Part shown: positions 1 to 64,000 of the stretch, piece by piece
Numbering within the stretch: the stretch's first letter is position 1
Layout: every line of letters starts with the position of its first letter
From: Bdellovibrionales bacterium
GTDB lineage: Bacteria > Bdellovibrionota > Bdellovibrionia > Bdellovibrionales > JAGQZY01
DNA length: 64,000 bases
Direction of reading: 5' to 3'
NCBI GenBank assembly: GCA_041736155.1
Contig: JBGSUL010000035.1
Span: 2,100-66,099 of the forward strand
Program-made: the position numbers and the translations under genes
Notes under the pieces: generated by a model
The model's input: only the letters and a program-made list of their open reading frames with translations
The model's database searches: none
Told to the model about the DNA's origin: nothing

Positions 1-1966
1 TCTCGTAACCTTGGATATTCACTGGCGTGGCAAAACTTCGGTAATAATCACCATAAAACAAGCTCGGCTGCGAGTTTTGATCTACATTTCTGATAACATC
101 CGAGTAAGGAATCGCTGCCGAATTTAACTGGTAGAAGTGGATACTCTCTTGAGGTTTTTCTCCGGCCTCAATATCACGGCACCATTTTAGGAAAAGATCT
201 GCGCCGTTGTCATTTTGAAAATAAATACCTTCTTGAGCCTGCAGTACAGAATCAACCAAGGGCTGACGAATTTTCATAACCGTTTCGCCCACCGTGAGCA
301 AAAAATCATCCGCTGGAATTCCATAAGCTTCATGCGTTCGTGTTGCGAAAAAATAATAGACACTGTCTAGCATTTCCGAACGCAAGAGTGAGGATTGTGT
401 TTCCGCATTGTTGCCAACTTTTTGCCCTGAGGCGTTTGTAAAATCAAACCATGGTTCCGAAAACTGTCCTGTTAAAAAATAATCAAACATAAGAGTTGTA
501 TCCACCCGTCGATTGAACCAACCAAATTTCAACTCTACAGACCACTCCGTTTTTGCCATATAATAAAAAAAGCCCAACATATTGGGGTACACTACCGTCT
601 TTAAAAGATTTCTATTAATAGCACTAAAAAAATTACGAACTTGCTCGTCAGTCACGTCTGATTGAGCTCTGTTTGCTTCAATAAAAGACTGCATGGGCTT
701 GATGCGATTGGCATGCAGATCATTCCATAATTGTTTAAGTTGAGAACTTTCCTCAATAACCGTTTGAACAAACTCTGCTGTTTTAGCTTCTTGTCGCAAA
801 AATTTGTCTTTGAGTTGCTGCGTTGCCTCAAGAGACGTCTGCGCCAAATCCCAGCGAATAAGTAATTTTGCTAAATCAAAGAAACTTCCCATCGCTTCGC
901 GATGATTTTCCATTTTGGCCAGGTATGTCCCAGCCGCGCTAGTTTCAATCGTGCGAGAATAAATATTCAACAAAAGAAAGACGACCAAGGGATCTTTTTC
1001 GGGCAATACACTGAGGTCGATATCTTTATATGCTGGGTACTGCATAAGATCGCGACGCCCTTGAACCAGCACAGCGATTTTTTCTGTGACTTTGACTTTC
1101 ACTTTTTCAGCAATCGAAGGACGCTTTTTAGCATAAGCTGGAATTTGCAGAAGTAGCTCTTCACGCAAAAAATCAATAGTATTTATGGAAGGAGGCGTGT
1201 AATCCCACACGTTCAAAGATTCAAATAGTTCAGCATCTTCGTCTGTGATGCTTGTCCAGTCTTTGATAATCAAGATATTCATAATATTTATAGAATGCCG
1301 ACGACGTTCTTCGTGAGAAACTAGTATTGCCGTCCCTTCCTGCTGCAATTTTAAGACTGCGCTCACATAAAGCTGCTCCAAACGAATTTCTTGTCGACTT
1401 CCAGAAATGTCGTATCCGACTCCCAAATAACCAAGCTGTCGGACTAAATCTGTTTCGTTTTGCGCATAATACACCAACAGGGCGACAGTGGCCTTTTCCT
1501 TCTTGAGTGATTCCTTCACCAGCTCGCAACTTCTCAATTGAGGATCAACACACGATTCAACATACAGTTTACGAAACTCTTCAAAAGAATTTCGAAACAC
1601 AGAATCTGAAGCCTGCAATGCCTCTTGCCGCTGCCCCTCCCACTTCTTAAAAATATCTACATATAAGCCCAAGTACCCAGAAAATGTATTCGACGTATAA
1701 ACTTCTGGCTCCATCGCTGAAGGTCCAAAAAGAATTTCCTCCGTCATACTTAAGGCTTTTAATAAATCTTCGCGAGATTCAGACTGAATCAACGAGTTGA
1801 TCTCATCTTGTCGACTATTAAAGCGAATATCACTCTCTTGATTCTGCTGATGCACAATCACAGGTGTTTCTTCCGGCAAAACCGTTTGATGGCGAGGTGT
1901 TGTCTCACTCTTACAAGCGGTGACAAACAAGGCTATGGTTGTTAGTTTTAATAAATTAAAACGCAT
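1..1966 (-). CDS. Large lipoprotein of unknown function, 3' end outside window (at least 655 codons); paralog of the 2870-6766 product
   Basis: Absent from the ORF track because no stop codon lies in the window. I translated the minus strand by hand from the ATG at 1966 and the frame stays open down to position 2. N-terminus MRFNLLKLTTIALFVTAC is a signal peptide plus canonical lipobox (VTAC). The ATG overlaps the upstream stop by 11 nt. Collinear motif matches to the 1298-aa neighbour. Confidence 0.75.
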   Translation of the reverse strand, partial: MRFNLLKLTTIALFVTACKSETTPRHQTVLPEETPVIVHQQNQESDIRFNSRQDEINSLIQSESREDLLKALSMTEEILFGPSAMEPEVYTSNTFSGYLGLYVDIFKKWEGQRQEALQASDSVFRNSFEEFRKLYVESCVDPQLRSCELVKESLKKEKATVALLVYYAQNETDLVRQLGYLGVGYDISGSRQEIRLEQLYVSAVLKLQQEGTAILVSHEERRRHSINIMNILIIKDWTSITDEDAELFESLNVWDYTPPSINTIDFLREELLLQIPAYAKKRPSIAEKVKVKVTEKIAVLVQGRRDLMQYPAYKDIDLSVLPEKDPLVVFLLLNIYSRTIETSAAGTYLAKMENHREAMGSFFDLAKLLIRWDLAQTSLEATQQLKDKFLRQEAKTAEFVQTVIEESSQLKQLWNDLHANRIKPMQSFIEANRAQSDVTDEQVRNFFSAINRNLLKTVVYPNMLGFFYYMAKTEWSVELKFGWFNRRVDTTLMFDYFLTGQFSEPWFDFTNASGQKVGNNAETQSSLLRSEMLDSVYYFFATRTHEAYGIPADDFLLTVGETVMKIRQPLVDSVLQAQEGIYFQNDNGADLFLKWCRDIEAGEKPQESIHFYQLNSAAIPYSDVIRNVDQNSQPSLFYGDYYRSFATPVNIQGYE

Positions 1967-2867
1967 AGGCAATTCCTACTGAGTAGAGTCGACGGTATTT
2001 ATCGTAGTAATCAACAAGCAAACGATCATTTTCGGGATAGGCATTGTTGAGCATGCCCGCTGAAATCTGGAATCCAAAAAGATTTCCATACATGGAAATC
2101 CTATTTCCAAAAGTCATATCCCAACTGTTATCTAAAAAACGAGTATTTTGCGTAACAAAACTGACGCGAACGCCGAGTCCAGGAAGAATAAGATAATTTA
2201 AACCAATAATATTCGAAAAGTTCCAATCGCGATTGAGAGTGTCGCCTTCGTAAACAGAAAAACGCAGACGGTTCGATAAATAGTCTCCAGTTAAGCGATA
2301 AAACAACGATACTCGGTTCCACTGATTTGACTCTAAGTAGTTAGATAAAGTTAAATCAAAAAGTGTTTTGTCATACTGACTTCTTTCGCTTGTTGGCAGG
2401 GAAAGGGTCAAAGTTGTTGAATTCATTAATAAATAAGGCGTTGGTTTTCGTATATTATAAATCATTCCAAGACTGATATCCGACATCTGATGATAGTCGT
2501 TTTGATCATTATCTCGTACAATTTTATTTTTATTAGTCTCGTGATCAAATCCCACAGACAAAAATGAACTCAAACGATCTGTAAAACTATAGGTGGCTGA
2601 TATTCCCAGCGAATGAAGAACGGTTTTCTCGGTGGTTTGCTGAAGATCATCGTAACGACCGCCATAATAAATCACCGCGCCATAATTGTTGGCCTTCGGC
2701 ATAAAGTCTGACTGATCGACACCTAACTTTTTTCTTTCCATTTTGGGTTTGTTTAAATTATTCGATGACGCCTTAACGTCTGCGGTCGCAGTAATAGGAG
2801 TGACTGTAGTTTGCGCTACAGCCACGGCAACCCATAAATAAGAAAACAGACCCATAACGAAATGCAA
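1956..2867 (-). CDS. Predicted outer-membrane beta-barrel protein (303 aa), family not recognised
   Basis: Signal peptide (..LWVAVAVA/QTT). Amphipathic beta-strand pattern throughout (LGISATYSF, FLSVGFDH, ISLGMIYNI, VSLFYRLTG, LGVRVSFVTQ, FGFQISAGM). C-terminus ..SVGIAYAF ends in Phe, the usual OMP assembly signature. The track start is TTG; an ATG at 2855 is an alternative. There is a 2-nt gap to the upstream gene. Confidence 0.7.
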   Translation of the reverse strand: MHFVMGLFSYLWVAVAVAQTTVTPITATADVKASSNNLNKPKMERKKLGVDQSDFMPKANNYGAVIYYGGRYDDLQQTTEKTVLHSLGISATYSFTDRLSSFLSVGFDHETNKNKIVRDNDQNDYHQMSDISLGMIYNIRKPTPYLLMNSTTLTLSLPTSERSQYDKTLFDLTLSNYLESNQWNRVSLFYRLTGDYLSNRLRFSVYEGDTLNRDWNFSNIIGLNYLILPGLGVRVSFVTQNTRFLDNSWDMTFGNRISMYGNLFGFQISAGMLNNAYPENDRLLVDYYDKYRRLYSVGIAYAF

Positions 2868-2869
2868 AG

Positions 2870-5800
2870 TTAATTCCCCTCAGGTGCGTTTAAGACATCT
2901 TTTAATAAATTCAATTGTGGGGTGATGGTCCCACTAAAATAATAGTTTGTGTTTTTGTTCATATCCGTAACAAATCCACTGAATTTTTCATAAATGAGAG
3001 AACTAATCAGATGTTCACTCGGATGCGCCACCGTCGAAATAGCTGGATCTCCCACAGTAAACTGTCTATCTGTGCGATATTTAAATTTAAATGGCGTAAC
3101 CTCCCTGGTCTTCACCTCTTGCAAGAACTCCTTGTTCAGCTCGAAGTAGTTGTTCAACCATGGTCTATAGTTGTTCACAAAAATATCTTCCAGCTCGGGA
3201 GGAAAGGGAAAGATAAACGTTGAGCCTTTTAAGTTCTGATTAGATGTTACATATTCGACCAGCACTGGCACAAACCAAGTGTTTTCGGCAACCGTAACCT
3301 CTTCATCCGAAAAGATACGTCTGTAGACCAGATCGTAATAAGAATACAACCTGTGCTCTTTTTGCTTTTTGATAAGTTTCTCATAATTATTTTCGCCATA
3401 TTTGGTAACATTCCCCAAATAATTGAGAACAATTTCATCGCGTTCATCAATATTCATAAGATGAATAAACTTTTCATAATGATCTATCACTTCTTTAGCG
3501 CTGACTTTGCGGCAATCATTTGCAAATTGCTCATCAGAAGGATCTAGTGCTTCACAATTGACTTCATTATTAATGGATATTTTGTTCAATTTATATAAGC
3601 TGACCAAAATATTTCCTTTTTCTTCAATCGTCTTGGTCTCCACTGCTGTTTTAGCCCACGGAACTTGGCTAGCAAATGTTCTCACACCAGAAGCTACGAA
3701 TTGTGCACGTGCGTTTGCTTTTTGTGCAGGACTCCAAGTGCTCACGCCTGACCAATTAAAGTTGACGCTCACTTCGCCGTTTTCTTTATAAATCTCCTCA
3801 GTCTCCATGTTGCTCACTGGAAAAATTTCGTATTGACCAGGGAAAATCTCATTTAAATAGCTCTTTAACCGCGCCAGGGTATCCAGTTTGAAGGTCGTCA
3901 CACGTCCCACTTCGAATCGTGTGTACCCTTTTCGCTCTCTGTATGCCTGAGGAAACATAGGGTCTGTGGAGGCCACCATAAATTGATCACGTACGACATT
4001 CAATTGTGCACGAACGGCCTCAGATGAAGATATGTTCTGCAATACATCTAACTCATTGATAGACGGATCAGCTTCTTGTTCGATACGTAATGGACCGAGA
4101 ACCTGCTCTCTTTGCGAACTCATATAGATTGTTACGACATCATATACTTTATCGAACAATTCGCCCCAGTACTGGGCTTCACGAAATATAAGAGCCTGTC
4201 GAATATCGCGGTCCCGATTGGCAAAGTCCCACTCACAGCCATTGATGGCATCATGCATACCAAAGAATGTTTCTGAGTATTCAGCCTTCAATCTTTTAAA
4301 ATCTTGGAACTGCTCTTCGATGATGCCTGCAATTTCATCTGCAGTGCCAGTCTCTTTGCTATATTGACGATAGATTTCCAAAAGTATCTTTGCCATAATG
4401 TTTTTCTTCTGAAAATCGGCTTTTAAGTTTTTAAGCGCAGACGTTACAGATGAACTGTAAGTACTACTCACCAACGATCCCGTTTTTAATGGGCGACTTG
4501 CTGTTGCGTCATAAACACTGGAGTCTAAATCTAAAAAAGAGATTTGATTTTTAGCTTGCGTTCTTGGCTTCATCAATAAAATCAACTGCTCTTGCCAATG
4601 GAATTTCTCACCCATACTCTGCTGCATTTCGGAATGAATGCGAACTTCCTGAGCCTGAAGTTGACGTTCTTCACGACAAGTCTGTTGCAGACTATCAACG
4701 ACGTTTGAGTAATTTTCACGCACGCTTTGCAAACTAGTTGTGGCAGTTTCTAAACTATTCTCTGTCTCAAGAACCAGCCGCTTAACTACGACCTTGAAAA
4801 ATTCTTCTATAGAAAACTTCAAAAGAGGCTTTTTATTTGTTGAGTAAGTACTAAATATTTCTGTCATCAACGCATAATAAAATGTGTAGAGAACCTGCGT
4901 GGTGTTTAAAGCATTTCCATCATGACCAAAATTGAAAAGGGGCTTAAACCCACCACCAAAAAATGTCTTCATGACGGTTAAACTATCAATCGTAAACTCA
5001 CCAAAGAATGTTTGAATTTTATCATTCATTTCCTGTGAAGCAAAAATGTGCACCAGAGAATACATACTTGGATAGGTGACAAGATATTTAATATTTTTTC
5101 CCAAAGCCTCAACATTCGAAGTGATTTGATCCACTTTCTGCTTATTTGCGGGAATATTTTTATTGACCACGCGATTAGCAAAACTTTGTAAAGTTTTAGA
5201 GCGATCAATTGTTTTTCCCCACGCTTTGCGAATCTCCGCTGCCTCTTTTTGTGCTTCTGTCATAAGCTCAATGATTTTCGTATCGGTGCTTTCGCCGTAA
5301 AAACGATTCATTCGAGTATTTGTATAGACAATATTGTTTACCACTTGGAGTTTGATCAAGGACGTGATCGCATCCATAAGTCTATTTTGGTCCTTGCCTG
5401 TGCTCTGCCAAAAAGCAGCCGCATCGTCGATATTATAATGCTCGTAGTATATCTGATGAACTAAGAAAAAGTATTCATCCGCGGGAAATTCGACATCTGC
5501 ACCCATACTGGTAAGGATGGCTTTGCTCTCTTGACCAAAAAGTTCTATGCGTTCACCAACGGCCGTGGTCACACTTTGGTAAACTTCTTGCTGCACATCA
5601 GTCAAACGTGCGATTTCTTCAGAAGCCTTCCACGTTTCATCAGCGTTTTGAAAGCGAGTCTTCCACTCGCCGCGAATATTTTCTTTTTGAAAAGACACAC
5701 CCTGCTCATAGTCAGTGCCAACGCGATAGTAGAGACTCTCGACGGCCTCGTGGAGTTCCTTTGATAACTGACGTGGTTTTATCGATGGAATAGGCGTGCC

Positions 5801-6766
5801 CGCCGGACCAGGCACTGTGGTTTCAACAGGTAAAAGGCTCACCTCTTGTGCATAAATAAGATTTTGAGCCGCTAGGTGCAAAAGCTCGGTCATCGCCGGA
5901 CTTTGTGGGCTGTCTTCGTTCCGTGATAAGAGCCATGGATTTACAGTGCGAATAAGATCAATGTATCTCTCGGACGAATTAGCCAAGTTTTCGTCCATAT
6001 TGATTTTAAGGACATTGGCAAATAAATTGGCGTCCTGTGACAATCTTCGTTGGCTGATGGTGCGAGATTTGTCTTGCGAAAGACTCGCCGCCAATCTTTC
6101 TAGAAGCATAAAGCGTAAGTTTTCGTCCAAACGACGGTTGGCTAAATCAAATGCCGCATAAACTAGACGTAATTTTTCTTCTTCTTGTGATTCCTGGTCA
6201 TGAAGGATTCGTACAATGCGTACAATGTTATTGCTGTCTGCTCCACGATAGAAACTAATAAACGAACATGTGCCTCGCAAATCTTCATCGCAATCCCAAA
6301 GAATCTGACTTTTCATTCGTGGCAATAACGTTTTGAGCATCACATGATTTGGATCTTCCGTGTACATAAGGAGAACCGCTTGATCGAACAAAACCACCAA
6401 GCGAGGAATCAGCTGAATTCCCGTTGCTGTCTCAAGGTATCTGTGGTCGGGATCTAATAAATAATCCACGTTCAGCACAACATCTAAAAGAGGTGTTATC
6501 ACCTGAGCATAGAGAAGAGCTGTGTTGATAGAGCCTTTTTCTTTTGCAAGTTGCTCGATAACAACAGGTTCCACTTGTTGCAACAGCTTTTCGAGTCGAC
6601 TGACTTCGCTCAAGTTAAAAGGAACGACGCCTTGTCCTTGTTGATTCGTAGTCGCTACACCATCTGGCAGGGCTCTTTTTCTTGTCGATTCTTGCGAATT
6701 ACAAAAACTCAAGGAGAAAGCCAGAGCTACAAGAAGTGATATTTTATTAAGATTTAATCTCATCAT
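2870..6766 (-). CDS. Giant secreted or lipidated protein (1298 aa), no recognisable catalytic motif
   Basis: N-terminus MMRLNLNKISLLVALAFSLSFC/NSQ is a signal peptide with a non-canonical lipobox (Phe at -1). Long predicted-helical, coiled-coil-like stretches. 9-nt gap to the upstream metzincin gene. Shares collinear motifs with the 1-1966 product. Confidence 0.8.
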   Translation of the reverse strand: MMRLNLNKISLLVALAFSLSFCNSQESTRKRALPDGVATTNQQGQGVVPFNLSEVSRLEKLLQQVEPVVIEQLAKEKGSINTALLYAQVITPLLDVVLNVDYLLDPDHRYLETATGIQLIPRLVVLFDQAVLLMYTEDPNHVMLKTLLPRMKSQILWDCDEDLRGTCSFISFYRGADSNNIVRIVRILHDQESQEEEKLRLVYAAFDLANRRLDENLRFMLLERLAASLSQDKSRTISQRRLSQDANLFANVLKINMDENLANSSERYIDLIRTVNPWLLSRNEDSPQSPAMTELLHLAAQNLIYAQEVSLLPVETTVPGPAGTPIPSIKPRQLSKELHEAVESLYYRVGTDYEQGVSFQKENIRGEWKTRFQNADETWKASEEIARLTDVQQEVYQSVTTAVGERIELFGQESKAILTSMGADVEFPADEYFFLVHQIYYEHYNIDDAAAFWQSTGKDQNRLMDAITSLIKLQVVNNIVYTNTRMNRFYGESTDTKIIELMTEAQKEAAEIRKAWGKTIDRSKTLQSFANRVVNKNIPANKQKVDQITSNVEALGKNIKYLVTYPSMYSLVHIFASQEMNDKIQTFFGEFTIDSLTVMKTFFGGGFKPLFNFGHDGNALNTTQVLYTFYYALMTEIFSTYSTNKKPLLKFSIEEFFKVVVKRLVLETENSLETATTSLQSVRENYSNVVDSLQQTCREERQLQAQEVRIHSEMQQSMGEKFHWQEQLILLMKPRTQAKNQISFLDLDSSVYDATASRPLKTGSLVSSTYSSSVTSALKNLKADFQKKNIMAKILLEIYRQYSKETGTADEIAGIIEEQFQDFKRLKAEYSETFFGMHDAINGCEWDFANRDRDIRQALIFREAQYWGELFDKVYDVVTIYMSSQREQVLGPLRIEQEADPSINELDVLQNISSSEAVRAQLNVVRDQFMVASTDPMFPQAYRERKGYTRFEVGRVTTFKLDTLARLKSYLNEIFPGQYEIFPVSNMETEEIYKENGEVSVNFNWSGVSTWSPAQKANARAQFVASGVRTFASQVPWAKTAVETKTIEEKGNILVSLYKLNKISINNEVNCEALDPSDEQFANDCRKVSAKEVIDHYEKFIHLMNIDERDEIVLNYLGNVTKYGENNYEKLIKKQKEHRLYSYYDLVYRRIFSDEEVTVAENTWFVPVLVEYVTSNQNLKGSTFIFPFPPELEDIFVNNYRPWLNNYFELNKEFLQEVKTREVTPFKFKYRTDRQFTVGDPAISTVAHPSEHLISSLIYEKFSGFVTDMNKNTNYYFSGTITPQLNLLKDVLNAPEGN

Positions 6767-6775
6767 ATATTATCC

Positions 6776-9700
6776 TTACTTGTTTATGTACTCGTACACC
6801 TGAGGTAAAATCCAACCATTCAACGAGAGCGCTGTCGAACTGATCAAACCAATACCTTTGGTCGAAGCATCGCAGCCATTCTGCGCAGGGATTAAACCTT
6901 CGCGCGTTTGGTAAAAGTCGAAAGCTGCATCTACGCTTTTTTCAAAGTTAATCTGCGCATCACCATCGACGTTAATATTGGGATCAATCTGGAATCCTTG
7001 AAAGTCTGGATTGCTAGCATTAAAATAGCTAGCAAGGCCCGTGACTCCACCAATACACTTTTCTAATTCTTGATTGGTTAAGCTGGAAATCGCATTTTTA
7101 ATGGTGAATCCCTCGAGAGGATCATCATATGACGTTTTATCATAGGTCACTTCTAGGGCCCAGATATACGAAGAGTCCTGACTTAAAAAACGTAATTTCG
7201 TCAGCGGCATGATTAGCTGATTCTCGTTACCACGAATAATCACCTTCCGATTCCGCAGAATATACGCATCTGACAAGTCGATGAGTTCACGTTTTGCAAG
7301 ATTGTAAAGTTTGGGAGAAAAAGTGAACATCTTATTTTGTGCCTCACCATTCTTAGGAACGGCTTTTAACAAAATCGCTACGATATCTACATTAAAACTC
7401 GTTTGTCCTTTAAGATCTTCAATGTAATCACTATCAAAACCACGAATCTGACCGTCATTGCTCAACTGGAAAGTGCGTCGCAAGAAATACGATAAATACA
7501 GGTTGGCAATACTCATGGTTGCTGAGTCCTGTAGAATAGTTCCGCCAAATCCCATGTTGGTTTTAATGGCCGTACCCATGACATCCGTAAACTCTTCAGG
7601 ATAGAGAGCGTAGTAACCCGTTTTTCCAGTATTAGGGTCAGAAAATCTGGGCTTTCCTATTCTCCACCAGCCATATTCCATGGTCGAAGAGGTGTTGGTA
7701 AAGACATCTAGCGCGGCAATTTTTAAATAGAGAAGACCCAATTGATCATAACGCCCAAAAATACGCGAATAATCATACGTCGCATTTCCACCGCGCAAAC
7801 CCGTCGGTAAAATAGCATCGTCGTAATTCATCAAGGCGTGGTCTGGTCCTTTCAAGCTCAGCAATACTTTTGCCACATCTAAAGATTTTCTTGTCGCACG
7901 GCAGAGCTTTTGCACTTCCGTAAAAGCCACTCCCTTTTCATAAAGAGTGTTTTCTAAATCGCGAAAACCCTGTTCATCAAGCTCAAGGATTTCGCGACTG
8001 CCAACAACATTTTTGTAAGTTTGCAATAGTGATGCGGCATCAGAAGCTGCTTGTATCCCACGACGCGATGTCGTGCGAGCCACTCCGGGTGTGACTTCTA
8101 AGGTCAGTCGAGCAAAATCCAAATCCCAACCTTGGGGAGCTTCTTGTGGATCGACACAAGCTCTCGAAAATCGCAGAAGCGCTTTTTCATCTTTCTTAAG
8201 TCGATTAAAAACGTCCAGGTAAACTTCATTGGTCGCAATTTGATAACGAAGTTCATCGTAAAACGTACGATTCTTATTCATCAAACTATAGGTTTGAACC
8301 CAGAGTAAATAATTGGCCCAATTCGAGTTACCGCCAGTGGCCGTAGTAAAGGAATTCATGCGCGAAACAAAAGACTCCGTATACTCTTTAAAGCCCTCAT
8401 TCACATTCGTGAAGGCGTCGTAACCGCGATCCCAACGCTGACAGTAGGGACTTGTTCCCACCCACGCGTCCATATCGGAACACTGAGGTAGATAGGTTGT
8501 TGTGTACTCACGCCCATCGTCGCCCGTGCGTTTTCCAGGAATTGTTCCATCTTTGTAAATTTCAAAAAACGTAAACTTTTCGTCACCGGGGATGTACGTA
8601 GCAAACTGCTGTTTGTATAAATAAGTGAGGGTGAGCTCATCCTGTGCTTGCATTTTGACTTTGTCATAAGGCAAAGCGACTTCCGTATGACCACTTTGGT
8701 AGTCCATGATACTCGAGTAGTTTTGCATGAGCTTCGCTTCTTCAGCGAGATAATTGTAAACAGAGTCTGGCACAGTTCCGCGTACAGGTAGACGATTGCC
8801 TTCGAATTGGTGACCTAATCCAACGCAATGACCCCATTCGTGGAGCATGACGTTTTTAATCATCGACTTAGCTGCCTCTTGTTTTTCAATGGAGTTCAGA
8901 CCCGCCGTTGCTTCTTGCATGGCAAAATAATGGTTTTCGAGACGATTTTCCATATCGTATGCGATACCCATTTTAGAATTAAACTCATCTGCCAAGCGCT
9001 GGTTATCTTGGGGACCCATAATGCCCGTATTAGCAAAATTCCTTTGCTCTGTTTCACCATCTGAGAAAACGGGATCCACACCAAAACGTGAAGCATTCAA
9101 AATTTTGGCGATATGGTCTTCTTCTGTCAGAATTTCTGTTTTGAATTCTTCAAGTAAGTCCGTATTCACATAACCAGGATAAGCATCACGGAAAGTCACA
9201 AAGTCTTTTGAGGCTTGAACTTCTACGATAGATGCTACGAAAGCGTCTACGGCTTCACGCAACTCTGTTTCGCGAGCCGAAATATCTTCCTCACTATCTT
9301 GTCGATCTCTCGACGGTGGCGCTAAACGTTGTTGCAATTCTTGGATTGCACCATTGATGTGATTATCGAAGAAAGATCTGTCGGAGAGTTGCGCAAAACT
9401 GGGGTGTGACTGGATTGATTTAAACCCTGGAGACCACGCAGCCAAATTTAACTGTCCCTTAATATCAAAGTAGTAAGGATTGTGTTTTACCGAGTCCAAA
9501 CCTTGAAACAAAGATTCTGTATTGCGGATAATTGCGTCCGCCACAGATTCACTGTCACGGTTGACGATATAGTCAATCAAACCACCCCACACAATGGTAC
9601 CTGCCCAGAGGATTTCACCGGTAGTTATGTCGGCATTCGCAAGACCGATACCGAGAGGAGCGCGCATAGAAAGAGCCGGGTCATCGACCCATGTGATGCT

Positions 9701-10783
9701 TGGACAACGTAGATCGTAGTCATATTTCATCTTGCGAGGAGATACGACAAACGCTTTTTGTCCGGGAGCCACAGCCTTGATATTCACCATGGCTTTGTTC
9801 ATTTCTTCGAGTACATCGACGCCAATTTGACGATAATTGCGATAATCCTCTGGGAAACTATTCAAGCACACTTCTATGGGTTTTTGTAAATCCCAGTGGG
9901 CGGCATAGTTCACCTCGTTAAATCCATTGGGTTTATTTCCAAGGATATGAAGTATGTTCATATACTGAGTTGTGCTCTGTTGATTGTATCGCGTCTTTAC
10001 AAAACCAGGCGTTCCTTTGAATTCTAAAAAGTTAAAACGCATTTCGTGTTGATTGAGAGACCCAAACCAACTCGATAGCAACGTTCCGTTAAATGCTAAA
10101 AAATTCGCGTCTGGTTTGACTTCGACTTCGATTTCATAAACATCGGTCAGCATATTTCCGCCTGCGGCTTGTGCTACCGCATCAGCAAAGCTATCAGGCC
10201 CTGGAGATTTATTGCTGTAAAATCGAATTCCTTTTAAGTTGATGTCCATGATCGGACTCAACTCCCAATTTTTACGATCCATTACTTTTTTGTAAACGTT
10301 CAATTCACGCCCCTTAGAGTCCACATCTCGCTCGTAGAAGTAATGCGCGGTGATAGGTAGAGTGAAAATCAGCGGCCACAATTTGGTGTCGTTGGGATAA
10401 TCCTGATCGATTTCTCGAGCTTCGAGATTTGTGCCATCGTGACTGATCATAAATTTCATATTGCAGTGACGAGAGTCATACGGTGTCGCCGTCAATCCCA
10501 AAGCATTTTTCCAACGTCCCGCCTGTGAAACAGATGCCCAGCCACAGAGCCAGCGTTTATCGGCGATGGTGACTTCGTTCGTGGCTTGACTGATGTCGAT
10601 CCCAAAGAAAACCTTGCGGATGGAAAGCGTTCCGTTCTGTACGATGGACATTGTTCGTGGGTTTTCGAGACCAGGCGAAGGATTGAGCGCCTCGGGTGTC
10701 GTATAGGTACACGAGCTAAGGAAAACCCCAAGGAGAAGAAGGTGAAAATTCAATACTACATTACGACCTACAAACTTTTGCAT
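6776..10783 (-). CDS. Giant lipoprotein zinc metalloprotease (1335 aa), metzincin-type
   Basis: Signal peptide plus lipobox (..LLLLGVFLSSC, Cys25). HEWGHCVGLGH (HExxHxxGxxH) is encoded at 8810-8842, and SSIMDY (Met-turn-like) at about 8699-8713. Upstream segments (IEVCLNSFPEDYRNY..VLEEMNKAM, ITWVDDP..ADITTGEILWAG) resemble, from memory, the DUF5117/DUF4953 zinc-dependent metalloprotease family. Confidence 0.8.
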   Translation of the reverse strand: MQKFVGRNVVLNFHLLLLGVFLSSCTYTTPEALNPSPGLENPRTMSIVQNGTLSIRKVFFGIDISQATNEVTIADKRWLCGWASVSQAGRWKNALGLTATPYDSRHCNMKFMISHDGTNLEAREIDQDYPNDTKLWPLIFTLPITAHYFYERDVDSKGRELNVYKKVMDRKNWELSPIMDINLKGIRFYSNKSPGPDSFADAVAQAAGGNMLTDVYEIEVEVKPDANFLAFNGTLLSSWFGSLNQHEMRFNFLEFKGTPGFVKTRYNQQSTTQYMNILHILGNKPNGFNEVNYAAHWDLQKPIEVCLNSFPEDYRNYRQIGVDVLEEMNKAMVNIKAVAPGQKAFVVSPRKMKYDYDLRCPSITWVDDPALSMRAPLGIGLANADITTGEILWAGTIVWGGLIDYIVNRDSESVADAIIRNTESLFQGLDSVKHNPYYFDIKGQLNLAAWSPGFKSIQSHPSFAQLSDRSFFDNHINGAIQELQQRLAPPSRDRQDSEEDISARETELREAVDAFVASIVEVQASKDFVTFRDAYPGYVNTDLLEEFKTEILTEEDHIAKILNASRFGVDPVFSDGETEQRNFANTGIMGPQDNQRLADEFNSKMGIAYDMENRLENHYFAMQEATAGLNSIEKQEAAKSMIKNVMLHEWGHCVGLGHQFEGNRLPVRGTVPDSVYNYLAEEAKLMQNYSSIMDYQSGHTEVALPYDKVKMQAQDELTLTYLYKQQFATYIPGDEKFTFFEIYKDGTIPGKRTGDDGREYTTTYLPQCSDMDAWVGTSPYCQRWDRGYDAFTNVNEGFKEYTESFVSRMNSFTTATGGNSNWANYLLWVQTYSLMNKNRTFYDELRYQIATNEVYLDVFNRLKKDEKALLRFSRACVDPQEAPQGWDLDFARLTLEVTPGVARTTSRRGIQAASDAASLLQTYKNVVGSREILELDEQGFRDLENTLYEKGVAFTEVQKLCRATRKSLDVAKVLLSLKGPDHALMNYDDAILPTGLRGGNATYDYSRIFGRYDQLGLLYLKIAALDVFTNTSSTMEYGWWRIGKPRFSDPNTGKTGYYALYPEEFTDVMGTAIKTNMGFGGTILQDSATMSIANLYLSYFLRRTFQLSNDGQIRGFDSDYIEDLKGQTSFNVDIVAILLKAVPKNGEAQNKMFTFSPKLYNLAKRELIDLSDAYILRNRKVIIRGNENQLIMPLTKLRFLSQDSSYIWALEVTYDKTSYDDPLEGFTIKNAISSLTNQELEKCIGGVTGLASYFNASNPDFQGFQIDPNINVDGDAQINFEKSVDAAFDFYQTREGLIPAQNGCDASTKGIGLISSTALSLNGWILPQVYEYINK

Positions 10784-10877
10784 TCTTGATCCTTTGCGTT
10801 TGTTCTTGTCTTAAAACTTATTGAATTATCCGTAAGGTAGGACATTTGACTTGTGACTTTTGCCGAAGTTCCCAAGC

Positions 10878-10946
10878 TTCTAAAACACCCAATTCTTTAA
10901 AAAACCCATAACCCCAATTTTGTTCCAGGCTTCTTAAAAAACACCC
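10878..10946. promoter_or_regulatory. Three direct copies of TTCT(T)(T)AAAA(AA)(CA)CCC in the promoter region of the giant operon
   Basis: Read directly from the plus strand: cTTCTAAAACACCC (10878-10890), aTTCTTTAAAAAACCC (10892-10907), cTTCTTAAAAAACACCC (10930-10946). They lie 95-165 nt upstream of the 10783 start in a 355-nt intergenic region. Confidence 0.45.
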
Positions 10947-11065
10947 TATGACAACCCAACCTAGGTGCTAATATATAAGGCATTTTGCAAATTTTATTAA
11001 GACGTGATTTGAATTGATGAAATGATTATACGGTTGGTGCCTTTGTATTCACTCACCTTGCGTTA

Positions 11066-11098
11066 TAAAAATAAAAAAACGGCTCTATTCAAGAGCCG
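11066..11098 (-). terminator. Rho-independent terminator after the 156-aa gene
   Basis: The minus strand reads CGGCTCT-tgaat-AGAGCCG followed by TTTTTTTATTTTT. This is a perfect 7-bp GC-rich stem plus a U-run, 40 nt after the stop at 11139. Confidence 0.85.
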
Positions 11099-11138
11099 AT
11101 CTTGTTGAGAATAAAATCTGATTAGCTTAATGATTTCG

Positions 11139-11609
11139 CTATCTTGACATCTTATAGAAGACATCCTGATAAGCCACTTCACCTGTCTCGCTATGATCGT
11201 AGACTGTAATGCCTAAATATTGTTCACCTATCTCGATGGCATCTTTTGGCTTCTGAATACCAATGATCTCCACCACTTTTTGGTTCATTCCCTGCTCATC
11301 ATTCATAACAAAGAAGAGTTTTCGCGAGAAACTCGAACAAAGAATATCAATGTCTTTGCCCGTGGGCTTACCATTAAAAGGGCTGATCTCGGTGATGGTA
11401 ACCAGGTACGGACACGCTAAGTCATAGGTGGTTAGCTGCAACTTGATTTCAAAAGCTCTTTGCGGACTGTTGAGATTTTTGCTCACCCACAATCCCTGGA
11501 GGTCTTTGATAAATACCTCTCTCTGAATGACTTCTGGCCACGGAACTTCTGGTCCGGCAAAAATCATTGGCGCGGTCATGAACATGAATATGAATACGAA
11601 CGTTTTCAT
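11139..11609 (-). CDS. Small secreted protein (156 aa), unknown function
   Basis: Signal peptide MKTFVFIFMFMTAPMIFA/GPE. Its ATG overlaps the regulator stop (ATGA). Followed by a strong terminator. Confidence 0.7.
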   Translation of the reverse strand: MKTFVFIFMFMTAPMIFAGPEVPWPEVIQREVFIKDLQGLWVSKNLNSPQRAFEIKLQLTTYDLACPYLVTITEISPFNGKPTGKDIDILCSSFSRKLFFVMNDEQGMNQKVVEIIGIQKPKDAIEIGEQYLGITVYDHSETGEVAYQDVFYKMSR

Positions 11610-12724
11610 TGCTGCTCCCTGGTTTGCTCTTCGACGACGACACTCGACTCTTTATTAAAATAATAACCGTTTTTAGATCTGAAAATATATTTGGGTTTTT
11701 CGATATCTGGCTCGATCAATTGACGTAAACGTTTGATCGTCACATAGATTTTATTGTCATGAACTTCTGGGTTGTAAGTTTGTTTCCAGATTTGTTTTAC
11801 CAACTGTTCTTTACTAAAAGATTGGCCAGGATTGGTCAAAAATAACTTGAGCAAATCAATAAGAATAAACTGATTATTAAAATCAATCCGCCCTTTGCCT
11901 TTTTCAAAAACAGAATGGTCAGAACTATTAAAAATAATATCGTAGCGATGCTCTTGCGAACTCCCGATCGATTCGGCCAACACTTCGACAAAACTGTAAA
12001 GTCGGCGCAGATTCTTTTTATCAATCGATTGTTGTACAAGCTTGATATATTTTCGCGCTTCTTCCAGCTGTCCGGCCTCTTTGTAAGTTAACGCCATTCC
12101 ATAGAGGAGTGATTGCGAAATGTGAAAGTTTTTTTGTTCTTTGAGTGTGGCGTACCCTTGCCAAAGAATATCAATGGCCTCTTCAAATTTGCGTAATTTA
12201 CGCATGATGTGGGCCTTTAAAAGATGCATCGACACACGTACTTCGGGCATGGGCATGACATTCATGAAGACCTGAAGATTGTAGATTTCTTTGAGCGCAT
12301 CTTCGAGACGGTCTTGCGAGTAATAAGAAACAGCCAAGCCAAAGATCGCAAAACACACAGTCTCTTTGTTGTCTTGCGCGAGAGAATGTGTGAGCGCTTT
12401 TTGGCAATATTCAATGGCGCGGTCGTGTTCGTTTTTATAAGACGAACAGAGTGCGAGGACGTAGTAGGTCTTGCCATTGACGGGCACACCCTCTTTGCTC
12501 ACGCGTTCTAAAAGTAAATTTTTATAGAATTCAATTTTATCAAATTCGAGGAGTTCAGCATAACAACGGAACAGTAAATGAACGACTTCTAAAAATTGCT
12601 CATCATGCTCTTGAGAAAGTAATTCGGCAGCAGCGGGCACAAGCAAGTCCACGGCTTTTAATACATCACCGCGTTCATAATACAGACGACCAATCTCTAA
12701 AGGTGCGATTGATTTCGACTCCAT
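11606..12724 (-). CDS. Transcriptional regulator: N-terminal TPR-like repeats plus C-terminal OmpR/PhoB-type winged helix, no receiver domain
   Basis: The C-terminus LTNPGQSFSKEQLVKQIWKQTYNPEVHDNKIYVTIKRLRQLIEP..YIFRSKNGYYF matches the Trans_reg_C pattern. The N-terminal roughly 250 aa are helical repeats. I prefer the ATG at 12724 (GAGGGGGAAA just upstream) over the track's TTG at 12736. Confidence 0.75.
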   Translation of the reverse strand: MESKSIAPLEIGRLYYERGDVLKAVDLLVPAAAELLSQEHDEQFLEVVHLLFRCYAELLEFDKIEFYKNLLLERVSKEGVPVNGKTYYVLALCSSYKNEHDRAIEYCQKALTHSLAQDNKETVCFAIFGLAVSYYSQDRLEDALKEIYNLQVFMNVMPMPEVRVSMHLLKAHIMRKLRKFEEAIDILWQGYATLKEQKNFHISQSLLYGMALTYKEAGQLEEARKYIKLVQQSIDKKNLRRLYSFVEVLAESIGSSQEHRYDIIFNSSDHSVFEKGKGRIDFNNQFILIDLLKLFLTNPGQSFSKEQLVKQIWKQTYNPEVHDNKIYVTIKRLRQLIEPDIEKPKYIFRSKNGYYFNKESSVVVEEQTREQQ

Positions 12725-12891
12725 TTTCCCCCTCAAGCAAACTCAATTTTGCCTTCCCAAAGCCGCGTTTGGAGGGAACAGTTTATCGCGAGATTTTGGA
12801 TTTACAAGGGGGTTGCTGGGAGAATTTTAAATTTTTTTCAAAGTTCGACGCACCATCTCCCCGCCCAGGCAGGCGGAGAGCGGCTTTGCGG

Positions 12892-15351
12892 TTAATGATA
12901 CGAATGGCCCGTGTATTGAGCTTTAAGCCCTAAATTCGTATCGCGAGTGGACTTAAACAAGTCTTTCGCGTTACGGATATCCAGAGCGTGCACCAACACC
13001 TGATCCACGTGATCCACCAGAACGATTTTAAGATCTTTTACAACTTCCTCAGGAATATCGCGGAGATCCTTTTCGTTCTCTTTCGGTAGGATGACAGTAC
13101 GGATTCCTCCTCGGTAAGCGGAAAGGATCTTTTCTTTGACCCCGCCGATCCCAAGAACGCGCCCACGGAGAGTGATCTCTCCCGTCATCGCCACCGTACG
13201 CAGAACTGGTGTCTTCGTCACGGCGGACACAATGCTCGTCGTGATGGCACAACCGGCAGATGGACCATCTTTCGGGATGGCACCTTCTGGAACGTGAATG
13301 TGGACGTCGATATTGAAGAAGAACTCTTTATCCAAACCAAACAATGGGCCGCGAGAACGCACATAGCTCATCGCTGCGGAACAAGATTCCTTCATTACAT
13401 CACCCAATTGGCCAGTAACGGTAAATTTGCCTTTACCAGGAACCACCGTCACCTCTATAGGCAGAAGATCTCCACCCACTTCGGTATAGGCCATCCCATT
13501 TGTCAGGCCGATTTCATTGGCTTCTTCAATTTTACCATGTCGGTACTTATGAGGTCCCAACATGTCGGTGAGTTTCTTCGCCGTAATAGTGTAAGTCTTT
13601 TTGATGCCCGCTTTGCTGACTTGTGAGCGTGTCGGTTTTTTTGCATTGCTCTTCATGTGGCGCTCAATCTCTTCTTCGCGCACAATTTCTTTGGCAATCT
13701 TACGACACACATTTGCTAATTGTCTTTCCAAGTTTCTCACACCCGCTTCGCGTGTGTAGTACTGGATGATGTCTTTGATCACACCATCAGCCAGTTGAAT
13801 TTTGTAATCGGACAAACCGTGCTGCTGTAATTGCTTCGGAAGTAAGTACTTCTTCGCAATATGCAATTTTTCGCTGTCGATGTAGCCTTCGATGGAAATA
13901 ACTTCCATGCGATCTAACAACGGACGCGGAATCGAGTGCAGTGAGTTTGCCGTAGTAAAAAACATCACTTTGGAAAGATCATATTCCACTTCCAAATAGT
14001 GATCTTGGAAGGTGGCATTTTGCTCAGGATCAAGAACCTCAAGCATGGCTGCCGACGGATCCCCTCTGAAGTCGTTGCTCATCTTATCGATTTCATCGAG
14101 AAGAATCAGCGGGTTGCCGAACTCCACTTTGCGAAGGGATTGAATAATTTTGCCAGGCATCGCTCCTACGTAAGTCTTACGGTGACCACGAATCTCGGCT
14201 TCATCACGCACGCCCCCGAGGGAAATACGCGTAAAGCTGCGGTTCAAGGATTTTGCCACAGACTTCGCCAGTGATGTTTTACCAACCCCTGGAGGTCCGA
14301 CGAGGCACAAGATAGGCCCCTTGACCTCACTGCTGAGACAATGCACGGCAATGTGTTCGAGGATGCGTTCTTTGACTTTTTCCAATCCCCAATGATCTTC
14401 ATTAAGAATGTTTTCAGCAAATTCCAGGTCTTTTTTCTCTTCCGAATAATTAAACCATGGCAAAGTGAGGAGCCAGTCGATGTAGTTGCGCACAACGGCC
14501 GCTTCGGCACTCATCGGCGACATCATCTTTAATTTTTTCAACTCTTTGAAGACCTTTTCTTTGGCCTCTTTGCTCATCTTCTTCTCGCGAGCTTTTTCTT
14601 CCAGTTCCATCAACTCAGCTTGGTAATCATCTTTTTCACCCAGCTCTTTTTGAATCGCCTGCATTTGCTCGTTGAGATAGTATTCTTTTTGCGACTTCTC
14701 CATCTGCTTTTTCACGCGACCGCGGATCTTCTTCTCGACTTCGAGAATTTCGATTTCGCTGGTCATCATGTTCAGTAGCTCTTCGAGACGTGTTGACGTA
14801 TTAATTTGCTCTAAAAGTTTTTGTTTATCCTCGAGCTTTAGGTTGAGCTGAGCGACAATAATATCCGCTAGTTCACCCGCTGTTTCAATACTCGAAACGC
14901 GCATCAGGATTTCTGGTGGGATGCGTTTGTTGAGTTTTACATACTTCTCAAACGTCATTTTAACCGAGCGTATGAGAGCCTTGAGCTCCACTTCGTCGCC
15001 AAGATCTTCGTCAAAGACTTTGACTTTGACCTTAAAAAATTTGTCGTTGTCGGTGAAGCTTTCGATTTTTACGCGCTTTTTGCCCTCGATGAGCACTTTC
15101 ACCGTGCCATCTGGTAAACGCAAAAGCTGTATGATCGTCCCCAACGTACCAATTTGGTAAACTTCATCGGGATTAGGATTGTTGGTCTTCGCATCTTTCT
15201 GCGCAGCTAAAACAATGTCCACTTGTTTGGACATGGCCTCTTCGAGAGCATTAATGCTCTTTTCGCGGCCCACAAACAACGGCATCATCATGTGCGGGAA
15301 AATAATCAGATCTCTCAGCGGCAGTAACGGTAATTCAAGCATTTCAGCCAT
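12892..15351 (-). CDS. lon: ATP-dependent Lon protease
   Basis: 819 aa. Has a LON N-terminal domain, Walker [14 protein letters not shown] and the catalytic-Ser region [26 protein letters not shown] precedes the ATG. Confidence 0.97.
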
Positions 15352-15406
15352 CCTTCCCCCTTGTTGTTAAGACAATTTGGAGGAAGATTTCGGTTAGCTT
15401 AAAATC

Positions 15407-16702
15407 CTAGGCACTCTCAGCGCCAGAGGACTTCGCTTTCTGAACTTCTTCCTCGGTTCTATGCACCAAGACGGGATCTGCTTTCTTGCTGATCACGTCT
15501 TCATTTATTGTACATTCCTTCACGTTCTCCATGGAAGGAATTTCATACATGATGTCCAGCATTGCAGTTTCAATCACACCGCGAAGTCCACGCGCCCCAG
15601 TTTTTCTATCCAAGGCTTGCTTGGCAATCGCCTTGAGAGCGGGATCCGTGAACTTAAGGTCTACATTTTCATAAGAAAAGAGCTTTTGGTATTGCTTTAT
15701 CAACGCGTTTTTTGGTTTGACGAGAATCTCGATCAGTGCATTCTCATCCAGCTCCTCAAGAATGGCCACAACCGGAAGTCGCCCGATGAATTCTGGGATC
15801 AATCCGAACTTCGCCAAATCGTCTGGTTCTAATTTTTTCAAGGCGCTCGATAGCCCCATGTGATCTTTTTCTTTTTGGGTTTTGATATCTGCACCAATAC
15901 CCAGAGTTTTTTGGGTCACGCGATTTTCAACGATTTTATCTAGACCAACAAACGCACCACCACAGATAAAGAGGATGTTGGTTGTGTCGACCTGAATAAA
16001 CTCCTGCTGCGGATGCTTTCTTCCCCCTTTAGGCGGAAGATTGGCGACCGTGCCTTCGAGAATTTTTAAAAGAGCTTGCTGAACACCCTCTCCGCTCACA
16101 TCTCGTGTGATCGAAGGGTTCTCTGATTTGCGGGAAATCTTATCGATTTCATCGATATAAATGACCCCACGTTGCGCTTTTTCAATGTCGTAATCGGCAG
16201 ATTGTAAAAGATTGAGAACCACGTTCTCCACATCTTCACCCACGTAGCCGGCTTCTGTTAATGCTGTGGCATCGGCCATCGCAAAAGGCACGTTCAGGAT
16301 TTTTGCAATTGTTTGCGCTAAGTATGTTTTCCCCGACCCGGTGGGGCCGATCAGGAGAATGTTACTCTTCGCAATTTCGATATCTTCTTTTTTGCGTGAT
16401 TTACTGAGGTTATTAATACGCTTGTAGTGGTTATGTACCGCTACCGAGAGCGCTTTTTTCGCTGTGTTTTGGCCAATGACGTATTCATCCAAGAAGGCTT
16501 TGATCTCAGAAGGTTTTGGAACCTTAAACTGATGCGATTGTTTTTCTTCGCGCCCTTTTTCTTCTTCGATAATATCCGTACAAAGATCAATACATTCATC
16601 ACAAATGTAAACGCCAGGCCCCGCGATCAATTTTTTGACCTCGTTCTGGTTTTTACCACAGAAACTACATCTTAAAAGGCTCGCGCCCTCGCGTCGGCTC
16701 AT
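15407..16702 (-). CDS. clpX: ATP-dependent Clp protease ATP-binding subunit ClpX
   Basis: Zinc-finger [14 protein letters not shown], Walker [13 protein letters not shown]. 4-nt overlap with clpP. Confidence 0.97.
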
Positions 16703-17334
16703 TGCTTATTTTCCTTTTTAGAGGATTTACGTGAAGCCACAATCGTATCAACAAGACCAAATGCTTTGGCCTCTTCTGCTGTCATATAATTATCTCGATC
16801 CATAGCGCGATCAAGAACATCATAATGTTGCTTTGTGTGGTGTTCATAAATTTCAGTCAAAGTTCTCTTCGTTCTCAGCAACTCACGGGCGTGAATTTCG
16901 ATATCACTCACTTGGCCACCAAGACCACCGCCGCTAATCAGAGGTTGATGAATCATTACGCGCGCATGCGGTAAGCAATAACGCTTGCCGGGGGCGCCCG
17001 CCGTTAGCAAAAGCGAACCCATGCTGGCCGCCATCCCAATGCAGGTTGTTGCCACATCGCATTTTACGAACTGCATAATGTCGTAGATACCCATGCCCGA
17101 CGTCACAACGCCGCCAGGTGAATTGATATAGAGTTGAATGTCTTTTTCTGGGTTATCCGCCTCAAGAAAAAGCATTTGCGCGATCACATTGTTGGCAACG
17201 GCATCATTAATGGCTGTACCCAAGATGATAATGCGATCCTTTAGCAGCCGAGAATAGATGTCATAACTTCTTTCGCCGCGTGAGGTTTGCTCAATGACTA
17301 TTGGAACTAGTGTATTCATAATTTCGTTGCTCAT
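16699..17334 (-). CDS. clpP: ATP-dependent Clp protease proteolytic subunit ClpP
   Basis: 211 aa. Has the GMAASMGS catalytic-Ser motif and the MIHQP His motif. Confidence 0.97.
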
Positions 17335-17549
17335 AGAACTCCCGGTGTAAATATGTGCTTTTTCTTCCTATGACAAGGTCTCTTCGGGAAAATCTCTTGT
17401 AATATAAAGCCTAAAAAACCCTCTTCTCACTCAAATAGGACTATGGTACTGTTTTGGACCTTCGTCGTACTGACAATACAAACTTTAACGACGATCTTGG
17501 GACTATCTTTGTAAGAATCATCCCAATGAGACAACCATGGAGATTATAT

Positions 17550-19037
17550 ATGAAATTAAACGTCGCTGCGTCATCCGGAAATTCAACTGCTGATGTTGTC
17601 ATTGTTTTTTGTGGACAAAAAACCGTGAAAGAGAAAACACAGACTTTGGTCTTAAGCCCAAAAGCTCCTACCCATTTTGGCGATTTGCTCAAATCTCTTC
17701 CAGAAGAGCGCTTTAAGGGGGGCGAAGGCGAAATCGCCTTTTTACGTCAGACTAAAACTCCCCACACCCTCTTTGTGGGCTTAGGTGAAACTAAAAAGTG
17801 GAATGCGGAAAATGCACGTCGCTGGAGTGCTCCTCTGTTCAGTTGTTTGAAGAGCGAAAAGTTGCGCTCGGCCCGCGTTCTTGCGCCGTCTGGTCTTTCT
17901 GCCGAAGAAGCTGTCATCGGGTTTACTGAGGGCTTTTTAATTGCGAATTACCAATTTACCGCCTTCAAAGAAGAACAAAAAAACAAATTCTCTGTGGAAA
18001 ACATTGAGATTGCTGTGGAAAAGTTTTCAGCGCCGCTGAAAAAAACCATGGAAGAAAGCGAATCTGTGGCGTGGGCCGTGAACTTCGCTCGCTACCTGGG
18101 AGATTGCCCCGGAAACTTTATGACACCGACACAACTCGGCAAAGAAGCAGAGAGTTTAGCTAAGGGCACAAACCTTAAAGTTCAAGTTTGGGATAAAAAA
18201 CGGATCGAAAAAGAAAAAATGGAATCTTTCCTCGGTGTCTCTTACGGTAGCGATCAGGAACCTAAATTTATCTGCATGGAATACAAAGGCGGCTCCGCAA
18301 AACAAAAACCAATTTGTTTTGTCGGTAAAGGTCTCACTTTTGATAGTGGCGGAATTTCCCTCAAGCCCGGTGCCGGGATGGAAGAAATGAAATTTGATAT
18401 GTGCGGAGGCGCGGCCGTGATTGCCACAATGGGTGCCATTGCAAAAATGAAACTTAAAGTGAACGCCATCGCTTTTGTTCCAACTACCGAAAATATGCCT
18501 GGTCCTTCTGCCAACAAACCTGGTGATATTCGTAAAGCGCGCAACGGGAAAACCATCGAGGTGAACAACACCGATGCCGAAGGTCGCTTGATTTTGGCCG
18601 ACGCTCTTGTCTATGCCAGCGAGCAAAAACCGGCGATGATTCTCGATGCCGCCACCCTCACCGGCGCCATGATGATTGCCTTAGGTAATACCCACACTGG
18701 ATTTTTCACTCGCGATGCAAAACTTCGCAAAACAGTGGAAGAATGTGCCGAGTCCTGTGGCGAACGAGTCTGGGCAATGCCGCTGATTGATGATCATGGC
18801 AAAGACATGAAGGGCTATTATGCTGATTTGACCAACTTAGCTCCATCGCGCAATGCGGGCAGTTCTACAGCTGCGGCCTTTTTAGAATCCTTTGTTGATA
18901 AAGAGATTCCATGGGCCCACTTTGATATCGCTGGCACCGCATGGAATGTGAGTGGGCGCCTCCCCTACATCACAACGAAAGGTGCTTCGGGCGCTATTGT
19001 TCGCACCTTTATTGAGATGGCCCGCAACCATAAATGA
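17550..19037 (+). CDS. pepA: Leucyl aminopeptidase (M17)
   Basis: NTDAEGRL signature and VGKGLTFDSGG. I chose the ATG at 17550 (GGAG 7 nt upstream) instead of the track start at 17454, whose extension overlaps the divergent promoter region. Confidence 0.93.
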   Translation: MKLNVAASSGNSTADVVIVFCGQKTVKEKTQTLVLSPKAPTHFGDLLKSLPEERFKGGEGEIAFLRQTKTPHTLFVGLGETKKWNAENARRWSAPLFSCLKSEKLRSARVLAPSGLSAEEAVIGFTEGFLIANYQFTAFKEEQKNKFSVENIEIAVEKFSAPLKKTMEESESVAWAVNFARYLGDCPGNFMTPTQLGKEAESLAKGTNLKVQVWDKKRIEKEKMESFLGVSYGSDQEPKFICMEYKGGSAKQKPICFVGKGLTFDSGGISLKPGAGMEEMKFDMCGGAAVIATMGAIAKMKLKVNAIAFVPTTENMPGPSANKPGDIRKARNGKTIEVNNTDAEGRLILADALVYASEQKPAMILDAATLTGAMMIALGNTHTGFFTRDAKLRKTVEECAESCGERVWAMPLIDDHGKDMKGYYADLTNLAPSRNAGSSTAAAFLESFVDKEIPWAHFDIAGTAWNVSGRLPYITTKGASGAIVRTFIEMARNHK

Positions 19038-19058
19038 GTTACGACAAATAAGTTGCAG

Positions 19059-20156
19059 CTATTTTCTAATATCTAAACCTTGCTTTCGCGCCTCTTGCAT
19101 AAAGAGGCGTAAGAATTCGCGATTGTACTGGTCTGGCACAATGTTCAATTCTTCTCCACTGTCCATGGTTTCAATTTGCTGAATAAATTGCTGAGCTGTC
19201 GCCGCTAAAAATACATTGATAAAAAGTGGGATTTCTTCGTGCGGTAGGTTTTTCATATAAAGTTCCCACAAAACACCGCGCGCAGGATCTAACAAAGTAT
19301 AAACGTGTGCGGGTTCTTTTTGCCAATTTTTAAAATCAACTAATTGGAAATCTCGTGGCGAGACTTCTACATCTTTGTTGCGCCCTCGGTAAAGTAAGTT
19401 CTGCTCTATCATTTCCAACTCATCTTCCGGAGCAAGAGCTTTCATCACAATCTGAGGGTCCTTCCAAAATAAGGCCGCAAAGGAATCCGCAAACAGTTCG
19501 TTGTGTGCAAGGGTTAACTCGTGAATCTTTTCAAACCAAAATAAATTTGGCACTTGCACGCCCAACTCTTCAGTTTTTTGATGGTTGAGTTGTTGAAGAC
19601 GCGCCAGCTCTTTGGGGGATTTAGTAGACTTTGCGACTTTTATGAGGGCTTCAATTTTTGTCAGCTCCTGTCGAAGCTTTCGCAAGGCTGGAGTCTGATT
19701 AATCTTATCAATTTCTTCCTCGGAATTGATAACCAAATTTAAATATCTGATAGTCTGACCATGCCACAGCAAAACAAGATTCTCTCTAAAAATGGCGTGA
19801 CCAAATTCATGAGCATAAATAGGCGCAATGACCCGCTCCACATCAGCTAACTCTTCCTGATTGTTGAGAACACCAAGACGAATAAATCCTTTACCTACAT
19901 GGAATGCTGAAACGCCCACATTTTGCGGTAGAATATGAACATCTACCGTTGGAAACTGATTATAGGGACTCAGTAAATTGAACCACTCGTCACGAAGCTG
20001 AGAAATCCTTTCGAGAGCGGCAGCGGCCGCTAAATCGAGTTCACTGGGCTCAACTTCGTCTTGGAATAAATCCTGGCAACTCTGCTGTGCTTCGCTCGGA
20101 ATAATAAATAATATTAGAAAAAATAAAACAGTGACCTGTTTAAGGAATCTCCCCAC
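19059..20156 (-). CDS. Secreted HEXXH zinc metallopeptidase-like protein (365 aa)
   Basis: Signal peptide ..LFFLILFIIPSEA/QQ. IYAHEFGHAIF contains HEXXH. GTG start preceded by GGGGGAGAG. Confidence 0.6.
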   Translation of the reverse strand: MGRFLKQVTVLFFLILFIIPSEAQQSCQDLFQDEVEPSELDLAAAAALERISQLRDEWFNLLSPYNQFPTVDVHILPQNVGVSAFHVGKGFIRLGVLNNQEELADVERVIAPIYAHEFGHAIFRENLVLLWHGQTIRYLNLVINSEEEIDKINQTPALRKLRQELTKIEALIKVAKSTKSPKELARLQQLNHQKTEELGVQVPNLFWFEKIHELTLAHNELFADSFAALFWKDPQIVMKALAPEDELEMIEQNLLYRGRNKDVEVSPRDFQLVDFKNWQKEPAHVYTLLDPARGVLWELYMKNLPHEEIPLFINVFLAATAQQFIQQIETMDSGEELNIVPDQYNREFLRLFMQEARKQGLDIRK

Positions 20157-20171
20157 GACAACTCTCCCCCA

Positions 20172-20197
20172 TTAAAACCAAAGACCCCTCTTTGGTT
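20172..20197 (-). terminator. Hairpin between two secreted-protein genes (weak terminator or 5'-UTR structure)
   Basis: The minus strand reads AACCAAAGA-gggg-TCTTTGGTT followed by TTAAT. The 9-bp stem is perfect but the U-run is short. It ends about 15 nt before the RBS of the 19059-20156 gene. Confidence 0.4.
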
Positions 20198-20307
20198 GAG
20201 AAGACACTAATGGAAATACAGTGGTACATCAGGAGTTTTGTGAAAAAAATACCTGTTTTGTAAATTTTATACTCTCAAAATGCTTGATGCGTGAGCATTT
20301 CAAATTT

Positions 20308-21201
20308 TTATTGAGGAGTGACGATCAATCCCGAGCGGTATCTCTCTTTGGGTGTCCAGCGTGGCCCGCCACCCGTTTTTAAAGGATTGAACTCACTGTA
20401 CTCCAAATTGTTGATTGAGTTGAGGTCGCGCATGCTGTGGGCCTCGATCACTTCACCCGCGCGGCCAGAGAAAACATGGTAACCGGCGTGGGCGATTCCC
20501 ACAAAAAATGGAATTCCTTTAAAAAAAGCGGGCTGAGTCTCATTAAAACCAACGAGTGAAACAGCATCATCCACTGTAAGGCCACGCTCATAGTAGAATC
20601 CCTTTTCTGTAGCCTGTCTGTAGCGCTCCGCATGTCCACCCCAAACCGGCATCCACTTTTTGCCCTCTTTCAACTTATTCAATGTTCGATCCTCTTCGTC
20701 CCAATCAGCATTTTGCCAAGGGGCTGGATTCCAATAGTATGACTTCCAACCGAGTAGGATTAAGTTTTTCTGCAAATCTGTACCAAAAAAATTATTTCCC
20801 TTTTTAAGCTCATCATTTATTTTTTCAAAAGTGGCTTCTGTTCCAACCGCGGCAAAGCCTTCTCGCAAACAACGCAAGGTGAGGCCAATGCAACTGATCG
20901 GTTCCAACTCATAGACCAGTTCTTTGGGTTTTTTATAAAATGCCAGTGCAGCCATCAACCCTGCCTTGGTGGAATAATCCGACCGGCGATTCCCGTAGTA
21001 CTTGGAGACACCCCACTTATTAAAAAATTCCAGGTGATCTTGATAAACCCAATCTAGACAATCCGCCGCAGTCGCTGCAATTTCATCGATATTTGCGCGA
21101 TGAACCTGAACTTCCTCGTCGGTGAACGTGGCCACTTGGCTCCACGCTATTTGAGAAAATGACAAAAGGATTAAGGAAAGAATCAATAGACTTTTAAACA
21201 T
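20308..21201 (-). CDS. Secreted protein (297 aa), unknown; possible papain-like/NlpC-P60-like Cys-His hydrolase
   Basis: Signal peptide MFKSLLILSLILLSFSQIAWS/Q. ..EPISCIGLTL.. followed later by FFVGIAHAGYHVFSGRAGEVIEAHS resembles the Cys...His-containing strands of NlpC/P60. This is unverified. Confidence 0.5.
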   Translation of the reverse strand: MFKSLLILSLILLSFSQIAWSQVATFTDEEVQVHRANIDEIAATAADCLDWVYQDHLEFFNKWGVSKYYGNRRSDYSTKAGLMAALAFYKKPKELVYELEPISCIGLTLRCLREGFAAVGTEATFEKINDELKKGNNFFGTDLQKNLILLGWKSYYWNPAPWQNADWDEEDRTLNKLKEGKKWMPVWGGHAERYRQATEKGFYYERGLTVDDAVSLVGFNETQPAFFKGIPFFVGIAHAGYHVFSGRAGEVIEAHSMRDLNSINNLEYSEFNPLKTGGGPRWTPKERYRSGLIVTPQ

Positions 21202-21327
21202 GGGACCCCCATGCCGTGGTTGTAGCCCTCATAGATATAAACGGAAAGCCTCTTGCTCCCCGGCTGAAGATTTTGGAAAAATTAAAAGAGGCATGTTGAA
21301 AAAAAGTGAGACTGTTCCGCGCGTCTC

Positions 21328-21984
21328 TTAAAACCGAATAAAGAGTGGCTCTTTGTTCACTTGGAGGAATTCTTGTTTAGTAAGTTTTAAAACATCCTCT
21401 TCGTTTTGCGGATCTTTATAAAACTCAATGCTTTCCAGCTCCCAAAGGTGTGGCCAATCACCAAATACATTTTCGATTTGCACGTCGACTTCGAGATTTA
21501 AGTCTTTCCATGAGAACTGCTGATCCTGGGCTGGGCGACGAAAGATCTCAGCAAATGGCAACGGAATATCAGAAACACGGTCGCGGTTGCGCGGATGCAT
21601 ATTGCAAGGTGCGCGTACAAAAACTTGGGTTTGGCGTCCCCCCACAGCGGCGCCTTCGGCCACCAAACGCAAACGGATATAGGGATACTCTAAACATACG
21701 AGGTTCAACCCGCGGCTTCCCGGCACAGGGAATTGCCCCAAGCTGATTTTGTGTTTTCCTTCATGGCTTTCGAGGGAGATCGAAGAAATAATTGTTTCAC
21801 GTTTAAACACACGCATTGGTTTATCAAGGATTTGTTGGAAATCTTTTGATTCTCGAATGGCTGCCGGAGCGCGGTCATTCATATAAGGCACAATCCATTC
21901 AAAGTCCCGATTGGACATCCAATAAGAATAAAATGAACAGCCAATCAACAGCACAAGAAATGCTAACGATTTAAAATGTTTCAT
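21328..21984 (-). CDS. Lipoprotein (218 aa), unknown function
   Basis: Internal ATG at 21984 is preceded by AAGGAG (5-nt spacer). It gives MKHFKSLAFLVLLIGC, a canonical lipobox. The track start (22005) adds 7 residues. Confidence 0.65.
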   Translation of the reverse strand: MKHFKSLAFLVLLIGCSFYSYWMSNRDFEWIVPYMNDRAPAAIRESKDFQQILDKPMRVFKRETIISSISLESHEGKHKISLGQFPVPGSRGLNLVCLEYPYIRLRLVAEGAAVGGRQTQVFVRAPCNMHPRNRDRVSDIPLPFAEIFRRPAQDQQFSWKDLNLEVDVQIENVFGDWPHLWELESIEFYKDPQNEEDVLKLTKQEFLQVNKEPLFIRF

Positions 21985-22045
21985 TCCCACTCCTTGGGTT
22001 TTCATTCGAGGGCGTCTTGCCCTCCTACACTCCTCAATAGTGTAC

Positions 22046-23287
22046 CTATTTTTTTTGATATCCGCGATAGTTTACGTGCATTTTTTGAGTCTCTCGACCA
22101 ATGGCCAAGAGGCCCATCTTCCCGACCCAGCCATAAACATTTTCTAGCGGGCAACCTTCCGCTTTGATTTTTAAATCGCTCAGGCAAAGCTTTTTGTAAA
22201 CCGCGCCTGGACTATTCAAACTGTCCTTCTCGTCTTTTTGTTCGTGGGTTCGCAAAAAACCACCCGCCAAAGAATCACCGATCATATAGATCGTCGGTTC
22301 CGCCGTCGTCGCCCCCGATTTCACCACTGTCGGTACACCTTCTTGAATAATCACTTCGTCAAAGCGTCCGCCGCCTTTTTGTGCTTTCATTTTTTTTCGT
22401 GAGTCATAGCTCCACTTTAAAACGTCTTCGCCCGAATTGACCCGTGTCACTCCCAGCCCATAAGTTCCCGAGTTGTTTTTGATAAAAACATAGGGCTCTT
22501 CGGAACACTGGCGTTGCCGGTAGTCATTGCGAATTTGCTCAAGTACGAAATCGGTTTTCTCGGCCAAACGACGACGGCTGGCTTCGTCCCCCACATCAAA
22601 CTCTTGGAAAAGTTCCGTACGCACCTGAAAGTTCCAAGGGTCTACTTCTAAAATCGTGGCAAATTCTTTGGCCACCTGATTGTAACACTCAAAATAAATA
22701 CTTTTTTGTCTCTGATACCAACCCATCTCCATGGGGGGCGTCATTTTGAGCTGGGTGAGATCTGTCCATGCATCATAGGTCTTGGAAAAATCATTATTGC
22801 TAATCACCACATCTGGCTGAAAACCTTCGACGGATAAAGTTCCCTGTTGATTTTGCACGCGGTGAACTAACACTTTGTTGCCAAGATAGGATTCCATTTC
22901 CATTTGTTCTGACTCTTGCAAACCCGGCATGCCGACGCGCACATCATAACCTGCCGTCGTTAGCAGCTCGAGAATGGCGTACACATTGCCCCAGTAGTAC
23001 ATGTTTTTAAGATGATCTTCGGTGATCAAAAGAATTTTTTGTGCGTTGGGATAATGGCGAGTGAGGTAACGTTTGACCAAGTCTGGCGCATGGTCACGAT
23101 CCGTGGGGCAGATATTATTAAATCCCGCAGGATAAATGTTGGCATCGACATTGGTGACCTTAAATGAAGAGTCGCGAATGTCGTAGCTAGAATAAAATGG
23201 AAGTTCTAATGCTGAAGATTCGCTTTCGTACCAAGCGCAAAGACGATCCATCTTTTTAAGTATTTGTTGGTGAAAGTCCGCACTCAT
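22046..23287 (-). CDS. Probable glutamate--cysteine ligase of the rare GshA (T. ferrooxidans-type) family
   Basis: 413 aa. The N-terminal pattern ..YDIRDSSFKVTNVDANIYPAGFNNI.. matches my recollection of PF08886/TIGR02049. Not verified. 4-nt overlap with the upstream membrane-protein gene. Confidence 0.5.
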   Translation of the reverse strand: MSADFHQQILKKMDRLCAWYESESSALELPFYSSYDIRDSSFKVTNVDANIYPAGFNNICPTDRDHAPDLVKRYLTRHYPNAQKILLITEDHLKNMYYWGNVYAILELLTTAGYDVRVGMPGLQESEQMEMESYLGNKVLVHRVQNQQGTLSVEGFQPDVVISNNDFSKTYDAWTDLTQLKMTPPMEMGWYQRQKSIYFECYNQVAKEFATILEVDPWNFQVRTELFQEFDVGDEASRRRLAEKTDFVLEQIRNDYRQRQCSEEPYVFIKNNSGTYGLGVTRVNSGEDVLKWSYDSRKKMKAQKGGGRFDEVIIQEGVPTVVKSGATTAEPTIYMIGDSLAGGFLRTHEQKDEKDSLNSPGAVYKKLCLSDLKIKAEGCPLENVYGWVGKMGLLAIGRETQKMHVNYRGYQKK

Positions 23288-24051
23288 ACAACTCCTTGAT
23301 TCTTCATGTCCGCAATCGCTTCCGCACCACCCGCAATAAAAAGCGGGAGGGAAATAGTAAATAATCCTGGAATAAAACTAAAAAAGAGAATGATGCTCGC
23401 TAGTCCTAAAAAGAAGGGCCATTGCACGCGAAAAATGCGCCAACGCTGCGACAAGGAGTAATTCATGCATTCAAAACTAAAATCGATACAGTCATAGGCC
23501 ATCATTAAACAAATCAATAGTGGCACAAAGATCACTGCAAAGGACCAAAAGGACAAGATGAAAAGAATGGCAGAAATTGTCATAAACACAACCAACTTGA
23601 TACAGCTGATAATGAACATCTTTAATGTGGTGTAAAGCCAACGGAAAAAATTATTTTTAAATACCGGAGCCACTCCCTTTTTGACTAAAATACGATCGGC
23701 GATCAAAGAATAAAAAGGGGCTCCCAAAATACAAAGAACTAAATAGGAAAAATAAAAGGTAAATAGAACCAGAAAAATCCAAAACAAACCCTGATAGAGT
23801 GCAGCAAATAAGGAAAACTCTCCGACTTTAACAAGATCAATAAAAGACGCGAATCCCGGCATCCAGGTGAGGAAAAATTGGAGGAGCGCTCCCGATTCAT
23901 TCCACAAAAAATAGATGACATAAACAGCAACTACAATCGCCAACCAAAAGGGAATCGCCGCGAGCAGAAAAAGGGGCAAGCTGGTAAAAATCCAAAAAAA
24001 TCCCTGAAAGGGGACAAAAAATCCTTTAAAAAAAGAACCGACTGATGACAC
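23284..24051 (-). CDS. Polytopic inner-membrane protein (255 aa), EI24/CysZ-like
   Basis: At least 6 hydrophobic helices. The N-terminal FFKGFFVPFQGFFWIF..P pattern is reminiscent of CysZ/EI24. GTG start 4 nt after GGAGG. Confidence 0.4.
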   Translation of the reverse strand: MSSVGSFFKGFFVPFQGFFWIFTSLPLFLLAAIPFWLAIVVAVYVIYFLWNESGALLQFFLTWMPGFASFIDLVKVGEFSLFAALYQGLFWIFLVLFTFYFSYLVLCILGAPFYSLIADRILVKKGVAPVFKNNFFRWLYTTLKMFIISCIKLVVFMTISAILFILSFWSFAVIFVPLLICLMMAYDCIDFSFECMNYSLSQRWRIFRVQWPFFLGLASIILFFSFIPGLFTISLPLFIAGGAEAIADMKNQGVV

Positions 24052-24075
24052 TCATCCTCCGAGGTGAATTGCGCG

Positions 24076-25152
24076 TTAAAGAGTATTATTGACTGGGCGA
24101 TGGGGTGCCGGTGCTGCTTGAGGCTCTGGCTTTTTCTCGTCCGTATTGTTTTTCTTTTGCGCCTTTTGTAAACCAAACTCTAAGTTATGTACAATGGTTC
24201 GGGCGTTTTGCTCAAGAACATCCATATGTCGAAAGAAATCTACATTGAGTTGTTTATTCACTACCAACTCTGGTGGACGGCGAAGGGCGCGTAGTTGATT
24301 GATTTCGTCGACAAACGTGGCCAACTCACCGATTTGTTGACGATTGTTCTCGAGCATTTTTATGGGCGTTGTGCTGAGAGGCTTACTTTTGACTTGTGTA
24401 AAATATCTTTCATATTCATTGCTGAGGACCTCGACAGATTTCTCCGCCTGATCCCTCGTGCCCATCTCGGCCACTTCGAGAAGTTCTTTGCGACAGTGAT
24501 CAATAATCTGTTGGGATTTATAAGGTGTAATGGAAATGGGCTTCATCCCTTGAAAAGCCATATACAAGCGGGCTTGGAATAAGTTCTTTTCGTCCTTAGC
24601 TAGATACTTGTACTGTTCAAAAGATTTTTCGTGAATAGCGTCGCGCTGGGCGAGAGCTTTGTCCCATTTGCCGAGAACATAATACGTGTTCGCTAACCGC
24701 GCTGGGGTTTCGATGTGTTTGATAAAATTATCGCCCGCACCCAAGACATTCTTTAAATCTGATAAGGTGATTTGTAGATCGTTGTATTGCAGTGTTCTCT
24801 CATAGATCCACGACATCCGATACAGCGCTTGCGCCGTGATCGCCGAATTATAGCCAGCCCCATGGCGCACAGCTTGCTTGTAGGCTTCGATGGCCAAATT
24901 CTCTTGTCCTACACTTTCGCGGATTTCCCCCAACATAATGTACGCTTGCCCCAACCAATACACATCCTTGGCTGACCCTAAATACTTCTGCACTTCAGCT
25001 TCTGCACGCTCGGCATTTTGATTGCGTAAAAAGTACTGCGCCTCTTTCAACTCAACAGGATAATCCACCGTCGAAAGCATCGACTCCGACGTCCAACTGG
25101 AACAACGAACCATCGCTAAGCCGACGCACAAAAAGAGCAGGGCCTTTTTCAT
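24076..25152 (-). CDS. Exported TPR-like protein (358 aa), possibly a lipoprotein
   Basis: Signal peptide MKKALLFLCVGLAMVRCSS (lipobox non-canonical). TPR-like helical repeats (..WLGQAYIMLGE.., ..LANTYYVLGKWDKA..). ATGA overlap with the upstream ATPase gene. Confidence 0.65.
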   Translation of the reverse strand: MKKALLFLCVGLAMVRCSSWTSESMLSTVDYPVELKEAQYFLRNQNAERAEAEVQKYLGSAKDVYWLGQAYIMLGEIRESVGQENLAIEAYKQAVRHGAGYNSAITAQALYRMSWIYERTLQYNDLQITLSDLKNVLGAGDNFIKHIETPARLANTYYVLGKWDKALAQRDAIHEKSFEQYKYLAKDEKNLFQARLYMAFQGMKPISITPYKSQQIIDHCRKELLEVAEMGTRDQAEKSVEVLSNEYERYFTQVKSKPLSTTPIKMLENNRQQIGELATFVDEINQLRALRRPPELVVNKQLNVDFFRHMDVLEQNARTIVHNLEFGLQKAQKKNNTDEKKPEPQAAPAPHRPVNNTL

Positions 25153-26195
25153 AGAAATACCTCATTCAAAATTTTTTGCATATCCGCAAGCTGAACCTCG
25201 GACGTGTGTGCACTGGTTTCGGGGAGAAAATACACAGGCACTTCACGTTGATCTCGCTGTAGCTTTTCTTCCACTCTCTTCATTTGATTATGATAGTAGT
25301 TGAAGACCTTGTCATAGAAATTTTGCAGGAGAGGCCAGGTCTCAAGTCCCGTTATTTTTTGCGCGGATAACCAATCGGGATAGGCTCGATTTACAATAAC
25401 ATGTGGGGCGGAGATTCCCTGCTGCTTAAAATCGGCAAGGACATCATCCGTTTCTTGCAATTTTTGTGGCTCGGGAGACACCACCAGAAAATAACACACT
25501 TGCGGGTTTTTGAGTCGTTGTGCGAGATACTCTGCGGCCTCGACGATTTCGCTCTGTAAAGAAAAGAATGCCGCAAAAAAATTCTCCATCTGGCGAACAA
25601 ATTCACCGCCCGCCAACACACCGATGACGGTCGAAAAAATCTTTTGTGAAGCGCGGCTAGAAAAAGACGTACCCTCGAGGACTGTTTTAGCTAAAAGGTT
25701 CTCTTTAAAAAGTTTCAAAACTCTTTGCGGTGAACGGAAAAAGTCAGCGGCATGATTGACGGGGGGCGTGTCGACGACCACATAATCGTACTCTTCCGAG
25801 CGCAAAATCTGCGCGAGTTTGTATATGGTCGAAAGAGACTGGTTCTCCGCTAAACGTGTGACCACTTGATGAAACAATGAATTCTCATTCCACTTTTTGT
25901 ATTTTTCTTCACCAAATTTTGACACAATAAAATCACGAATCATTTTTTGCGAGTGAATCAAATGCACGTCCACATACACATCACCCACGACATGGCGCTT
26001 ATAATCGTCGGTCTCGAGATTCATGCCAAAGGCTTCCCCTAACCGCCGTGCCGGATCGATGGTCATCAGGCCCACTTTTTTACCACGACTTGCCAGCTCC
26101 AAAGCCCATGTCGCTGAGAGTGTTGTTTTGCCCGTCCCGCCGTTTCCGACAAACAGAAAGACTCTATACTTCTGTAAATAATCTGCTAATTTCAT
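25149..26195 (-). CDS. ArsA/Get3-like P-loop ATPase (348 aa)
   Basis: Deviant Walker A GNGGTGKTT. TIDPARRLGEAFG and VVVDTPPVNHAADFF correspond to the ArsA DTAPTGH switch region. RBS GGAGAA. Confidence 0.75.
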   Translation of the reverse strand: MKLADYLQKYRVFLFVGNGGTGKTTLSATWALELASRGKKVGLMTIDPARRLGEAFGMNLETDDYKRHVVGDVYVDVHLIHSQKMIRDFIVSKFGEEKYKKWNENSLFHQVVTRLAENQSLSTIYKLAQILRSEEYDYVVVDTPPVNHAADFFRSPQRVLKLFKENLLAKTVLEGTSFSSRASQKIFSTVIGVLAGGEFVRQMENFFAAFFSLQSEIVEAAEYLAQRLKNPQVCYFLVVSPEPQKLQETDDVLADFKQQGISAPHVIVNRAYPDWLSAQKITGLETWPLLQNFYDKVFNYYHNQMKRVEEKLQRDQREVPVYFLPETSAHTSEVQLADMQKILNEVFL

Positions 26196-27042
26196 CGCGA
26201 TTCTCCAGAGTCTTTGACCAATCCGTGTAGAAAAAGGGAATTTGATAAACAGTTCCTGTCTCTTTCTTTAACTCCTGTAAAGCTTGGTCTTGATAGTTTT
26301 TGACGTCGTATTGGGCTTTTAAAAATTTTTGCAGCTCCTCAGGCATGGCGGTTGAAAGCGGTTCTAAGTCTTTGGGCACAGAGAAAACTTTATTGGCCAC
26401 CAGTTGGCAGTCTTGTTGAAGTTTTTCTTGGAGCTGTGTGCGCAGCTCTTGGGATTCGTGGAGGGAGTATCTTTCCAGGTTGGTCACAAGAAGCGTGCGA
26501 GTGAGTTTTGGATCTTGTAGCACCTGATGAATCTGCCGGGATTGCTCATACATGGGGCCGCTGGTTACTGTCTGCGACAAAGAAAGCGGCGTTTTGAGCA
26601 AAGCCAGAAAATGCCCCGTACTGACGGCATCCACCACAATCACATCGTAATTGAGTGGCGGCCCGTGACGACGGGTCTGACTGGTCAGTTTTCCCAAGAA
26701 AGCGATCTCACGTAACCCTGGAGCCAAGTAAATGAGCGATTTGAGCCATTGGTTGCTTAAGAAAATCCCACTCACGCGCGGCACTTTTACCCAATATTGT
26801 ACATATTCGGCCAAACACGCCTCTCCCAACCACAAAGCTAAGTCGAAACCATAAGGAGTTTTTTGCGCCGTTGTGCCTTGGAAGGGTTGCGAAAAACCTA
26901 GAGAGCGTGAGAGGTAGCTTTCTGGCACCATATCGACGAGCAGGGTTCTCTTCCCTTCACTGGCAAATTTGCGTGCTAATAAAGCCGCTACCAACGACTT
27001 TCCTACGCCTCCTTTACCTGTAACCCATTGAATGTGTTGCAA
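26164..27042 (-). CDS. ArsA/Get3-like P-loop ATPase (292 aa), paralog of the downstream gene
   Basis: Walker A GKGGVGKS. VVDAVSTGHFLALLK corresponds to DTAPTGHxxxLL. TTG start preceded by AAGGAG. 32-nt overlap with the next gene. Confidence 0.75.
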   Translation of the reverse strand: MQHIQWVTGKGGVGKSLVAALLARKFASEGKRTLLVDMVPESYLSRSLGFSQPFQGTTAQKTPYGFDLALWLGEACLAEYVQYWVKVPRVSGIFLSNQWLKSLIYLAPGLREIAFLGKLTSQTRRHGPPLNYDVIVVDAVSTGHFLALLKTPLSLSQTVTSGPMYEQSRQIHQVLQDPKLTRTLLVTNLERYSLHESQELRTQLQEKLQQDCQLVANKVFSVPKDLEPLSTAMPEELQKFLKAQYDVKNYQDQALQELKKETGTVYQIPFFYTDWSKTLENRDEISRLFTEV

Positions 27043-27101
27043 AATATCTCCTTAGTCGGCGATGAGTGCTCAGATTTGGTGCCATTTATTTCACCAGAAC
27101 C

Positions 27102-27130
27102 TTGATTTTAACGACGCAATTTCCTATATT
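27102..27130 (+). promoter_or_regulatory. Candidate sigma70-type promoter for tig
   Basis: TTGATT (27102-27107), a 17-nt spacer, then TATATT (27125-27130), about 115 nt upstream of the tig ATG. Confidence 0.4.
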
Positions 27131-27245
27131 CCAGCAAATTAAATGCTCGGCCTTTCTTAAACCAAAGTATTGGAATCCGTAAACTTTGTCGAGTTGCATT
27201 GTAGATTTGAATAGCAGAGTTATAAATCACTGAGGAGACGAAATT

Positions 27246-28544
27246 ATGAAGACAGATCTAGAAAACGTATCAAGCCTGGAAAAAAAATTAAAAATTGAAG
27301 TGCCTCCTCAAACTGTGAATCAAGAATTTTCACGCGCCTTTAAATATTTGCAACGCGAAGCCAACATCAAAGGTTTCCGCAAAGGCAAAGCACCTATTGA
27401 TACCATTAAAAGTCTCTACGGCGACAAAGTAAAAAACGATGTCGTGCAAAACTTAGTGCAAACGGCTTATTGGAATGCGCTGAAGGAACATAAACTTGTT
27501 CCTGTCTCTATGCCCTCCATTGATTTTGAAGAGATTGCTGAAAACGCACCCTTTACATTCACAGCAAATTTCGAAATCCGCCCCGAAGTAAAAATCGTTA
27601 AGAAAGACGGCTTTAGTGTGGATAAAGAAAAGATTGCGGTCAGCGATGAGCGCATTGATTCCGTGGTGGAAAATGTTCGCCAGAGCAATGCTGTCTTTCA
27701 AACAATCAGCGAGACACGTCCTCTTGCTACTAAAGATTTTGCGATCATTGATTTTGAAGGTTTTATCGATGGCGCTCCACTCGAAAATGGTAGCGCTAAA
27801 GGTCACCAACTAGAAATCGGTGCCAACCAATTTATTCCAGGCTTTGAAGAACAACTCATTGGCATGAATGTCACCGAGCAAAAAGAAATCACTCTGGCTT
27901 TCCCAGAAGACTATCATGTTGACACACTCAAGGGAAAACCTGTCACTTTCAAAGTCACTCTTCATGAAATCAAAACCAAAGCACTTCCTGAGTTGACGGA
28001 AGAGTTCTTCCAAAAAATTGGACAAAAAGATTTAGCCAGCCTGCGCGACCAAATCCGCAAAGAAATGGAAGACAGCGACACACAACGAATTGAACAAGAG
28101 CTCCGCGATTCGTTGATGAAGGTGTTTGTCGATGCCAACCCGGTAGAAGCACCCAAAGCTCTGCTCGAAGAGCAACGCAAAGCCTTGGTGAATGATTTCC
28201 AAAGCCGCTTAAAATCACAAGGTTTCAACGACGAAAACTTTGATGAATACCAACAAAAATGGAATGACGACTTTGATAAAACCGCAGAGTTTATGGTGAA
28301 GTCCGCCTTCTTGATCGACAAATTGGCGGAAGAAGAAAAACTGCACGCCACGGATGCTGACATGGATGTGAAGTTTGAAGAAATGGCAAAGAAGTTTGGT
28401 ATCGAAAAAGATAAAGTGAAGTCTTTCTACAAAGAAAAAGATGGTCTTCAACGTTTGTCATATCAGATCACCGAAGACAAAGTGTTCCGTTACTTGTTGG
28501 GCAATTCCAAAGTTCAAGAAGTGGCAAAAAAGGCTACGACTTAA
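27246..28544 (+). CDS. tig: Trigger factor
   Basis: 432 aa. Has the N-terminal ribosome-binding region (GFRKGKAP), a central FKBP-type PPIase (FIPGFEEQLIGM) and a C-terminal domain. Confidence 0.95.
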   Translation: MKTDLENVSSLEKKLKIEVPPQTVNQEFSRAFKYLQREANIKGFRKGKAPIDTIKSLYGDKVKNDVVQNLVQTAYWNALKEHKLVPVSMPSIDFEEIAENAPFTFTANFEIRPEVKIVKKDGFSVDKEKIAVSDERIDSVVENVRQSNAVFQTISETRPLATKDFAIIDFEGFIDGAPLENGSAKGHQLEIGANQFIPGFEEQLIGMNVTEQKEITLAFPEDYHVDTLKGKPVTFKVTLHEIKTKALPELTEEFFQKIGQKDLASLRDQIRKEMEDSDTQRIEQELRDSLMKVFVDANPVEAPKALLEEQRKALVNDFQSRLKSQGFNDENFDEYQQKWNDDFDKTAEFMVKSAFLIDKLAEEEKLHATDADMDVKFEEMAKKFGIEKDKVKSFYKEKDGLQRLSYQITEDKVFRYLLGNSKVQEVAKKATT

Positions 28545-29106
28545 TAAAAAAGTTTTTGAGTAGGGCTTCGCCCTGCTCTGACAGAATGGACTCGGGGTGG
28601 AATTGCCATCCCTCCACTGGCCAATTTTTATGCTTGAGGCCCATGATGATTCCTTCTTCCGTATGAGCATGTGCCTCAAGACACGAGGGCAGACTTTCAC
28701 TCTCCACAATCAACGAATGATATCGCACCGCTTGGAACGCATTTTTGATCTCATGAAAAGAACCTTGCTGCTGGTGGTAGACAAGACTTCTTTTCCCGTG
28801 CATAGGTTTGGGCGCTTGGATCACTTTGCCGCCAAATACTTCCGCGATCACCTGGTGCCCTAAACAGACACCTAAAATGGGATGGCTTTGCTGATATTGT
28901 TCAACAACCCAACGACTTAAAACAGCATCTCGTGGATGACCGGGGCCTGGTGAAATAAGAAAAGAGTGGATCTTTCCCGAGTTTGCACTGATCCATTCTT
29001 TATTTTCCCAATCACTTTTTAAAACTTTAACTTCTTGGTTGAGCACCTGAAGCATTTGCACCAGGTTGTAAGTAAAAGAGTCGTAGTTGTCGATGACCAG
29101 AATCAT
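28534..29106 (-). CDS. pabA: Aminodeoxychorismate/anthranilate synthase component II (glutamine amidotransferase)
   Basis: MILVIDNYDSFTYNLVQ.., nucleophile GVCLGHQ, ..HPES. 4-nt overlap with pabB. Its 3' end overlaps the tig 3' end by 11 nt (convergent). Confidence 0.9.
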   Translation of the reverse strand: MILVIDNYDSFTYNLVQMLQVLNQEVKVLKSDWENKEWISANSGKIHSFLISPGPGHPRDAVLSRWVVEQYQQSHPILGVCLGHQVIAEVFGGKVIQAPKPMHGKRSLVYHQQQGSFHEIKNAFQAVRYHSLIVESESLPSCLEAHAHTEEGIIMGLKHKNWPVEGWQFHPESILSEQGEALLKNFFIKS

Positions 29107-30821
29107 TCAAGACTCCAGCGCACGCTCACTCGACCACGCACAGAGTTAGTTAGCAATAGCTCTTCGGCCTCTTGTAAATTTTTAAGTGTGAGATTTTTCT
29201 CTACAGCTTGAAGATCGCGCAATGTCGACGCCCGCTCGATGCCAGGCAAGGCTCCAGCGCTGAGTGGTGGTGTGTACCACTTTCCCTCTCTTTTTAAAAA
29301 GACATTGTGGCGACTAGCTTCCACCAGCTCGTCATTCTCGTTGAGAAAAAGAACATCATAAAGTCCACAAGCCTGTGCCTCTTCCCAGGATTGATCATAA
29401 ACTTCACGTTGAGTTGTTTTGTGGCGACGAAAAATATCGGTAGATACAATTCGCTCTTTCGCAAGGCCGACTCGGTCTCCTGGCGGACGAAGAATATCTT
29501 GGTTGGAGATTTTTATTTCGCCGTTCCAAAAAATTTGAATTTTAATTTTTTGTGGTGAATTCAAACGTTCTTGCAGGAGCTGTAAATTTTTTTGCAATCC
29601 TTCTTTGTCGAATTCAAAATCAAAATACATGGCCGATGAACTCAAACGCTGAAGATGCTCTGTGAGATTTTTAAATTGTTGACCATCATAAAGAAGCGTT
29701 TCAAAAATTTGAAAATAGGAATTTAACTTACGCGCAAAACGTGCTTTGAGCTGGGCCTCGTACCATTCTTTTTCTGGTTGCGAATCGGAGACAATTCCCC
29801 CACCCACTCCCAAAGTGTAAATGCCTTGACGATGGACCACGGTACGAATCGCCACGTTAAAGGAGCCGTTTCCTTGGCCATCCAAAAAGCCCAAAGCACC
29901 GGTGTAATAACCCCGCGGCGAAGATTCCTTCTGAGAAATGTGCTTCATCGCACTCCACTTCGGTGCCCCGGTGATCGACCCACATGGGAAAAGGCTTTGC
30001 AAGATCTCGTGGAGACTGGTGTTGGCATTCATCTGCGCAGAAATCTTCGAAGTCATCTGGTAAACTGTAGAGAGTTTCTGAATGGCAAATAGCTCTTCGA
30101 CTTTCACTGTTCCTGGCTTGGCTAAGCGACCCAGATCGTTTCTTAATAGGTCCACAATCATCAAATTTTCGGCTCGTGACTTTTCATCTTGTGCCAAAGA
30201 TTCAGGAGACTCGGTCAGCGGCGCCGTGCCCTTCATCGGTTCTGTGGTTATTTTTTCGCCTTGTTTTTGGAAAAAAAGTTCCGGTGAAAAAGACAGGACT
30301 TGATAATCGTCAAAATCGAGAAATGCACAGTATTTGGTTTTTTGTTGCTCACGGAGAGAATCATAAAGCTCTAAAGGGAGGTGTGTGCTGCGAAACTTTT
30401 TTTGTAACGTTTGATTCAGCTGATAGAATTCTCCTGAGTGAATAAACGACTGAATCTGCTCTTGTCGACTTTGATATTCTTCTTTTGTTGTGTCGCTTTG
30501 ATAAGCAAAGAGGGTCGGCTCTGATAAAGGCAAAAGTTTTTTCCCTTGCACTCTCTTCAGAGTTTTAAAAACGTAAAAATGCAAAAAAGGTGTGTCGAGG
30601 TTGGTCGGACTTGTATTTTGCTTGGGAAAAAAGACATAACCAGCCTCGTAGGCCACGGCTCCGGCAATCACGTATTGCTCGCGCTGATACCTTTGCAACC
30701 GTTCCAATGCTGGGATCACTTCTTCAAGGTGTTCAGCGCGAACTTCGTCCACGTAACCTTCAAACTCAACTCTCTCGCCGGTAACGGCATCTTCAAAAAA
30801 GAAGAGTTGAGCCTCCTTCAC
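29103..30821 (-). CDS. pabB: Aminodeoxychorismate synthase component I fused to aminodeoxychorismate lyase (PabB-PabC)
   Basis: The chorismate-binding domain has PCGSITGAPK. The C-terminal roughly 200 aa (FETLLYDG..HLQRL.., HKTTQR, ..EASRHNVFLKREGKWYTPP..GALPGIER..LLLTNSVRG) match class IV aminotransferase / ADC lyase. Confidence 0.85.
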   Translation of the reverse strand: MKEAQLFFFEDAVTGERVEFEGYVDEVRAEHLEEVIPALERLQRYQREQYVIAGAVAYEAGYVFFPKQNTSPTNLDTPFLHFYVFKTLKRVQGKKLLPLSEPTLFAYQSDTTKEEYQSRQEQIQSFIHSGEFYQLNQTLQKKFRSTHLPLELYDSLREQQKTKYCAFLDFDDYQVLSFSPELFFQKQGEKITTEPMKGTAPLTESPESLAQDEKSRAENLMIVDLLRNDLGRLAKPGTVKVEELFAIQKLSTVYQMTSKISAQMNANTSLHEILQSLFPCGSITGAPKWSAMKHISQKESSPRGYYTGALGFLDGQGNGSFNVAIRTVVHRQGIYTLGVGGGIVSDSQPEKEWYEAQLKARFARKLNSYFQIFETLLYDGQQFKNLTEHLQRLSSSAMYFDFEFDKEGLQKNLQLLQERLNSPQKIKIQIFWNGEIKISNQDILRPPGDRVGLAKERIVSTDIFRRHKTTQREVYDQSWEEAQACGLYDVLFLNENDELVEASRHNVFLKREGKWYTPPLSAGALPGIERASTLRDLQAVEKNLTLKNLQEAEELLLTNSVRGRVSVRWSLE

Positions 30822-31273
30822 AGCGCCTGAGTTTCCATTTTCAGTGCTTCTGAGTAGCGCGAGACCTCCATAGAGAGATCAATAAGGGTCAGTTTTTCTT
30901 TATTGGACTTCATGAGTTTATTTTCTTCGCTTTGCAGATCCATCATTTGATCGACGGCACTTGATAATTTTTCTAAATGATCCACACAAAGCTTGGTTGA
31001 GCGTTCTTGCAATTGAATCAAATAATTTACATACATTTCGGCATGACGAAGATTAAAACAACTCGAAGTCTGGGTGGTTTTTTTGTTTAACAACAAACGA
31101 TCACGTTTGTTATAAAACGCTTCCACGCTCTTTTTTAAATTATACAAAAGCTTTTTGTTGATGATTTTTTTTTGCTGCGATTCACAGCGGTTCTCACTGG
31201 GAAAGGCCATTTTACATGCTTCTCCTGCGGAGCAAAAGAGATAAATAAAGATGATCAAAAATGGGTGCTTCAC
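30818..31273 (-). CDS. Small exported protein (151 aa), unknown
   Basis: Hydrophobic N-terminus MKHPFLIIFIYLFCSAGEA, with a helical remainder. 4-nt overlap with pabB. Confidence 0.55.
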   Translation of the reverse strand: MKHPFLIIFIYLFCSAGEACKMAFPSENRCESQQKKIINKKLLYNLKKSVEAFYNKRDRLLLNKKTTQTSSCFNLRHAEMYVNYLIQLQERSTKLCVDHLEKLSSAVDQMMDLQSEENKLMKSNKEKLTLIDLSMEVSRYSEALKMETQAL

Positions 31274-31327
31274 TCTGCTGGTTATATGCGAACTTTGAAG
31301 AGAAAGCTAGCGCAGATCCATTGACTG

Positions 31328-31405
31328 GAGGTCCTTCTGCCTGAGGTCCTTCGCATTCGCTCAGGGAACTACCTTATTAGGATTCCTGAGCGGAACGAAG
31401 GATCT
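31328..31405. repeat. REP-like palindromic element (two inverted copies of the GATCCTTCG..CGCTCAGGA unit)
   Basis: Left arm GGTCCTTCGCATTCGCTCAGGGA (31345-31367). Right arm AGGATTCCTGAGCGGAACGAAGGATCT (31379-31405) is its approximate reverse complement. GAGGTCCTT is duplicated at 31328 and 31343. It lies between the ctpA stop and the next gene. Confidence 0.7.
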
Positions 31406-31412
31406 ATGACCT

Positions 31413-32729
31413 TTATAAACTCTTAAAGACTTTCCATGCTTTGATGTAATTATAGGCCTGCTGAACTTGATAATCTTTGAGCAGATCGACCTTTTCCGTG
31501 CGTCCTTTAGCATCAAAACGCTTCCACCATTGCGCCGATTTTGTTTTAGAATGATCCTTTTCAGCCTCACCCTGAAGATGCCCTTGAATGTCCGCTTCCC
31601 GTTTTGCCGACTTACTAATCACCGCTTTGCCAAACGTATCTGCATCCACGTCTTCCACTTCGACATCTGGAGTAATTCCTTCCGCCTGAATCGATATGCC
31701 GCTCGGCGTGTAGTAACGGGCCACGGTCAGTTTTAAACCCGAACCATCGCCCATTTTTACAACCGATTGAACAGAGCCTTTACCAAAACTTCTTTTGCCC
31801 ATGATCAAGGCGCGTTTATTATCTTTGAGGGCCCCGGCCACAATTTCGCTGGCACTCGCAGAATATTCGTTAATTAAAATAATAATTGGGAAATCGGTAT
31901 AGGCCTCTCCCGGTTTGGCCATGGTCACTTCTTTTTTACTTTTATCGCGACCAATCGTAGATACGATAATTCCCTTGTCCAAAAAGAGATTACTGATTTG
32001 CACGGCTTGATCCAACAGGCCACCTGGATTTCTGCGTAGATCGAGAATCAATCCCTTGATATTTTTATTTTTCGCTTTGAATTCCGCGACCTTCTTCTTC
32101 ATCTCTTTCCCAGAATTTTCGATAAAACTTGTGAGTCTAATATAACCATACCCATCTTCGAGATCGATAAACTTGACCGACTTGATTTTAACAATATCGC
32201 GCACAATGGTGAAGGTCTTGGGCTCTTCAAAGCTGTCACGCATAATGCCCATGCGAATCTTAGTGCCGTTTTTGCCTTTCATTTTCTGGGCAGCATCCAC
32301 AAGACTCATTCCCTTGGTGGATACACCGTCAATTTCCACAACCTTGTCCCCAGGCTCGATCCCGGCTTTCCAAGCAGGTGTGTCCTCAATGGGAGAGATG
32401 ATTGTGAGAATTCCATCCTCCATAGTAATTTCGATGCCAATCCCGCCAAATTCACCCGACGTTTCCGTTTCGAATTCTTTATACATATCAGGAGGTAAAA
32501 AATTGGTATGCGGATCCAGCTCCCTCAGCATTCCCTTGATCCCACCATAAATGAGTTTTTGTGTGTCCACCGGCTCCACATAGTACTGTTGAACGATGTT
32601 AAGAACCTTGGCGAAGATTTGTAAATTTAAATACCGGTCCTCTTTGCCATCCTCAGCATACAACTTCCAACTCAGTGTCGAAACCGCAACAACCACTAGA
32701 AAACACAACCACTGCAAACTTTTCTTCAT
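31413..32729 (-). CDS. ctpA: Carboxy-terminal processing protease (S41) with PDZ domain
   Basis: 438 aa. Has a signal anchor, a PDZ (AGIEPGDKVVEIDG) and the catalytic region LINEYSASASEIVAGAL..GKRSFGKG. Confidence 0.92.
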   Translation of the reverse strand: MKKSLQWLCFLVVVAVSTLSWKLYAEDGKEDRYLNLQIFAKVLNIVQQYYVEPVDTQKLIYGGIKGMLRELDPHTNFLPPDMYKEFETETSGEFGGIGIEITMEDGILTIISPIEDTPAWKAGIEPGDKVVEIDGVSTKGMSLVDAAQKMKGKNGTKIRMGIMRDSFEEPKTFTIVRDIVKIKSVKFIDLEDGYGYIRLTSFIENSGKEMKKKVAEFKAKNKNIKGLILDLRRNPGGLLDQAVQISNLFLDKGIIVSTIGRDKSKKEVTMAKPGEAYTDFPIIILINEYSASASEIVAGALKDNKRALIMGKRSFGKGSVQSVVKMGDGSGLKLTVARYYTPSGISIQAEGITPDVEVEDVDADTFGKAVISKSAKREADIQGHLQGEAEKDHSKTKSAQWWKRFDAKGRTEKVDLLKDYQVQQAYNYIKAWKVFKSL

Positions 32730-33928
32730 AAACTCTGCTCCTTCACTGATGACAAATTAAATTTTGCGTCTTTAAACCAACCCGACGGATCTTCTGATTG
32801 AGAAAAATGTCTTAATTCAAAATACAAACCATGACCATTGAGACGAGAGTAACCGGTTTGACCCAGTGTGCGAAGGGGCTCCACCTCTTCACCTACGCGA
32901 AGTTCTGTGTTCTGTAAATTCGCATACACCGAATAAAAGTGATCCCCGTGATCTAAAACAACAACAAAATTATATTCATCCAGTGGGCCCGCATAAGCCA
33001 CTTGCCCACGATGCACGGCCACCACTTCTTTTTGTGGAATGGTGGTGATAAACCAACCTTTGTTATAAACGCGAATTTTTGGAGAATTCATTTGTAAAAG
33101 TCCAAAACGCTTCGAGATCACTCCGCCGGTCACTGGTAAATCGAGAAATCCCTTTTTTTCATAGAGACCGCCCTCATACAAAGATGGGAGTTGTACTGTT
33201 TTTTTGCCTGGAGCAATAAAGGCGCTTTTTTTGATATCTTTAATTTTTTGCAATAACGATACATCTTGCTGACTGAGCTGCTTGAGCAAATCCATCTGTA
33301 AGGAATAGTTCCGCTTAATCGCTCTCTCTTGACGGTCGAGAACTTTTTGGTTTGTTTCAGACTCGGCAATTTTTGTTTCCAACTTCATTTGCTGCTCGCT
33401 CAATAGATTTTTAAGACCCCGGAATGTCCTCAGCTGCTCCACGTCGGCTTTTGATATTTTAAATAGAATTCGTGCATTGCGATCCATCTCGGTTAAATCC
33501 TGTGCGCCCAACAAAGATTGAAAAATGGTCGGAGCACTCACACGATGAAGATTGCGCATGCGTAATATGATTTTTTTTCGTAAACCTTGTATCTGTACTG
33601 TGACATCCTGAATATCTCGTTGCAAATCGGCAACATCCGCCTCCAGCTCTTCACGCTTTTGTAGCTGTTCCGATTTTCTGACGGCCAAGGCCTTTTGTCG
33701 ACGAGTCATCTTGTAAATATCGTCGAGCAAAAGGTTGGATTCTTGGCGTTCTTCGACAAGGGACTGTGCTGGAGACTTTGTTTGTTCAACTTCTTGTTTT
33801 TGCACAGCAAGTTGTTCTTGTTCTACAGGTTGCGATCGTTCAATGGGCTTCGTCTCCGCAAGAGGATGCGTTTCCGCAAAAGCAGAAATGCCGCAAAATA
33901 AAAAGACCACACAAACCCAAAAATTCAT
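32726..33928 (-). CDS. envC: EnvC-like murein hydrolase activator (coiled coil plus degenerate LytM/M23 domain)
   Basis: Signal peptide, a long coiled coil and a C-terminal M23 fold. The metal ligands are lost: YANL replaces YAHL, and GLYFELR replaces HLHFEIR. It sits directly downstream of ftsEX. Confidence 0.8.
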   Translation of the reverse strand: MNFWVCVVFLFCGISAFAETHPLAETKPIERSQPVEQEQLAVQKQEVEQTKSPAQSLVEERQESNLLLDDIYKMTRRQKALAVRKSEQLQKREELEADVADLQRDIQDVTVQIQGLRKKIILRMRNLHRVSAPTIFQSLLGAQDLTEMDRNARILFKISKADVEQLRTFRGLKNLLSEQQMKLETKIAESETNQKVLDRQERAIKRNYSLQMDLLKQLSQQDVSLLQKIKDIKKSAFIAPGKKTVQLPSLYEGGLYEKKGFLDLPVTGGVISKRFGLLQMNSPKIRVYNKGWFITTIPQKEVVAVHRGQVAYAGPLDEYNFVVVLDHGDHFYSVYANLQNTELRVGEEVEPLRTLGQTGYSRLNGHGLYFELRHFSQSEDPSGWFKDAKFNLSSVKEQSL

Positions 33929-34864
33929 TTATTTTGTCCTTGAGGACAGCGCCCAACCGGTGTTGATCGATCTCACTGTCAAAAAAGCCGAACTTAAACC
34001 CACAATCATACTGACAACAAAACCGCCTAAAATGATTTTCCAAGACGGTGAGGCCACAATCTCTGCCAAATGGCTTAACATGGCACTTCCCGCAAACTCA
34101 TTGGAGATCCAATAAAATAGACTGAGATTCAGTACAAGGCCGCTCACATAGGCGGCTAAACTAAAAACCAAACCTTCCATAATATAGGGGCGTCGTATAT
34201 TTTGAGACGTTTCACCAATCAATTCTAGAATTTCTATTTCTTCTCGCTGATTATAAACAAGGACGCGAATCAAGTTAGAAATAATCACTAAACATGCCAT
34301 CAGGAACAAGGCGACAATGGCCGAGACTAAAGAATTCGTAAGTCGGAGGAAAGCTCCATAACGCTCCATCCATCCTTGACCGTAAGAAACTTCTTCCACT
34401 CCGACGATATCACCAATGACTTTGGCAGCGGACTGGACCTTAGCAAAATAGCTTTCATCTCGAAGGCTGCCCTTAAGAGTGACATCGAAACTTTCCGGAA
34501 ACACTTCTTGGGATTTTAGATCTTCGAGGAAGTCTTTGGAAAAAATGGAGTTTTTCGACTGAAACTGCGAGATCGCCTGTTCTTGAGAAACAAACACCAC
34601 ATTTTTAACTTCGGCATGCTGCCAAATGGCATTTTGGATTTTTTCACGGGTCTCTTCGTTTTGACCATCGGCCAAATACACAGTGATCCGCGTAGAATCT
34701 CCCCAGCGGTTCATAATACTTTGAAAATTAAAAGCAGACTGAATTAAAAACATTGTGACTGAATAGGTAAACACCAAAATCAGCAGCGTCGATAAACGTA
34801 AGCGAGTTTCCGACTGCCACGATCTTTGTGCAAAACGCAGGTATTTATGCAGAAATGGCGTCAT
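33929..34864 (-). CDS. ftsX: Cell division permease-like protein FtsX
   Basis: 311 aa with four TM segments and a large periplasmic loop. Overlaps ftsE by 20 nt. Confidence 0.88.
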   Translation of the reverse strand: MTPFLHKYLRFAQRSWQSETRLRLSTLLILVFTYSVTMFLIQSAFNFQSIMNRWGDSTRITVYLADGQNEETREKIQNAIWQHAEVKNVVFVSQEQAISQFQSKNSIFSKDFLEDLKSQEVFPESFDVTLKGSLRDESYFAKVQSAAKVIGDIVGVEEVSYGQGWMERYGAFLRLTNSLVSAIVALFLMACLVIISNLIRVLVYNQREEIEILELIGETSQNIRRPYIMEGLVFSLAAYVSGLVLNLSLFYWISNEFAGSAMLSHLAEIVASPSWKIILGGFVVSMIVGLSSAFLTVRSINTGWALSSRTK

Positions 34865-35513
34865 TGTCGACCTCTCCCTTACTCAAAATTATGACTCTTT
34901 TTTTCTGTTCCTGAACCAATTGCTGGTCATGGGTGGCAATGAACACTGTTGTTCCCAAGGCATTACATTGCGAAAAAATCTTCATCACCTCGCGGCTCAA
35001 GTGGGCATCGAGATTTCCTGTCGGTTCATCGGCAATAATGACTTCTGGTTGGCCAATCAAAGCTCGTCCAATAGCTAAGCGTTGTTTTTCCCCACCAGAG
35101 AGTTGATCTGGATAAAAATTTTCTTTTTCTTTGAGACCCAACGCCGCCAACATGTGGTTTTTTTTGTCTGTCATCATCTGCTGACTGGCATTGATAATCT
35201 CGAGCGGAAGGGTTAAATTTTCCTGAACCGTTCGATTGTTTAATAATTTAAAATCTTGAAAGACCACGCCCACTTTTCTTCTGAAAAAAGGAGCCTCTTT
35301 CTCACTCAGACCATGAATGTCGTAATTGGCAACCGAGATTTTTCCAGAAGAAGGACGATCAAAACCAGCCAGTAAGTTGAAGAGTGTGGTTTTACCGGCA
35401 CCGCTGTGTCCGGTTAAAAAAACAAACTCACCTTTGTTGATTTTAAAATTCACGTCGCGAAGGGCATGAATTTCACCACGGAATGTTTTATAAACGTGTG
35501 AAAAATGTATCAT
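34845..35513 (-). CDS. ftsE: Cell division ATP-binding protein FtsE
   Basis: Walker A GHSGAGKTT, signature LSGGEKQR, Walker B VIIADEP. I use the internal ATG (MIHFSHVYKTF) at 35513; the track start at 35570 adds 19 atypical residues. Confidence 0.9.
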   Translation of the reverse strand: MIHFSHVYKTFRGEIHALRDVNFKINKGEFVFLTGHSGAGKTTLFNLLAGFDRPSSGKISVANYDIHGLSEKEAPFFRRKVGVVFQDFKLLNNRTVQENLTLPLEIINASQQMMTDKKNHMLAALGLKEKENFYPDQLSGGEKQRLAIGRALIGQPEVIIADEPTGNLDAHLSREVMKIFSQCNALGTTVFIATHDQQLVQEQKKRVIILSKGEVDNDAISA

Positions 35514-35621
35514 TCTCCAATGATATTCAACAACTCGTATCGTCTCAATGAGCTTCAACGAGAGCCCCATATAGGTCGAGGGATTTTATAGTCCTTAGTC
35601 AGGGACTTTTTTGCCCTTAAT

Positions 35622-35891
35622 TCATACGTCTAGGAAAGCGCCAGCAGCCTGCGCGGCCATCAGCTTTTCGAGAATGCGATTGTGTTGATTTTTAACCGCT
35701 ACTTCCACAGCATTTTTATCCCAAATGGGCGCATGAATAATATCGGAGTACGGTGTTTTAATGCTTTTTAAAACTGCGCCATTTTTATAAATTCGACTTA
35801 CAATGTACGGACTTGCCACACCCCAATCTTCTGTTTGGATGTGGAAATGATTTGCGCCTAATTGAATATCTGAATTTAAGCTTAATTCCAT
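35622..35891 (-). CDS. Small cytoplasmic protein (89 aa), unknown, HIQTEDWG motif
   Basis: It is the only ORF in an otherwise empty roughly 460-nt gap. No clear SD. The sequence is hydrophilic and globular-looking. Confidence 0.4.
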   Translation of the reverse strand: MELSLNSDIQLGANHFHIQTEDWGVASPYIVSRIYKNGAVLKSIKTPYSDIIHAPIWDKNAVEVAVKNQHNRILEKLMAAQAAGAFLDV

Positions 35892-36034
35892 TTTTTCAGT
35901 CTATATTTTTCTATATTTCTATTTTTTATGAAGTCCTATCTCATATTGAAACACAATTCACTTCGAATCAAGATATAAATCCGATTTTAAAAATCACGAC
36001 TTCATTTCATGATTTTTTGTCCCGATACGTATTC

Positions 36035-37735
36035 ATGCGTTTGATCCTGGGCCTTCTCTTTATTTTGAATTTTGTCCTCGCGGGTTGCTCGAGCTCTAGC
36101 ACTGATGGCAGCTCTTCCTCACGATCTTTTGACCCTGGTTGCGTCACTGTGACCTCTTATTCGGGAGGCATTACTCTCTCGGGCGATGCCGTTTATCAAT
36201 ATCGTAATGATACAGATGGAAACATCAATGGAACGCCCAATCCTATTCGCCAGGCCCAAGTCTCAGTTTTAAATTCTTCGGGAGCCATTGTTCAATGTGG
36301 AACGACTGACGATAGCGGACAATTTTCCGTATCTGTCCCGGTCAGCTCTGGTAATTATACTATTTTGATCAGTGCTCGTATTTACGATGCCGTCACCAAA
36401 GCCGCTGTTTTTAATAATCCTACAGAGTCTGATGTTCACAGCATTAGCACCACTGTTTCTGGCGCCAGCAGTGCCGCCGTTGGAACATTGACCGCCACAG
36501 CAACGGGCGAACTTAAAGGCGGTGCTTTTAATATTCTTGATAAAATTTATGCGGCCAATGAGTACTTACTTACGCAAACGAACAATTGCACGAGTTCTTT
36601 CACAGACTGCACTCCCTTTACTGGAGCGCGAGCCGTATTTATTTTTTGGGACAAAGGGGTGAATCCTGGAGCCTATGTTAATTCCGGACCCTTAAGTTTT
36701 TATCTTCCTGGTGATTATGAACTCTATATTTTGGGTGGTCTCTCGGGTGATACCGACAACTCGGACTGTGATCATTTTGATAATTCTATTATTATTCACG
36801 AATACGGTCATTTTATCGAAGATATATTTTCGGACTCCGACTCCCCAGGAGGTAATCATAATGGCAATACCATTCTCGATCCACGACTGGCTTGGGGTGA
36901 AGGTTTTGCTAATTTCTTTCAAGCAGCAGTCACTAACATTGCCTACTACCGAGATACCTCGGGCAATACCGATGGTTTTTTCTCCTCCATTTTTGATGTC
37001 GATTTAGAAAGCGGAACGTCTGATTCTGCATCAATTATGGGTGAAGGAAACTTTCATGAATTTTCCGTCACACGTCTTTTATGGGATGCTATTGATCCCG
37101 CCAATGATGATACTGTGGCTGCTTCTTTTGCAGAATTTTGGACCGTGTTTACCAGTTCCACGGCTGGACTCAAAAATTCAGCGCATGTTTTTAGAAGTAT
37201 CGGCTTGTTTCACACGCTCCAACAATCGCTCAGCGGCCACACGGACTGGAGCTCCTTAAGAACTGCGGAGAAACATGGCGACGATCAAGATGATTACGCG
37301 CGCGATGTCGCAGCGCTTGGTTCTTGCTCTCCCACGCATACATCTATACACGGCGCCAATATTCCCAACGGAAATCCTGAAAATGGTTCCTCTTCGCGCT
37401 CCAACCAATTTTCCTCTAACGATTTTTACAAATATTATCATCCTGGCGGAGCTTTTGCTTTCCAATTAAGTTATTCCACCACTAGCTCCAACGCCGCTGA
37501 TCTAGATATTTATATTTTAAAAAATGGCTACCGCTTTACCGATAGCACAAGCACCTCCATCGCTGCATCTAACAAAACAAATGTGGATGGGCAAGGCTCC
37601 GTCACGAAGTCTATTTCGACTTCTCTCTCCGCTGGTTGGTACATGATCAACATTCGTGTGGATACCGGGGTGCGTATTGGTTCTGCCTCAACTTATGCAA
37701 TGACCTTGAATGGGAATTCACTATGTCCAAATTAA
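36035..37735 (+). CDS. Lipoprotein HEXXH metalloprotease with C-terminal pre-peptidase (PPC)-like domain
   Basis: The ATG at 36035 gives MRLILGLLFILNFVLAGC (canonical lipobox). IIIHEYGHFIED contains HEXXH. The C-terminus ..NDFYKYYHPGGAFAFQLSY..ADLDIYILKNG.. fits the PPC domain pattern. The track start at 35813 is rejected. Confidence 0.75.
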   Translation: MRLILGLLFILNFVLAGCSSSSTDGSSSSRSFDPGCVTVTSYSGGITLSGDAVYQYRNDTDGNINGTPNPIRQAQVSVLNSSGAIVQCGTTDDSGQFSVSVPVSSGNYTILISARIYDAVTKAAVFNNPTESDVHSISTTVSGASSAAVGTLTATATGELKGGAFNILDKIYAANEYLLTQTNNCTSSFTDCTPFTGARAVFIFWDKGVNPGAYVNSGPLSFYLPGDYELYILGGLSGDTDNSDCDHFDNSIIIHEYGHFIEDIFSDSDSPGGNHNGNTILDPRLAWGEGFANFFQAAVTNIAYYRDTSGNTDGFFSSIFDVDLESGTSDSASIMGEGNFHEFSVTRLLWDAIDPANDDTVAASFAEFWTVFTSSTAGLKNSAHVFRSIGLFHTLQQSLSGHTDWSSLRTAEKHGDDQDDYARDVAALGSCSPTHTSIHGANIPNGNPENGSSSRSNQFSSNDFYKYYHPGGAFAFQLSYSTTSSNAADLDIYILKNGYRFTDSTSTSIAASNKTNVDGQGSVTKSISTSLSAGWYMINIRVDTGVRIGSASTYAMTLNGNSLCPN

Positions 37736-38271
37736 TGACCAAATCACTTCTAAGTTCCACTCTCCTTGTTTTAATTGTTGGCACTGCACTTGTTATTCAT
37801 GCACAAAACAAGACTACAAAAGCCACAGTGTCGGAACAAATAACTTCTCTTGAACTCCCCGAGGAAACCCGTCTTTGGGGGAAAGCGACTGGCCCCGTTC
37901 AATTGCGCATTGATTTTAAAGAACAACACGATGATCAAGTCACACTCGTGGCTGCGATCCGTTCTTCCGTTCCAAATTTGAAAATAAAATGGATGTTGCC
38001 TAAAGGTGTAGAGTTGGTTTCGGGCCAACGCCAAGAAACTCTTTCGCAAACGGAAGACATCAAGACCTATGAAAAAGAAATTACCGTCAAAGTAAAATGG
38101 CCATTAAAAAAGCCACATCTCGTTTTACGAGCGCTTGTTGATAATGGAAGTGGAAAGCCGCAAGGCGCTTCTACGGTGTTTAATTTAGACCCTTCACTCC
38201 GCGACATGGAAAAAGAAGACATTATCAAAGCCCACATGCAATCCCGCAAAATCCGCAAACTAGTAAAATAA
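37723..38271 (+). CDS. Exported or membrane-anchored protein (182 aa), unknown; translationally coupled to the protease gene
   Basis: The ATG at 37723 overlaps the protease 3' end by 13 nt. N-terminus MSKLMTKSLLSSTLLVLIVGTALVIHA/Q. Confidence 0.6.
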   Translation: MSKLMTKSLLSSTLLVLIVGTALVIHAQNKTTKATVSEQITSLELPEETRLWGKATGPVQLRIDFKEQHDDQVTLVAAIRSSVPNLKIKWMLPKGVELVSGQRQETLSQTEDIKTYEKEITVKVKWPLKKPHLVLRALVDNGSGKPQGASTVFNLDPSLRDMEKEDIIKAHMQSRKIRKLVK

Positions 38272-38292
38272 TCCTCTTAAGAACGCATCCAA

Positions 38293-38323
38293 TCGCAAAA
38301 AGGTACGCCGATACTTTTTGCGA
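38293..38323. terminator. Bidirectional terminator-like hairpin between convergent genes
   Basis: TCGCAAAAAG-gtacgccgata-CTTTTTGCGA is a perfect 10-bp stem. It lies between the stop at 38271 (+) and the stop at 38335 (-). Confidence 0.55.
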
Positions 38324-38334
38324 CTGGTTGCGTT

Positions 38335-38904
38335 TTAGCCAATCATTACGGTGAGCTCGGGGTCGAACTCGTTTTGTAGGATCGATTGAATCGCGTCGAG
38401 TGTTCCATAGGTGGAACTTGGGCAGGTGCCGCAGGCTCCTTGGTAGTTGATCGTCAGTACGTGGTTTTCGTAAGATAAAATTTCTAAATCGCCGCCGTCC
38501 GCCTGCAAACCTGGGCGAATGGTGCGCTCTAAAATCTCGTCGATTTTTTGTAACTCAGGAGAAAGATCTTTCTTTTTGGCTTTTTGCTCACGTTCGGTGG
38601 GAAGCAAAAAATCAGGATCATGAATCGGTAAACGTGTTTGCAGCACCGCCGTCACTTGCTCGATGAGTTTCTCCACGGGCGCATCTTCTTTAAAGGTCAC
38701 CGTCATCACATTTTCAAAAAGATGCACCTGTAATACCTCAGGAATGACAAAGAGGCTTTCGACGAGAGTAATCCCCGTTGCTTCTTCGGCAGAATTGAAA
38801 GTGGCTTTCCCGCTATTCTTCAACCCGCAGTTGACGATAAATTTAAAGGCGCTTGGATTCGGCGTCTGCATGGTTCTGACTAACACTTCATAGGATAACA
38901 TCAT
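38335..38904 (-). CDS. nfu: NifU/Nfu-type Fe-S cluster scaffold or carrier (N-terminal Nfu_N-like plus C-terminal NifU domain)
   Basis: C-terminal ..IRPGLQADGGDLEIL..GACGTCPSS (CxxC). The ATG at 38904 forms an ATGA overlap with the sufS stop. The track's upstream extension lies inside sufS. Confidence 0.85.
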   Translation of the reverse strand: MMLSYEVLVRTMQTPNPSAFKFIVNCGLKNSGKATFNSAEEATGITLVESLFVIPEVLQVHLFENVMTVTFKEDAPVEKLIEQVTAVLQTRLPIHDPDFLLPTEREQKAKKKDLSPELQKIDEILERTIRPGLQADGGDLEILSYENHVLTINYQGACGTCPSSTYGTLDAIQSILQNEFDPELTVMIG

Positions 38905-40127
38905 AACAACTCTCCTACTTTTTTCATCGCTGTCGTAAAACGTTCGATATCTTCGTTGTTGTTGTAAGGAGCTAGAGAAACTCGCACCGTACCGGCCACT
39001 CCCAGCTCTGCCATCAATGGTTGGGCGCACATATGTCCTGCACGCACGGCGATTCCCATCTGGTCGAGAATTTCCCCCACATCGGAAGAGTGGGCACCTT
39101 CGTAGGCAAAGGAGATAATATCCGTCTTTTTAGCTTGCGTATAAAGCGGACTGAGAATTTTTATTTTTTTTTGGGTTTGCAAATAAGCTTCGATTTTTTC
39201 ACCCAATGCGCGGCCGTGTTTTACCCACTCAGTTAAAGGTGATGACTGAATCAGGTCCACAGCCACACCTGTAGCAATCACATCGGCAATATTGGGGGTC
39301 CCCGCCTCAAACTTAAAAGGCGGATCTTGATAGACCGTTTTATCCCACGTCACCGAGGAGATCATGCTCCCCCCACTTTGATAAGGCAGCATTTGCTCTA
39401 ATAACTCATAACGTCCATACAATATGCCTACGCCAAACGGACCAAACATTTTATGCGCCGAAAAAGTCAAAAAATCACAATCCAACTTTTGCACATCGAT
39501 CGACTCATGCAACATGGCTTGGGCCGCGTCGACGATGGACACCACTTCCTTCTCACGAGCCATTTTTAAAACGGACTCCACATCGAGGCGCACCCCGGTC
39601 ACATTGGAGTACAACATCAAGGACACGAGGCGAATTTTTTGCGTAAAGATTTTTTGCAGAGCTTGTTGGTCAAGCTGTCCCTCTTGATCAAACGGCAATG
39701 TGACCAATCGACAGCCGGTGTTTTCTGCCAGGATTTTCCACGGTAGGATATTGGAGTGATGTTCAAACGGACTCAGTAAAATGACGTCACCCACACCGAT
39801 ATGTTCAAAGCCATACGCATGGGCAATCAAATTAATAGACTCGGTCACTCCGCGTGTGAAAATGACTTCTTCTTTGCGACTGGCACCAATCCATTTGGAT
39901 ATTTTTGTACGAACGTCTTCGTATTTTTCGGTGCCCTGGCGACTGAGGTAGTGCGCCCCGCGATGAATGTTTGCTACATCGTGAGTGTAGTAGTGATAGA
40001 GCGCATCAGCCACGGCTTTGGGTTTGAGCGACGTGGCTGCACTGTCGAGATAAACTAAGGGATGTCCTTCGATTTCTCTTTGCAGTTGTGGAAATAAAGC
40101 GCGGAAAGAAGTAACATCAAAACTCAT
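38901..40127 (-). CDS. sufS: Cysteine desulfurase SufS (group II)
   Basis: PLP-Lys FSAHKMFGP and catalytic Cys RAGHMCAQP. Located in the suf operon. Confidence 0.95.
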   Translation of the reverse strand: MSFDVTSFRALFPQLQREIEGHPLVYLDSAATSLKPKAVADALYHYYTHDVANIHRGAHYLSRQGTEKYEDVRTKISKWIGASRKEEVIFTRGVTESINLIAHAYGFEHIGVGDVILLSPFEHHSNILPWKILAENTGCRLVTLPFDQEGQLDQQALQKIFTQKIRLVSLMLYSNVTGVRLDVESVLKMAREKEVVSIVDAAQAMLHESIDVQKLDCDFLTFSAHKMFGPFGVGILYGRYELLEQMLPYQSGGSMISSVTWDKTVYQDPPFKFEAGTPNIADVIATGVAVDLIQSSPLTEWVKHGRALGEKIEAYLQTQKKIKILSPLYTQAKKTDIISFAYEGAHSSDVGEILDQMGIAVRAGHMCAQPLMAELGVAGTVRVSLAPYNNNEDIERFTTAMKKVGELL

Positions 40128-41305
40128 GATGGCTCCCCTGGGTTCGCCATCAATTTTTTGAGTTCCTGTTGAAAAAAACTACGCAACGACTCTGGCAATT
40201 CTTCGGTCAAGCGGGACAAAAAGGCTTGCACTAAAAATTGTCGCGCTTGAGCCTCGTCGATGCCTCGGCTTTGTAAATAAAATAACTCATCTTGGCTGAT
40301 TTGACCGACGGTCGCGCCATGCTTGGCTTTGACATCATCAGCCTCAATCAGAAGTTCTGGTTTCGTATCGATGTGGGCTTTTTTGGAAAGCAATAATGTG
40401 CGATGATTTTGTTCTGCGGCCGACTTCTGAGCATCGCGGTGAATATAAACTTTGCCGTTAAAAACGCCGTGGCCATCTTCGGTTAACACCGTGGTGTACT
40501 TTTGCAAGCTGGTGGTATTCCCCACTTGATGATCTATCCAGGTATGATGGTCGATAAACTCATTTTGCGCGGCTAAGGATGCCGACAAAAAACGAACTTC
40601 CGAGTGCTCTCCACTCATGCGCGCGTACAAATTATGGCGAGACCATGTAGCATGGGCCGTCGCCGTCATCACCATGAGTTGTGCACGTTCTTGCACATTG
40701 AAACGCACCGTCTGACAGCCCCGTCCCTCTTTTTGCCCATTTTCAATTTTAATCAAAGAGAGGGAACTGTTTTTTTGCAGATCATACTGGACTTCAAGAT
40801 TTAAAAAGTTCTGCGCTGACAAGATGGATTTTTCTACAATTTTGACCTGCGCGCCGGCCTCAATAACGACCGAGAGGGCGACATGGTGAAAACTCCAAAT
40901 GTTGGCTGTGGAAGTGGTTGGCCAATGCCATTCGACGACATAGTCGGCGGGAAAGTCTTTAGCAAACACGATTTCGGTGCGTGATGGTTGCAACTCTTTA
41001 GACAAATGTGAAAAGAAATTTTGATAGTCCCAAGAAACTTGTGGGTTTTGGCTCGTACGCACCTGCATGCCTGCGACTTTTCCATGCCAATTCCACTTTT
41101 GGGCATCGCCCGACCCTAAGGTGATCACTACTTTTTTTTCTGCATCGATGACTTGGATATGGTTGTCCTGCGCGCTCTCAAAAAGCTGATACTCGTTTTT
41201 TTGCAAAAATTTAAAATCAACGTAGCGCCAATCCTCCATTTTTCTGGAGGGCGGCTGCGCTAAATGCTCTCTAAGATGTTGAGCCCGTTGTGCCGTGTTT
41301 CTCAT
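40124..41305 (-). CDS. sufD: Fe-S cluster assembly protein SufD
   Basis: 393 aa. The C-terminal beta-helix region is similar to SufB (..AKHGATVGQISQDELFYLQSRGI..). Sits between sufC and sufS. Confidence 0.9.
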   Translation of the reverse strand: MRNTAQRAQHLREHLAQPPSRKMEDWRYVDFKFLQKNEYQLFESAQDNHIQVIDAEKKVVITLGSGDAQKWNWHGKVAGMQVRTSQNPQVSWDYQNFFSHLSKELQPSRTEIVFAKDFPADYVVEWHWPTTSTANIWSFHHVALSVVIEAGAQVKIVEKSILSAQNFLNLEVQYDLQKNSSLSLIKIENGQKEGRGCQTVRFNVQERAQLMVMTATAHATWSRHNLYARMSGEHSEVRFLSASLAAQNEFIDHHTWIDHQVGNTTSLQKYTTVLTEDGHGVFNGKVYIHRDAQKSAAEQNHRTLLLSKKAHIDTKPELLIEADDVKAKHGATVGQISQDELFYLQSRGIDEAQARQFLVQAFLSRLTEELPESLRSFFQQELKKLMANPGEPS

Positions 41306-42060
41306 GAAATCAAATCCTCGTAGCCTTGCTTCTCGAGTTGTAAGGCTAACTCTTTACCACCAGAGCGGATGATTTTTCCACCCGCTAAAATGTGTACGTA
41401 ATCAGGAACAATATAATCCAAAAGTCGTTGATAATGGGTCACCAGGACGAAAGCATTTTCTTTACTGCGCAATTGGTTCACGCCATCGGCTACGACTTTG
41501 AGAGCATCGATATCAAGTCCTGAATCGGTCTCATCTAAAAATGCCAAACGTGGCGAAAGCACCGCCATTTGAATGATTTCGTTTTTCTTTTTTTCTCCAC
41601 CAGAAAATCCTAAATTCACTGGGCGGTACATAAAAGACTCGTCCATTTTAACGATCTGAGTTTTTTTACGAAGGAATTCCGCAAACGCTTTTTCGTCCAT
41701 GGTCGGAAAGCCTTGATGTTTGGCGGCTGAGTTATAAGACGCTTTTAAAAAATCAAAATTGGTCAATCCGGGAATCTCTGTAGGATATTGAAAAGCGAGA
41801 AAAATGCCTTCGCGCGCACGCTCCTCGGGGCTGAGCTCAAGCAGATTCTTCATCTTAAAGTTAATTTCGTACTCAACGCTGCCTTCGGTCACTTCATAGG
41901 ACGGATGCCCGGCTATCACTTTAGACAGTGTGCTTTTTCCAGAGCCATTGGGTCCCATGATCGCATGCACTTCTCCCGGCTTGACCGAGAAATTGAGTCC
42001 CTTTAATACACTTTTTCCATCCACATTCACATGGAGATTCTTTACATTCAACATGATCAA
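41302..42060 (-). CDS. sufC: Fe-S cluster assembly ATPase SufC
   Basis: Walker [34 protein letters not shown]. Confidence 0.96.
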
Positions 42061-43508
42061 CCCACACTGTTTTCTAGTTTCATTTCAATCAACTTGACCG
42101 CTTCCACGGAAAACTCCAGCGGTAACTGCTTAAATACATCTTTGCAAAAACCATTTACTAAAAGTGAAATCGCTTCTTCCGAACCAATCCCGCGCGATTT
42201 GAGATAAAAAATTTGTTCTTCGCTGATGCGCGAGGTGGAAGCCTCGTGCTCCAAAATCGCGCTGTCATTTTTCACTTCGAGATACGGATAGGTATTGGCC
42301 TTGGCACGTGGGCCGACGAGCATAGAGTCGCACTGCGAATAATTGCGAGCGCCTTCCGCCGACGGCATGATCTTCACCATACCTCGATAATTGTTCGTGG
42401 AAGAATTTGTAGCAATGCCCTTAGAGATGATGGTGCTCTTGGTGTTTTTACCAATATGGATCATCTTTGTGCCAGTGTCCGCCTGCATGCGATCATGGGT
42501 GAGCGCCACAGAGTAAAAGGCCCCTTGCGAATCATCGCCTTGTAAAATGCAACTTGGATACTTCCAAGTAATTGCTGACCCCGACTCCACTTGTGTCCAA
42601 GAAATTTTGGAACGAGCGCCGACACACTTTCCGCGTTTGGTGACAAAATTATAAATACCGCCGCGCCCTTCGGGATCGCCGGCATACCAGTTTTGCACTG
42701 TCGAGTATTTGATCTCCGCATCGGCTAACGCCACGAGCTCCACGACAGCGGCGTGCAGCTGATTGGAGTCGCGTTGAGGCGCCGTGCAGCCTTCTAAGTA
42801 ATTTACGTAACTGCCTTCTTCGGCAATGATCAAGGTGCGCTCAAATTGCCCGGTCTCTTCGGCATTGATGCGAAAATACGTTGAAAGATCTAACGGACAA
42901 CGCACGCCCTTAGGGATGTGCACAAACGATCCATCGGTAAAAACGGCGGCGTTGAGGGCGGCAAAAAAATTATCCTTGTATGGCACAACCGAGCCAAAAT
43001 ATTTTTTAATCAGCTCTTCGTGAGTTCTAATGGCCTCGGAAATGGAGCAGAAAACCACACCGTGTTTGGCCAGCTCTTCTTTGTGAGTTGTTCCCACAGA
43101 GACGCTATCAAAGACCGCGTCTACCGCCACACCACTAATGCGTTTTTGCTCAGAAAGTGGAATTCCTAAACGCTCGAAAGTTTTAAGCAGCTCTGGGTCG
43201 AGCTCGTCCAAGCTCTTCGGTTTTTCTTGGTGTTTTTTGGGGGCGGAAAAATAACTAATGTCTTGATAGTCAATTTTTTCGATCTTTAAATCCGCCCACT
43301 CCGGAGGAGTCAGCGTTTGCCAATAGCGAAAGGCTTTGAGTCGCTCATCAAGCATCCATTGTGGCTCATTTTTTTTCTGAGAAATAAACGCAATAACGTC
43401 CTCGTTAAGACCTTTGCCAATGGAATCCGTCTCGATGTCAGTGACAAAGCCGTATTTGTACTTGTCTTTATATTTCTCTATATCGAGAGCTGGTAAATCA
43501 TCACTCAT
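42057..43508 (-). CDS. sufB: Fe-S cluster assembly scaffold SufB
   Basis: 483 aa with typical SufB blocks (..[18 protein letters not shown].., ..[21 protein letters not shown]..). Confidence 0.96.
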
Positions 43509-44002
43509 TGCACTGCAACTCCTGCTTGGACAGTCTCCACTTCCTGCGTCGGGGACCCCGTAGAATCTCCTATCGATTTTTTTCTCTCATTGGTGGAGAG
43601 AAGATCTAAAATGTTGATCTCTTCATAAAAGCGAATCAATTTTTCGTTGAGCGAAAAAATAGGCGTCATGATATTACACGTTTCACGGATCTCGCAGGTG
43701 GACCCGGCGGAAGATTCCGAAATGCATTTTGTCACTTCGACGGGACCCACTACATTATCAATCAACTCGCGCAAACTGAGTTTGCTCAGATCGCGCTGAA
43801 TAAGATAGCCACCATAGGCGCCTTGTTCTGATTTTAAAAATTTGCCCTGCACCATCTGCTGCATGACACGAGCTGTAGCATCAAAAGGCGTGGAGTATTT
43901 CTGGCAAATTTCTTTGACGGTGGTGAGTTCACCCGGTCGTTTTTGGTTCATATGTTTTAAAGAAATAAGCGCATACTCTAATTTGCGATGAATCTTATTC
44001 AC
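43505..44002 (-). CDS. Rrf2-family transcriptional regulator (IscR/SufR-like) heading the suf operon
   Basis: N-terminal wHTH (..[20 protein letters not shown]..) and a three-Cys cluster [20 protein letters not shown] start preceded by GAGAGG. 4-nt overlap with sufB. Confidence 0.85.
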
Positions 44003-44003
44003 A

Positions 44004-44041
44004 AAAGACCTCTCATTCGTTATAAGTAACGTGAGGTCTTT
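44004..44041. promoter_or_regulatory. Inverted repeat immediately upstream of, and including the RBS of, the Rrf2 gene
   Basis: AAAGACCTC (44004-44012) pairs with GAGGTCTTT (44033-44041), a 9-bp perfect IR with a 20-nt spacer. The perfect 12-bp palindrome CCTTATATAAGG lies at about 44069-44080. Confidence 0.4.
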
Positions 44042-44148
44042 ATTTCATTATGCTTTCATTTGGTCAACCTTATATAAGGTAAAATAAGACGTACATTCGC
44101 CTTGGTTTTGAATCGGTCTTGTTAAAATATTTTACCTGTTAATTCAAC

Positions 44149-44829
44149 ATGTTATGGGATGTGTCTGTGAACAAAAAATCTCTCTTAATTTATTCTGTAG
44201 CGTTATGTGCGCCTATTTTAGTCTGGTTTGTGCTCTGGACCCTTGCACAAAACAGCTATCACTCCCACGACCCCAATCCGTGGATCCAAGGATTTGTAAA
44301 CAACCCCGGCCAGAAGATTTCCACCCACGGCGACGCCAACCAAACTGAGTGGTTTCATGTCGCCTCAGAGGCCGGAGAACTTTACGTCACATCCGTTACA
44401 CCAAAAATTTTGCTCAAGGATTACGCTCCCTCGGCAGAGCATGTGATTCTTCTCGTAGAAGCTCAGGGGCCCCAACTCGCCAGCCAGTTGTTTCATTTTT
44501 TAAAAGAGAAAAGTCTACTGAAGCGCTCATTAGTTCTAGCCGTGAGCGATGGATTCCTGAAAGATCTGCGCTATTACGATGGTGAAATCGCCCTCGGCGC
44601 CGGCCAAGCCTACATCGTGCGCTTTCGCGCCTTACAAACTTTTGGTTTGGAAAATTTCCTCTCTGTGCAAATGAGTGGCATTTGGCTGCGCCCAGAAATT
44701 TTTAAGGAGAGCACAAAGCAACTCACCGATACTTTCAACAAAATGAAAGTTCCCGTCTTCATAGGACCGGTGAAAGAAGCACAGCTCTCCGATCTCCCCT
44801 CCAACGCCAACTACCTCATCGAAAACTAA
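44149..44829 (+). CDS. Membrane-anchored protein (226 aa), unknown, upstream of the tol genes
   Basis: A single N-terminal TM (LLIYSVALCAPILVWFVLWTL). It occupies the position held by ybgC in enterobacterial tol clusters but shows no thioesterase motifs. Confidence 0.55.
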   Translation: MLWDVSVNKKSLLIYSVALCAPILVWFVLWTLAQNSYHSHDPNPWIQGFVNNPGQKISTHGDANQTEWFHVASEAGELYVTSVTPKILLKDYAPSAEHVILLVEAQGPQLASQLFHFLKEKSLLKRSLVLAVSDGFLKDLRYYDGEIALGAGQAYIVRFRALQTFGLENFLSVQMSGIWLRPEIFKESTKQLTDTFNKMKVPVFIGPVKEAQLSDLPSNANYLIEN

Positions 44830-44925
44830 TCCCCACATCTACAAAATCCAAAAATCCCAAAATGCTTATTTTTGTATCATGCGCTGTGCCTCGCCCGCAC
44901 CAACAGAAACGCTTACTCTCAACGT

Positions 44926-45663
44926 ATGGAAACTCTTATGATTTTTACATCTTTTGCCTCCGCAGAAACTGCCGTTAAAGTAAATTCGGAATCTCACAAT
45001 TTGCTTAATGGACTCGCCAACGCCGGCATCGTCGTTCAGTTGCTTCTTCTCTCCATGATCGCCCTTTCCGTTTGGAATTGGTTGATCATTTTGAAAAAGA
45101 AAAATCAATTTGCCGAGATCAGCAAAAAAAATGCGGCTTTTCTCGAAGTGTTTTGGAAATCTCCGAACCTTCAGCAAATTCATTCGCAGATCGACCCACA
45201 CAAAGAAAGTCCTCTGGCGAAAGTTTTTTCTTCTGGCTACGAAGAAATCGAGCGCTCTATTCAACAGCAAGGGACTTCTCTTTCTACCGGCATGGAAAAT
45301 CTCGAGAGAACTTTGCGTAAAGTTCACGATGATGAAATCGAGCAACTGGAAAGCCAACTCAGTGTCCTCGCCACAACCGGTAGTACCGCTCCCTTTATAG
45401 GTTTGTTGGGAACGGTCATTGGCATTATGAATTCTTTCCAAGACATTGCGCAATCAGGCTCAGCAAGTTTAGCTGTTGTTGCTCCAGGAATTTCAGAAGC
45501 GCTCTTTGCTACGGCTGTTGGACTTTTTGCTGCTATTCCGGCGGTGGTTTTTTACAACTACTTGATCAACAAAATTAAAAAGTTTGAAAATCAGCTGAAT
45601 GGCTTTAACTCTGATTTTTTGAATATCGCGCGACGCAATTTTTTTAAGACACCTTCAACTTAA
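44926..45663 (+). CDS. tolQ: TolQ/ExbB-family proton channel
   Basis: Three TM segments with conserved ..LATTGSTAPFIGLLGTVIGIM..F and ..PGISEALFATAVGLFAAIPAV. Start uncertain: ATG at 44926 versus the track's TTG at 44872. Confidence 0.88.
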   Translation: METLMIFTSFASAETAVKVNSESHNLLNGLANAGIVVQLLLLSMIALSVWNWLIILKKKNQFAEISKKNAAFLEVFWKSPNLQQIHSQIDPHKESPLAKVFSSGYEEIERSIQQQGTSLSTGMENLERTLRKVHDDEIEQLESQLSVLATTGSTAPFIGLLGTVIGIMNSFQDIAQSGSASLAVVAPGISEALFATAVGLFAAIPAVVFYNYLINKIKKFENQLNGFNSDFLNIARRNFFKTPST

Positions 45664-45670
45664 GGCGAGC

Positions 45671-46081
45671 ATGGGCTTTTCACCGCAAAAAAAACAATCG
45701 CGAATGGTTCTGAGCGAAATCAACGTCACTCCTCTCGTTGATGTGATGCTGGTTCTGCTGGTGGTGTTTATGATCACCGCGCCGATGATGCAGCAAGGGA
45801 TCGACATTCAGCTTCCGAAAACCGCTACCGCGGGGATTGAAACTCATGCAGAGCCACTCGTTTTAAGTATCAAAGCGAACAAACACATCTACTGGGGCAA
45901 TACACCCGTAGCGGCGGATGGTTTGCGCAATAAGTTGCGAGCTCATTTTAAAACTCAAAAAGAAAAACAAGTTTATATCAAAGCCGATAAAAGCGTTGAT
46001 TACGGCTTGGTGGCCGAAGTCATTGCCGAGGTAAAGGCTTCGGGCATTGAGAATGTGGGTTTAGTCACTTTACCGAAATAG
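45671..46081 (+). CDS. tolR: TolR/ExbD-family protein
   Basis: 136 aa with the EINVTPLVDVMLVLLVVFM motif. Confidence 0.9.
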   Translation: MGFSPQKKQSRMVLSEINVTPLVDVMLVLLVVFMITAPMMQQGIDIQLPKTATAGIETHAEPLVLSIKANKHIYWGNTPVAADGLRNKLRAHFKTQKEKQVYIKADKSVDYGLVAEVIAEVKASGIENVGLVTLPK

Positions 46082-46094
46082 CTGTGCAAAATGA

Positions 46095-46847
46095 ATGACT
46101 CCTATGAATGACACGTCTGACTTAAAATATTTTTTAATCTCCCTCTCCATGCATCTTGTGTTGGTTCTCTTTTTAGTCGTGAAGATTGTTATTTTCCCAG
46201 GAGACCGTCCCGAATTTTTACGAGCGGTCCGCGTTGATTTTGTGGCTCTGCCTGACAAAGATGTGCAACTCGCTCCTCCTGGTGAAGAAAAAGCGCAGCC
46301 CACACCTACCCCACCGCCAGAAAAACCGGCTCCTGTAAAAGTTGAACCTAGCAAAACGACAGCCACAAAACCAGACAAGAAACCCGAGACGCCTAGCAAA
46401 CCACCTGCAAAGACGGACAAACTGAAAGATCAGCAAAACTCCGCTCTGCAACGATTGGAAGCGCTCAATCGGTTGAAGAAAAAAAAGAACGACGCGGCCG
46501 CTGAGGGCGTTACGATCAAGGGAAATCGCCTCAACCAAGGTCACGCTTTAACAGGCGTGGAAAAAATTGAATACAACCGTTACCTCGCAGATCTGGATAT
46601 CCACATTAAACGTTTTTGGAATTTACCGGAGTGGTTGGCCGGAAAACCTCTCAAAACGGCGATCTGGATCCGTTTTGACGAAAATGGTCTGCTTTTAGAA
46701 AAGAAAATTTTGCGCTCCTCTGGCCAAGCGGATTACGACAAAGAAGCCGTGCAAGCCGTGGTCAACTCAGCGCCCTTCCCCGCTCCGCCAGAAAATTTGA
46801 TAAGTTATTTCAAAGACAATGGAATTGAGTTAAGATTTCCTGATTAG
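46095..46847 (+). CDS. tolA: TolA/TonB-like energy transducer
   Basis: N-terminal TM, a Pro/Lys-rich linker (PTPTPPPEKPAPVKVEPSK..) and a C-terminal TonB_C/TolA-III-like domain. Confidence 0.75.
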   Translation: MTPMNDTSDLKYFLISLSMHLVLVLFLVVKIVIFPGDRPEFLRAVRVDFVALPDKDVQLAPPGEEKAQPTPTPPPEKPAPVKVEPSKTTATKPDKKPETPSKPPAKTDKLKDQQNSALQRLEALNRLKKKKNDAAAEGVTIKGNRLNQGHALTGVEKIEYNRYLADLDIHIKRFWNLPEWLAGKPLKTAIWIRFDENGLLLEKKILRSSGQADYDKEAVQAVVNSAPFPAPPENLISYFKDNGIELRFPD

Positions 46848-46882
46848 GTAACAGCTCCCGAATCCAACGCTGCGAGGTCCGC

Positions 46883-48277
46883 ATGAGAAATTTCTTCGTG
46901 ATTATTTTTATCGTTTTTTTAAGTCCCGTCCTCATCCTGGCTCAGGACGTGGATGCGCCCTCACCCTCTACGCATATCAATGTGGGCCAAGCTACGGTGA
47001 AAAAAAGTCTCGCCGCTGTCGCGCCGGTCCGTTTTTTAGGTACACCCACACTGGCCAAACAATATTTAAAATATGAAAAAGAAATTCAAGACATTCTAGA
47101 AAAAGATCTCACTGTCTCTTCGTTTTTTACCCTGCAAAATCCTCAGTCATTTTTAGAATCCGCCGACAAAGGCCTCCGTCCCCACCCCATGGAACCCAAT
47201 GGTTTTTTGTTTGATGCATGGAAGTCTATTAACACAGAATTTTTGATCAAATCTGGTTTTAATATCGTCGGTAACCAACTGACCTTTGAAGCCTACGTCT
47301 ACAATGTCAATCGCGAAGAACCTGTGTTGGCAAAAACCTACTCGTCTCCTGTACGCGATCTTCGCTCGGCTGTTCATATGTTTTGCAATGACTTGATTGA
47401 AAAAATGACCGGCAAAAAATCTTTCTTTTTGACCAAGATCGTCGCTGGCCGCAGTGTCAGAAATAACAATAAAGAAATTTTTGTGATGGATTGGGATGGC
47501 GCCAATACCGAACAACTGACCTTTCACAACTCAGCCTCTGTCTCGCCATCATGGTCGCGAGATGGCCGATACATCGCCTATTCGACCTATAATTATCACT
47601 CTCGTGTAAAAACACGCAACGTTGAACTCTTCCTTCTCGATCTCAAAAATAAACAGCGGATTGTTCTCTCTGCGGAAAGAGGCATCAACTCCACGGCCAC
47701 TTTTTTTCCTGACCAACGAAATATTGTTTTTCGCATGAGTCCCAACGGTCAGTCTTCTGATTTGTACAAAATGTCTCTCGATGGAAGAAATAAAATAGCC
47801 ATCACCCACGGCCCCCGCGGCGCGATGAATGTGGAACCCGCGATCAGTCCTGATGGCACAAAGTTGGCATTTGCTTCCGATCGCAGCGGAAATATCATGG
47901 CGTACATTCTTGATTTTAGCACCAACGCCACTCGCCGCCTTACTTATGCCGGAACCTACACCGCCAGTCCCGCTTGGTCGCCCGATGGAAAACGTATCGC
48001 GTTTGCGAGTGACACCGGAAAGCATTTTGATATTTACATCGTCGATGTGGACGGAAAAAATCTTCAAAAGCTCACTTCCGCACAAAAACCCAATGGTCGT
48101 GGAGCGAATAACGAAGACCCCACCTTCTCCCCCGATGGACGCTTTATTCTTTTCCGCAGTGATCGCACTGGAAACTATCAACTCTATGTGATCAGCGTGG
48201 ACGGAAAAAATGAATACCGACTCACGTTTGACCAACACAACTATTATCGGCCCCAATGGTCACCCTTCCTCAACTAA
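46883..48277 (+). CDS. tolB: Tol-Pal system beta-propeller protein TolB
   Basis: Signal peptide, with repeated PxWSPDG blades (PSWSRDGRYIAY, PAISPDGTKLAF, PAWSPDGKRIAF, PTFSPDGRFILF). Confidence 0.93.
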   Translation: MRNFFVIIFIVFLSPVLILAQDVDAPSPSTHINVGQATVKKSLAAVAPVRFLGTPTLAKQYLKYEKEIQDILEKDLTVSSFFTLQNPQSFLESADKGLRPHPMEPNGFLFDAWKSINTEFLIKSGFNIVGNQLTFEAYVYNVNREEPVLAKTYSSPVRDLRSAVHMFCNDLIEKMTGKKSFFLTKIVAGRSVRNNNKEIFVMDWDGANTEQLTFHNSASVSPSWSRDGRYIAYSTYNYHSRVKTRNVELFLLDLKNKQRIVLSAERGINSTATFFPDQRNIVFRMSPNGQSSDLYKMSLDGRNKIAITHGPRGAMNVEPAISPDGTKLAFASDRSGNIMAYILDFSTNATRRLTYAGTYTASPAWSPDGKRIAFASDTGKHFDIYIVDVDGKNLQKLTSAQKPNGRGANNEDPTFSPDGRFILFRSDRTGNYQLYVISVDGKNEYRLTFDQHNYYRPQWSPFLN

Positions 48278-50655
48278 ACGAATGGTCCTCCGCAGATCTT
48301 TTACGAGCTCGCTCGCTGTCGCCAGCTATCGATCGCTATCTTAAAATACTTACAGCGCCGACAGTCTCTTTTGCCGATGAACTCCGACACCAACGTCACC
48401 GCGAGTGGACACGGGCCGCACTGGCCGCTCTGCTCACGGATTTGCCCGCACAAAACATTTGCCAGTTTTGGTCGGAGTCCTGTTTGCAAATTTTGCGACG
48501 CGCTTGGGAAAAAGAAGAATTGCAAAACGAATCGGTATGTTTGATCACCATGGGGAAACTCGGCGCAGGAGAGTTGAACTTAAGTTCTGATATTGATATT
48601 TATTTTGTTTCCGAAAAAGAACCCAGTAAAGTTCTTATTAAAAAAGTTCGTTCTTGGCTCAATGATCTTACCGAGATTCGTCCCAGCGGTTTTTGTTTCC
48701 GAGTCGATTTAGATCTGCGCCCCGGTGGCAGTACGGCCCCTTTGGTGCAAAGTTTTGAGCAAATGACCAACCACTATGGCTACCACGGAGAAACCTGGGA
48801 GCGCGTGGCCCTCATTCGCCAAGACATTCCCCTCGGCCCCCCACAACTCACTCAAGATATTGCAAATTTCTGTCGAAAATTTTCTTTTCGCAAACACATT
48901 GATTATGGGCTTTTCCACGATTTGCAATCTTTGCGCAGCAAAATTCAAGCACACAAAATGACGTCCTCAACAGCAGACTTAAAATTTCGACGCGGAGGAA
49001 TTCGCGACTTGGAACTTTTGATACAGTCCTTGCAACTGATCCATGGCGGAAAATCTCCCTCTCTGCAAACGCGCTCCCTCTCCAGCGCCATCGCCACACT
49101 GCAACAGGCAGGTCATCTGTCCGCCAGCGATGCAAAAACCCTGGCTGAATCTTATTGGTTTTTTCGTGATCTAGAAAATAAATTGCATAGCGAAAACGAT
49201 CAATACACCTACGATCTCAACCAGTCGCATGTTTTGACTTCCGAACAAAAAGAACTTTTCACGATAAAAGCGGAGAGCATCGCCCAGATCGTCGATCAAT
49301 TTTTAAGTCCCTATCAAAAAAAGGTCCCCGCAACGCTCATGACTTCCGCTGAGATAAACGATCACGACGAAAAATTTAAAACGGCCTGGGAAGAGCTGCA
49401 AAAAATTAAATTGCAGTCCCGCTCTCTCGACCGCGATCGCAATGAGTGGGCTTTGTTTTTAAATAATGTGCTTGTTGTTTTGCAAAAAGGTGTGGGCGAT
49501 CGTTTCCGTGCCGTCGAACATTTGCACCAGTTTCTTCTCGCCACCAAAGCAAAAACCAGTTTTCTTAGTCTGCTCAATCAGCATCTCGAGCTTCTCGAAG
49601 AACTCCTGTGGATCTTCTCCTGCTCCCCCTTTCTGTCGCAAATCTTGATCCACCGCCCAGAATTGGTGGATAGTTTTTTATTAAAGACGGCTGATATCAA
49701 TACTCAGGATGAAGACCTCTTTTTTTCTTCTATTCAAGATTTCAAACTCATGTCGGATCTCATCGCCAGCTCGCGTTTTTTGCGTCAAAAAAACGTTTTA
49801 GAGCTCACCCAAAATCTGTCGCAAACTACCGACACGCTCGTTCTCGCGGTGTTAGAATTTTTACGCAAAAAGTGGAAAGAGCCTCTGCAAATTTTGTGTC
49901 TTGGTAAATGGGCCACTGGGCAAATGGGCCTCACCTCCGATTTAGATTTTGTATTTCTGTCCGATACAACGGCGAGCGAAGCACAAATGAAGTTGGCGCG
50001 ACGTTTTATTCATGTGCTCAATTCCCCACACAGCGGCCAAAAACTTTACAACATCGATTTACGCTTGCGCCCCAGTGGCAGCGCCGGCCCCTTGATTGTC
50101 ACCCGCTCCGAGCTGCAAAAGTATTTAACCTCTCAAGCCGCCGTTTGGGAAAGACAAGCCTATTTGTGCTATCGTATTTTACCTACCGAAGAAAGTGTGC
50201 CTCTCTTTACCCCGCGCCCCCTCACTACCGCTGATCAACATGAGCTTCGCGATATCCAGAGCAAACTGCTGGTGAACGATCCCCTGACCATCGATTTAAA
50301 AAAGAACAAAGGGGGGCTTTTGCATAGCGAACTCGCCGTCCAAGCATTTGCCTTGGCGAACGAGCAGTTTCCCTCCACTCCGAGCTTTGAAGGCCTTTGC
50401 GAAATCGTAAAAAACCGACGTGATCCCGTCCTCGGGCAGACGATTTATGATAATTATCAAAAACTGCGCACGTCACAGCAGCTACTCATTCTCCTTAGCC
50501 AGGCCGCCGAAGCAAAACTCAGCGATGACTCGGCCGATTTAGAGCTCTTAAGTGCTCTTCTCGGTACCTCTCCAAAGGTCGTGCTGAGCGAAACACAAAG
50601 TTTACTCAATGAACAGAAGATGTTGTTAGATAAACTGACTGACGAAGCTGACTGA
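48256..50655 (+). CDS. glnE: Glutamine synthetase adenylyltransferase/adenylyl-removing enzyme (short, 799 aa)
   Basis: Two nucleotidyltransferase modules. The first has GKLGAGELNLSSDIDIYFV with FRVDLDLRPGG. The second has LGKWATGQMGLTSDLDFVFLS with YNIDLRLRPSGSAGPL. Its start overlaps the tolB 3' end by 22 nt. Confidence 0.88.
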   Translation: MVTLPQLNEWSSADLLRARSLSPAIDRYLKILTAPTVSFADELRHQRHREWTRAALAALLTDLPAQNICQFWSESCLQILRRAWEKEELQNESVCLITMGKLGAGELNLSSDIDIYFVSEKEPSKVLIKKVRSWLNDLTEIRPSGFCFRVDLDLRPGGSTAPLVQSFEQMTNHYGYHGETWERVALIRQDIPLGPPQLTQDIANFCRKFSFRKHIDYGLFHDLQSLRSKIQAHKMTSSTADLKFRRGGIRDLELLIQSLQLIHGGKSPSLQTRSLSSAIATLQQAGHLSASDAKTLAESYWFFRDLENKLHSENDQYTYDLNQSHVLTSEQKELFTIKAESIAQIVDQFLSPYQKKVPATLMTSAEINDHDEKFKTAWEELQKIKLQSRSLDRDRNEWALFLNNVLVVLQKGVGDRFRAVEHLHQFLLATKAKTSFLSLLNQHLELLEELLWIFSCSPFLSQILIHRPELVDSFLLKTADINTQDEDLFFSSIQDFKLMSDLIASSRFLRQKNVLELTQNLSQTTDTLVLAVLEFLRKKWKEPLQILCLGKWATGQMGLTSDLDFVFLSDTTASEAQMKLARRFIHVLNSPHSGQKLYNIDLRLRPSGSAGPLIVTRSELQKYLTSQAAVWERQAYLCYRILPTEESVPLFTPRPLTTADQHELRDIQSKLLVNDPLTIDLKKNKGGLLHSELAVQAFALANEQFPSTPSFEGLCEIVKNRRDPVLGQTIYDNYQKLRTSQQLLILLSQAAEAKLSDDSADLELLSALLGTSPKVVLSETQSLLNEQKMLLDKLTDEAD

Positions 50656-50695
50656 ATATCCTTGACGACCTGAGCCAGCCTTTTAAACTAGATGA

Positions 50696-51271
50696 ATGAG
50701 AGCAGTCCTTCTCCTTTTTTTATTCTGCAGCATTTGGTCTTCGGTTTCTTTTGCAAAAGAGAGCTATGCTCGCATCATCACGAGCGCTGGAACTATCAAA
50801 ATTCGTTTTTTAACAAGCACAGCACCCAAAACGGTGGACAATTTTATTAAGCTTTCCAAAGGGGAACAGCGTTTTGTCGACAAAGAAGGCAAAAAAGCCA
50901 TGCGTCCTTTTTATAATGGCTTGGTAATTCACCGTGCGCACCCCGAACTGGGAATTTTTTCGGGTTGCCAATGGGGAACAGGACGCGGCTGGCCTGGATA
51001 CTATCTTTTTGACGAAATCCACGATGGTGTGACTTTCGATGCCCCAGGCAAAGTAGCCATGGCCAAGCTCTCAGCCAGTGACAATCGTTTTGGCAGCCAG
51101 TTCTTTATTACAACCACCGCTGCGCCACGTCTCAATAAAAAGTACACAATTTTTGCAGAAGTGGAATCGGGCATGGATGTGGTTAAAAAAATCGCCAGCA
51201 CACCGACGGACGCAATGATGATGCCCAAGAGTCCTATCACCATCAATTCCATCGAAGTTTTCGAGCAATAA
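50696..51271 (+). CDS. Periplasmic cyclophilin-type peptidyl-prolyl isomerase
   Basis: Signal peptide MRAVLLLFLFCSIWSSVSFA/K. Cyclophilin blocks ..FHR.. variant (VIHRAHP), GSQFFITT. Confidence 0.85.
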   Translation: MRAVLLLFLFCSIWSSVSFAKESYARIITSAGTIKIRFLTSTAPKTVDNFIKLSKGEQRFVDKEGKKAMRPFYNGLVIHRAHPELGIFSGCQWGTGRGWPGYYLFDEIHDGVTFDAPGKVAMAKLSASDNRFGSQFFITTTAAPRLNKKYTIFAEVESGMDVVKKIASTPTDAMMMPKSPITINSIEVFEQ

Positions 51272-51370
51272 GTCTCCTTGCCCTTCGTTACAAGACGGTT
51301 CTTTCGCCGCGTCGTACTTTGAATCCTCCACCATCCTCCTTTATCGTTCTGAACTGCATTCGGGGGGAAT

Positions 51371-51595
51371 ATGCCACAAAACAAAGACCGCACTCTGCGC
51401 ATCTATAAGCAGCTCGTCGACGAGCTTTTAAAAGAGACAAGCGATGAAAAATTAGTTAAGGATTTGATGCAGAAACTAAGCATGGAATACTCGTCAGAAA
51501 AGGTCGATCGTCTCACGACCGTTCTCGCATTTAATCCACGCCCAGACAGTTTTCCAAACGAAAAGCCTCTGGACCCAATGAAGGAGCCTTCATGA
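51371..51595 (+). CDS. Small hydrophilic protein (74 aa), unknown
   Basis: Its stop overlaps the CBS start (ATGA at 51592-51595), which argues for real translation. Confidence 0.45.
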   Translation: MPQNKDRTLRIYKQLVDELLKETSDEKLVKDLMQKLSMEYSSEKVDRLTTVLAFNPRPDSFPNEKPLDPMKEPS

Positions 51596-52965
51596 TTTAC
51601 AATAGCATTTTAGAAACCATTGGCGACACTCCGATTGTTAAACTTCACAAAGTAGTGCCCAAAAATAGTCCCCATACTTTTTTAGCAAAGCTCGAATATT
51701 TCAATCCAGGTCTGAGCGTGAAAGATCGCATCGCCTTGTCGCTGATTGCTGGCGCTGAAAAGCGCGGTGATTTAAAGCCGGGTGGTACTATCATCGAGGC
51801 GACCTCCGGCAATACTGGCATGGGCCTGGCGATGGTTGCAGCGGTAAAAGGTTACAAAGCCATTTTTGTTATGCCCGACAAAATCAGTGAAGAAAAACGC
51901 GCCGCTCTTCGTGCTTTTGGCGCCAAAGTGGTCATTACTCCCACCGCCGTTGAACCTACTGATCCGCGCAGTTATCTTTCTGTCGCTAAAAAACTCGGCG
52001 AAATCACACCACATAGTTTTTTGACGAATCAATATCACAACCCTGATAATGCTCGCCAACACTACGAGACCACGGGACCAGAGATTTGGGAACAAACCGA
52101 AGGTAAGATTGATGTCTTTGTCGCCGGTGCAGGAACCGGTGGAACTGTGTCGGGTGCCGGAAAATATCTGAAAGAGAAAAATCCCAATCTCAAAGTTCTC
52201 TGCCCAGATCCTGTCGGTAGTATTCTCTACGATCTGTTTTATTTTAAAGAAGTCAAAAACCCGCCACAGCCTTACAAAGTGGAAGGGGTCGGCGAAGACA
52301 TGCTCCCTGAGAACGTGCACATGAACGTGATCGATGATTTTGTGCAAGTGACAGATAAGGAAACGTTCACTCTCGTGCGCGAGATTGTTTCAAAAGAAGG
52401 GATCTGTGTGGGTCCATCTTGCGCGATGGCTCTGGCCGGCGCGATTAAGTATTCTGAGAAATTTACTAAACCTATGACTTTTGTGATCATGATGGCGGAT
52501 AGCGGTCGCGCGTATCTGAGCAAAGCCTTCAACGATGATTGGATGAAGGATAACGACTTCCTTCCTTCGCCAATGCGTACAAACACTGTGCGTGACCTGT
52601 TGATGAAACAATCCCAACCCGATTTGATTTCGGCCAAGGTGGGACAAAGTGTGATCGACGTAGTGAATCTTCTCAAACAAAATAATATTTCTCAGGTTCC
52701 GGTATTCTCGGACAGTGAGATTGTGGGAATCCTCGACGAGTCGGATTTAATCTTCCCTCTTGCCACAGGAAAACTCAAACCCACAGAGCCGATCATTCAT
52801 TTGATTAAGGGAAATATTATTTGGGTGGATCTCGAGGACAACTTAGAAAGTCTCTCTGATCATTTCCAAAAGGGCTTTATTGCTCTGGTCAAAGATGCTG
52901 GACAGAAAACACGTTTGATCACAAAAATCGATTTGCTTGATTACATGAGCCATTTTCTTAACTAA
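51592..52965 (+). CDS. Cystathionine beta-synthase (PLP CysK-fold plus C-terminal CBS pair)
   Basis: PLP-Lys NPGLSVKDR, GNTGMGLA, and a C-terminal tandem CBS domain (..ISQVPVF..IVGILDESDL..). Confidence 0.88.
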   Translation: MIYNSILETIGDTPIVKLHKVVPKNSPHTFLAKLEYFNPGLSVKDRIALSLIAGAEKRGDLKPGGTIIEATSGNTGMGLAMVAAVKGYKAIFVMPDKISEEKRAALRAFGAKVVITPTAVEPTDPRSYLSVAKKLGEITPHSFLTNQYHNPDNARQHYETTGPEIWEQTEGKIDVFVAGAGTGGTVSGAGKYLKEKNPNLKVLCPDPVGSILYDLFYFKEVKNPPQPYKVEGVGEDMLPENVHMNVIDDFVQVTDKETFTLVREIVSKEGICVGPSCAMALAGAIKYSEKFTKPMTFVIMMADSGRAYLSKAFNDDWMKDNDFLPSPMRTNTVRDLLMKQSQPDLISAKVGQSVIDVVNLLKQNNISQVPVFSDSEIVGILDESDLIFPLATGKLKPTEPIIHLIKGNIIWVDLEDNLESLSDHFQKGFIALVKDAGQKTRLITKIDLLDYMSHFLN

Positions 52966-52978
52966 AATAGGAGCCACT

Positions 52979-54136
52979 ATGAAAGCGACTGACCACAAAG
53001 TAGGATTTGCTACACGCGCGATTCACGCAGGACAAGAGCCGGACCCTACAACGGGCGCGATCATGACTCCCATTTATCTGACCTCCACATTTGTGCAAGA
53101 GTCGCCCGGTGTGCACAAAGGGTATGAGTACAGCCGCACTTCCAACCCAACTCGCAAAGCCTACGAAAACTGTCTTGCCAGCCTAGAATCTGGAAAGTTC
53201 GGTTTTGCCTTTGCTTCGGGTTGTGCTGCGACAACGACGGTGATGCATCTTCTGAAAGCGGGCGATCACGTTGTCGCCAGCGATGATATGTACGGTGGCA
53301 CATTTCGCCTTTTTGATAAAGTTCTCCGCCACAATGGTATCGAGTTCTCGTTTATTGATATGACGAAACCAGAGAATTTTGAAAATGCCATCAAAGCCAA
53401 CACCAAACTGGTGTGGATCGAAACGCCCACGAACCCCATGTTAAAGTTGGTGGACATTCGCAAACACTGTGCTCTAGCACAAAAGAAGAGCATCATCTCT
53501 GTGGTTGATAATACCTTCATGAGTCCCTATTTTCAGCGGCCGTTAGAATTAGGCGCCGATGTGGTTCTCCACTCCACAACAAAATATATCAATGGCCACA
53601 GTGACATCGTTGGTGGGGCATTGATTATGAATCGCCCCGAGCTGGCAGAGAGAATCGCGTTCCTCAGTAACTCCATGGGCGGTATCCAATCCACTTTTGA
53701 TTCCTACATCTGCATGCGCAGTTTAAAAACTTTGCCGGTGCGAATGCGTACCCACGAAAGCAATGCCAATAGCATCGCAACTTTTTTAGAAAAACATCCC
53801 AAAGTGGAACGAGTCATCTACCCAGGATTGGCCTCCCATCCCCAGCACGCGTTGGCCAAAGAACAGATGTCCGGTTTTGGTGGCATGATCACTTTTTACA
53901 TAAAAGGTGGCATGACGGAATCGCGACAATTTTTGGAAAAAGTGAAGATTTTTTCATTGGCAGAAAGCTTAGGCGGCGTGGAATCCTTAATTGAGCACCC
54001 AGCGATTATGACACATGCCAGTGTGCCTGTAGAAAATCGCAAGGCTCTGGGGATTTCCGACAATCTCGTGCGCCTCAGCGTCGGCATCGAAGACATCAAC
54101 GATCTTCTATGGGACCTTGAGCAAGCCTTGAAATAA
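52979..54136 (+). CDS. Cystathionine gamma-lyase / gamma-synthase family PLP enzyme
   Basis: Cys/Met-metabolism PLP signature VVLHSTTKYINGHSD. 385 aa. Confidence 0.9.
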   Translation: MKATDHKVGFATRAIHAGQEPDPTTGAIMTPIYLTSTFVQESPGVHKGYEYSRTSNPTRKAYENCLASLESGKFGFAFASGCAATTTVMHLLKAGDHVVASDDMYGGTFRLFDKVLRHNGIEFSFIDMTKPENFENAIKANTKLVWIETPTNPMLKLVDIRKHCALAQKKSIISVVDNTFMSPYFQRPLELGADVVLHSTTKYINGHSDIVGGALIMNRPELAERIAFLSNSMGGIQSTFDSYICMRSLKTLPVRMRTHESNANSIATFLEKHPKVERVIYPGLASHPQHALAKEQMSGFGGMITFYIKGGMTESRQFLEKVKIFSLAESLGGVESLIEHPAIMTHASVPVENRKALGISDNLVRLSVGIEDINDLLWDLEQALK

Positions 54137-54153
54137 GTCTACCAAAGTGAGTT

Positions 54154-54182
54154 CGCACCCTTGACTTAAGAGTGCGGTTTTT
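54154..54182 (+). terminator. Rho-independent terminator after the transsulfuration genes
   Basis: CGCACCCTT-gactt-AAGAGTGCG (one C/A mismatch) followed by GTTTTT. Confidence 0.7.
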
Positions 54183-54212
54183 GTAGCTATATTGGTTCTT
54201 ATTTTCCGATGT

Positions 54213-54288
<76 letters not shown>

Positions 54289-54379
54289 CTTTAAAGACTC
54301 GAACCTTGGTCGTCTTACAGACTCACCTATCTTCGTCGTTAATAATATTGGTCGCTCCGCTCCATTTTTGTTCTGAATA

Positions 54380-54985
54380 ATGCGATGGGCCTCAACTCAA
54401 AATTGGATTCGTATGGGAAAAAGCCGTTTAGAAGCATTCAGTGATGGCGTTCTTGCGATCATCATTACCATTATGGTTTTGGAACTCAAACCTCCTCACG
54501 ATACAACACTCGAAAGTCTCTACCCGCTTCTTCCCGTTTTCTTGGCTTATGTTTTAAGTTTTATTTATGTCGGTATTTACTGGAACAATCACCACCATAT
54601 GCTCCACACCGTTACAAAAGTAACGGGAGGAATTTTATGGGCCAATCTGCATTTACTCTTTTGGCTTTCTCTTGTTCCGTTTGCCACAGCCTGGGCTGGC
54701 GAAAATCATTTTGCGCCTTTACCTGTCGCCGTCTATGGTTTTGTACTTCTTATGGCAGCGATCTCGTATTGGATTTTGCAGAATGCGATTATTTGTTCTC
54801 ATGGAGATAAGTCTCCACTTAAAGTGGCGGTTGGTAACGATCTTAAGGGAAAACTTTCTCCCGTCTTTTACCTTCTTGCTATCGCTTCGTCATTTTTTTC
54901 TTCAGCCCTCGCCATGGGCTTTCTGATTTTTGTTGCAGGGATCTGGCTTATCCCCGATCGGCGTATTGAAAAACACTTACGTTAG
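54380..54985 (+). CDS. TMEM175/DUF1211-family membrane protein (putative K+ channel)
   Basis: Hallmark RLEAFSDGVLAIIITIMVLE (RxxxFSD) at the N-terminus of six predicted TM helices. The start may be 54413 (MGKSRLEAF..). Confidence 0.75.
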   Translation: MRWASTQNWIRMGKSRLEAFSDGVLAIIITIMVLELKPPHDTTLESLYPLLPVFLAYVLSFIYVGIYWNNHHHMLHTVTKVTGGILWANLHLLFWLSLVPFATAWAGENHFAPLPVAVYGFVLLMAAISYWILQNAIICSHGDKSPLKVAVGNDLKGKLSPVFYLLAIASSFFSSALAMGFLIFVAGIWLIPDRRIEKHLR

Positions 54986-55008
54986 ATCCTTCGCTCCGCT
55001 CAGGATCT
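54984..55008. repeat. Single REP-like unit AGATCCTTCGCTCCGCTCAGGATCT
   Basis: It fills the 26-nt gap between convergent stops (54985 and 55012). Its termini are self-complementary (AGATCCT/AGGATCT). Confidence 0.7.
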
Positions 55009-55011
55009 AAT

Positions 55012-56028
55012 TTACTTAAGTGGTTTGCAGACTTCGTCTTTGACTCCCGCAACACGCTCGGTGGTTTGCGGGTGACTGGATAAATAATTAAATAATTTAT
55101 TTTTTGGATTCGTGGACATTTTGTACGCTTTTTCGAGATCGAGAAGAGCTTGTTTAAAGCACGACGAAGAAAGACCCGTTCTCTTCAGCGAAGCATAGGC
55201 CCCCTGATCTGCCTGTTGCTCAAATTTACGCGAATACTTTGCGCTGACTAAAAAAACACCCATGTTGAGAATTGTGTCTGTGGTTCCCACCATATCGCCG
55301 ATAATAAAAAAGGAAACCCCCGACAACACAGAGGACGAAAAAATGGTCGACAATACATGTCGGTTCTTTAAGTGGGCCTCTTCGTGGAAGACAACAGATA
55401 AAATTTCTTCATCTTGGCTCATGGCTTCTACCAACTCATCGCCGATAATAATGGTGTTTCCAGCAAGCGCAAAGGCATTGGGTAATTCTAGCTCTCTAAA
55501 CAAAATTTTGATTCGAGGGTCAATGTGCTCGCGGAGGTAGTCCGTCAGCTGTTGCTGTCGTTCTGGTGAAAGCTTACTTGGGGAAAAATATTTGCTATCG
55601 AGTTGCTCCACCAGGATCTTATCAAAAGAGTTCGCCCATTCTTGGGGCACACGAGCGGCCAAAGATCCACTGAGCTTGGGTAAAACCACTTGCACTAGGA
55701 AAACAAGCCCAAGCACTACCGATATTAAACTTAAAACCACGCCCAGGCTATGAGATTCGAGCCAATAAACGAACCGTGATCCCGACGTAAACAGATTTCT
55801 GATTTGTTCAAAATGATAATATCCACTCTCGACTTCGAGACGACCTCCATCGACAAGTTCAATAATCAATGGTCCGTTTTTTGTTGGAATCATCGCACGA
55901 TATTGACCTTGCGCAAGTGTCCGCTCGTCACCGTCCACAATGACAATTGAATGATTGAGAACACGCAACTTTACGTCGCGTGCTTGAGAAGTTTTTCCAT
56001 CAAGAAAAGTGGCTCTTAACTCGATCAC
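55012..56028 (-). CDS. M48-family zinc metallopeptidase with N-terminal soluble domain and TM segment
   Basis: VVFHEEAHLKNRH contains HEXXH. A TM (LGVVLSLISVVLGLVFLVQVVL) separates the N-terminal domain from the peptidase. The GTG start overlaps the upstream stop (GTGA). Confidence 0.8.
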   Translation of the reverse strand: MIELRATFLDGKTSQARDVKLRVLNHSIVIVDGDERTLAQGQYRAMIPTKNGPLIIELVDGGRLEVESGYYHFEQIRNLFTSGSRFVYWLESHSLGVVLSLISVVLGLVFLVQVVLPKLSGSLAARVPQEWANSFDKILVEQLDSKYFSPSKLSPERQQQLTDYLREHIDPRIKILFRELELPNAFALAGNTIIIGDELVEAMSQDEEILSVVFHEEAHLKNRHVLSTIFSSSVLSGVSFFIIGDMVGTTDTILNMGVFLVSAKYSRKFEQQADQGAYASLKRTGLSSSCFKQALLDLEKAYKMSTNPKNKLFNYLSSHPQTTERVAGVKDEVCKPLK

Positions 56029-57212
56029 AGGCCAATCTCAAAATCTAAATCAAAGATTCCGAGGATCTCCTCGGCGATGGGAGAGGCTGAGCTTGCCGCT
56101 GTCTCGACAAACTGATCGAGATTGTCGACACTCAAATATTTAGACTCAGTTAAAAGCTTTCGATAACGCATTTGTGCCCATGGAATCATAAGACCAAAAC
56201 TGAAAATCATGACAAAAAGATTGGTGAATACGACCCATACAAAATCTTTTTTCGATAAGACGATTCTACTCTGGTAGGGTCCCGCATGCAGACGACCCCA
56301 AATATATGTATTCGTTAAGTAAGGAAAAAGTACGCTCAGATAAAATATTAAACCGTAAAATGTAAAAATAAGCGGAACTATGAGAATTAGCATTATGGTT
56401 CCAGTAATCCGTATCAACCCCAAACAAGCTACCACGGTCAGCGCTATCAGAACCATCCAACCTATAGCTCTTAGGTACGGCATGAATACATGGCTGAAAA
56501 CTGCCGAAGAGTCAGTGTGAATTGAAACTCTCGTCCCGCCATAAGATAAATTATTATAAATGTAACTATAGCTGGCGTTAAGTATTTTGCGACCCATGAT
56601 CAACATATAGATGATGTTCACTACCGCGATACTCATAATCGTTATCATCGTCGGGTGGGACCAAATTGCGAGAGCGGCCGCTTTATCTTTTCCCGTCGTC
56701 ACCGGTAATTGGCCAAATATTTTTAAACATAAAATGGAGATAAACGACGTAACAAACAAAAAGGCGCCATAGCGAAACCATAGTCGATAAGCATCGTCGA
56801 GTTTTCCATGAAAACCAAAACGTACATTTCTGTAACTTGTGTATTTGGTCTTAAATCGCATGGATTTAACAAACAAAAATGGACCGACAAGAACCATTAA
56901 AAAGAATCCCAGAATCCCCACGGTCCAGTTGATTTGCCCACCCCAAAAATACAAACCAAAAATCACCAATGCAATAATCCGCCCTATCAATATGGGAAGT
57001 GGCTGAGCGTGATAATCCATCCGACTTCCTTTAAATTCGGTAGCTTGGTTTATGTACTTCATTTTTCGAATTTTAGCCCATGGACTGTAAACTCCGAGTG
57101 TCACCAATGTAAGGAACAAATTGACGATCCAAATACTGAAATAATCACCCGAACGACCATGAAACTGTAGGCGAATGAATTCGGGTTGTGATGGGGGCAC
57201 CTCTAAATGCAT
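56025..57212 (-). CDS. YjgN/DUF898-family polytopic membrane protein
   Basis: FHGRSGDYFSIWIVNLFLTLVTLGVYSPWAKIRKMKY matches my recollection of the DUF898 N-terminal signature, and there are multiple TM helices. I prefer the ATG at 57212 (GGAG 8 nt upstream); the track start is 57287. Confidence 0.7.
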   Translation of the reverse strand: MHLEVPPSQPEFIRLQFHGRSGDYFSIWIVNLFLTLVTLGVYSPWAKIRKMKYINQATEFKGSRMDYHAQPLPILIGRIIALVIFGLYFWGGQINWTVGILGFFLMVLVGPFLFVKSMRFKTKYTSYRNVRFGFHGKLDDAYRLWFRYGAFLFVTSFISILCLKIFGQLPVTTGKDKAAALAIWSHPTMITIMSIAVVNIIYMLIMGRKILNASYSYIYNNLSYGGTRVSIHTDSSAVFSHVFMPYLRAIGWMVLIALTVVACLGLIRITGTIMLILIVPLIFTFYGLIFYLSVLFPYLTNTYIWGRLHAGPYQSRIVLSKKDFVWVVFTNLFVMIFSFGLMIPWAQMRYRKLLTESKYLSVDNLDQFVETAASSASPIAEEILGIFDLDFEIGL

Positions 57213-57388
57213 AGGCTTTTCTCCTGTTAAAAGGGAAGAAATTTGCATGACCTTAGGAAAAGTGCAATGTTCTAGAGAACTTTTCATGTATTTTTTTCGT
57301 CAAAATAGTCAGTCGCTTGCTACTCGTGTTTTTTTTTCAATTTTTTTAGAAAACCTCCTCAAAAATGCGAAAACTGCTATAAATCTCT

Positions 57389-58570
57389 ATGCTTTTGCGC
57401 TGGTTCCTGTTCTTTACTTTCTCCTCCTGTTGTTGTTTTGCCGAAGCCGCACTCCGCTGCGATACTTTTTTTCCTCAAAATCTTATTAGCCCCTCTCTTG
57501 TTGACGACTCCGTTTCCTCTGAAGAAATCCAACAGATGATCGCGGAAAGCCGCAAGAGTCTTCGGGAGCAATCATTTCGTGTCTCTTATCAAGAATTTTT
57601 CGCACGTGTGCTCAATCAGCCCGCAGAGGCTTACGAATCCTTGAGTCCTCAAGAGAGCCTCGCTTATCTTACTTTGTTCGCGCGCTGGCGTCTGTTGCCC
57701 TCAGACAAATGGAGTGCTTTCTTTTTGCAGATCGTTGAGCGACAAATCTTTGAGTGGTCGAATGAAAGCTTTCTCACCTTTGCTCTGCAGAGAAAATTAA
57801 CCCCGTTGGTCTTTCCGGAATCTTTTGTGGCGTCTTACTACCAACGTTTGCGCGAAATTTTCCCGAGTCTAAATGTAACCACTCAGCTTGAAACCTTGTC
57901 GGCTGAACTTTATCACGACGGAGAGCTTAAACATTCGTTGAGTACTGAAGACTTGTCTTTTTTTATCAGAGTACTCACCGAAAATTTAAAAAACTTGCCT
58001 GAAAGCTTGCCAGGAAATTTACCTGCAAACTTACATATTAAACCTGTAAAAGAAATGTACCGTGGCCTGCTTTTTTTAAAGAACGATGTTCGTACTTCGC
58101 TCACCTACGAAATTTCACTCCTGATAGAGCAACTCGAAAGAAAACTGCAATATTATAATATATCTCTAGCGGACGGAGGTAAAAGTGGTGACACTCGCCA
58201 TCGTTCGTCCCCTGACGACTCTCGCTATCAGATCTTGGAGATCGACCTACAATTACTCTTTAGAGGTTCCGAGCTCATCACCGAGTATTCAGATGCCCAA
58301 CTACCGGGTTTTTATGATGCTGTAGATATTCTCGTTGTAGACGCTCGACTTGTTGTGGAGTGGGATGGTGGTCATCACTATTTTCGACCTCTCCTCATGG
58401 ATGGTTCGATTCTCAATGAGCAAGACGATCTGGTATTACGTCCCTTAGACCGCGCAAGGGATCGATTGCTGCGAACGCAAGGATATCGAATATTGCGGAT
58501 TTCTCCTCCCCTCGCAAATCAGCTTCATAATTTAGATATTGAGACTTTGATTAACGAGCAGAATCCGTAA
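57389..58570 (+). CDS. Protein with hydrophobic N-terminus, helical FAST-like repeats and a C-terminal RAP/DUF559-like PD-(D/E)XK domain
   Basis: C-terminus DAVDILVVDARLVVEWDGGHHYF..RPLDRARDRLLRTQGYRILRIS fits the D..(E)xDG..H...R..L...GY.vlR core of RAP/DUF559 endonuclease-like domains. The middle has repeats such as LSPQESLAYLTLFARWRLL and WSNESFLTFALQRKL. Confidence 0.55.
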   Translation: MLLRWFLFFTFSSCCCFAEAALRCDTFFPQNLISPSLVDDSVSSEEIQQMIAESRKSLREQSFRVSYQEFFARVLNQPAEAYESLSPQESLAYLTLFARWRLLPSDKWSAFFLQIVERQIFEWSNESFLTFALQRKLTPLVFPESFVASYYQRLREIFPSLNVTTQLETLSAELYHDGELKHSLSTEDLSFFIRVLTENLKNLPESLPGNLPANLHIKPVKEMYRGLLFLKNDVRTSLTYEISLLIEQLERKLQYYNISLADGGKSGDTRHRSSPDDSRYQILEIDLQLLFRGSELITEYSDAQLPGFYDAVDILVVDARLVVEWDGGHHYFRPLLMDGSILNEQDDLVLRPLDRARDRLLRTQGYRILRISPPLANQLHNLDIETLINEQNP

Positions 58571-58574
58571 GCTG

Positions 58575-58699
58575 AGATCCTTTGCCTCGCTCAGGATGAC
58601 GGAGGGAGACAGGTCCTTCTCTCTGCTCTGAACGACGCAGGCCTAGCCTGCGCTTCGCTCAAAAGTCTAACAAAGATTCCTGAGAGCAGCGAAGGATCT
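58575..58699. repeat. Composite cluster of REP-like units (two good inverted copies flanking two degenerate ones)
   Basis: AGATCCTTTGCCTCGCTCAGGAT (58575-58597). Degenerate AGGTCCTTCTCTCTGCTCTGAACG (58611-58634). CGCTTCGCTCAAAAG (58651-58665). Inverted AGATTCCTGAGAGCAGCGAAGGATCT (58674-58699). Together they fill the convergent gap 58571-58702. Confidence 0.65.
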
Positions 58700-58702
58700 C
58701 TC

Positions 58703-59488
58703 TTACTCTCCGAAGATCTTTTCGCAAATGAAATGTCTGCTAGGAAATTTAACGATTTCTGCGGTGGCGATACGTTGTGTTTTTTCATGCGTAGCGACCT
58801 CCGCCACTGGAAGCGCCGGGCGTTTGTACGCACCATAAAGCATTTCTTCACGATCCTGCGCTAACTGAGCCAACTCCTCCAGAGGAATCGATGCTGTGCT
58901 TTGTTTTTCAAAGCCAAAAGTTTGAGAACGTGTATCTTTTTGAATGTTCTCTGAGCCTCTATCTTGTACCCATGGCCCCCAGAAAATATATTTTCTTCTG
59001 TAATACTTTCGCACGAAAACATAATAAAGCTTCTCACCGTCGCGAATCAGACGTCGTTCTTCCCTACGCATGTGACGCTCGTTCTGATCCATTGTCGTTT
59101 CGGTTATGACAAGTACTCCCGGCTCTCCGTGATATTCGATGCTGCTCTTGTAACTACCATAACCGCCCATGTAGCGAACATCCCCTCGCAAAGACTCCTG
59201 TTCTTCTTTCGTTTCATGAAGTGCCAGAGGATACAAAAAATCTTGCCATATCATGACTGGGTTTCCACCCAGCTCCCATGCATGGAGAGTGTTCTCACTG
59301 AGAAACACGCTTATCACCTTTTCTCTTCCCTGTTCATCATGGGAAAAGTAGGTTCCTAAAAAGGGTTCGAGGATACTTTCGAGGTGAGCGTTAACTCCAG
59401 AATCTTTTGCAAAGACGACTGTGGGTGGAAGTAAAAAGAACACGACAAAGAACGCTCGCAAAATGTTTAATTTCTGATGAACTTGCAT
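58703..59488 (-). CDS. Secreted protein (261 aa), unknown
   Basis: The ATG at 59488 gives MQVHQKLNILRAFFVVFFLLPPTVVFA/KD, a signal peptide. The track start at 59575 adds 29 residues. Confidence 0.55.
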   Translation of the reverse strand: MQVHQKLNILRAFFVVFFLLPPTVVFAKDSGVNAHLESILEPFLGTYFSHDEQGREKVISVFLSENTLHAWELGGNPVMIWQDFLYPLALHETKEEQESLRGDVRYMGGYGSYKSSIEYHGEPGVLVITETTMDQNERHMRREERRLIRDGEKLYYVFVRKYYRRKYIFWGPWVQDRGSENIQKDTRSQTFGFEKQSTASIPLEELAQLAQDREEMLYGAYKRPALPVAEVATHEKTQRIATAEIVKFPSRHFICEKIFGE

Positions 59489-59594
59489 ACGACCACCGCT
59501 TTTGTTTGTGATCGGGAATATAGCTAGGTGTTTTGAGGACAGCGAGAAGTATGTGGGAACGAGTAAAGTTTTCATATTAAACGAGATACTTCGT

Positions 59595-60419
59595 TTAGCG
59601 GCATTGACGCCAAAGGAGGTGATACTGCATTTCGCCGTTGGGGGACGCGCCGATGGCCGCGTCGAGGGAATCGACGGTGCCCATCACATCTTCACCTTGC
59701 GCGTTGGTAACGGCAGCCGCCCGGGTTTCTATGCGTAGTTGTCCTGAACGTCCGCAAGGTGACCAAACGGGCTCTGTGGAAATGTCGGTCGATAAAGTGT
59801 ATTCGTCATCGAGAGGACCGCGAAAATCAAAGTGCCGGCGCACACGTCGACCAGCTTGTTTACCTGTTTGCGAATCGACAAACGAGTATAATGTAAAATA
59901 ACGAACGCGCGCATTGCGCGGAATCAAATTGTAACCACGATAATCTAATTTCACCACGGTAAACTGAACTCCCCGAGGCAATTCCAAAGGAACTTGTACC
60001 GTACAACTTTTCAAATCGCGTCGGTTACCGTAACTGCGTCCCGCTTGCACCACATAATTATCAAATAGAAGAGCGAGCGTTTTTTGATCCGGTGTGAGAC
60101 TCACGCCCACCGTTCCTTCGGGGCATCCACTGCCGCCCCATTGCGGTTTTTTAATCTGCAAACCTGGAACAAAAATCGATCCCGCATTTTTGGGTCTCTC
60201 TCCCCAACCGGGACGAAAAGGTTTCGCGCTTTCGTCGTTTTGCATTTGTGGCTCTGCGGATTCACCAGCATCGCCAATAACTGCGGCCCCCGGTGCTCCC
60301 ACAAAAGGAGCGCCAACAGCTGGCGCCCGCAAAGAATCGATAAAGTGAGGAGATCCTTTCCATTGAGCCTGACCTTCTTGGCTTAGCAACATCACAACAA
60401 CTAAAAATACAGACTTCAT
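59595..60419 (-). CDS. Secreted four-Cys protein, DUF4360-like, with Gly/Ala/Pro-rich N-terminal extension
   Basis: The ATG at 60419 (GGAGAG upstream) gives the signal peptide MKSVFLVVVMLLSQEGQA. Core GGSGCPEGTVG..KSC..KLDYRGY..VWSPCG..LLWRQC is paralogous to the next gene. Confidence 0.7.
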   Translation of the reverse strand: MKSVFLVVVMLLSQEGQAQWKGSPHFIDSLRAPAVGAPFVGAPGAAVIGDAGESAEPQMQNDESAKPFRPGWGERPKNAGSIFVPGLQIKKPQWGGSGCPEGTVGVSLTPDQKTLALLFDNYVVQAGRSYGNRRDLKSCTVQVPLELPRGVQFTVVKLDYRGYNLIPRNARVRYFTLYSFVDSQTGKQAGRRVRRHFDFRGPLDDEYTLSTDISTEPVWSPCGRSGQLRIETRAAAVTNAQGEDVMGTVDSLDAAIGASPNGEMQYHLLWRQCR

Positions 60420-60454
60420 GTGAGTTCTCTCCTCAAACAGTTTCGTTAGTAAGC

Positions 60455-61078
60455 TTAAATACACTTCCGCCATTGCAGCTGATAAATCATACCGGCAGCA
60501 ATGTCGGTACTGTCTACCGTTGCTAGAACGTCTTGGTTTTTAGAATTTGTTTTCGCCAACATCGAAGTATTGATGCGCAAATTCACGTCCTGACCACAAG
60601 CGGACCAAACGGCGGCAGAAAGAAGAAGTTGGTTCGACACTAAATAATCACGATCGACCGGCCCCATAAATGTGCGGGAGCCTTTAGGCCCTGTGCTGCT
60701 GCTGTTAAAACTTTTGAGAAAGTATTCCACAGAAAAACGCGCCATAGCACCCGCAGGTACATAAGTGTATCCACGATAATCCACTTTCAACACACTCACG
60801 CTATAACCCTGTGGAACATGAATCGGCACTGCCAAATTACAACTCTTGCGATCGAGGGCAACCCCTGCGCCTTTTCCCGCTTGCGCCATAAAGGCATCAA
60901 AAATAATACTCAGCACTTTGTTGTCAGGTGAGAGCGTCGCCCCGACAGTTCCTTGTGGACAGCCCGTTCCCCCATACGCTGGCTCACCCAAAGCAATATC
61001 ATCCGCTCTCGCGATCGTGCTCATTGCCATGCTCACGATACTCACTAAAGTAAATACTACGTTTCTCATTTGTCTCAT
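60455..61078 (-). CDS. Secreted four-Cys protein, DUF4360-like (207 aa)
   Basis: Signal peptide ..LVSIVSMAMSTIARA/DD. Core GGTGCPQGTVG..KSC..KVDYRGY..VWSACG..LQWRKC. RBS GAGGGGGA. Confidence 0.7.
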   Translation of the reverse strand: MRQMRNVVFTLVSIVSMAMSTIARADDIALGEPAYGGTGCPQGTVGATLSPDNKVLSIIFDAFMAQAGKGAGVALDRKSCNLAVPIHVPQGYSVSVLKVDYRGYTYVPAGAMARFSVEYFLKSFNSSSTGPKGSRTFMGPVDRDYLVSNQLLLSAAVWSACGQDVNLRINTSMLAKTNSKNQDVLATVDSTDIAAGMIYQLQWRKCI

Positions 61079-61147
61079 ATGTTCTCCCCCTCATTTTGAC
61101 GAACACCATGTTCATCAAGAGAGATCCAGTCTTAAAAATCTTCGCCG

Positions 61148-61164
61148 AAGTTGTCTAACAACTT
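61148..61164. promoter_or_regulatory. Perfect 17-bp palindrome in a divergent promoter region
   Basis: AAGTTGT-cta-ACAACTT, located 70 nt upstream of the 61078 start within the 326-nt divergent intergenic region. Confidence 0.35.
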
Positions 61165-61404
61165 TGCTATAAATTATTTCGATAACGATTATTACGTTCT
61201 ATTTTGAGTTTGCACATTCCCGCAGAAAACAAAGACCTTATCCTGTGTTTCAAAATGAGATTTAAGATCTTACACCGTGTTTTTCCGTTCACTACGTTTT
61301 CAACAATACTTAAATTGTCTGAAAACGGAGGTTCTTTCAGCCGTCAGAACTTGTACATTTTTGGCGAGATTAAGGTTTGCAGGACTTTTGCCCGTAAAGA
61401 ACAT

Positions 61405-62463
61405 ATGCGTTTCGTCCAGTGTCTACTTTTGATTTTCAGTCTATCTGCTTGTGGGAAGTTCTCTCCCCAGACCATGGGCTCATCTGAAGACAACGGATCG
61501 TTAGGTTTTCCCGATAGTGAATCCGTTACTGACATTGAGGACGACTCGACGACAACCAGTTCATTTAAACCCTCAATCTGTTCAGATCTCTCTTTTGATC
61601 AAGTGCAATGGCCGAAGAATATTTCTAGCAATCTGTTGATCTCTTTTGCTCTTTCTATGAATATCTCTGGAAGTTTTGAAGGCCACGATGGTTGGAATAA
61701 CATCTCTAATAACTTTGACGGCCAAGGTCTCAGTTTAGGATTATTTAATCAAAATTTAGGCCAAGGTTCCCTGCAACCGCTCTTGTTCACATTCCGCGAT
61801 AGCAATACCAAAAATATGCCCTTGGCATTTTCGTCCACACAAATTCAACAGGTAAATCAAATGCTCAACGCTTGGGGTGATAGCAGTGATGGGATTGTCT
61901 TAAGTAAAGTACAAAAGAGTTCTCATTATCTAAAAGACACCTCTCCTCTCGATAAGGAAGATTTTTTCTCTAGCAAAGCGTCCGACTCTACTAACCAGGC
62001 CAGTGTCGATTGGGCTGTCGCCACCCTTTATAATGGTTCCTCTTTTAAAACAGAATGGAAAACCTCCTTGCAAAAAATGGCGGCCCTCCCAGAATTTGTC
62101 ACCCTGCAAGTCGCAGCCGCAAAAGATATTCACAATAAAACTGTGGATTATATGGTTCGTCTAAAATTCAAAGAACTTCGCGCCTATCTCTTCTTTTATG
62201 ATGTCGTTGTTCAAAATGGCGGGGTCACGAGTGGTGTGGAAAGCCAATACCTCACTTGGTATCGCAGCAATCCAAACGCCACAGAATCTACGCGTCTAAA
62301 AAAGATTTTAGAGTATCGTCTCAATCTTGTGCGCTCCGAATACGTGAATGATGTGCGCGCGCGAAAACTCGCTGTGATTGATGGCTCTGGCACTGTGCAT
62401 GGAGCTAGTCGCAATTTTGTTAAAGAGTATTGCTCGCCCTCAGGCGCGACTCCTGTCCGCTAG
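61405..62463 (+). CDS. Lipoprotein (352 aa), unknown; possible glycan or peptidoglycan-active enzyme
   Basis: The ATG at 61405 gives MRFVQCLLLIFSLSAC (canonical lipobox). The motif NFDGQGLSLGLFNQNLGQGSLQPLL recalls lysozyme-like families, but I cannot place it. The track start at 61204 is rejected. Confidence 0.65.
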   Translation: MRFVQCLLLIFSLSACGKFSPQTMGSSEDNGSLGFPDSESVTDIEDDSTTTSSFKPSICSDLSFDQVQWPKNISSNLLISFALSMNISGSFEGHDGWNNISNNFDGQGLSLGLFNQNLGQGSLQPLLFTFRDSNTKNMPLAFSSTQIQQVNQMLNAWGDSSDGIVLSKVQKSSHYLKDTSPLDKEDFFSSKASDSTNQASVDWAVATLYNGSSFKTEWKTSLQKMAALPEFVTLQVAAAKDIHNKTVDYMVRLKFKELRAYLFFYDVVVQNGGVTSGVESQYLTWYRSNPNATESTRLKKILEYRLNLVRSEYVNDVRARKLAVIDGSGTVHGASRNFVKEYCSPSGATPVR

Positions 62464-62489
62464 ATGCGCTATGGATCAACCGACTACGA

Positions 62490-63272
62490 CTAAGCGGTTT
62501 GTGAATAAATAAGAAGAAGCCCCGCCAGCGCCCATAAATAATAACTAAAATATGTAAGCTTAATTTTACGAGTAAAAACAAATTGCAACATCGATAGCGA
62601 TACATACCCCACAACAAAAGAGACCACAGCTCCTATTATATAGGAGGACATATCGCTATCTGAGATCTTCGCATCATGGAGCTCCAACAAACACGCCCCA
62701 AAAACAGCTGGAATGGAAATCGCAAAACTATAAAATGCCGCCACCGGTCCTGAGCACGAAAAAATTAAAGCAGTCGCGATGGTTGAACCAGAACGACTCA
62801 ATCCTGGCAAAACAGCTAACCCTTGCGCTATGCCAATAAGAAAAGCTTTTTTTGCAGTGATTTGCTCCAACACATTGGCCAACGATACTTCCGTTTTTGC
62901 CATCGTATTTAAAGATCGCTGGGCATAGAACAAGGCTAAACCCGAAAGTGCAAAAAAAGCTGCAACAACAGCCAACGATGTGTTTTCAAAATCAAAATAC
63001 TTTTTCATCAGCAGACCAATGATGGCCGTAGGGACCGATGAAATAAAACCAATTTTTATAAAACGCCAATCGAACATCTTTAATAAATCGCGATAGTAAT
63101 AACAAAGCACAGAGAGCAATGTTCCCGCGTGGAGCGCGACGTTAAATGTCAGTGTCCCGCCGTTCATTCCCAAGATTTGTTCAAAAAGAACGAGATGCCC
63201 ATCACTGGAAATAGGTAAAAATTCTGAAATACCTTGAATGATTCCTAAAATGATTGAATGTAGATAGTCCAC
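62490..63272 (-). CDS. uppP: Undecaprenyl-diphosphatase
   Basis: The GTG at 63272 is preceded by GGAGG (7 nt). VDYLHSIILGIIQGISEFLPISSDGHL is the BacA/UppP signature. 260 aa with about 8 TM. The track's 71-aa N-terminal extension is rejected. Confidence 0.9.
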   Translation of the reverse strand: MDYLHSIILGIIQGISEFLPISSDGHLVLFEQILGMNGGTLTFNVALHAGTLLSVLCYYYRDLLKMFDWRFIKIGFISSVPTAIIGLLMKKYFDFENTSLAVVAAFFALSGLALFYAQRSLNTMAKTEVSLANVLEQITAKKAFLIGIAQGLAVLPGLSRSGSTIATALIFSCSGPVAAFYSFAISIPAVFGACLLELHDAKISDSDMSSYIIGAVVSFVVGYVSLSMLQFVFTRKIKLTYFSYYLWALAGLLLIYSQTA

Positions 63273-63304
63273 GATGATTCCTCCCTCAAGCACTTCGTAA
63301 GTTA

Positions 63305-64000
63305 CTAAGGAATAAGAATACGTTGGTTTTTTTCCAATTGCACTAAAATGCGCCCCGATTTTTTTTGTGTTTTCCACAGTAGTAGATACGTTTGATGGGC
63401 GAGAGCCTTCCGGTAGGGGGCGTACTGCTGCTCCACCAGCCCCCAACGTCCCTGTTTTTTTTGATAGATCATAATCTGCGACCATTGACGACTTCGTACA
63501 TCTAAAAAGAATTTTTCAGCTTTTTGTGAGGCTCGCACAGAAGGAATAATGGAAGGATGTAAAATGTGCGCAGGGAAAAGAAGGGCGGCCAGCACAAAAA
63601 CAAATATTCTCGGCCGCCACCGGGTCGACGTATCTTTTATGGCCTCTTTTGTTGCCTCCTGGGTGGTAAACAATGATGTCTGCTGCAGATTCCCCTGCTC
63701 CTTGAGCGCCTGCTGCTGTTGTACAACACGCGCCAATTGCGAACGACGCGCTTTTTCAGACTTTATTGGTAAAAAATCGCGCTCACTGAAGCTGCGTTTT
63801 AATAGAGAATTCTGATCCACCAGAAGTCGTGCTCTCTGAAAAGCCTCGTCGCGGGTCTTGACTGTGATCTCACTTTGCATTTCCTGTTGAATCAAACCCA
63901 ACGAAAACAGATCCGAAACAAAAGACAACGGCTCCCCTTCCCACCCCTCTACGGCAAGATAAGCCAACGTCGCACCTCTTCCCTGCAAAGAGCCGCTTAA
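63305..64000 (-). CDS. C-terminal part of a Ser/Thr-kinase-like membrane protein (5' end outside window)
   Basis: The frame is open to the window edge (..LSGSLQGRGATLAYLAVEGWEGEPLSFVSDLFSLGLI..). It resembles kinase subdomains VIII-IX (GTxxYxAPE / SDxxSLG) with APE replaced by AVE. A TM follows (IFVFVLAALLF) and then a roughly 85-aa tail. Confidence 0.5.
   Translation of the reverse strand, partial: LSGSLQGRGATLAYLAVEGWEGEPLSFVSDLFSLGLIQQEMQSEITVKTRDEAFQRARLLVDQNSLLKRSFSERDFLPIKSEKARRSQLARVVQQQQALKEQGNLQQTSLFTTQEATKEAIKDTSTRWRPRIFVFVLAALLFPAHILHPSIIPSVRASQKAEKFFLDVRSRQWSQIMIYQKKQGRWGLVEQQYAPYRKALAHQTYLLLWKTQKKSGRILVQLEKNQRILIP

Follow-up and report, generated by a model that had tools for sequence, protein, structure and literature searches.

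A contig of a Bdellovibrionales bacterium carries, in the 64,000-nucleotide stretch analysed here (the window), a gene whose product was described from its sequence as helical repeats followed by a RAP-type domain. Proteins of the HPR/OPR-RAP and FASTK types are generally seen as factors that process RNA in eukaryotic organelles, and the few bacterial repeat-plus-RAP proteins on record stem from eukaryote-associated pathogens (PMC7729196). The questions raised by this locus are whether the resemblance is real, what such a protein might do in a bacterium, and whether the gene was borrowed from a eukaryote.

The gene, its family and its surroundings

The open reading frame lies exactly at 57389-58570 on the plus strand, with the sequence features quoted in the preliminary description. 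The features referred to below are:

57389..58570, plus strand: whole gene, 393 aa plus stop, ATG start; helical-repeat protein with a Vsr/DUF559/RAP-like nuclease fold, predicted to be exported
57389..57448, plus strand: signal-peptide-like N-terminus, residues 1-20, MLLRWFLFFTFSSCCCFAEA; heuristic cleavage after A20
57458..57460, plus strand: Cys24, near-invariant (92% conserved), the sole Cys of the predicted mature protein
57506..58174, plus strand: helical hairpins stacked into an HPR/OPR-like alpha-solenoid, residues 40-262, repeating about every 38 aa
58175..58219, plus strand: low-confidence linker with a GGxSG loop, residues 263-277; pLDDT below 50 at 265-272
58220..58567, plus strand: C-terminal alpha/beta domain, residues 278-393, Vsr/DUF559/RAP-type PD-(D/E)XK-like fold
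58574..58700, no strand: structured intergenic element with inverted REP-like arms of 21-23 nt, between convergent genes

The family is rare. Twelve homologues share 35-52% identity with the 393-aa protein, and an exhaustive search of 1.84 billion proteins gave 39 cluster representatives. A broader profile of 37 sequences brought no new relatives from a word-indexed database, the bridging member P0045 used as query returned three further relatives only (all bacterial), and no paralogue is present within the 64-kb window. NCBIfam has no match to the protein, and the four genome matches for the family are all Bdellovibrionales metagenome-assembled genomes (MAGs). The gene is under purifying selection (dN/dS of 0.12-0.18 among orthologues). 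Its dN is about twice that of two downstream syntenic genes and about ten times that of FKBP; this faster evolution is consistent with an extracellular or interaction protein.

The N-terminus combines a basic residue with a hydrophobic core and a site of AxA type (FAEA|ALRC), at which a heuristic scan places the cut after residue 20. By a rule-of-thumb test the same pattern recurs in nearly all of the 37 full-length relatives, and the usual marks of a Sec/SPase I signal (positive n-region, hydrophobic h-region, small residues at -3 and -1) are recognized here by heuristic rules only. The equivalent of Cys24 sits three to six residues past the heuristic cleavage site throughout the family. Since the signal-like N-terminus and this Cys are kept even in the subfamily P0045/P0051, at about 20% identity, the hydrophobic stretch is not incidental. 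The signal-like N-terminus claimed at the outset is thus borne out as a conserved Sec-like pattern, and the protein is apparently exported by the Sec route. A bacterial lipoprotein processed by SPase II was also considered and rejected: the lipobox [LVI][ASTVI][GAS]C is lacking, and the residue before the Cys is Q, R, S, N, F, L or P.

The gene had also been said to be flanked by REP-like repeats, which holds for the downstream side and not for the upstream one, where the intergenic region 57288-57388 contains nothing repeated. Downstream, the 21-nt motif GATCCTTCGCnnCGCTCAGGA forms an inverted pair (58576-58596 and 58678-58698), with further copies at 54985 and 31384 where none would be expected by chance, and the whole element folds with an MFE of -62.2 kcal/mol (z = -4.95). 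Orthologous loci lack an intergenic element of this kind, so it is unconnected to the gene family. The neighbouring genes offer no partner or operon hinting at a substrate. A toxin-immunity or operon partner was ruled out, since the downstream gene runs convergently in the window as well as in the MAG clade, and the neighbours differ between the two. An anti-phage defence system was likewise discarded, as PADLOC matched neither the protein nor three neighbours. The one Rfam match is a tRNA at 54213-54285; close to the gene there is none.

Domain architecture and fold

The solenoid contains the motifs LSPQE..LFARWRLLP and WSNESFLTFALQRKL. Its domain model is confident (pLDDT 94, pTM 0.90) and comprises the helix pairs 87-99/106-122, 125-137/144-160, 163-174/186-202 and 217-228/232-254, over a span of about 220 aa. 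The helical repeats originally proposed ahead of the C-terminal domain are therefore seen as a stack of hairpins in the models, while at the sequence level they are barely detectable, with one significant pair (residues 84-122 against 123-161, hhalign P = 0.0018) and no significance for the others. In a fold search with the solenoid alone, mitoribosomal helical-repeat chains of Toxoplasma gondii, Polytomella and Chlamydomonas come first, ahead of generic solenoids, in PDB matches that are weak (E of about 1e-2, none at or below 1e-3, TMq 0.55-0.64). In the linker that follows, the 13 closest members keep G263, G264, S266 and G267 with little or no variation; once 37 members are aligned, G264 (89%) is the only one of these still conserved at 80% or more.

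The C-terminal core reported at first sight is present, and this motif, D..D / ExDG..H / R..L..GY..LRI, is where conservation within the family is highest. The conserved residues are E299, D310, D313, E324, D326, H330, R351, D354, D358 and R370, and among the 37 sequences conservation reaches 100% for D313 and D354, 97% for E324, H330 and R351, and 92% for D326. The mature protein has a pI of 5.0 and the C-terminal domain one of 4.7, with relatives up to pI 9.6; the acidic pI of this copy is unusual for a general nucleic-acid binder.

In profile searches, DUF559 (PF04480) is the sole Pfam match of the 393-aa protein, at 19.3 bits against a cutoff of 20.6 (residues 311-372); the cutoff is passed by the relatives P0001 (20.8), P0005 (24.7), P0019 (20.7) and P0033 (24.8), as well as by the family consensus (21.7-22.7 bits). 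RAP (PF08373) does not match the protein at E of 1 or below, and its cutoff of 24.2 bits is unreached in the family (best 24.1 in P0038, then 21.3 in P0018 and 19.9 in P0012); the consensus reaches 19.8 bits, aligned to positions 1-55 of the 58 in the profile. Neither FAST_1 (PF06743) nor FAST_2 (PF08368) is detected in the protein. The score of FAST_1 on the consensus is noise (8.8 bits, E = 2), and in the distant sister subfamily P0045/P0050 it is sub-threshold (18.5 and 21.5 bits against 27.4; E of 2e-3 and 2e-4), while FAST_2 matches no family member. Membership of this protein in the Pfam families RAP, FAST_1 or FAST_2 is thus not upheld by the HMM searches. Among solved structures, the family profile finds by sequence only 3HRL, an "endonuclease-like protein" (E = 0.14), and the single query only a designed helical protein (E = 0.24).

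At the level of fold, on the other hand, the FASTK/RAP-like architecture is borne out. The full-length AlphaFold model (pLDDT 83, pTM 0.78) best matches RAP-domain RNA-binding proteins of eukaryotic mitochondria. In a Foldseek search of the PDB, all five RAP-domain chains of the T. gondii mitoribosome (9I05) fall within the top nine, aligned over their full length (E from 7e-6 to 1e-3), namely Xi/mL138 (rank 1), Xr/mL147 (4), Xv/mL141 (7), Xl (8) and Xg/mL136 (9). Helical-repeat chains without RAP rank lower than those that contain it. Of the traits that define the HPR/OPR-RAP class, tandem two-helix repeats of about 37-38 aa forming an alpha-solenoid are found in the models, and a Vsr-like (RAP-type) C-terminal domain straight after the solenoid is found through the full-length matches; RNA binding, a third such trait, is putative for this acidic copy. 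The human FASTKD4 structure is absent among the top 50. What precedes the C-terminal domain is accordingly not a non-repeat domain common in bacteria, nor is a signal-like sequence missing, the two findings that the preliminary description had named as refuting it.

The comparison with known proteins is instructive in both directions. The apicomplexan T. gondii proteins mL138, mL141, mL147 and mL136 (PDB 9I05, 9G6K) are alike in size (about 390-490 aa) and likewise end in a Vsr-like alpha/beta domain placed after a solenoid of helical hairpins, with TMq up to 0.51; however, identity is only 10-13%, and there is no sequence-level match. They are eukaryotic, mitochondrially imported, structural binders of fragmented rRNA, whereas the Bdellovibrionales protein is bacterial, has a Sec-type N-terminus and falls below the Pfam RAP cutoff. 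[quoted passage not shown] The Bdellovibrionales protein resembles it in having a repeat-based, here putative, RNA-binding region before a Vsr-like fold (formed in FASTK by FAST_2 plus RAP), and its LFA.W.LLP motif resembles FAST_1-type repeats; FASTK proteins differ in bearing a mitochondrial presequence in place of a Sec-type signal.

One alternative is an ordinary cytoplasmic DUF559/Vsr-type DNA endonuclease involved in repair, restriction or a homing-like process, with a lineage-specific helical N-terminal domain unrelated to HPR/RAP and an incidental hydrophobic stretch. The DUF559 scores given above speak for it, as do 3HRL being the only solved structure found by sequence and three relatives bearing the JGI name "very-short-patch-repair endonuclease". 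The core motif vD..(l)vvE.DG..H...D..Rd..L...Gy.vlR is also common to DUF559/Vsr-like proteins such as 3HRL, and viral DUF559/Vsr domains match the C-terminal domain, and this domain alone, by fold. Nevertheless, Pfam Vsr (PF03852) is not matched, and typical DUF559 proteins are cytoplasmic and have neither alpha-solenoid nor signal peptide, while the Bdellovibrionales family has the solenoid and a predicted signal. An insert of about 17 residues between the H and the R..D..RD helix is shared by this family and RAP domains, unlike DUF559. The full-length fold matches are specifically to RAP-containing helical-repeat proteins. The N-terminal domain, as rare as the family itself, is no common bacterial module, its AxA site and Cys are conserved family-wide, and no defence-system or mobile-element context surrounds the gene. 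Overall, this explanation appears quite unlikely.

Proposed function

The reading preferred here, which we regard as probable though far from settled, is that of a Sec-exported, two-domain nucleic-acid-targeting protein belonging to a rare family of Bdellovibrionales-type bacteria. It would most likely act as an extracytoplasmic nucleic-acid-binding nuclease, possibly with prey as its target. Upon export, the signal peptide would probably be cut after Ala20, and a single conserved Cys would then lie close to the start of the mature protein. Four to five HPR/OPR-like hairpins (residues ~40-262) would bind nucleic acid, for which RNA or DNA in single-stranded form is the likeliest candidate, and the solenoid would hand this substrate to the putative Vsr/DUF559/RAP-type endonuclease domain (residues 278-393), in which the acidic/His cluster D313, E324, D326 and H330 is intact. 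As the mature protein is proposed to reside outside the cytoplasm, its substrate would be extracytoplasmic, that is, prey-derived or environmental nucleic acid.

Whether the C-terminal domain is catalytic bears on a second alternative, in which the protein is a non-catalytic exported or membrane-anchored scaffold whose RAP-like domain only binds, or whose solenoid makes protein-protein contacts. A protein with a RAP domain may be a scaffold devoid of catalytic activity, as with FASTKD4 and the RAP proteins of the T. gondii ribosome, an observation that counts against a nuclease. FASTKD5 is an active RNA endonuclease (PMC12242768), and FASTKD4, with an Asn at the equivalent of Vsr His69, is reported inactive (PMC11879112, PMC12242768). 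A scaffold is favoured by the closest matches in fold, which bind rRNA in a structural role, and by the acidic pI of the copy at 57389-58570; the one conserved Cys is suggestive of a covalent dimer or a tether. However, the His lacking in FASTKD4 is present in the Bdellovibrionales protein, its putative catalytic residues are 92-100% conserved, and the D313/E324/D326/H330 cluster together with E299, D310, D354 and D358 is 84-100% conserved, more than a binding-only role would need. The scaffold appears as unlikely as the cytoplasmic endonuclease, and an extracytoplasmic nuclease is preferred to both.

Origin and significance

The repeat-plus-RAP architecture is already on record in bacteria: helical-repeat, FAST-like and RAP regions occur together in Orientia tsutsugamushi OtRAP (KJV97331.1) and in the RipS/SKWP T3SS effectors (PMC7729196). 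Compared by description only, OtRAP and RipS belong to bacteria that live in association with eukaryotes and are presumed to enter host cells by delivery, whereas the Bdellovibrionales family is compact, carries a Sec-type signal and a conserved Cys, and comes from environmental Bdellovibrionales-type MAGs. RipS proteins are very large. One survey that included three bacterial genomes reported HPR proteins in none of them (PMC6212722).

The preliminary description had gone further, suggesting that the protein might be eukaryotic in type and plausibly a horizontally acquired effector. A recently acquired, eukaryote-derived FASTK/RAP gene acting against a eukaryotic host would fit an architecture otherwise typical of eukaryotic organellar proteins, its known occurrence in the eukaryote-associated Orientia and Ralstonia (PMC7729196) and the horizontal transfer proposed for prokaryotic RAP domains (PMC8190603), but it is highly improbable given the native GC (0.446 against 0.448) and codon usage, the conserved synteny of orthologues (in four Bdellovibrionales MAGs plus one further syntenic metagenome contig), the deep divergence within bacterial lineages (down to about 20% identity), a Sec-type signal instead of a T3SS/T4SS context, and the position of human FASTKD4 outside the top fold matches. 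Composition gives no sign of transfer at this gene, and with the native codon usage and the synteny there is no support for a recent eukaryotic source of the gene. No close eukaryotic relative is found by sequence beyond marginal matches of the C-terminal domain, the region to which even the closest RAP-annotated match (E = 5e-6) is confined.

A bolder picture may be drawn, which as a whole we consider unlikely, if less so than the alternatives above. In it, Bdellovibrio-like predators would export an endonuclease that is aimed at prey and selects RNA or DNA by sequence or structure. With it they would disable or break down the nucleic acids of the prey, by means of the repeat-plus-Vsr-like design with which eukaryotes process organellar RNA. 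The family would also be a candidate prokaryotic relative of HPR-RAP/FASTK proteins, deeply diverged and vertically inherited, not borrowed.

Were the protein an inactive periplasmic scaffold, its interest would be mainly structural and evolutionary. If instead the proposal of an exported nuclease is true, the value of this compact bacterial family, which folds well, shares the overall fold and has an export signal and an active site that looks intact, would be threefold. The way in which an array of helical repeats supplies a Vsr-like nuclease domain with substrate, a question still open for FASTKD5 and the RAP proteins, could be studied on it with ease. It would also bear on how the RAP/FASTK architecture arose in evolution, and predatory bacteria would possibly have in it a new class of secreted nuclease.

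Gene, neighbourhood and family

The target is a real gene: an open reading frame of 393 aa was found at exactly 57389-58570, with the protein sequence that the preliminary description had quoted. No in-frame start exists upstream of its ATG, and this start is supported because the homologues align from their first residues, including a near-invariant Cys24. The features are the following:

54213-54285, + strand, tRNA gene (Rfam RF00005, 70.4 bits)
55012-57287, - strand, DUF898 membrane protein (E 9e-66) and, downstream, M48 peptidase; genes overlap by 4 nt
57389-58570, + strand, target gene, ATG start
57458-57460, codon of Cys24
58175-58189, GGxSG loop (GGKSG here), residues 263-267
58574-58700, 125-nt intergenic element
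58703-59575, - strand, 290-aa open reading frame, no Pfam or PADLOC match
59595-60473, - strand, DUF4360 paralogue (E 1.7e-38), signal-like N-terminus
60455-61078, - strand, DUF4360 paralogue (E 1.8e-50), signal-like N-terminus

The family is real but rare. A word-indexed search of 5.8 billion proteins returned 12 homologues (35-52% identity, all of ~337-387 aa). When 1.84 billion cluster representatives were searched exhaustively with a profile, no more than 39 proteins reached E <= 1e-3, and all four matches among GTDB species-representative genomes were 'Bdellovibrionales bacterium' MAGs. Orthologues lie in conserved synteny in four Bdellovibrionales MAGs and in a metagenome contig with the same arrangement of genes (L006, 51% identity): upstream, FKBP and RRM_1 genes on the other strand, and downstream, genes of 155 aa and ~519 aa; the homologue locus L002 starts so near the target gene that the upstream pair is out of view. 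Pairwise dN/dS among orthologues is 0.12-0.18, which indicates purifying selection and therefore a functional gene. In dN the target exceeds its two downstream neighbours roughly twofold and FKBP roughly tenfold; all of these ratios are approximate, as dS is close to saturation. At L001, L003, L004 and L006 (~300-11400), the RRM_1 RNA-binding protein, divergent from the adjoining target orthologue like the nearby FKBP gene, is nearly invariant (95-100% identity), while the target reaches only 52-74% identity across these genomes, a fast-evolving gene amid a slowly evolving neighbourhood.

The neighbours in the window differ from those of the MAG clade. Upstream, on the opposite strand, the DUF898 and M48 genes probably form a two-gene operon divergent from the target; the peptidase carries an N-terminal DUF7092 domain. 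Downstream, a convergent unannotated frame (58703-59575), which apparently begins at an internal Met (residue 30, MQVHQKLNILRAFFVVFFLLPPTVVFA/KD) and from there has a signal peptide, is followed by the tandem DUF4360 genes, which overlap by 19 nt. Together with the target, these three make this small stretch rich in proteins that appear to be exported. The whole window contains no Rfam gathering-level match besides the tRNA, and no paralogue of the target.

The target had been described as flanked by REP-like repeats, which holds downstream but not in the upstream intergenic region, where there are no repeats. The window has four copies of the 21-nt motif GATCCTTCGCnnCGCTCAGGA at <=1 mismatch (0 expected by chance), and two of these are the inverted arms of the element at 58574-58700, which lies directly 3' of the target between convergent genes and is strongly structured (-62.2 kcal/mol, z = -4.95). 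This element is absent at the orthologous loci and is thus unlinked to the target gene family. A further inverted pair sits around 31340-31405, and a lone hairpin copy directly past the 3' end of the M48 gene (the other listed site, 54985-55005).

Fold and domain assignment

A full-length AlphaFold2 model built on a 13-sequence alignment (pLDDT 83, pTM 0.78) predicts an N-terminal helix (residues 3-13), a disordered stretch (13-38), an all-helical region of hairpins with a period of ~38 aa (44-254), a low-confidence linker containing the conserved GGxSG loop, and an alpha-beta-beta-beta-alpha-beta domain (278-393). The loop, which joins solenoid and nuclease-like domain, is invariant or nearly so in the 13 closest members, and across 37 only G264 (89%) is conserved. 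In a Foldseek search of this model against the PDB, the nine matches at E <= 1e-3 were all to alveolate mitoribosomes. Chains of the entries 9G6K and 6Z1P were matched besides those of 9I05.

Foldseek matches within PDB entry 9I05, the only entry for which chains are named (PMC11742926, Supplementary Data 2)
Rank 1: Xi, mL138, helical repeat, RAP domain-containing
Rank 4: Xr, mL147, helical repeat, RAP domain-containing
Rank 7: Xv, mL141, helical repeat, RAP domain-containing
Rank 8: Xl, mL141, helical repeat, RAP domain-containing
Rank 9: Xg, mL136, helical repeat, RAP domain-containing
Ranks 10, 14, 16: XC, Xh, Xj; mL156, mL137, mL139; helical repeat, no RAP

Ranks 1, 4, 7, 8 and 9 comprise all five RAP-domain chains of 9I05, and their alignments span 374-434 columns, hence the full length. 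The best 50 PDB matches listed do not include the crystal structure of human FASTKD4. The solenoid modelled separately (residues 40-262, 29-sequence alignment; pLDDT 94, pTM 0.90) retrieved T. gondii mL137, mL156, mL139 and mL138 and chains of Polytomella and Chlamydomonas mitoribosomes (TMq 0.55-0.64), which outranked designed repeats, TOG domains and 14-3-3 proteins. All of these matches lie above E = 1e-3 (best 1.2e-2), so that the modelled solenoid is consistent with, and weakly suggests, an organellar helical-repeat likeness. Internal sequence repeats are marginal (84-122 versus 123-161, P = 0.0018), and the remaining repeat pairs show no significant similarity. Against the viral library BFVD, matches were confined to the C-domain and were to DUF559, Vsr and homing-endonuclease-like proteins (118-163 columns), which confirms the fold of this domain.

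Vsr, DUF559 and RAP have a PD-(D/E)XK-like fold in common, DUF559 and RAP being related Vsr-like families. The C-terminal motif of the preliminary description is present and is the most conserved stretch of the protein: among 37 family members D313 and D354 are conserved in 100%, E324, H330 and R351 in 97%, and D326 and R370 in 92%.

Pfam profile tests of the target family
DUF559 (cutoff 20.6 bits): target 19.3 bits, residues 311-372; consensus 21.7-22.7; best members P0033 24.8, P0005 24.7, P0001 20.8, P0019 20.7
RAP (cutoff 24.2 bits): target no match at E <= 1; consensus 19.8, profile positions 1-55 of 58; best members P0038 24.1, P0018 21.3, P0012 19.9, P0014 17.8
FAST_1 (cutoff 27.4 bits): target no match; consensus 8.8 (E = 2); core family none
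FAST_2: target no match; consensus no match; members never matched

Judged by these scores, DUF559 membership of the target is borderline, and its C-terminal domain sits between DUF559 and RAP. NCBIfam gave nothing for the protein, and the only solved structure reachable by sequence was the DUF559 'endonuclease-like protein' 3HRL (E = 0.14). Sub-threshold FAST_1 scores are confined to a distant sister subfamily (P0045 18.5 bits, P0050 21.5 bits) that has the signal, the Cys and the C-domain in common with the target family (hhalign probability 95.7%). Just outside the family, Pfam calls RAP in the marginal matches P0044 (42.9 bits), P0046 (34.2 bits) and, weakly, P0047. P0044 (L008 5063-8284; GCA_016742295.1, JACVCA010000032.1) is one 1073-aa frame in which F-box and LRR occur together with a genuine Pfam RAP domain, a eukaryote-like combination. 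Membership of the RAP and FASTK families, as first proposed, is therefore not borne out by the RAP, FAST_1 and FAST_2 profiles; the repeat-plus-RAP/FASTK architecture stands at the level of the predicted fold, where the mitoribosomal RAP chains support it.

Origin and precedents

A eukaryotic-type, horizontally acquired effector had also been proposed, and finds no support in composition, synteny or depth of bacterial divergence. Target GC and GC3 (0.446, 0.438) match the means of the long frames of the window (0.448, 0.459), and the gene stands 27th of 34 in codon-usage distance. Horizontal transfer long ago, one way or the other, is conceivable. No HPR proteins turned up in the three bacterial genomes sampled by Hillebrand et al. 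(PMC6212722), and a few prokaryotic proteomes have a RAP candidate or two according to Hollin et al., who suggested HGT (PMC8190603). Bacterial OPR-like repeats with FAST-like and RAP domains were already noted in Orientia OtRAP and the RipS/SKWP effectors (Oberleitner et al., PMC7729196), so the architecture is not unprecedented in bacteria. What appears to be new is that a compact family of ~390 aa combines a conserved Sec-type signal with one conserved Cys, is inherited vertically in environmental Bdellovibrionales-type genomes, and has diverged beyond Pfam RAP/FAST detection.

Predicted export and possible function

A simple (-3,-1)/hydrophobic-core scan predicts cleavage after residue 20 (FAEA/ALRC), and of the 37 full-length relatives nearly all show this arrangement, the P0045/P0051 group at ~20% identity among them. 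Export of the protein is thus a well-supported prediction; were the segment to stay uncleaved as an anchor, the positive-inside rule would still place most of the protein on the periplasmic side. Cys24 is 92% conserved among the 37 members, stands 3-6 residues past the predicted cleavage site across the family, and in most members the mature protein has no other Cys. A lipobox was ruled out by the preceding residue (Q/R/S/N...).

In FASTKD4, FAST_2 and RAP jointly make a Vsr-like domain, which has Asn at the His69 equivalent; this protein is reported inactive (PMC11879112), and FASTKD5 cleaves RNA in vitro (PMC12242768). In the target family the Asp/Glu/Asp/His cluster is nearly invariant, from which we infer a putative active, or at least metal-binding, site in the C-domain, with the solenoid as putative substrate-binding module. 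Against this mechanism, the mature protein encoded in the window has an acidic pI of 5.0, its nearest structural relatives are non-catalytic rRNA binders, and the gene neighbourhood holds no operon partner hinting at a substrate. The target is best read as a putative exported nucleic-acid-binding nuclease. With a mature protein that would lie outside the cytoplasm of Bdellovibrionales-type carriers, nucleic acid from prey or the environment would be, speculatively, the most economical choice of substrate.
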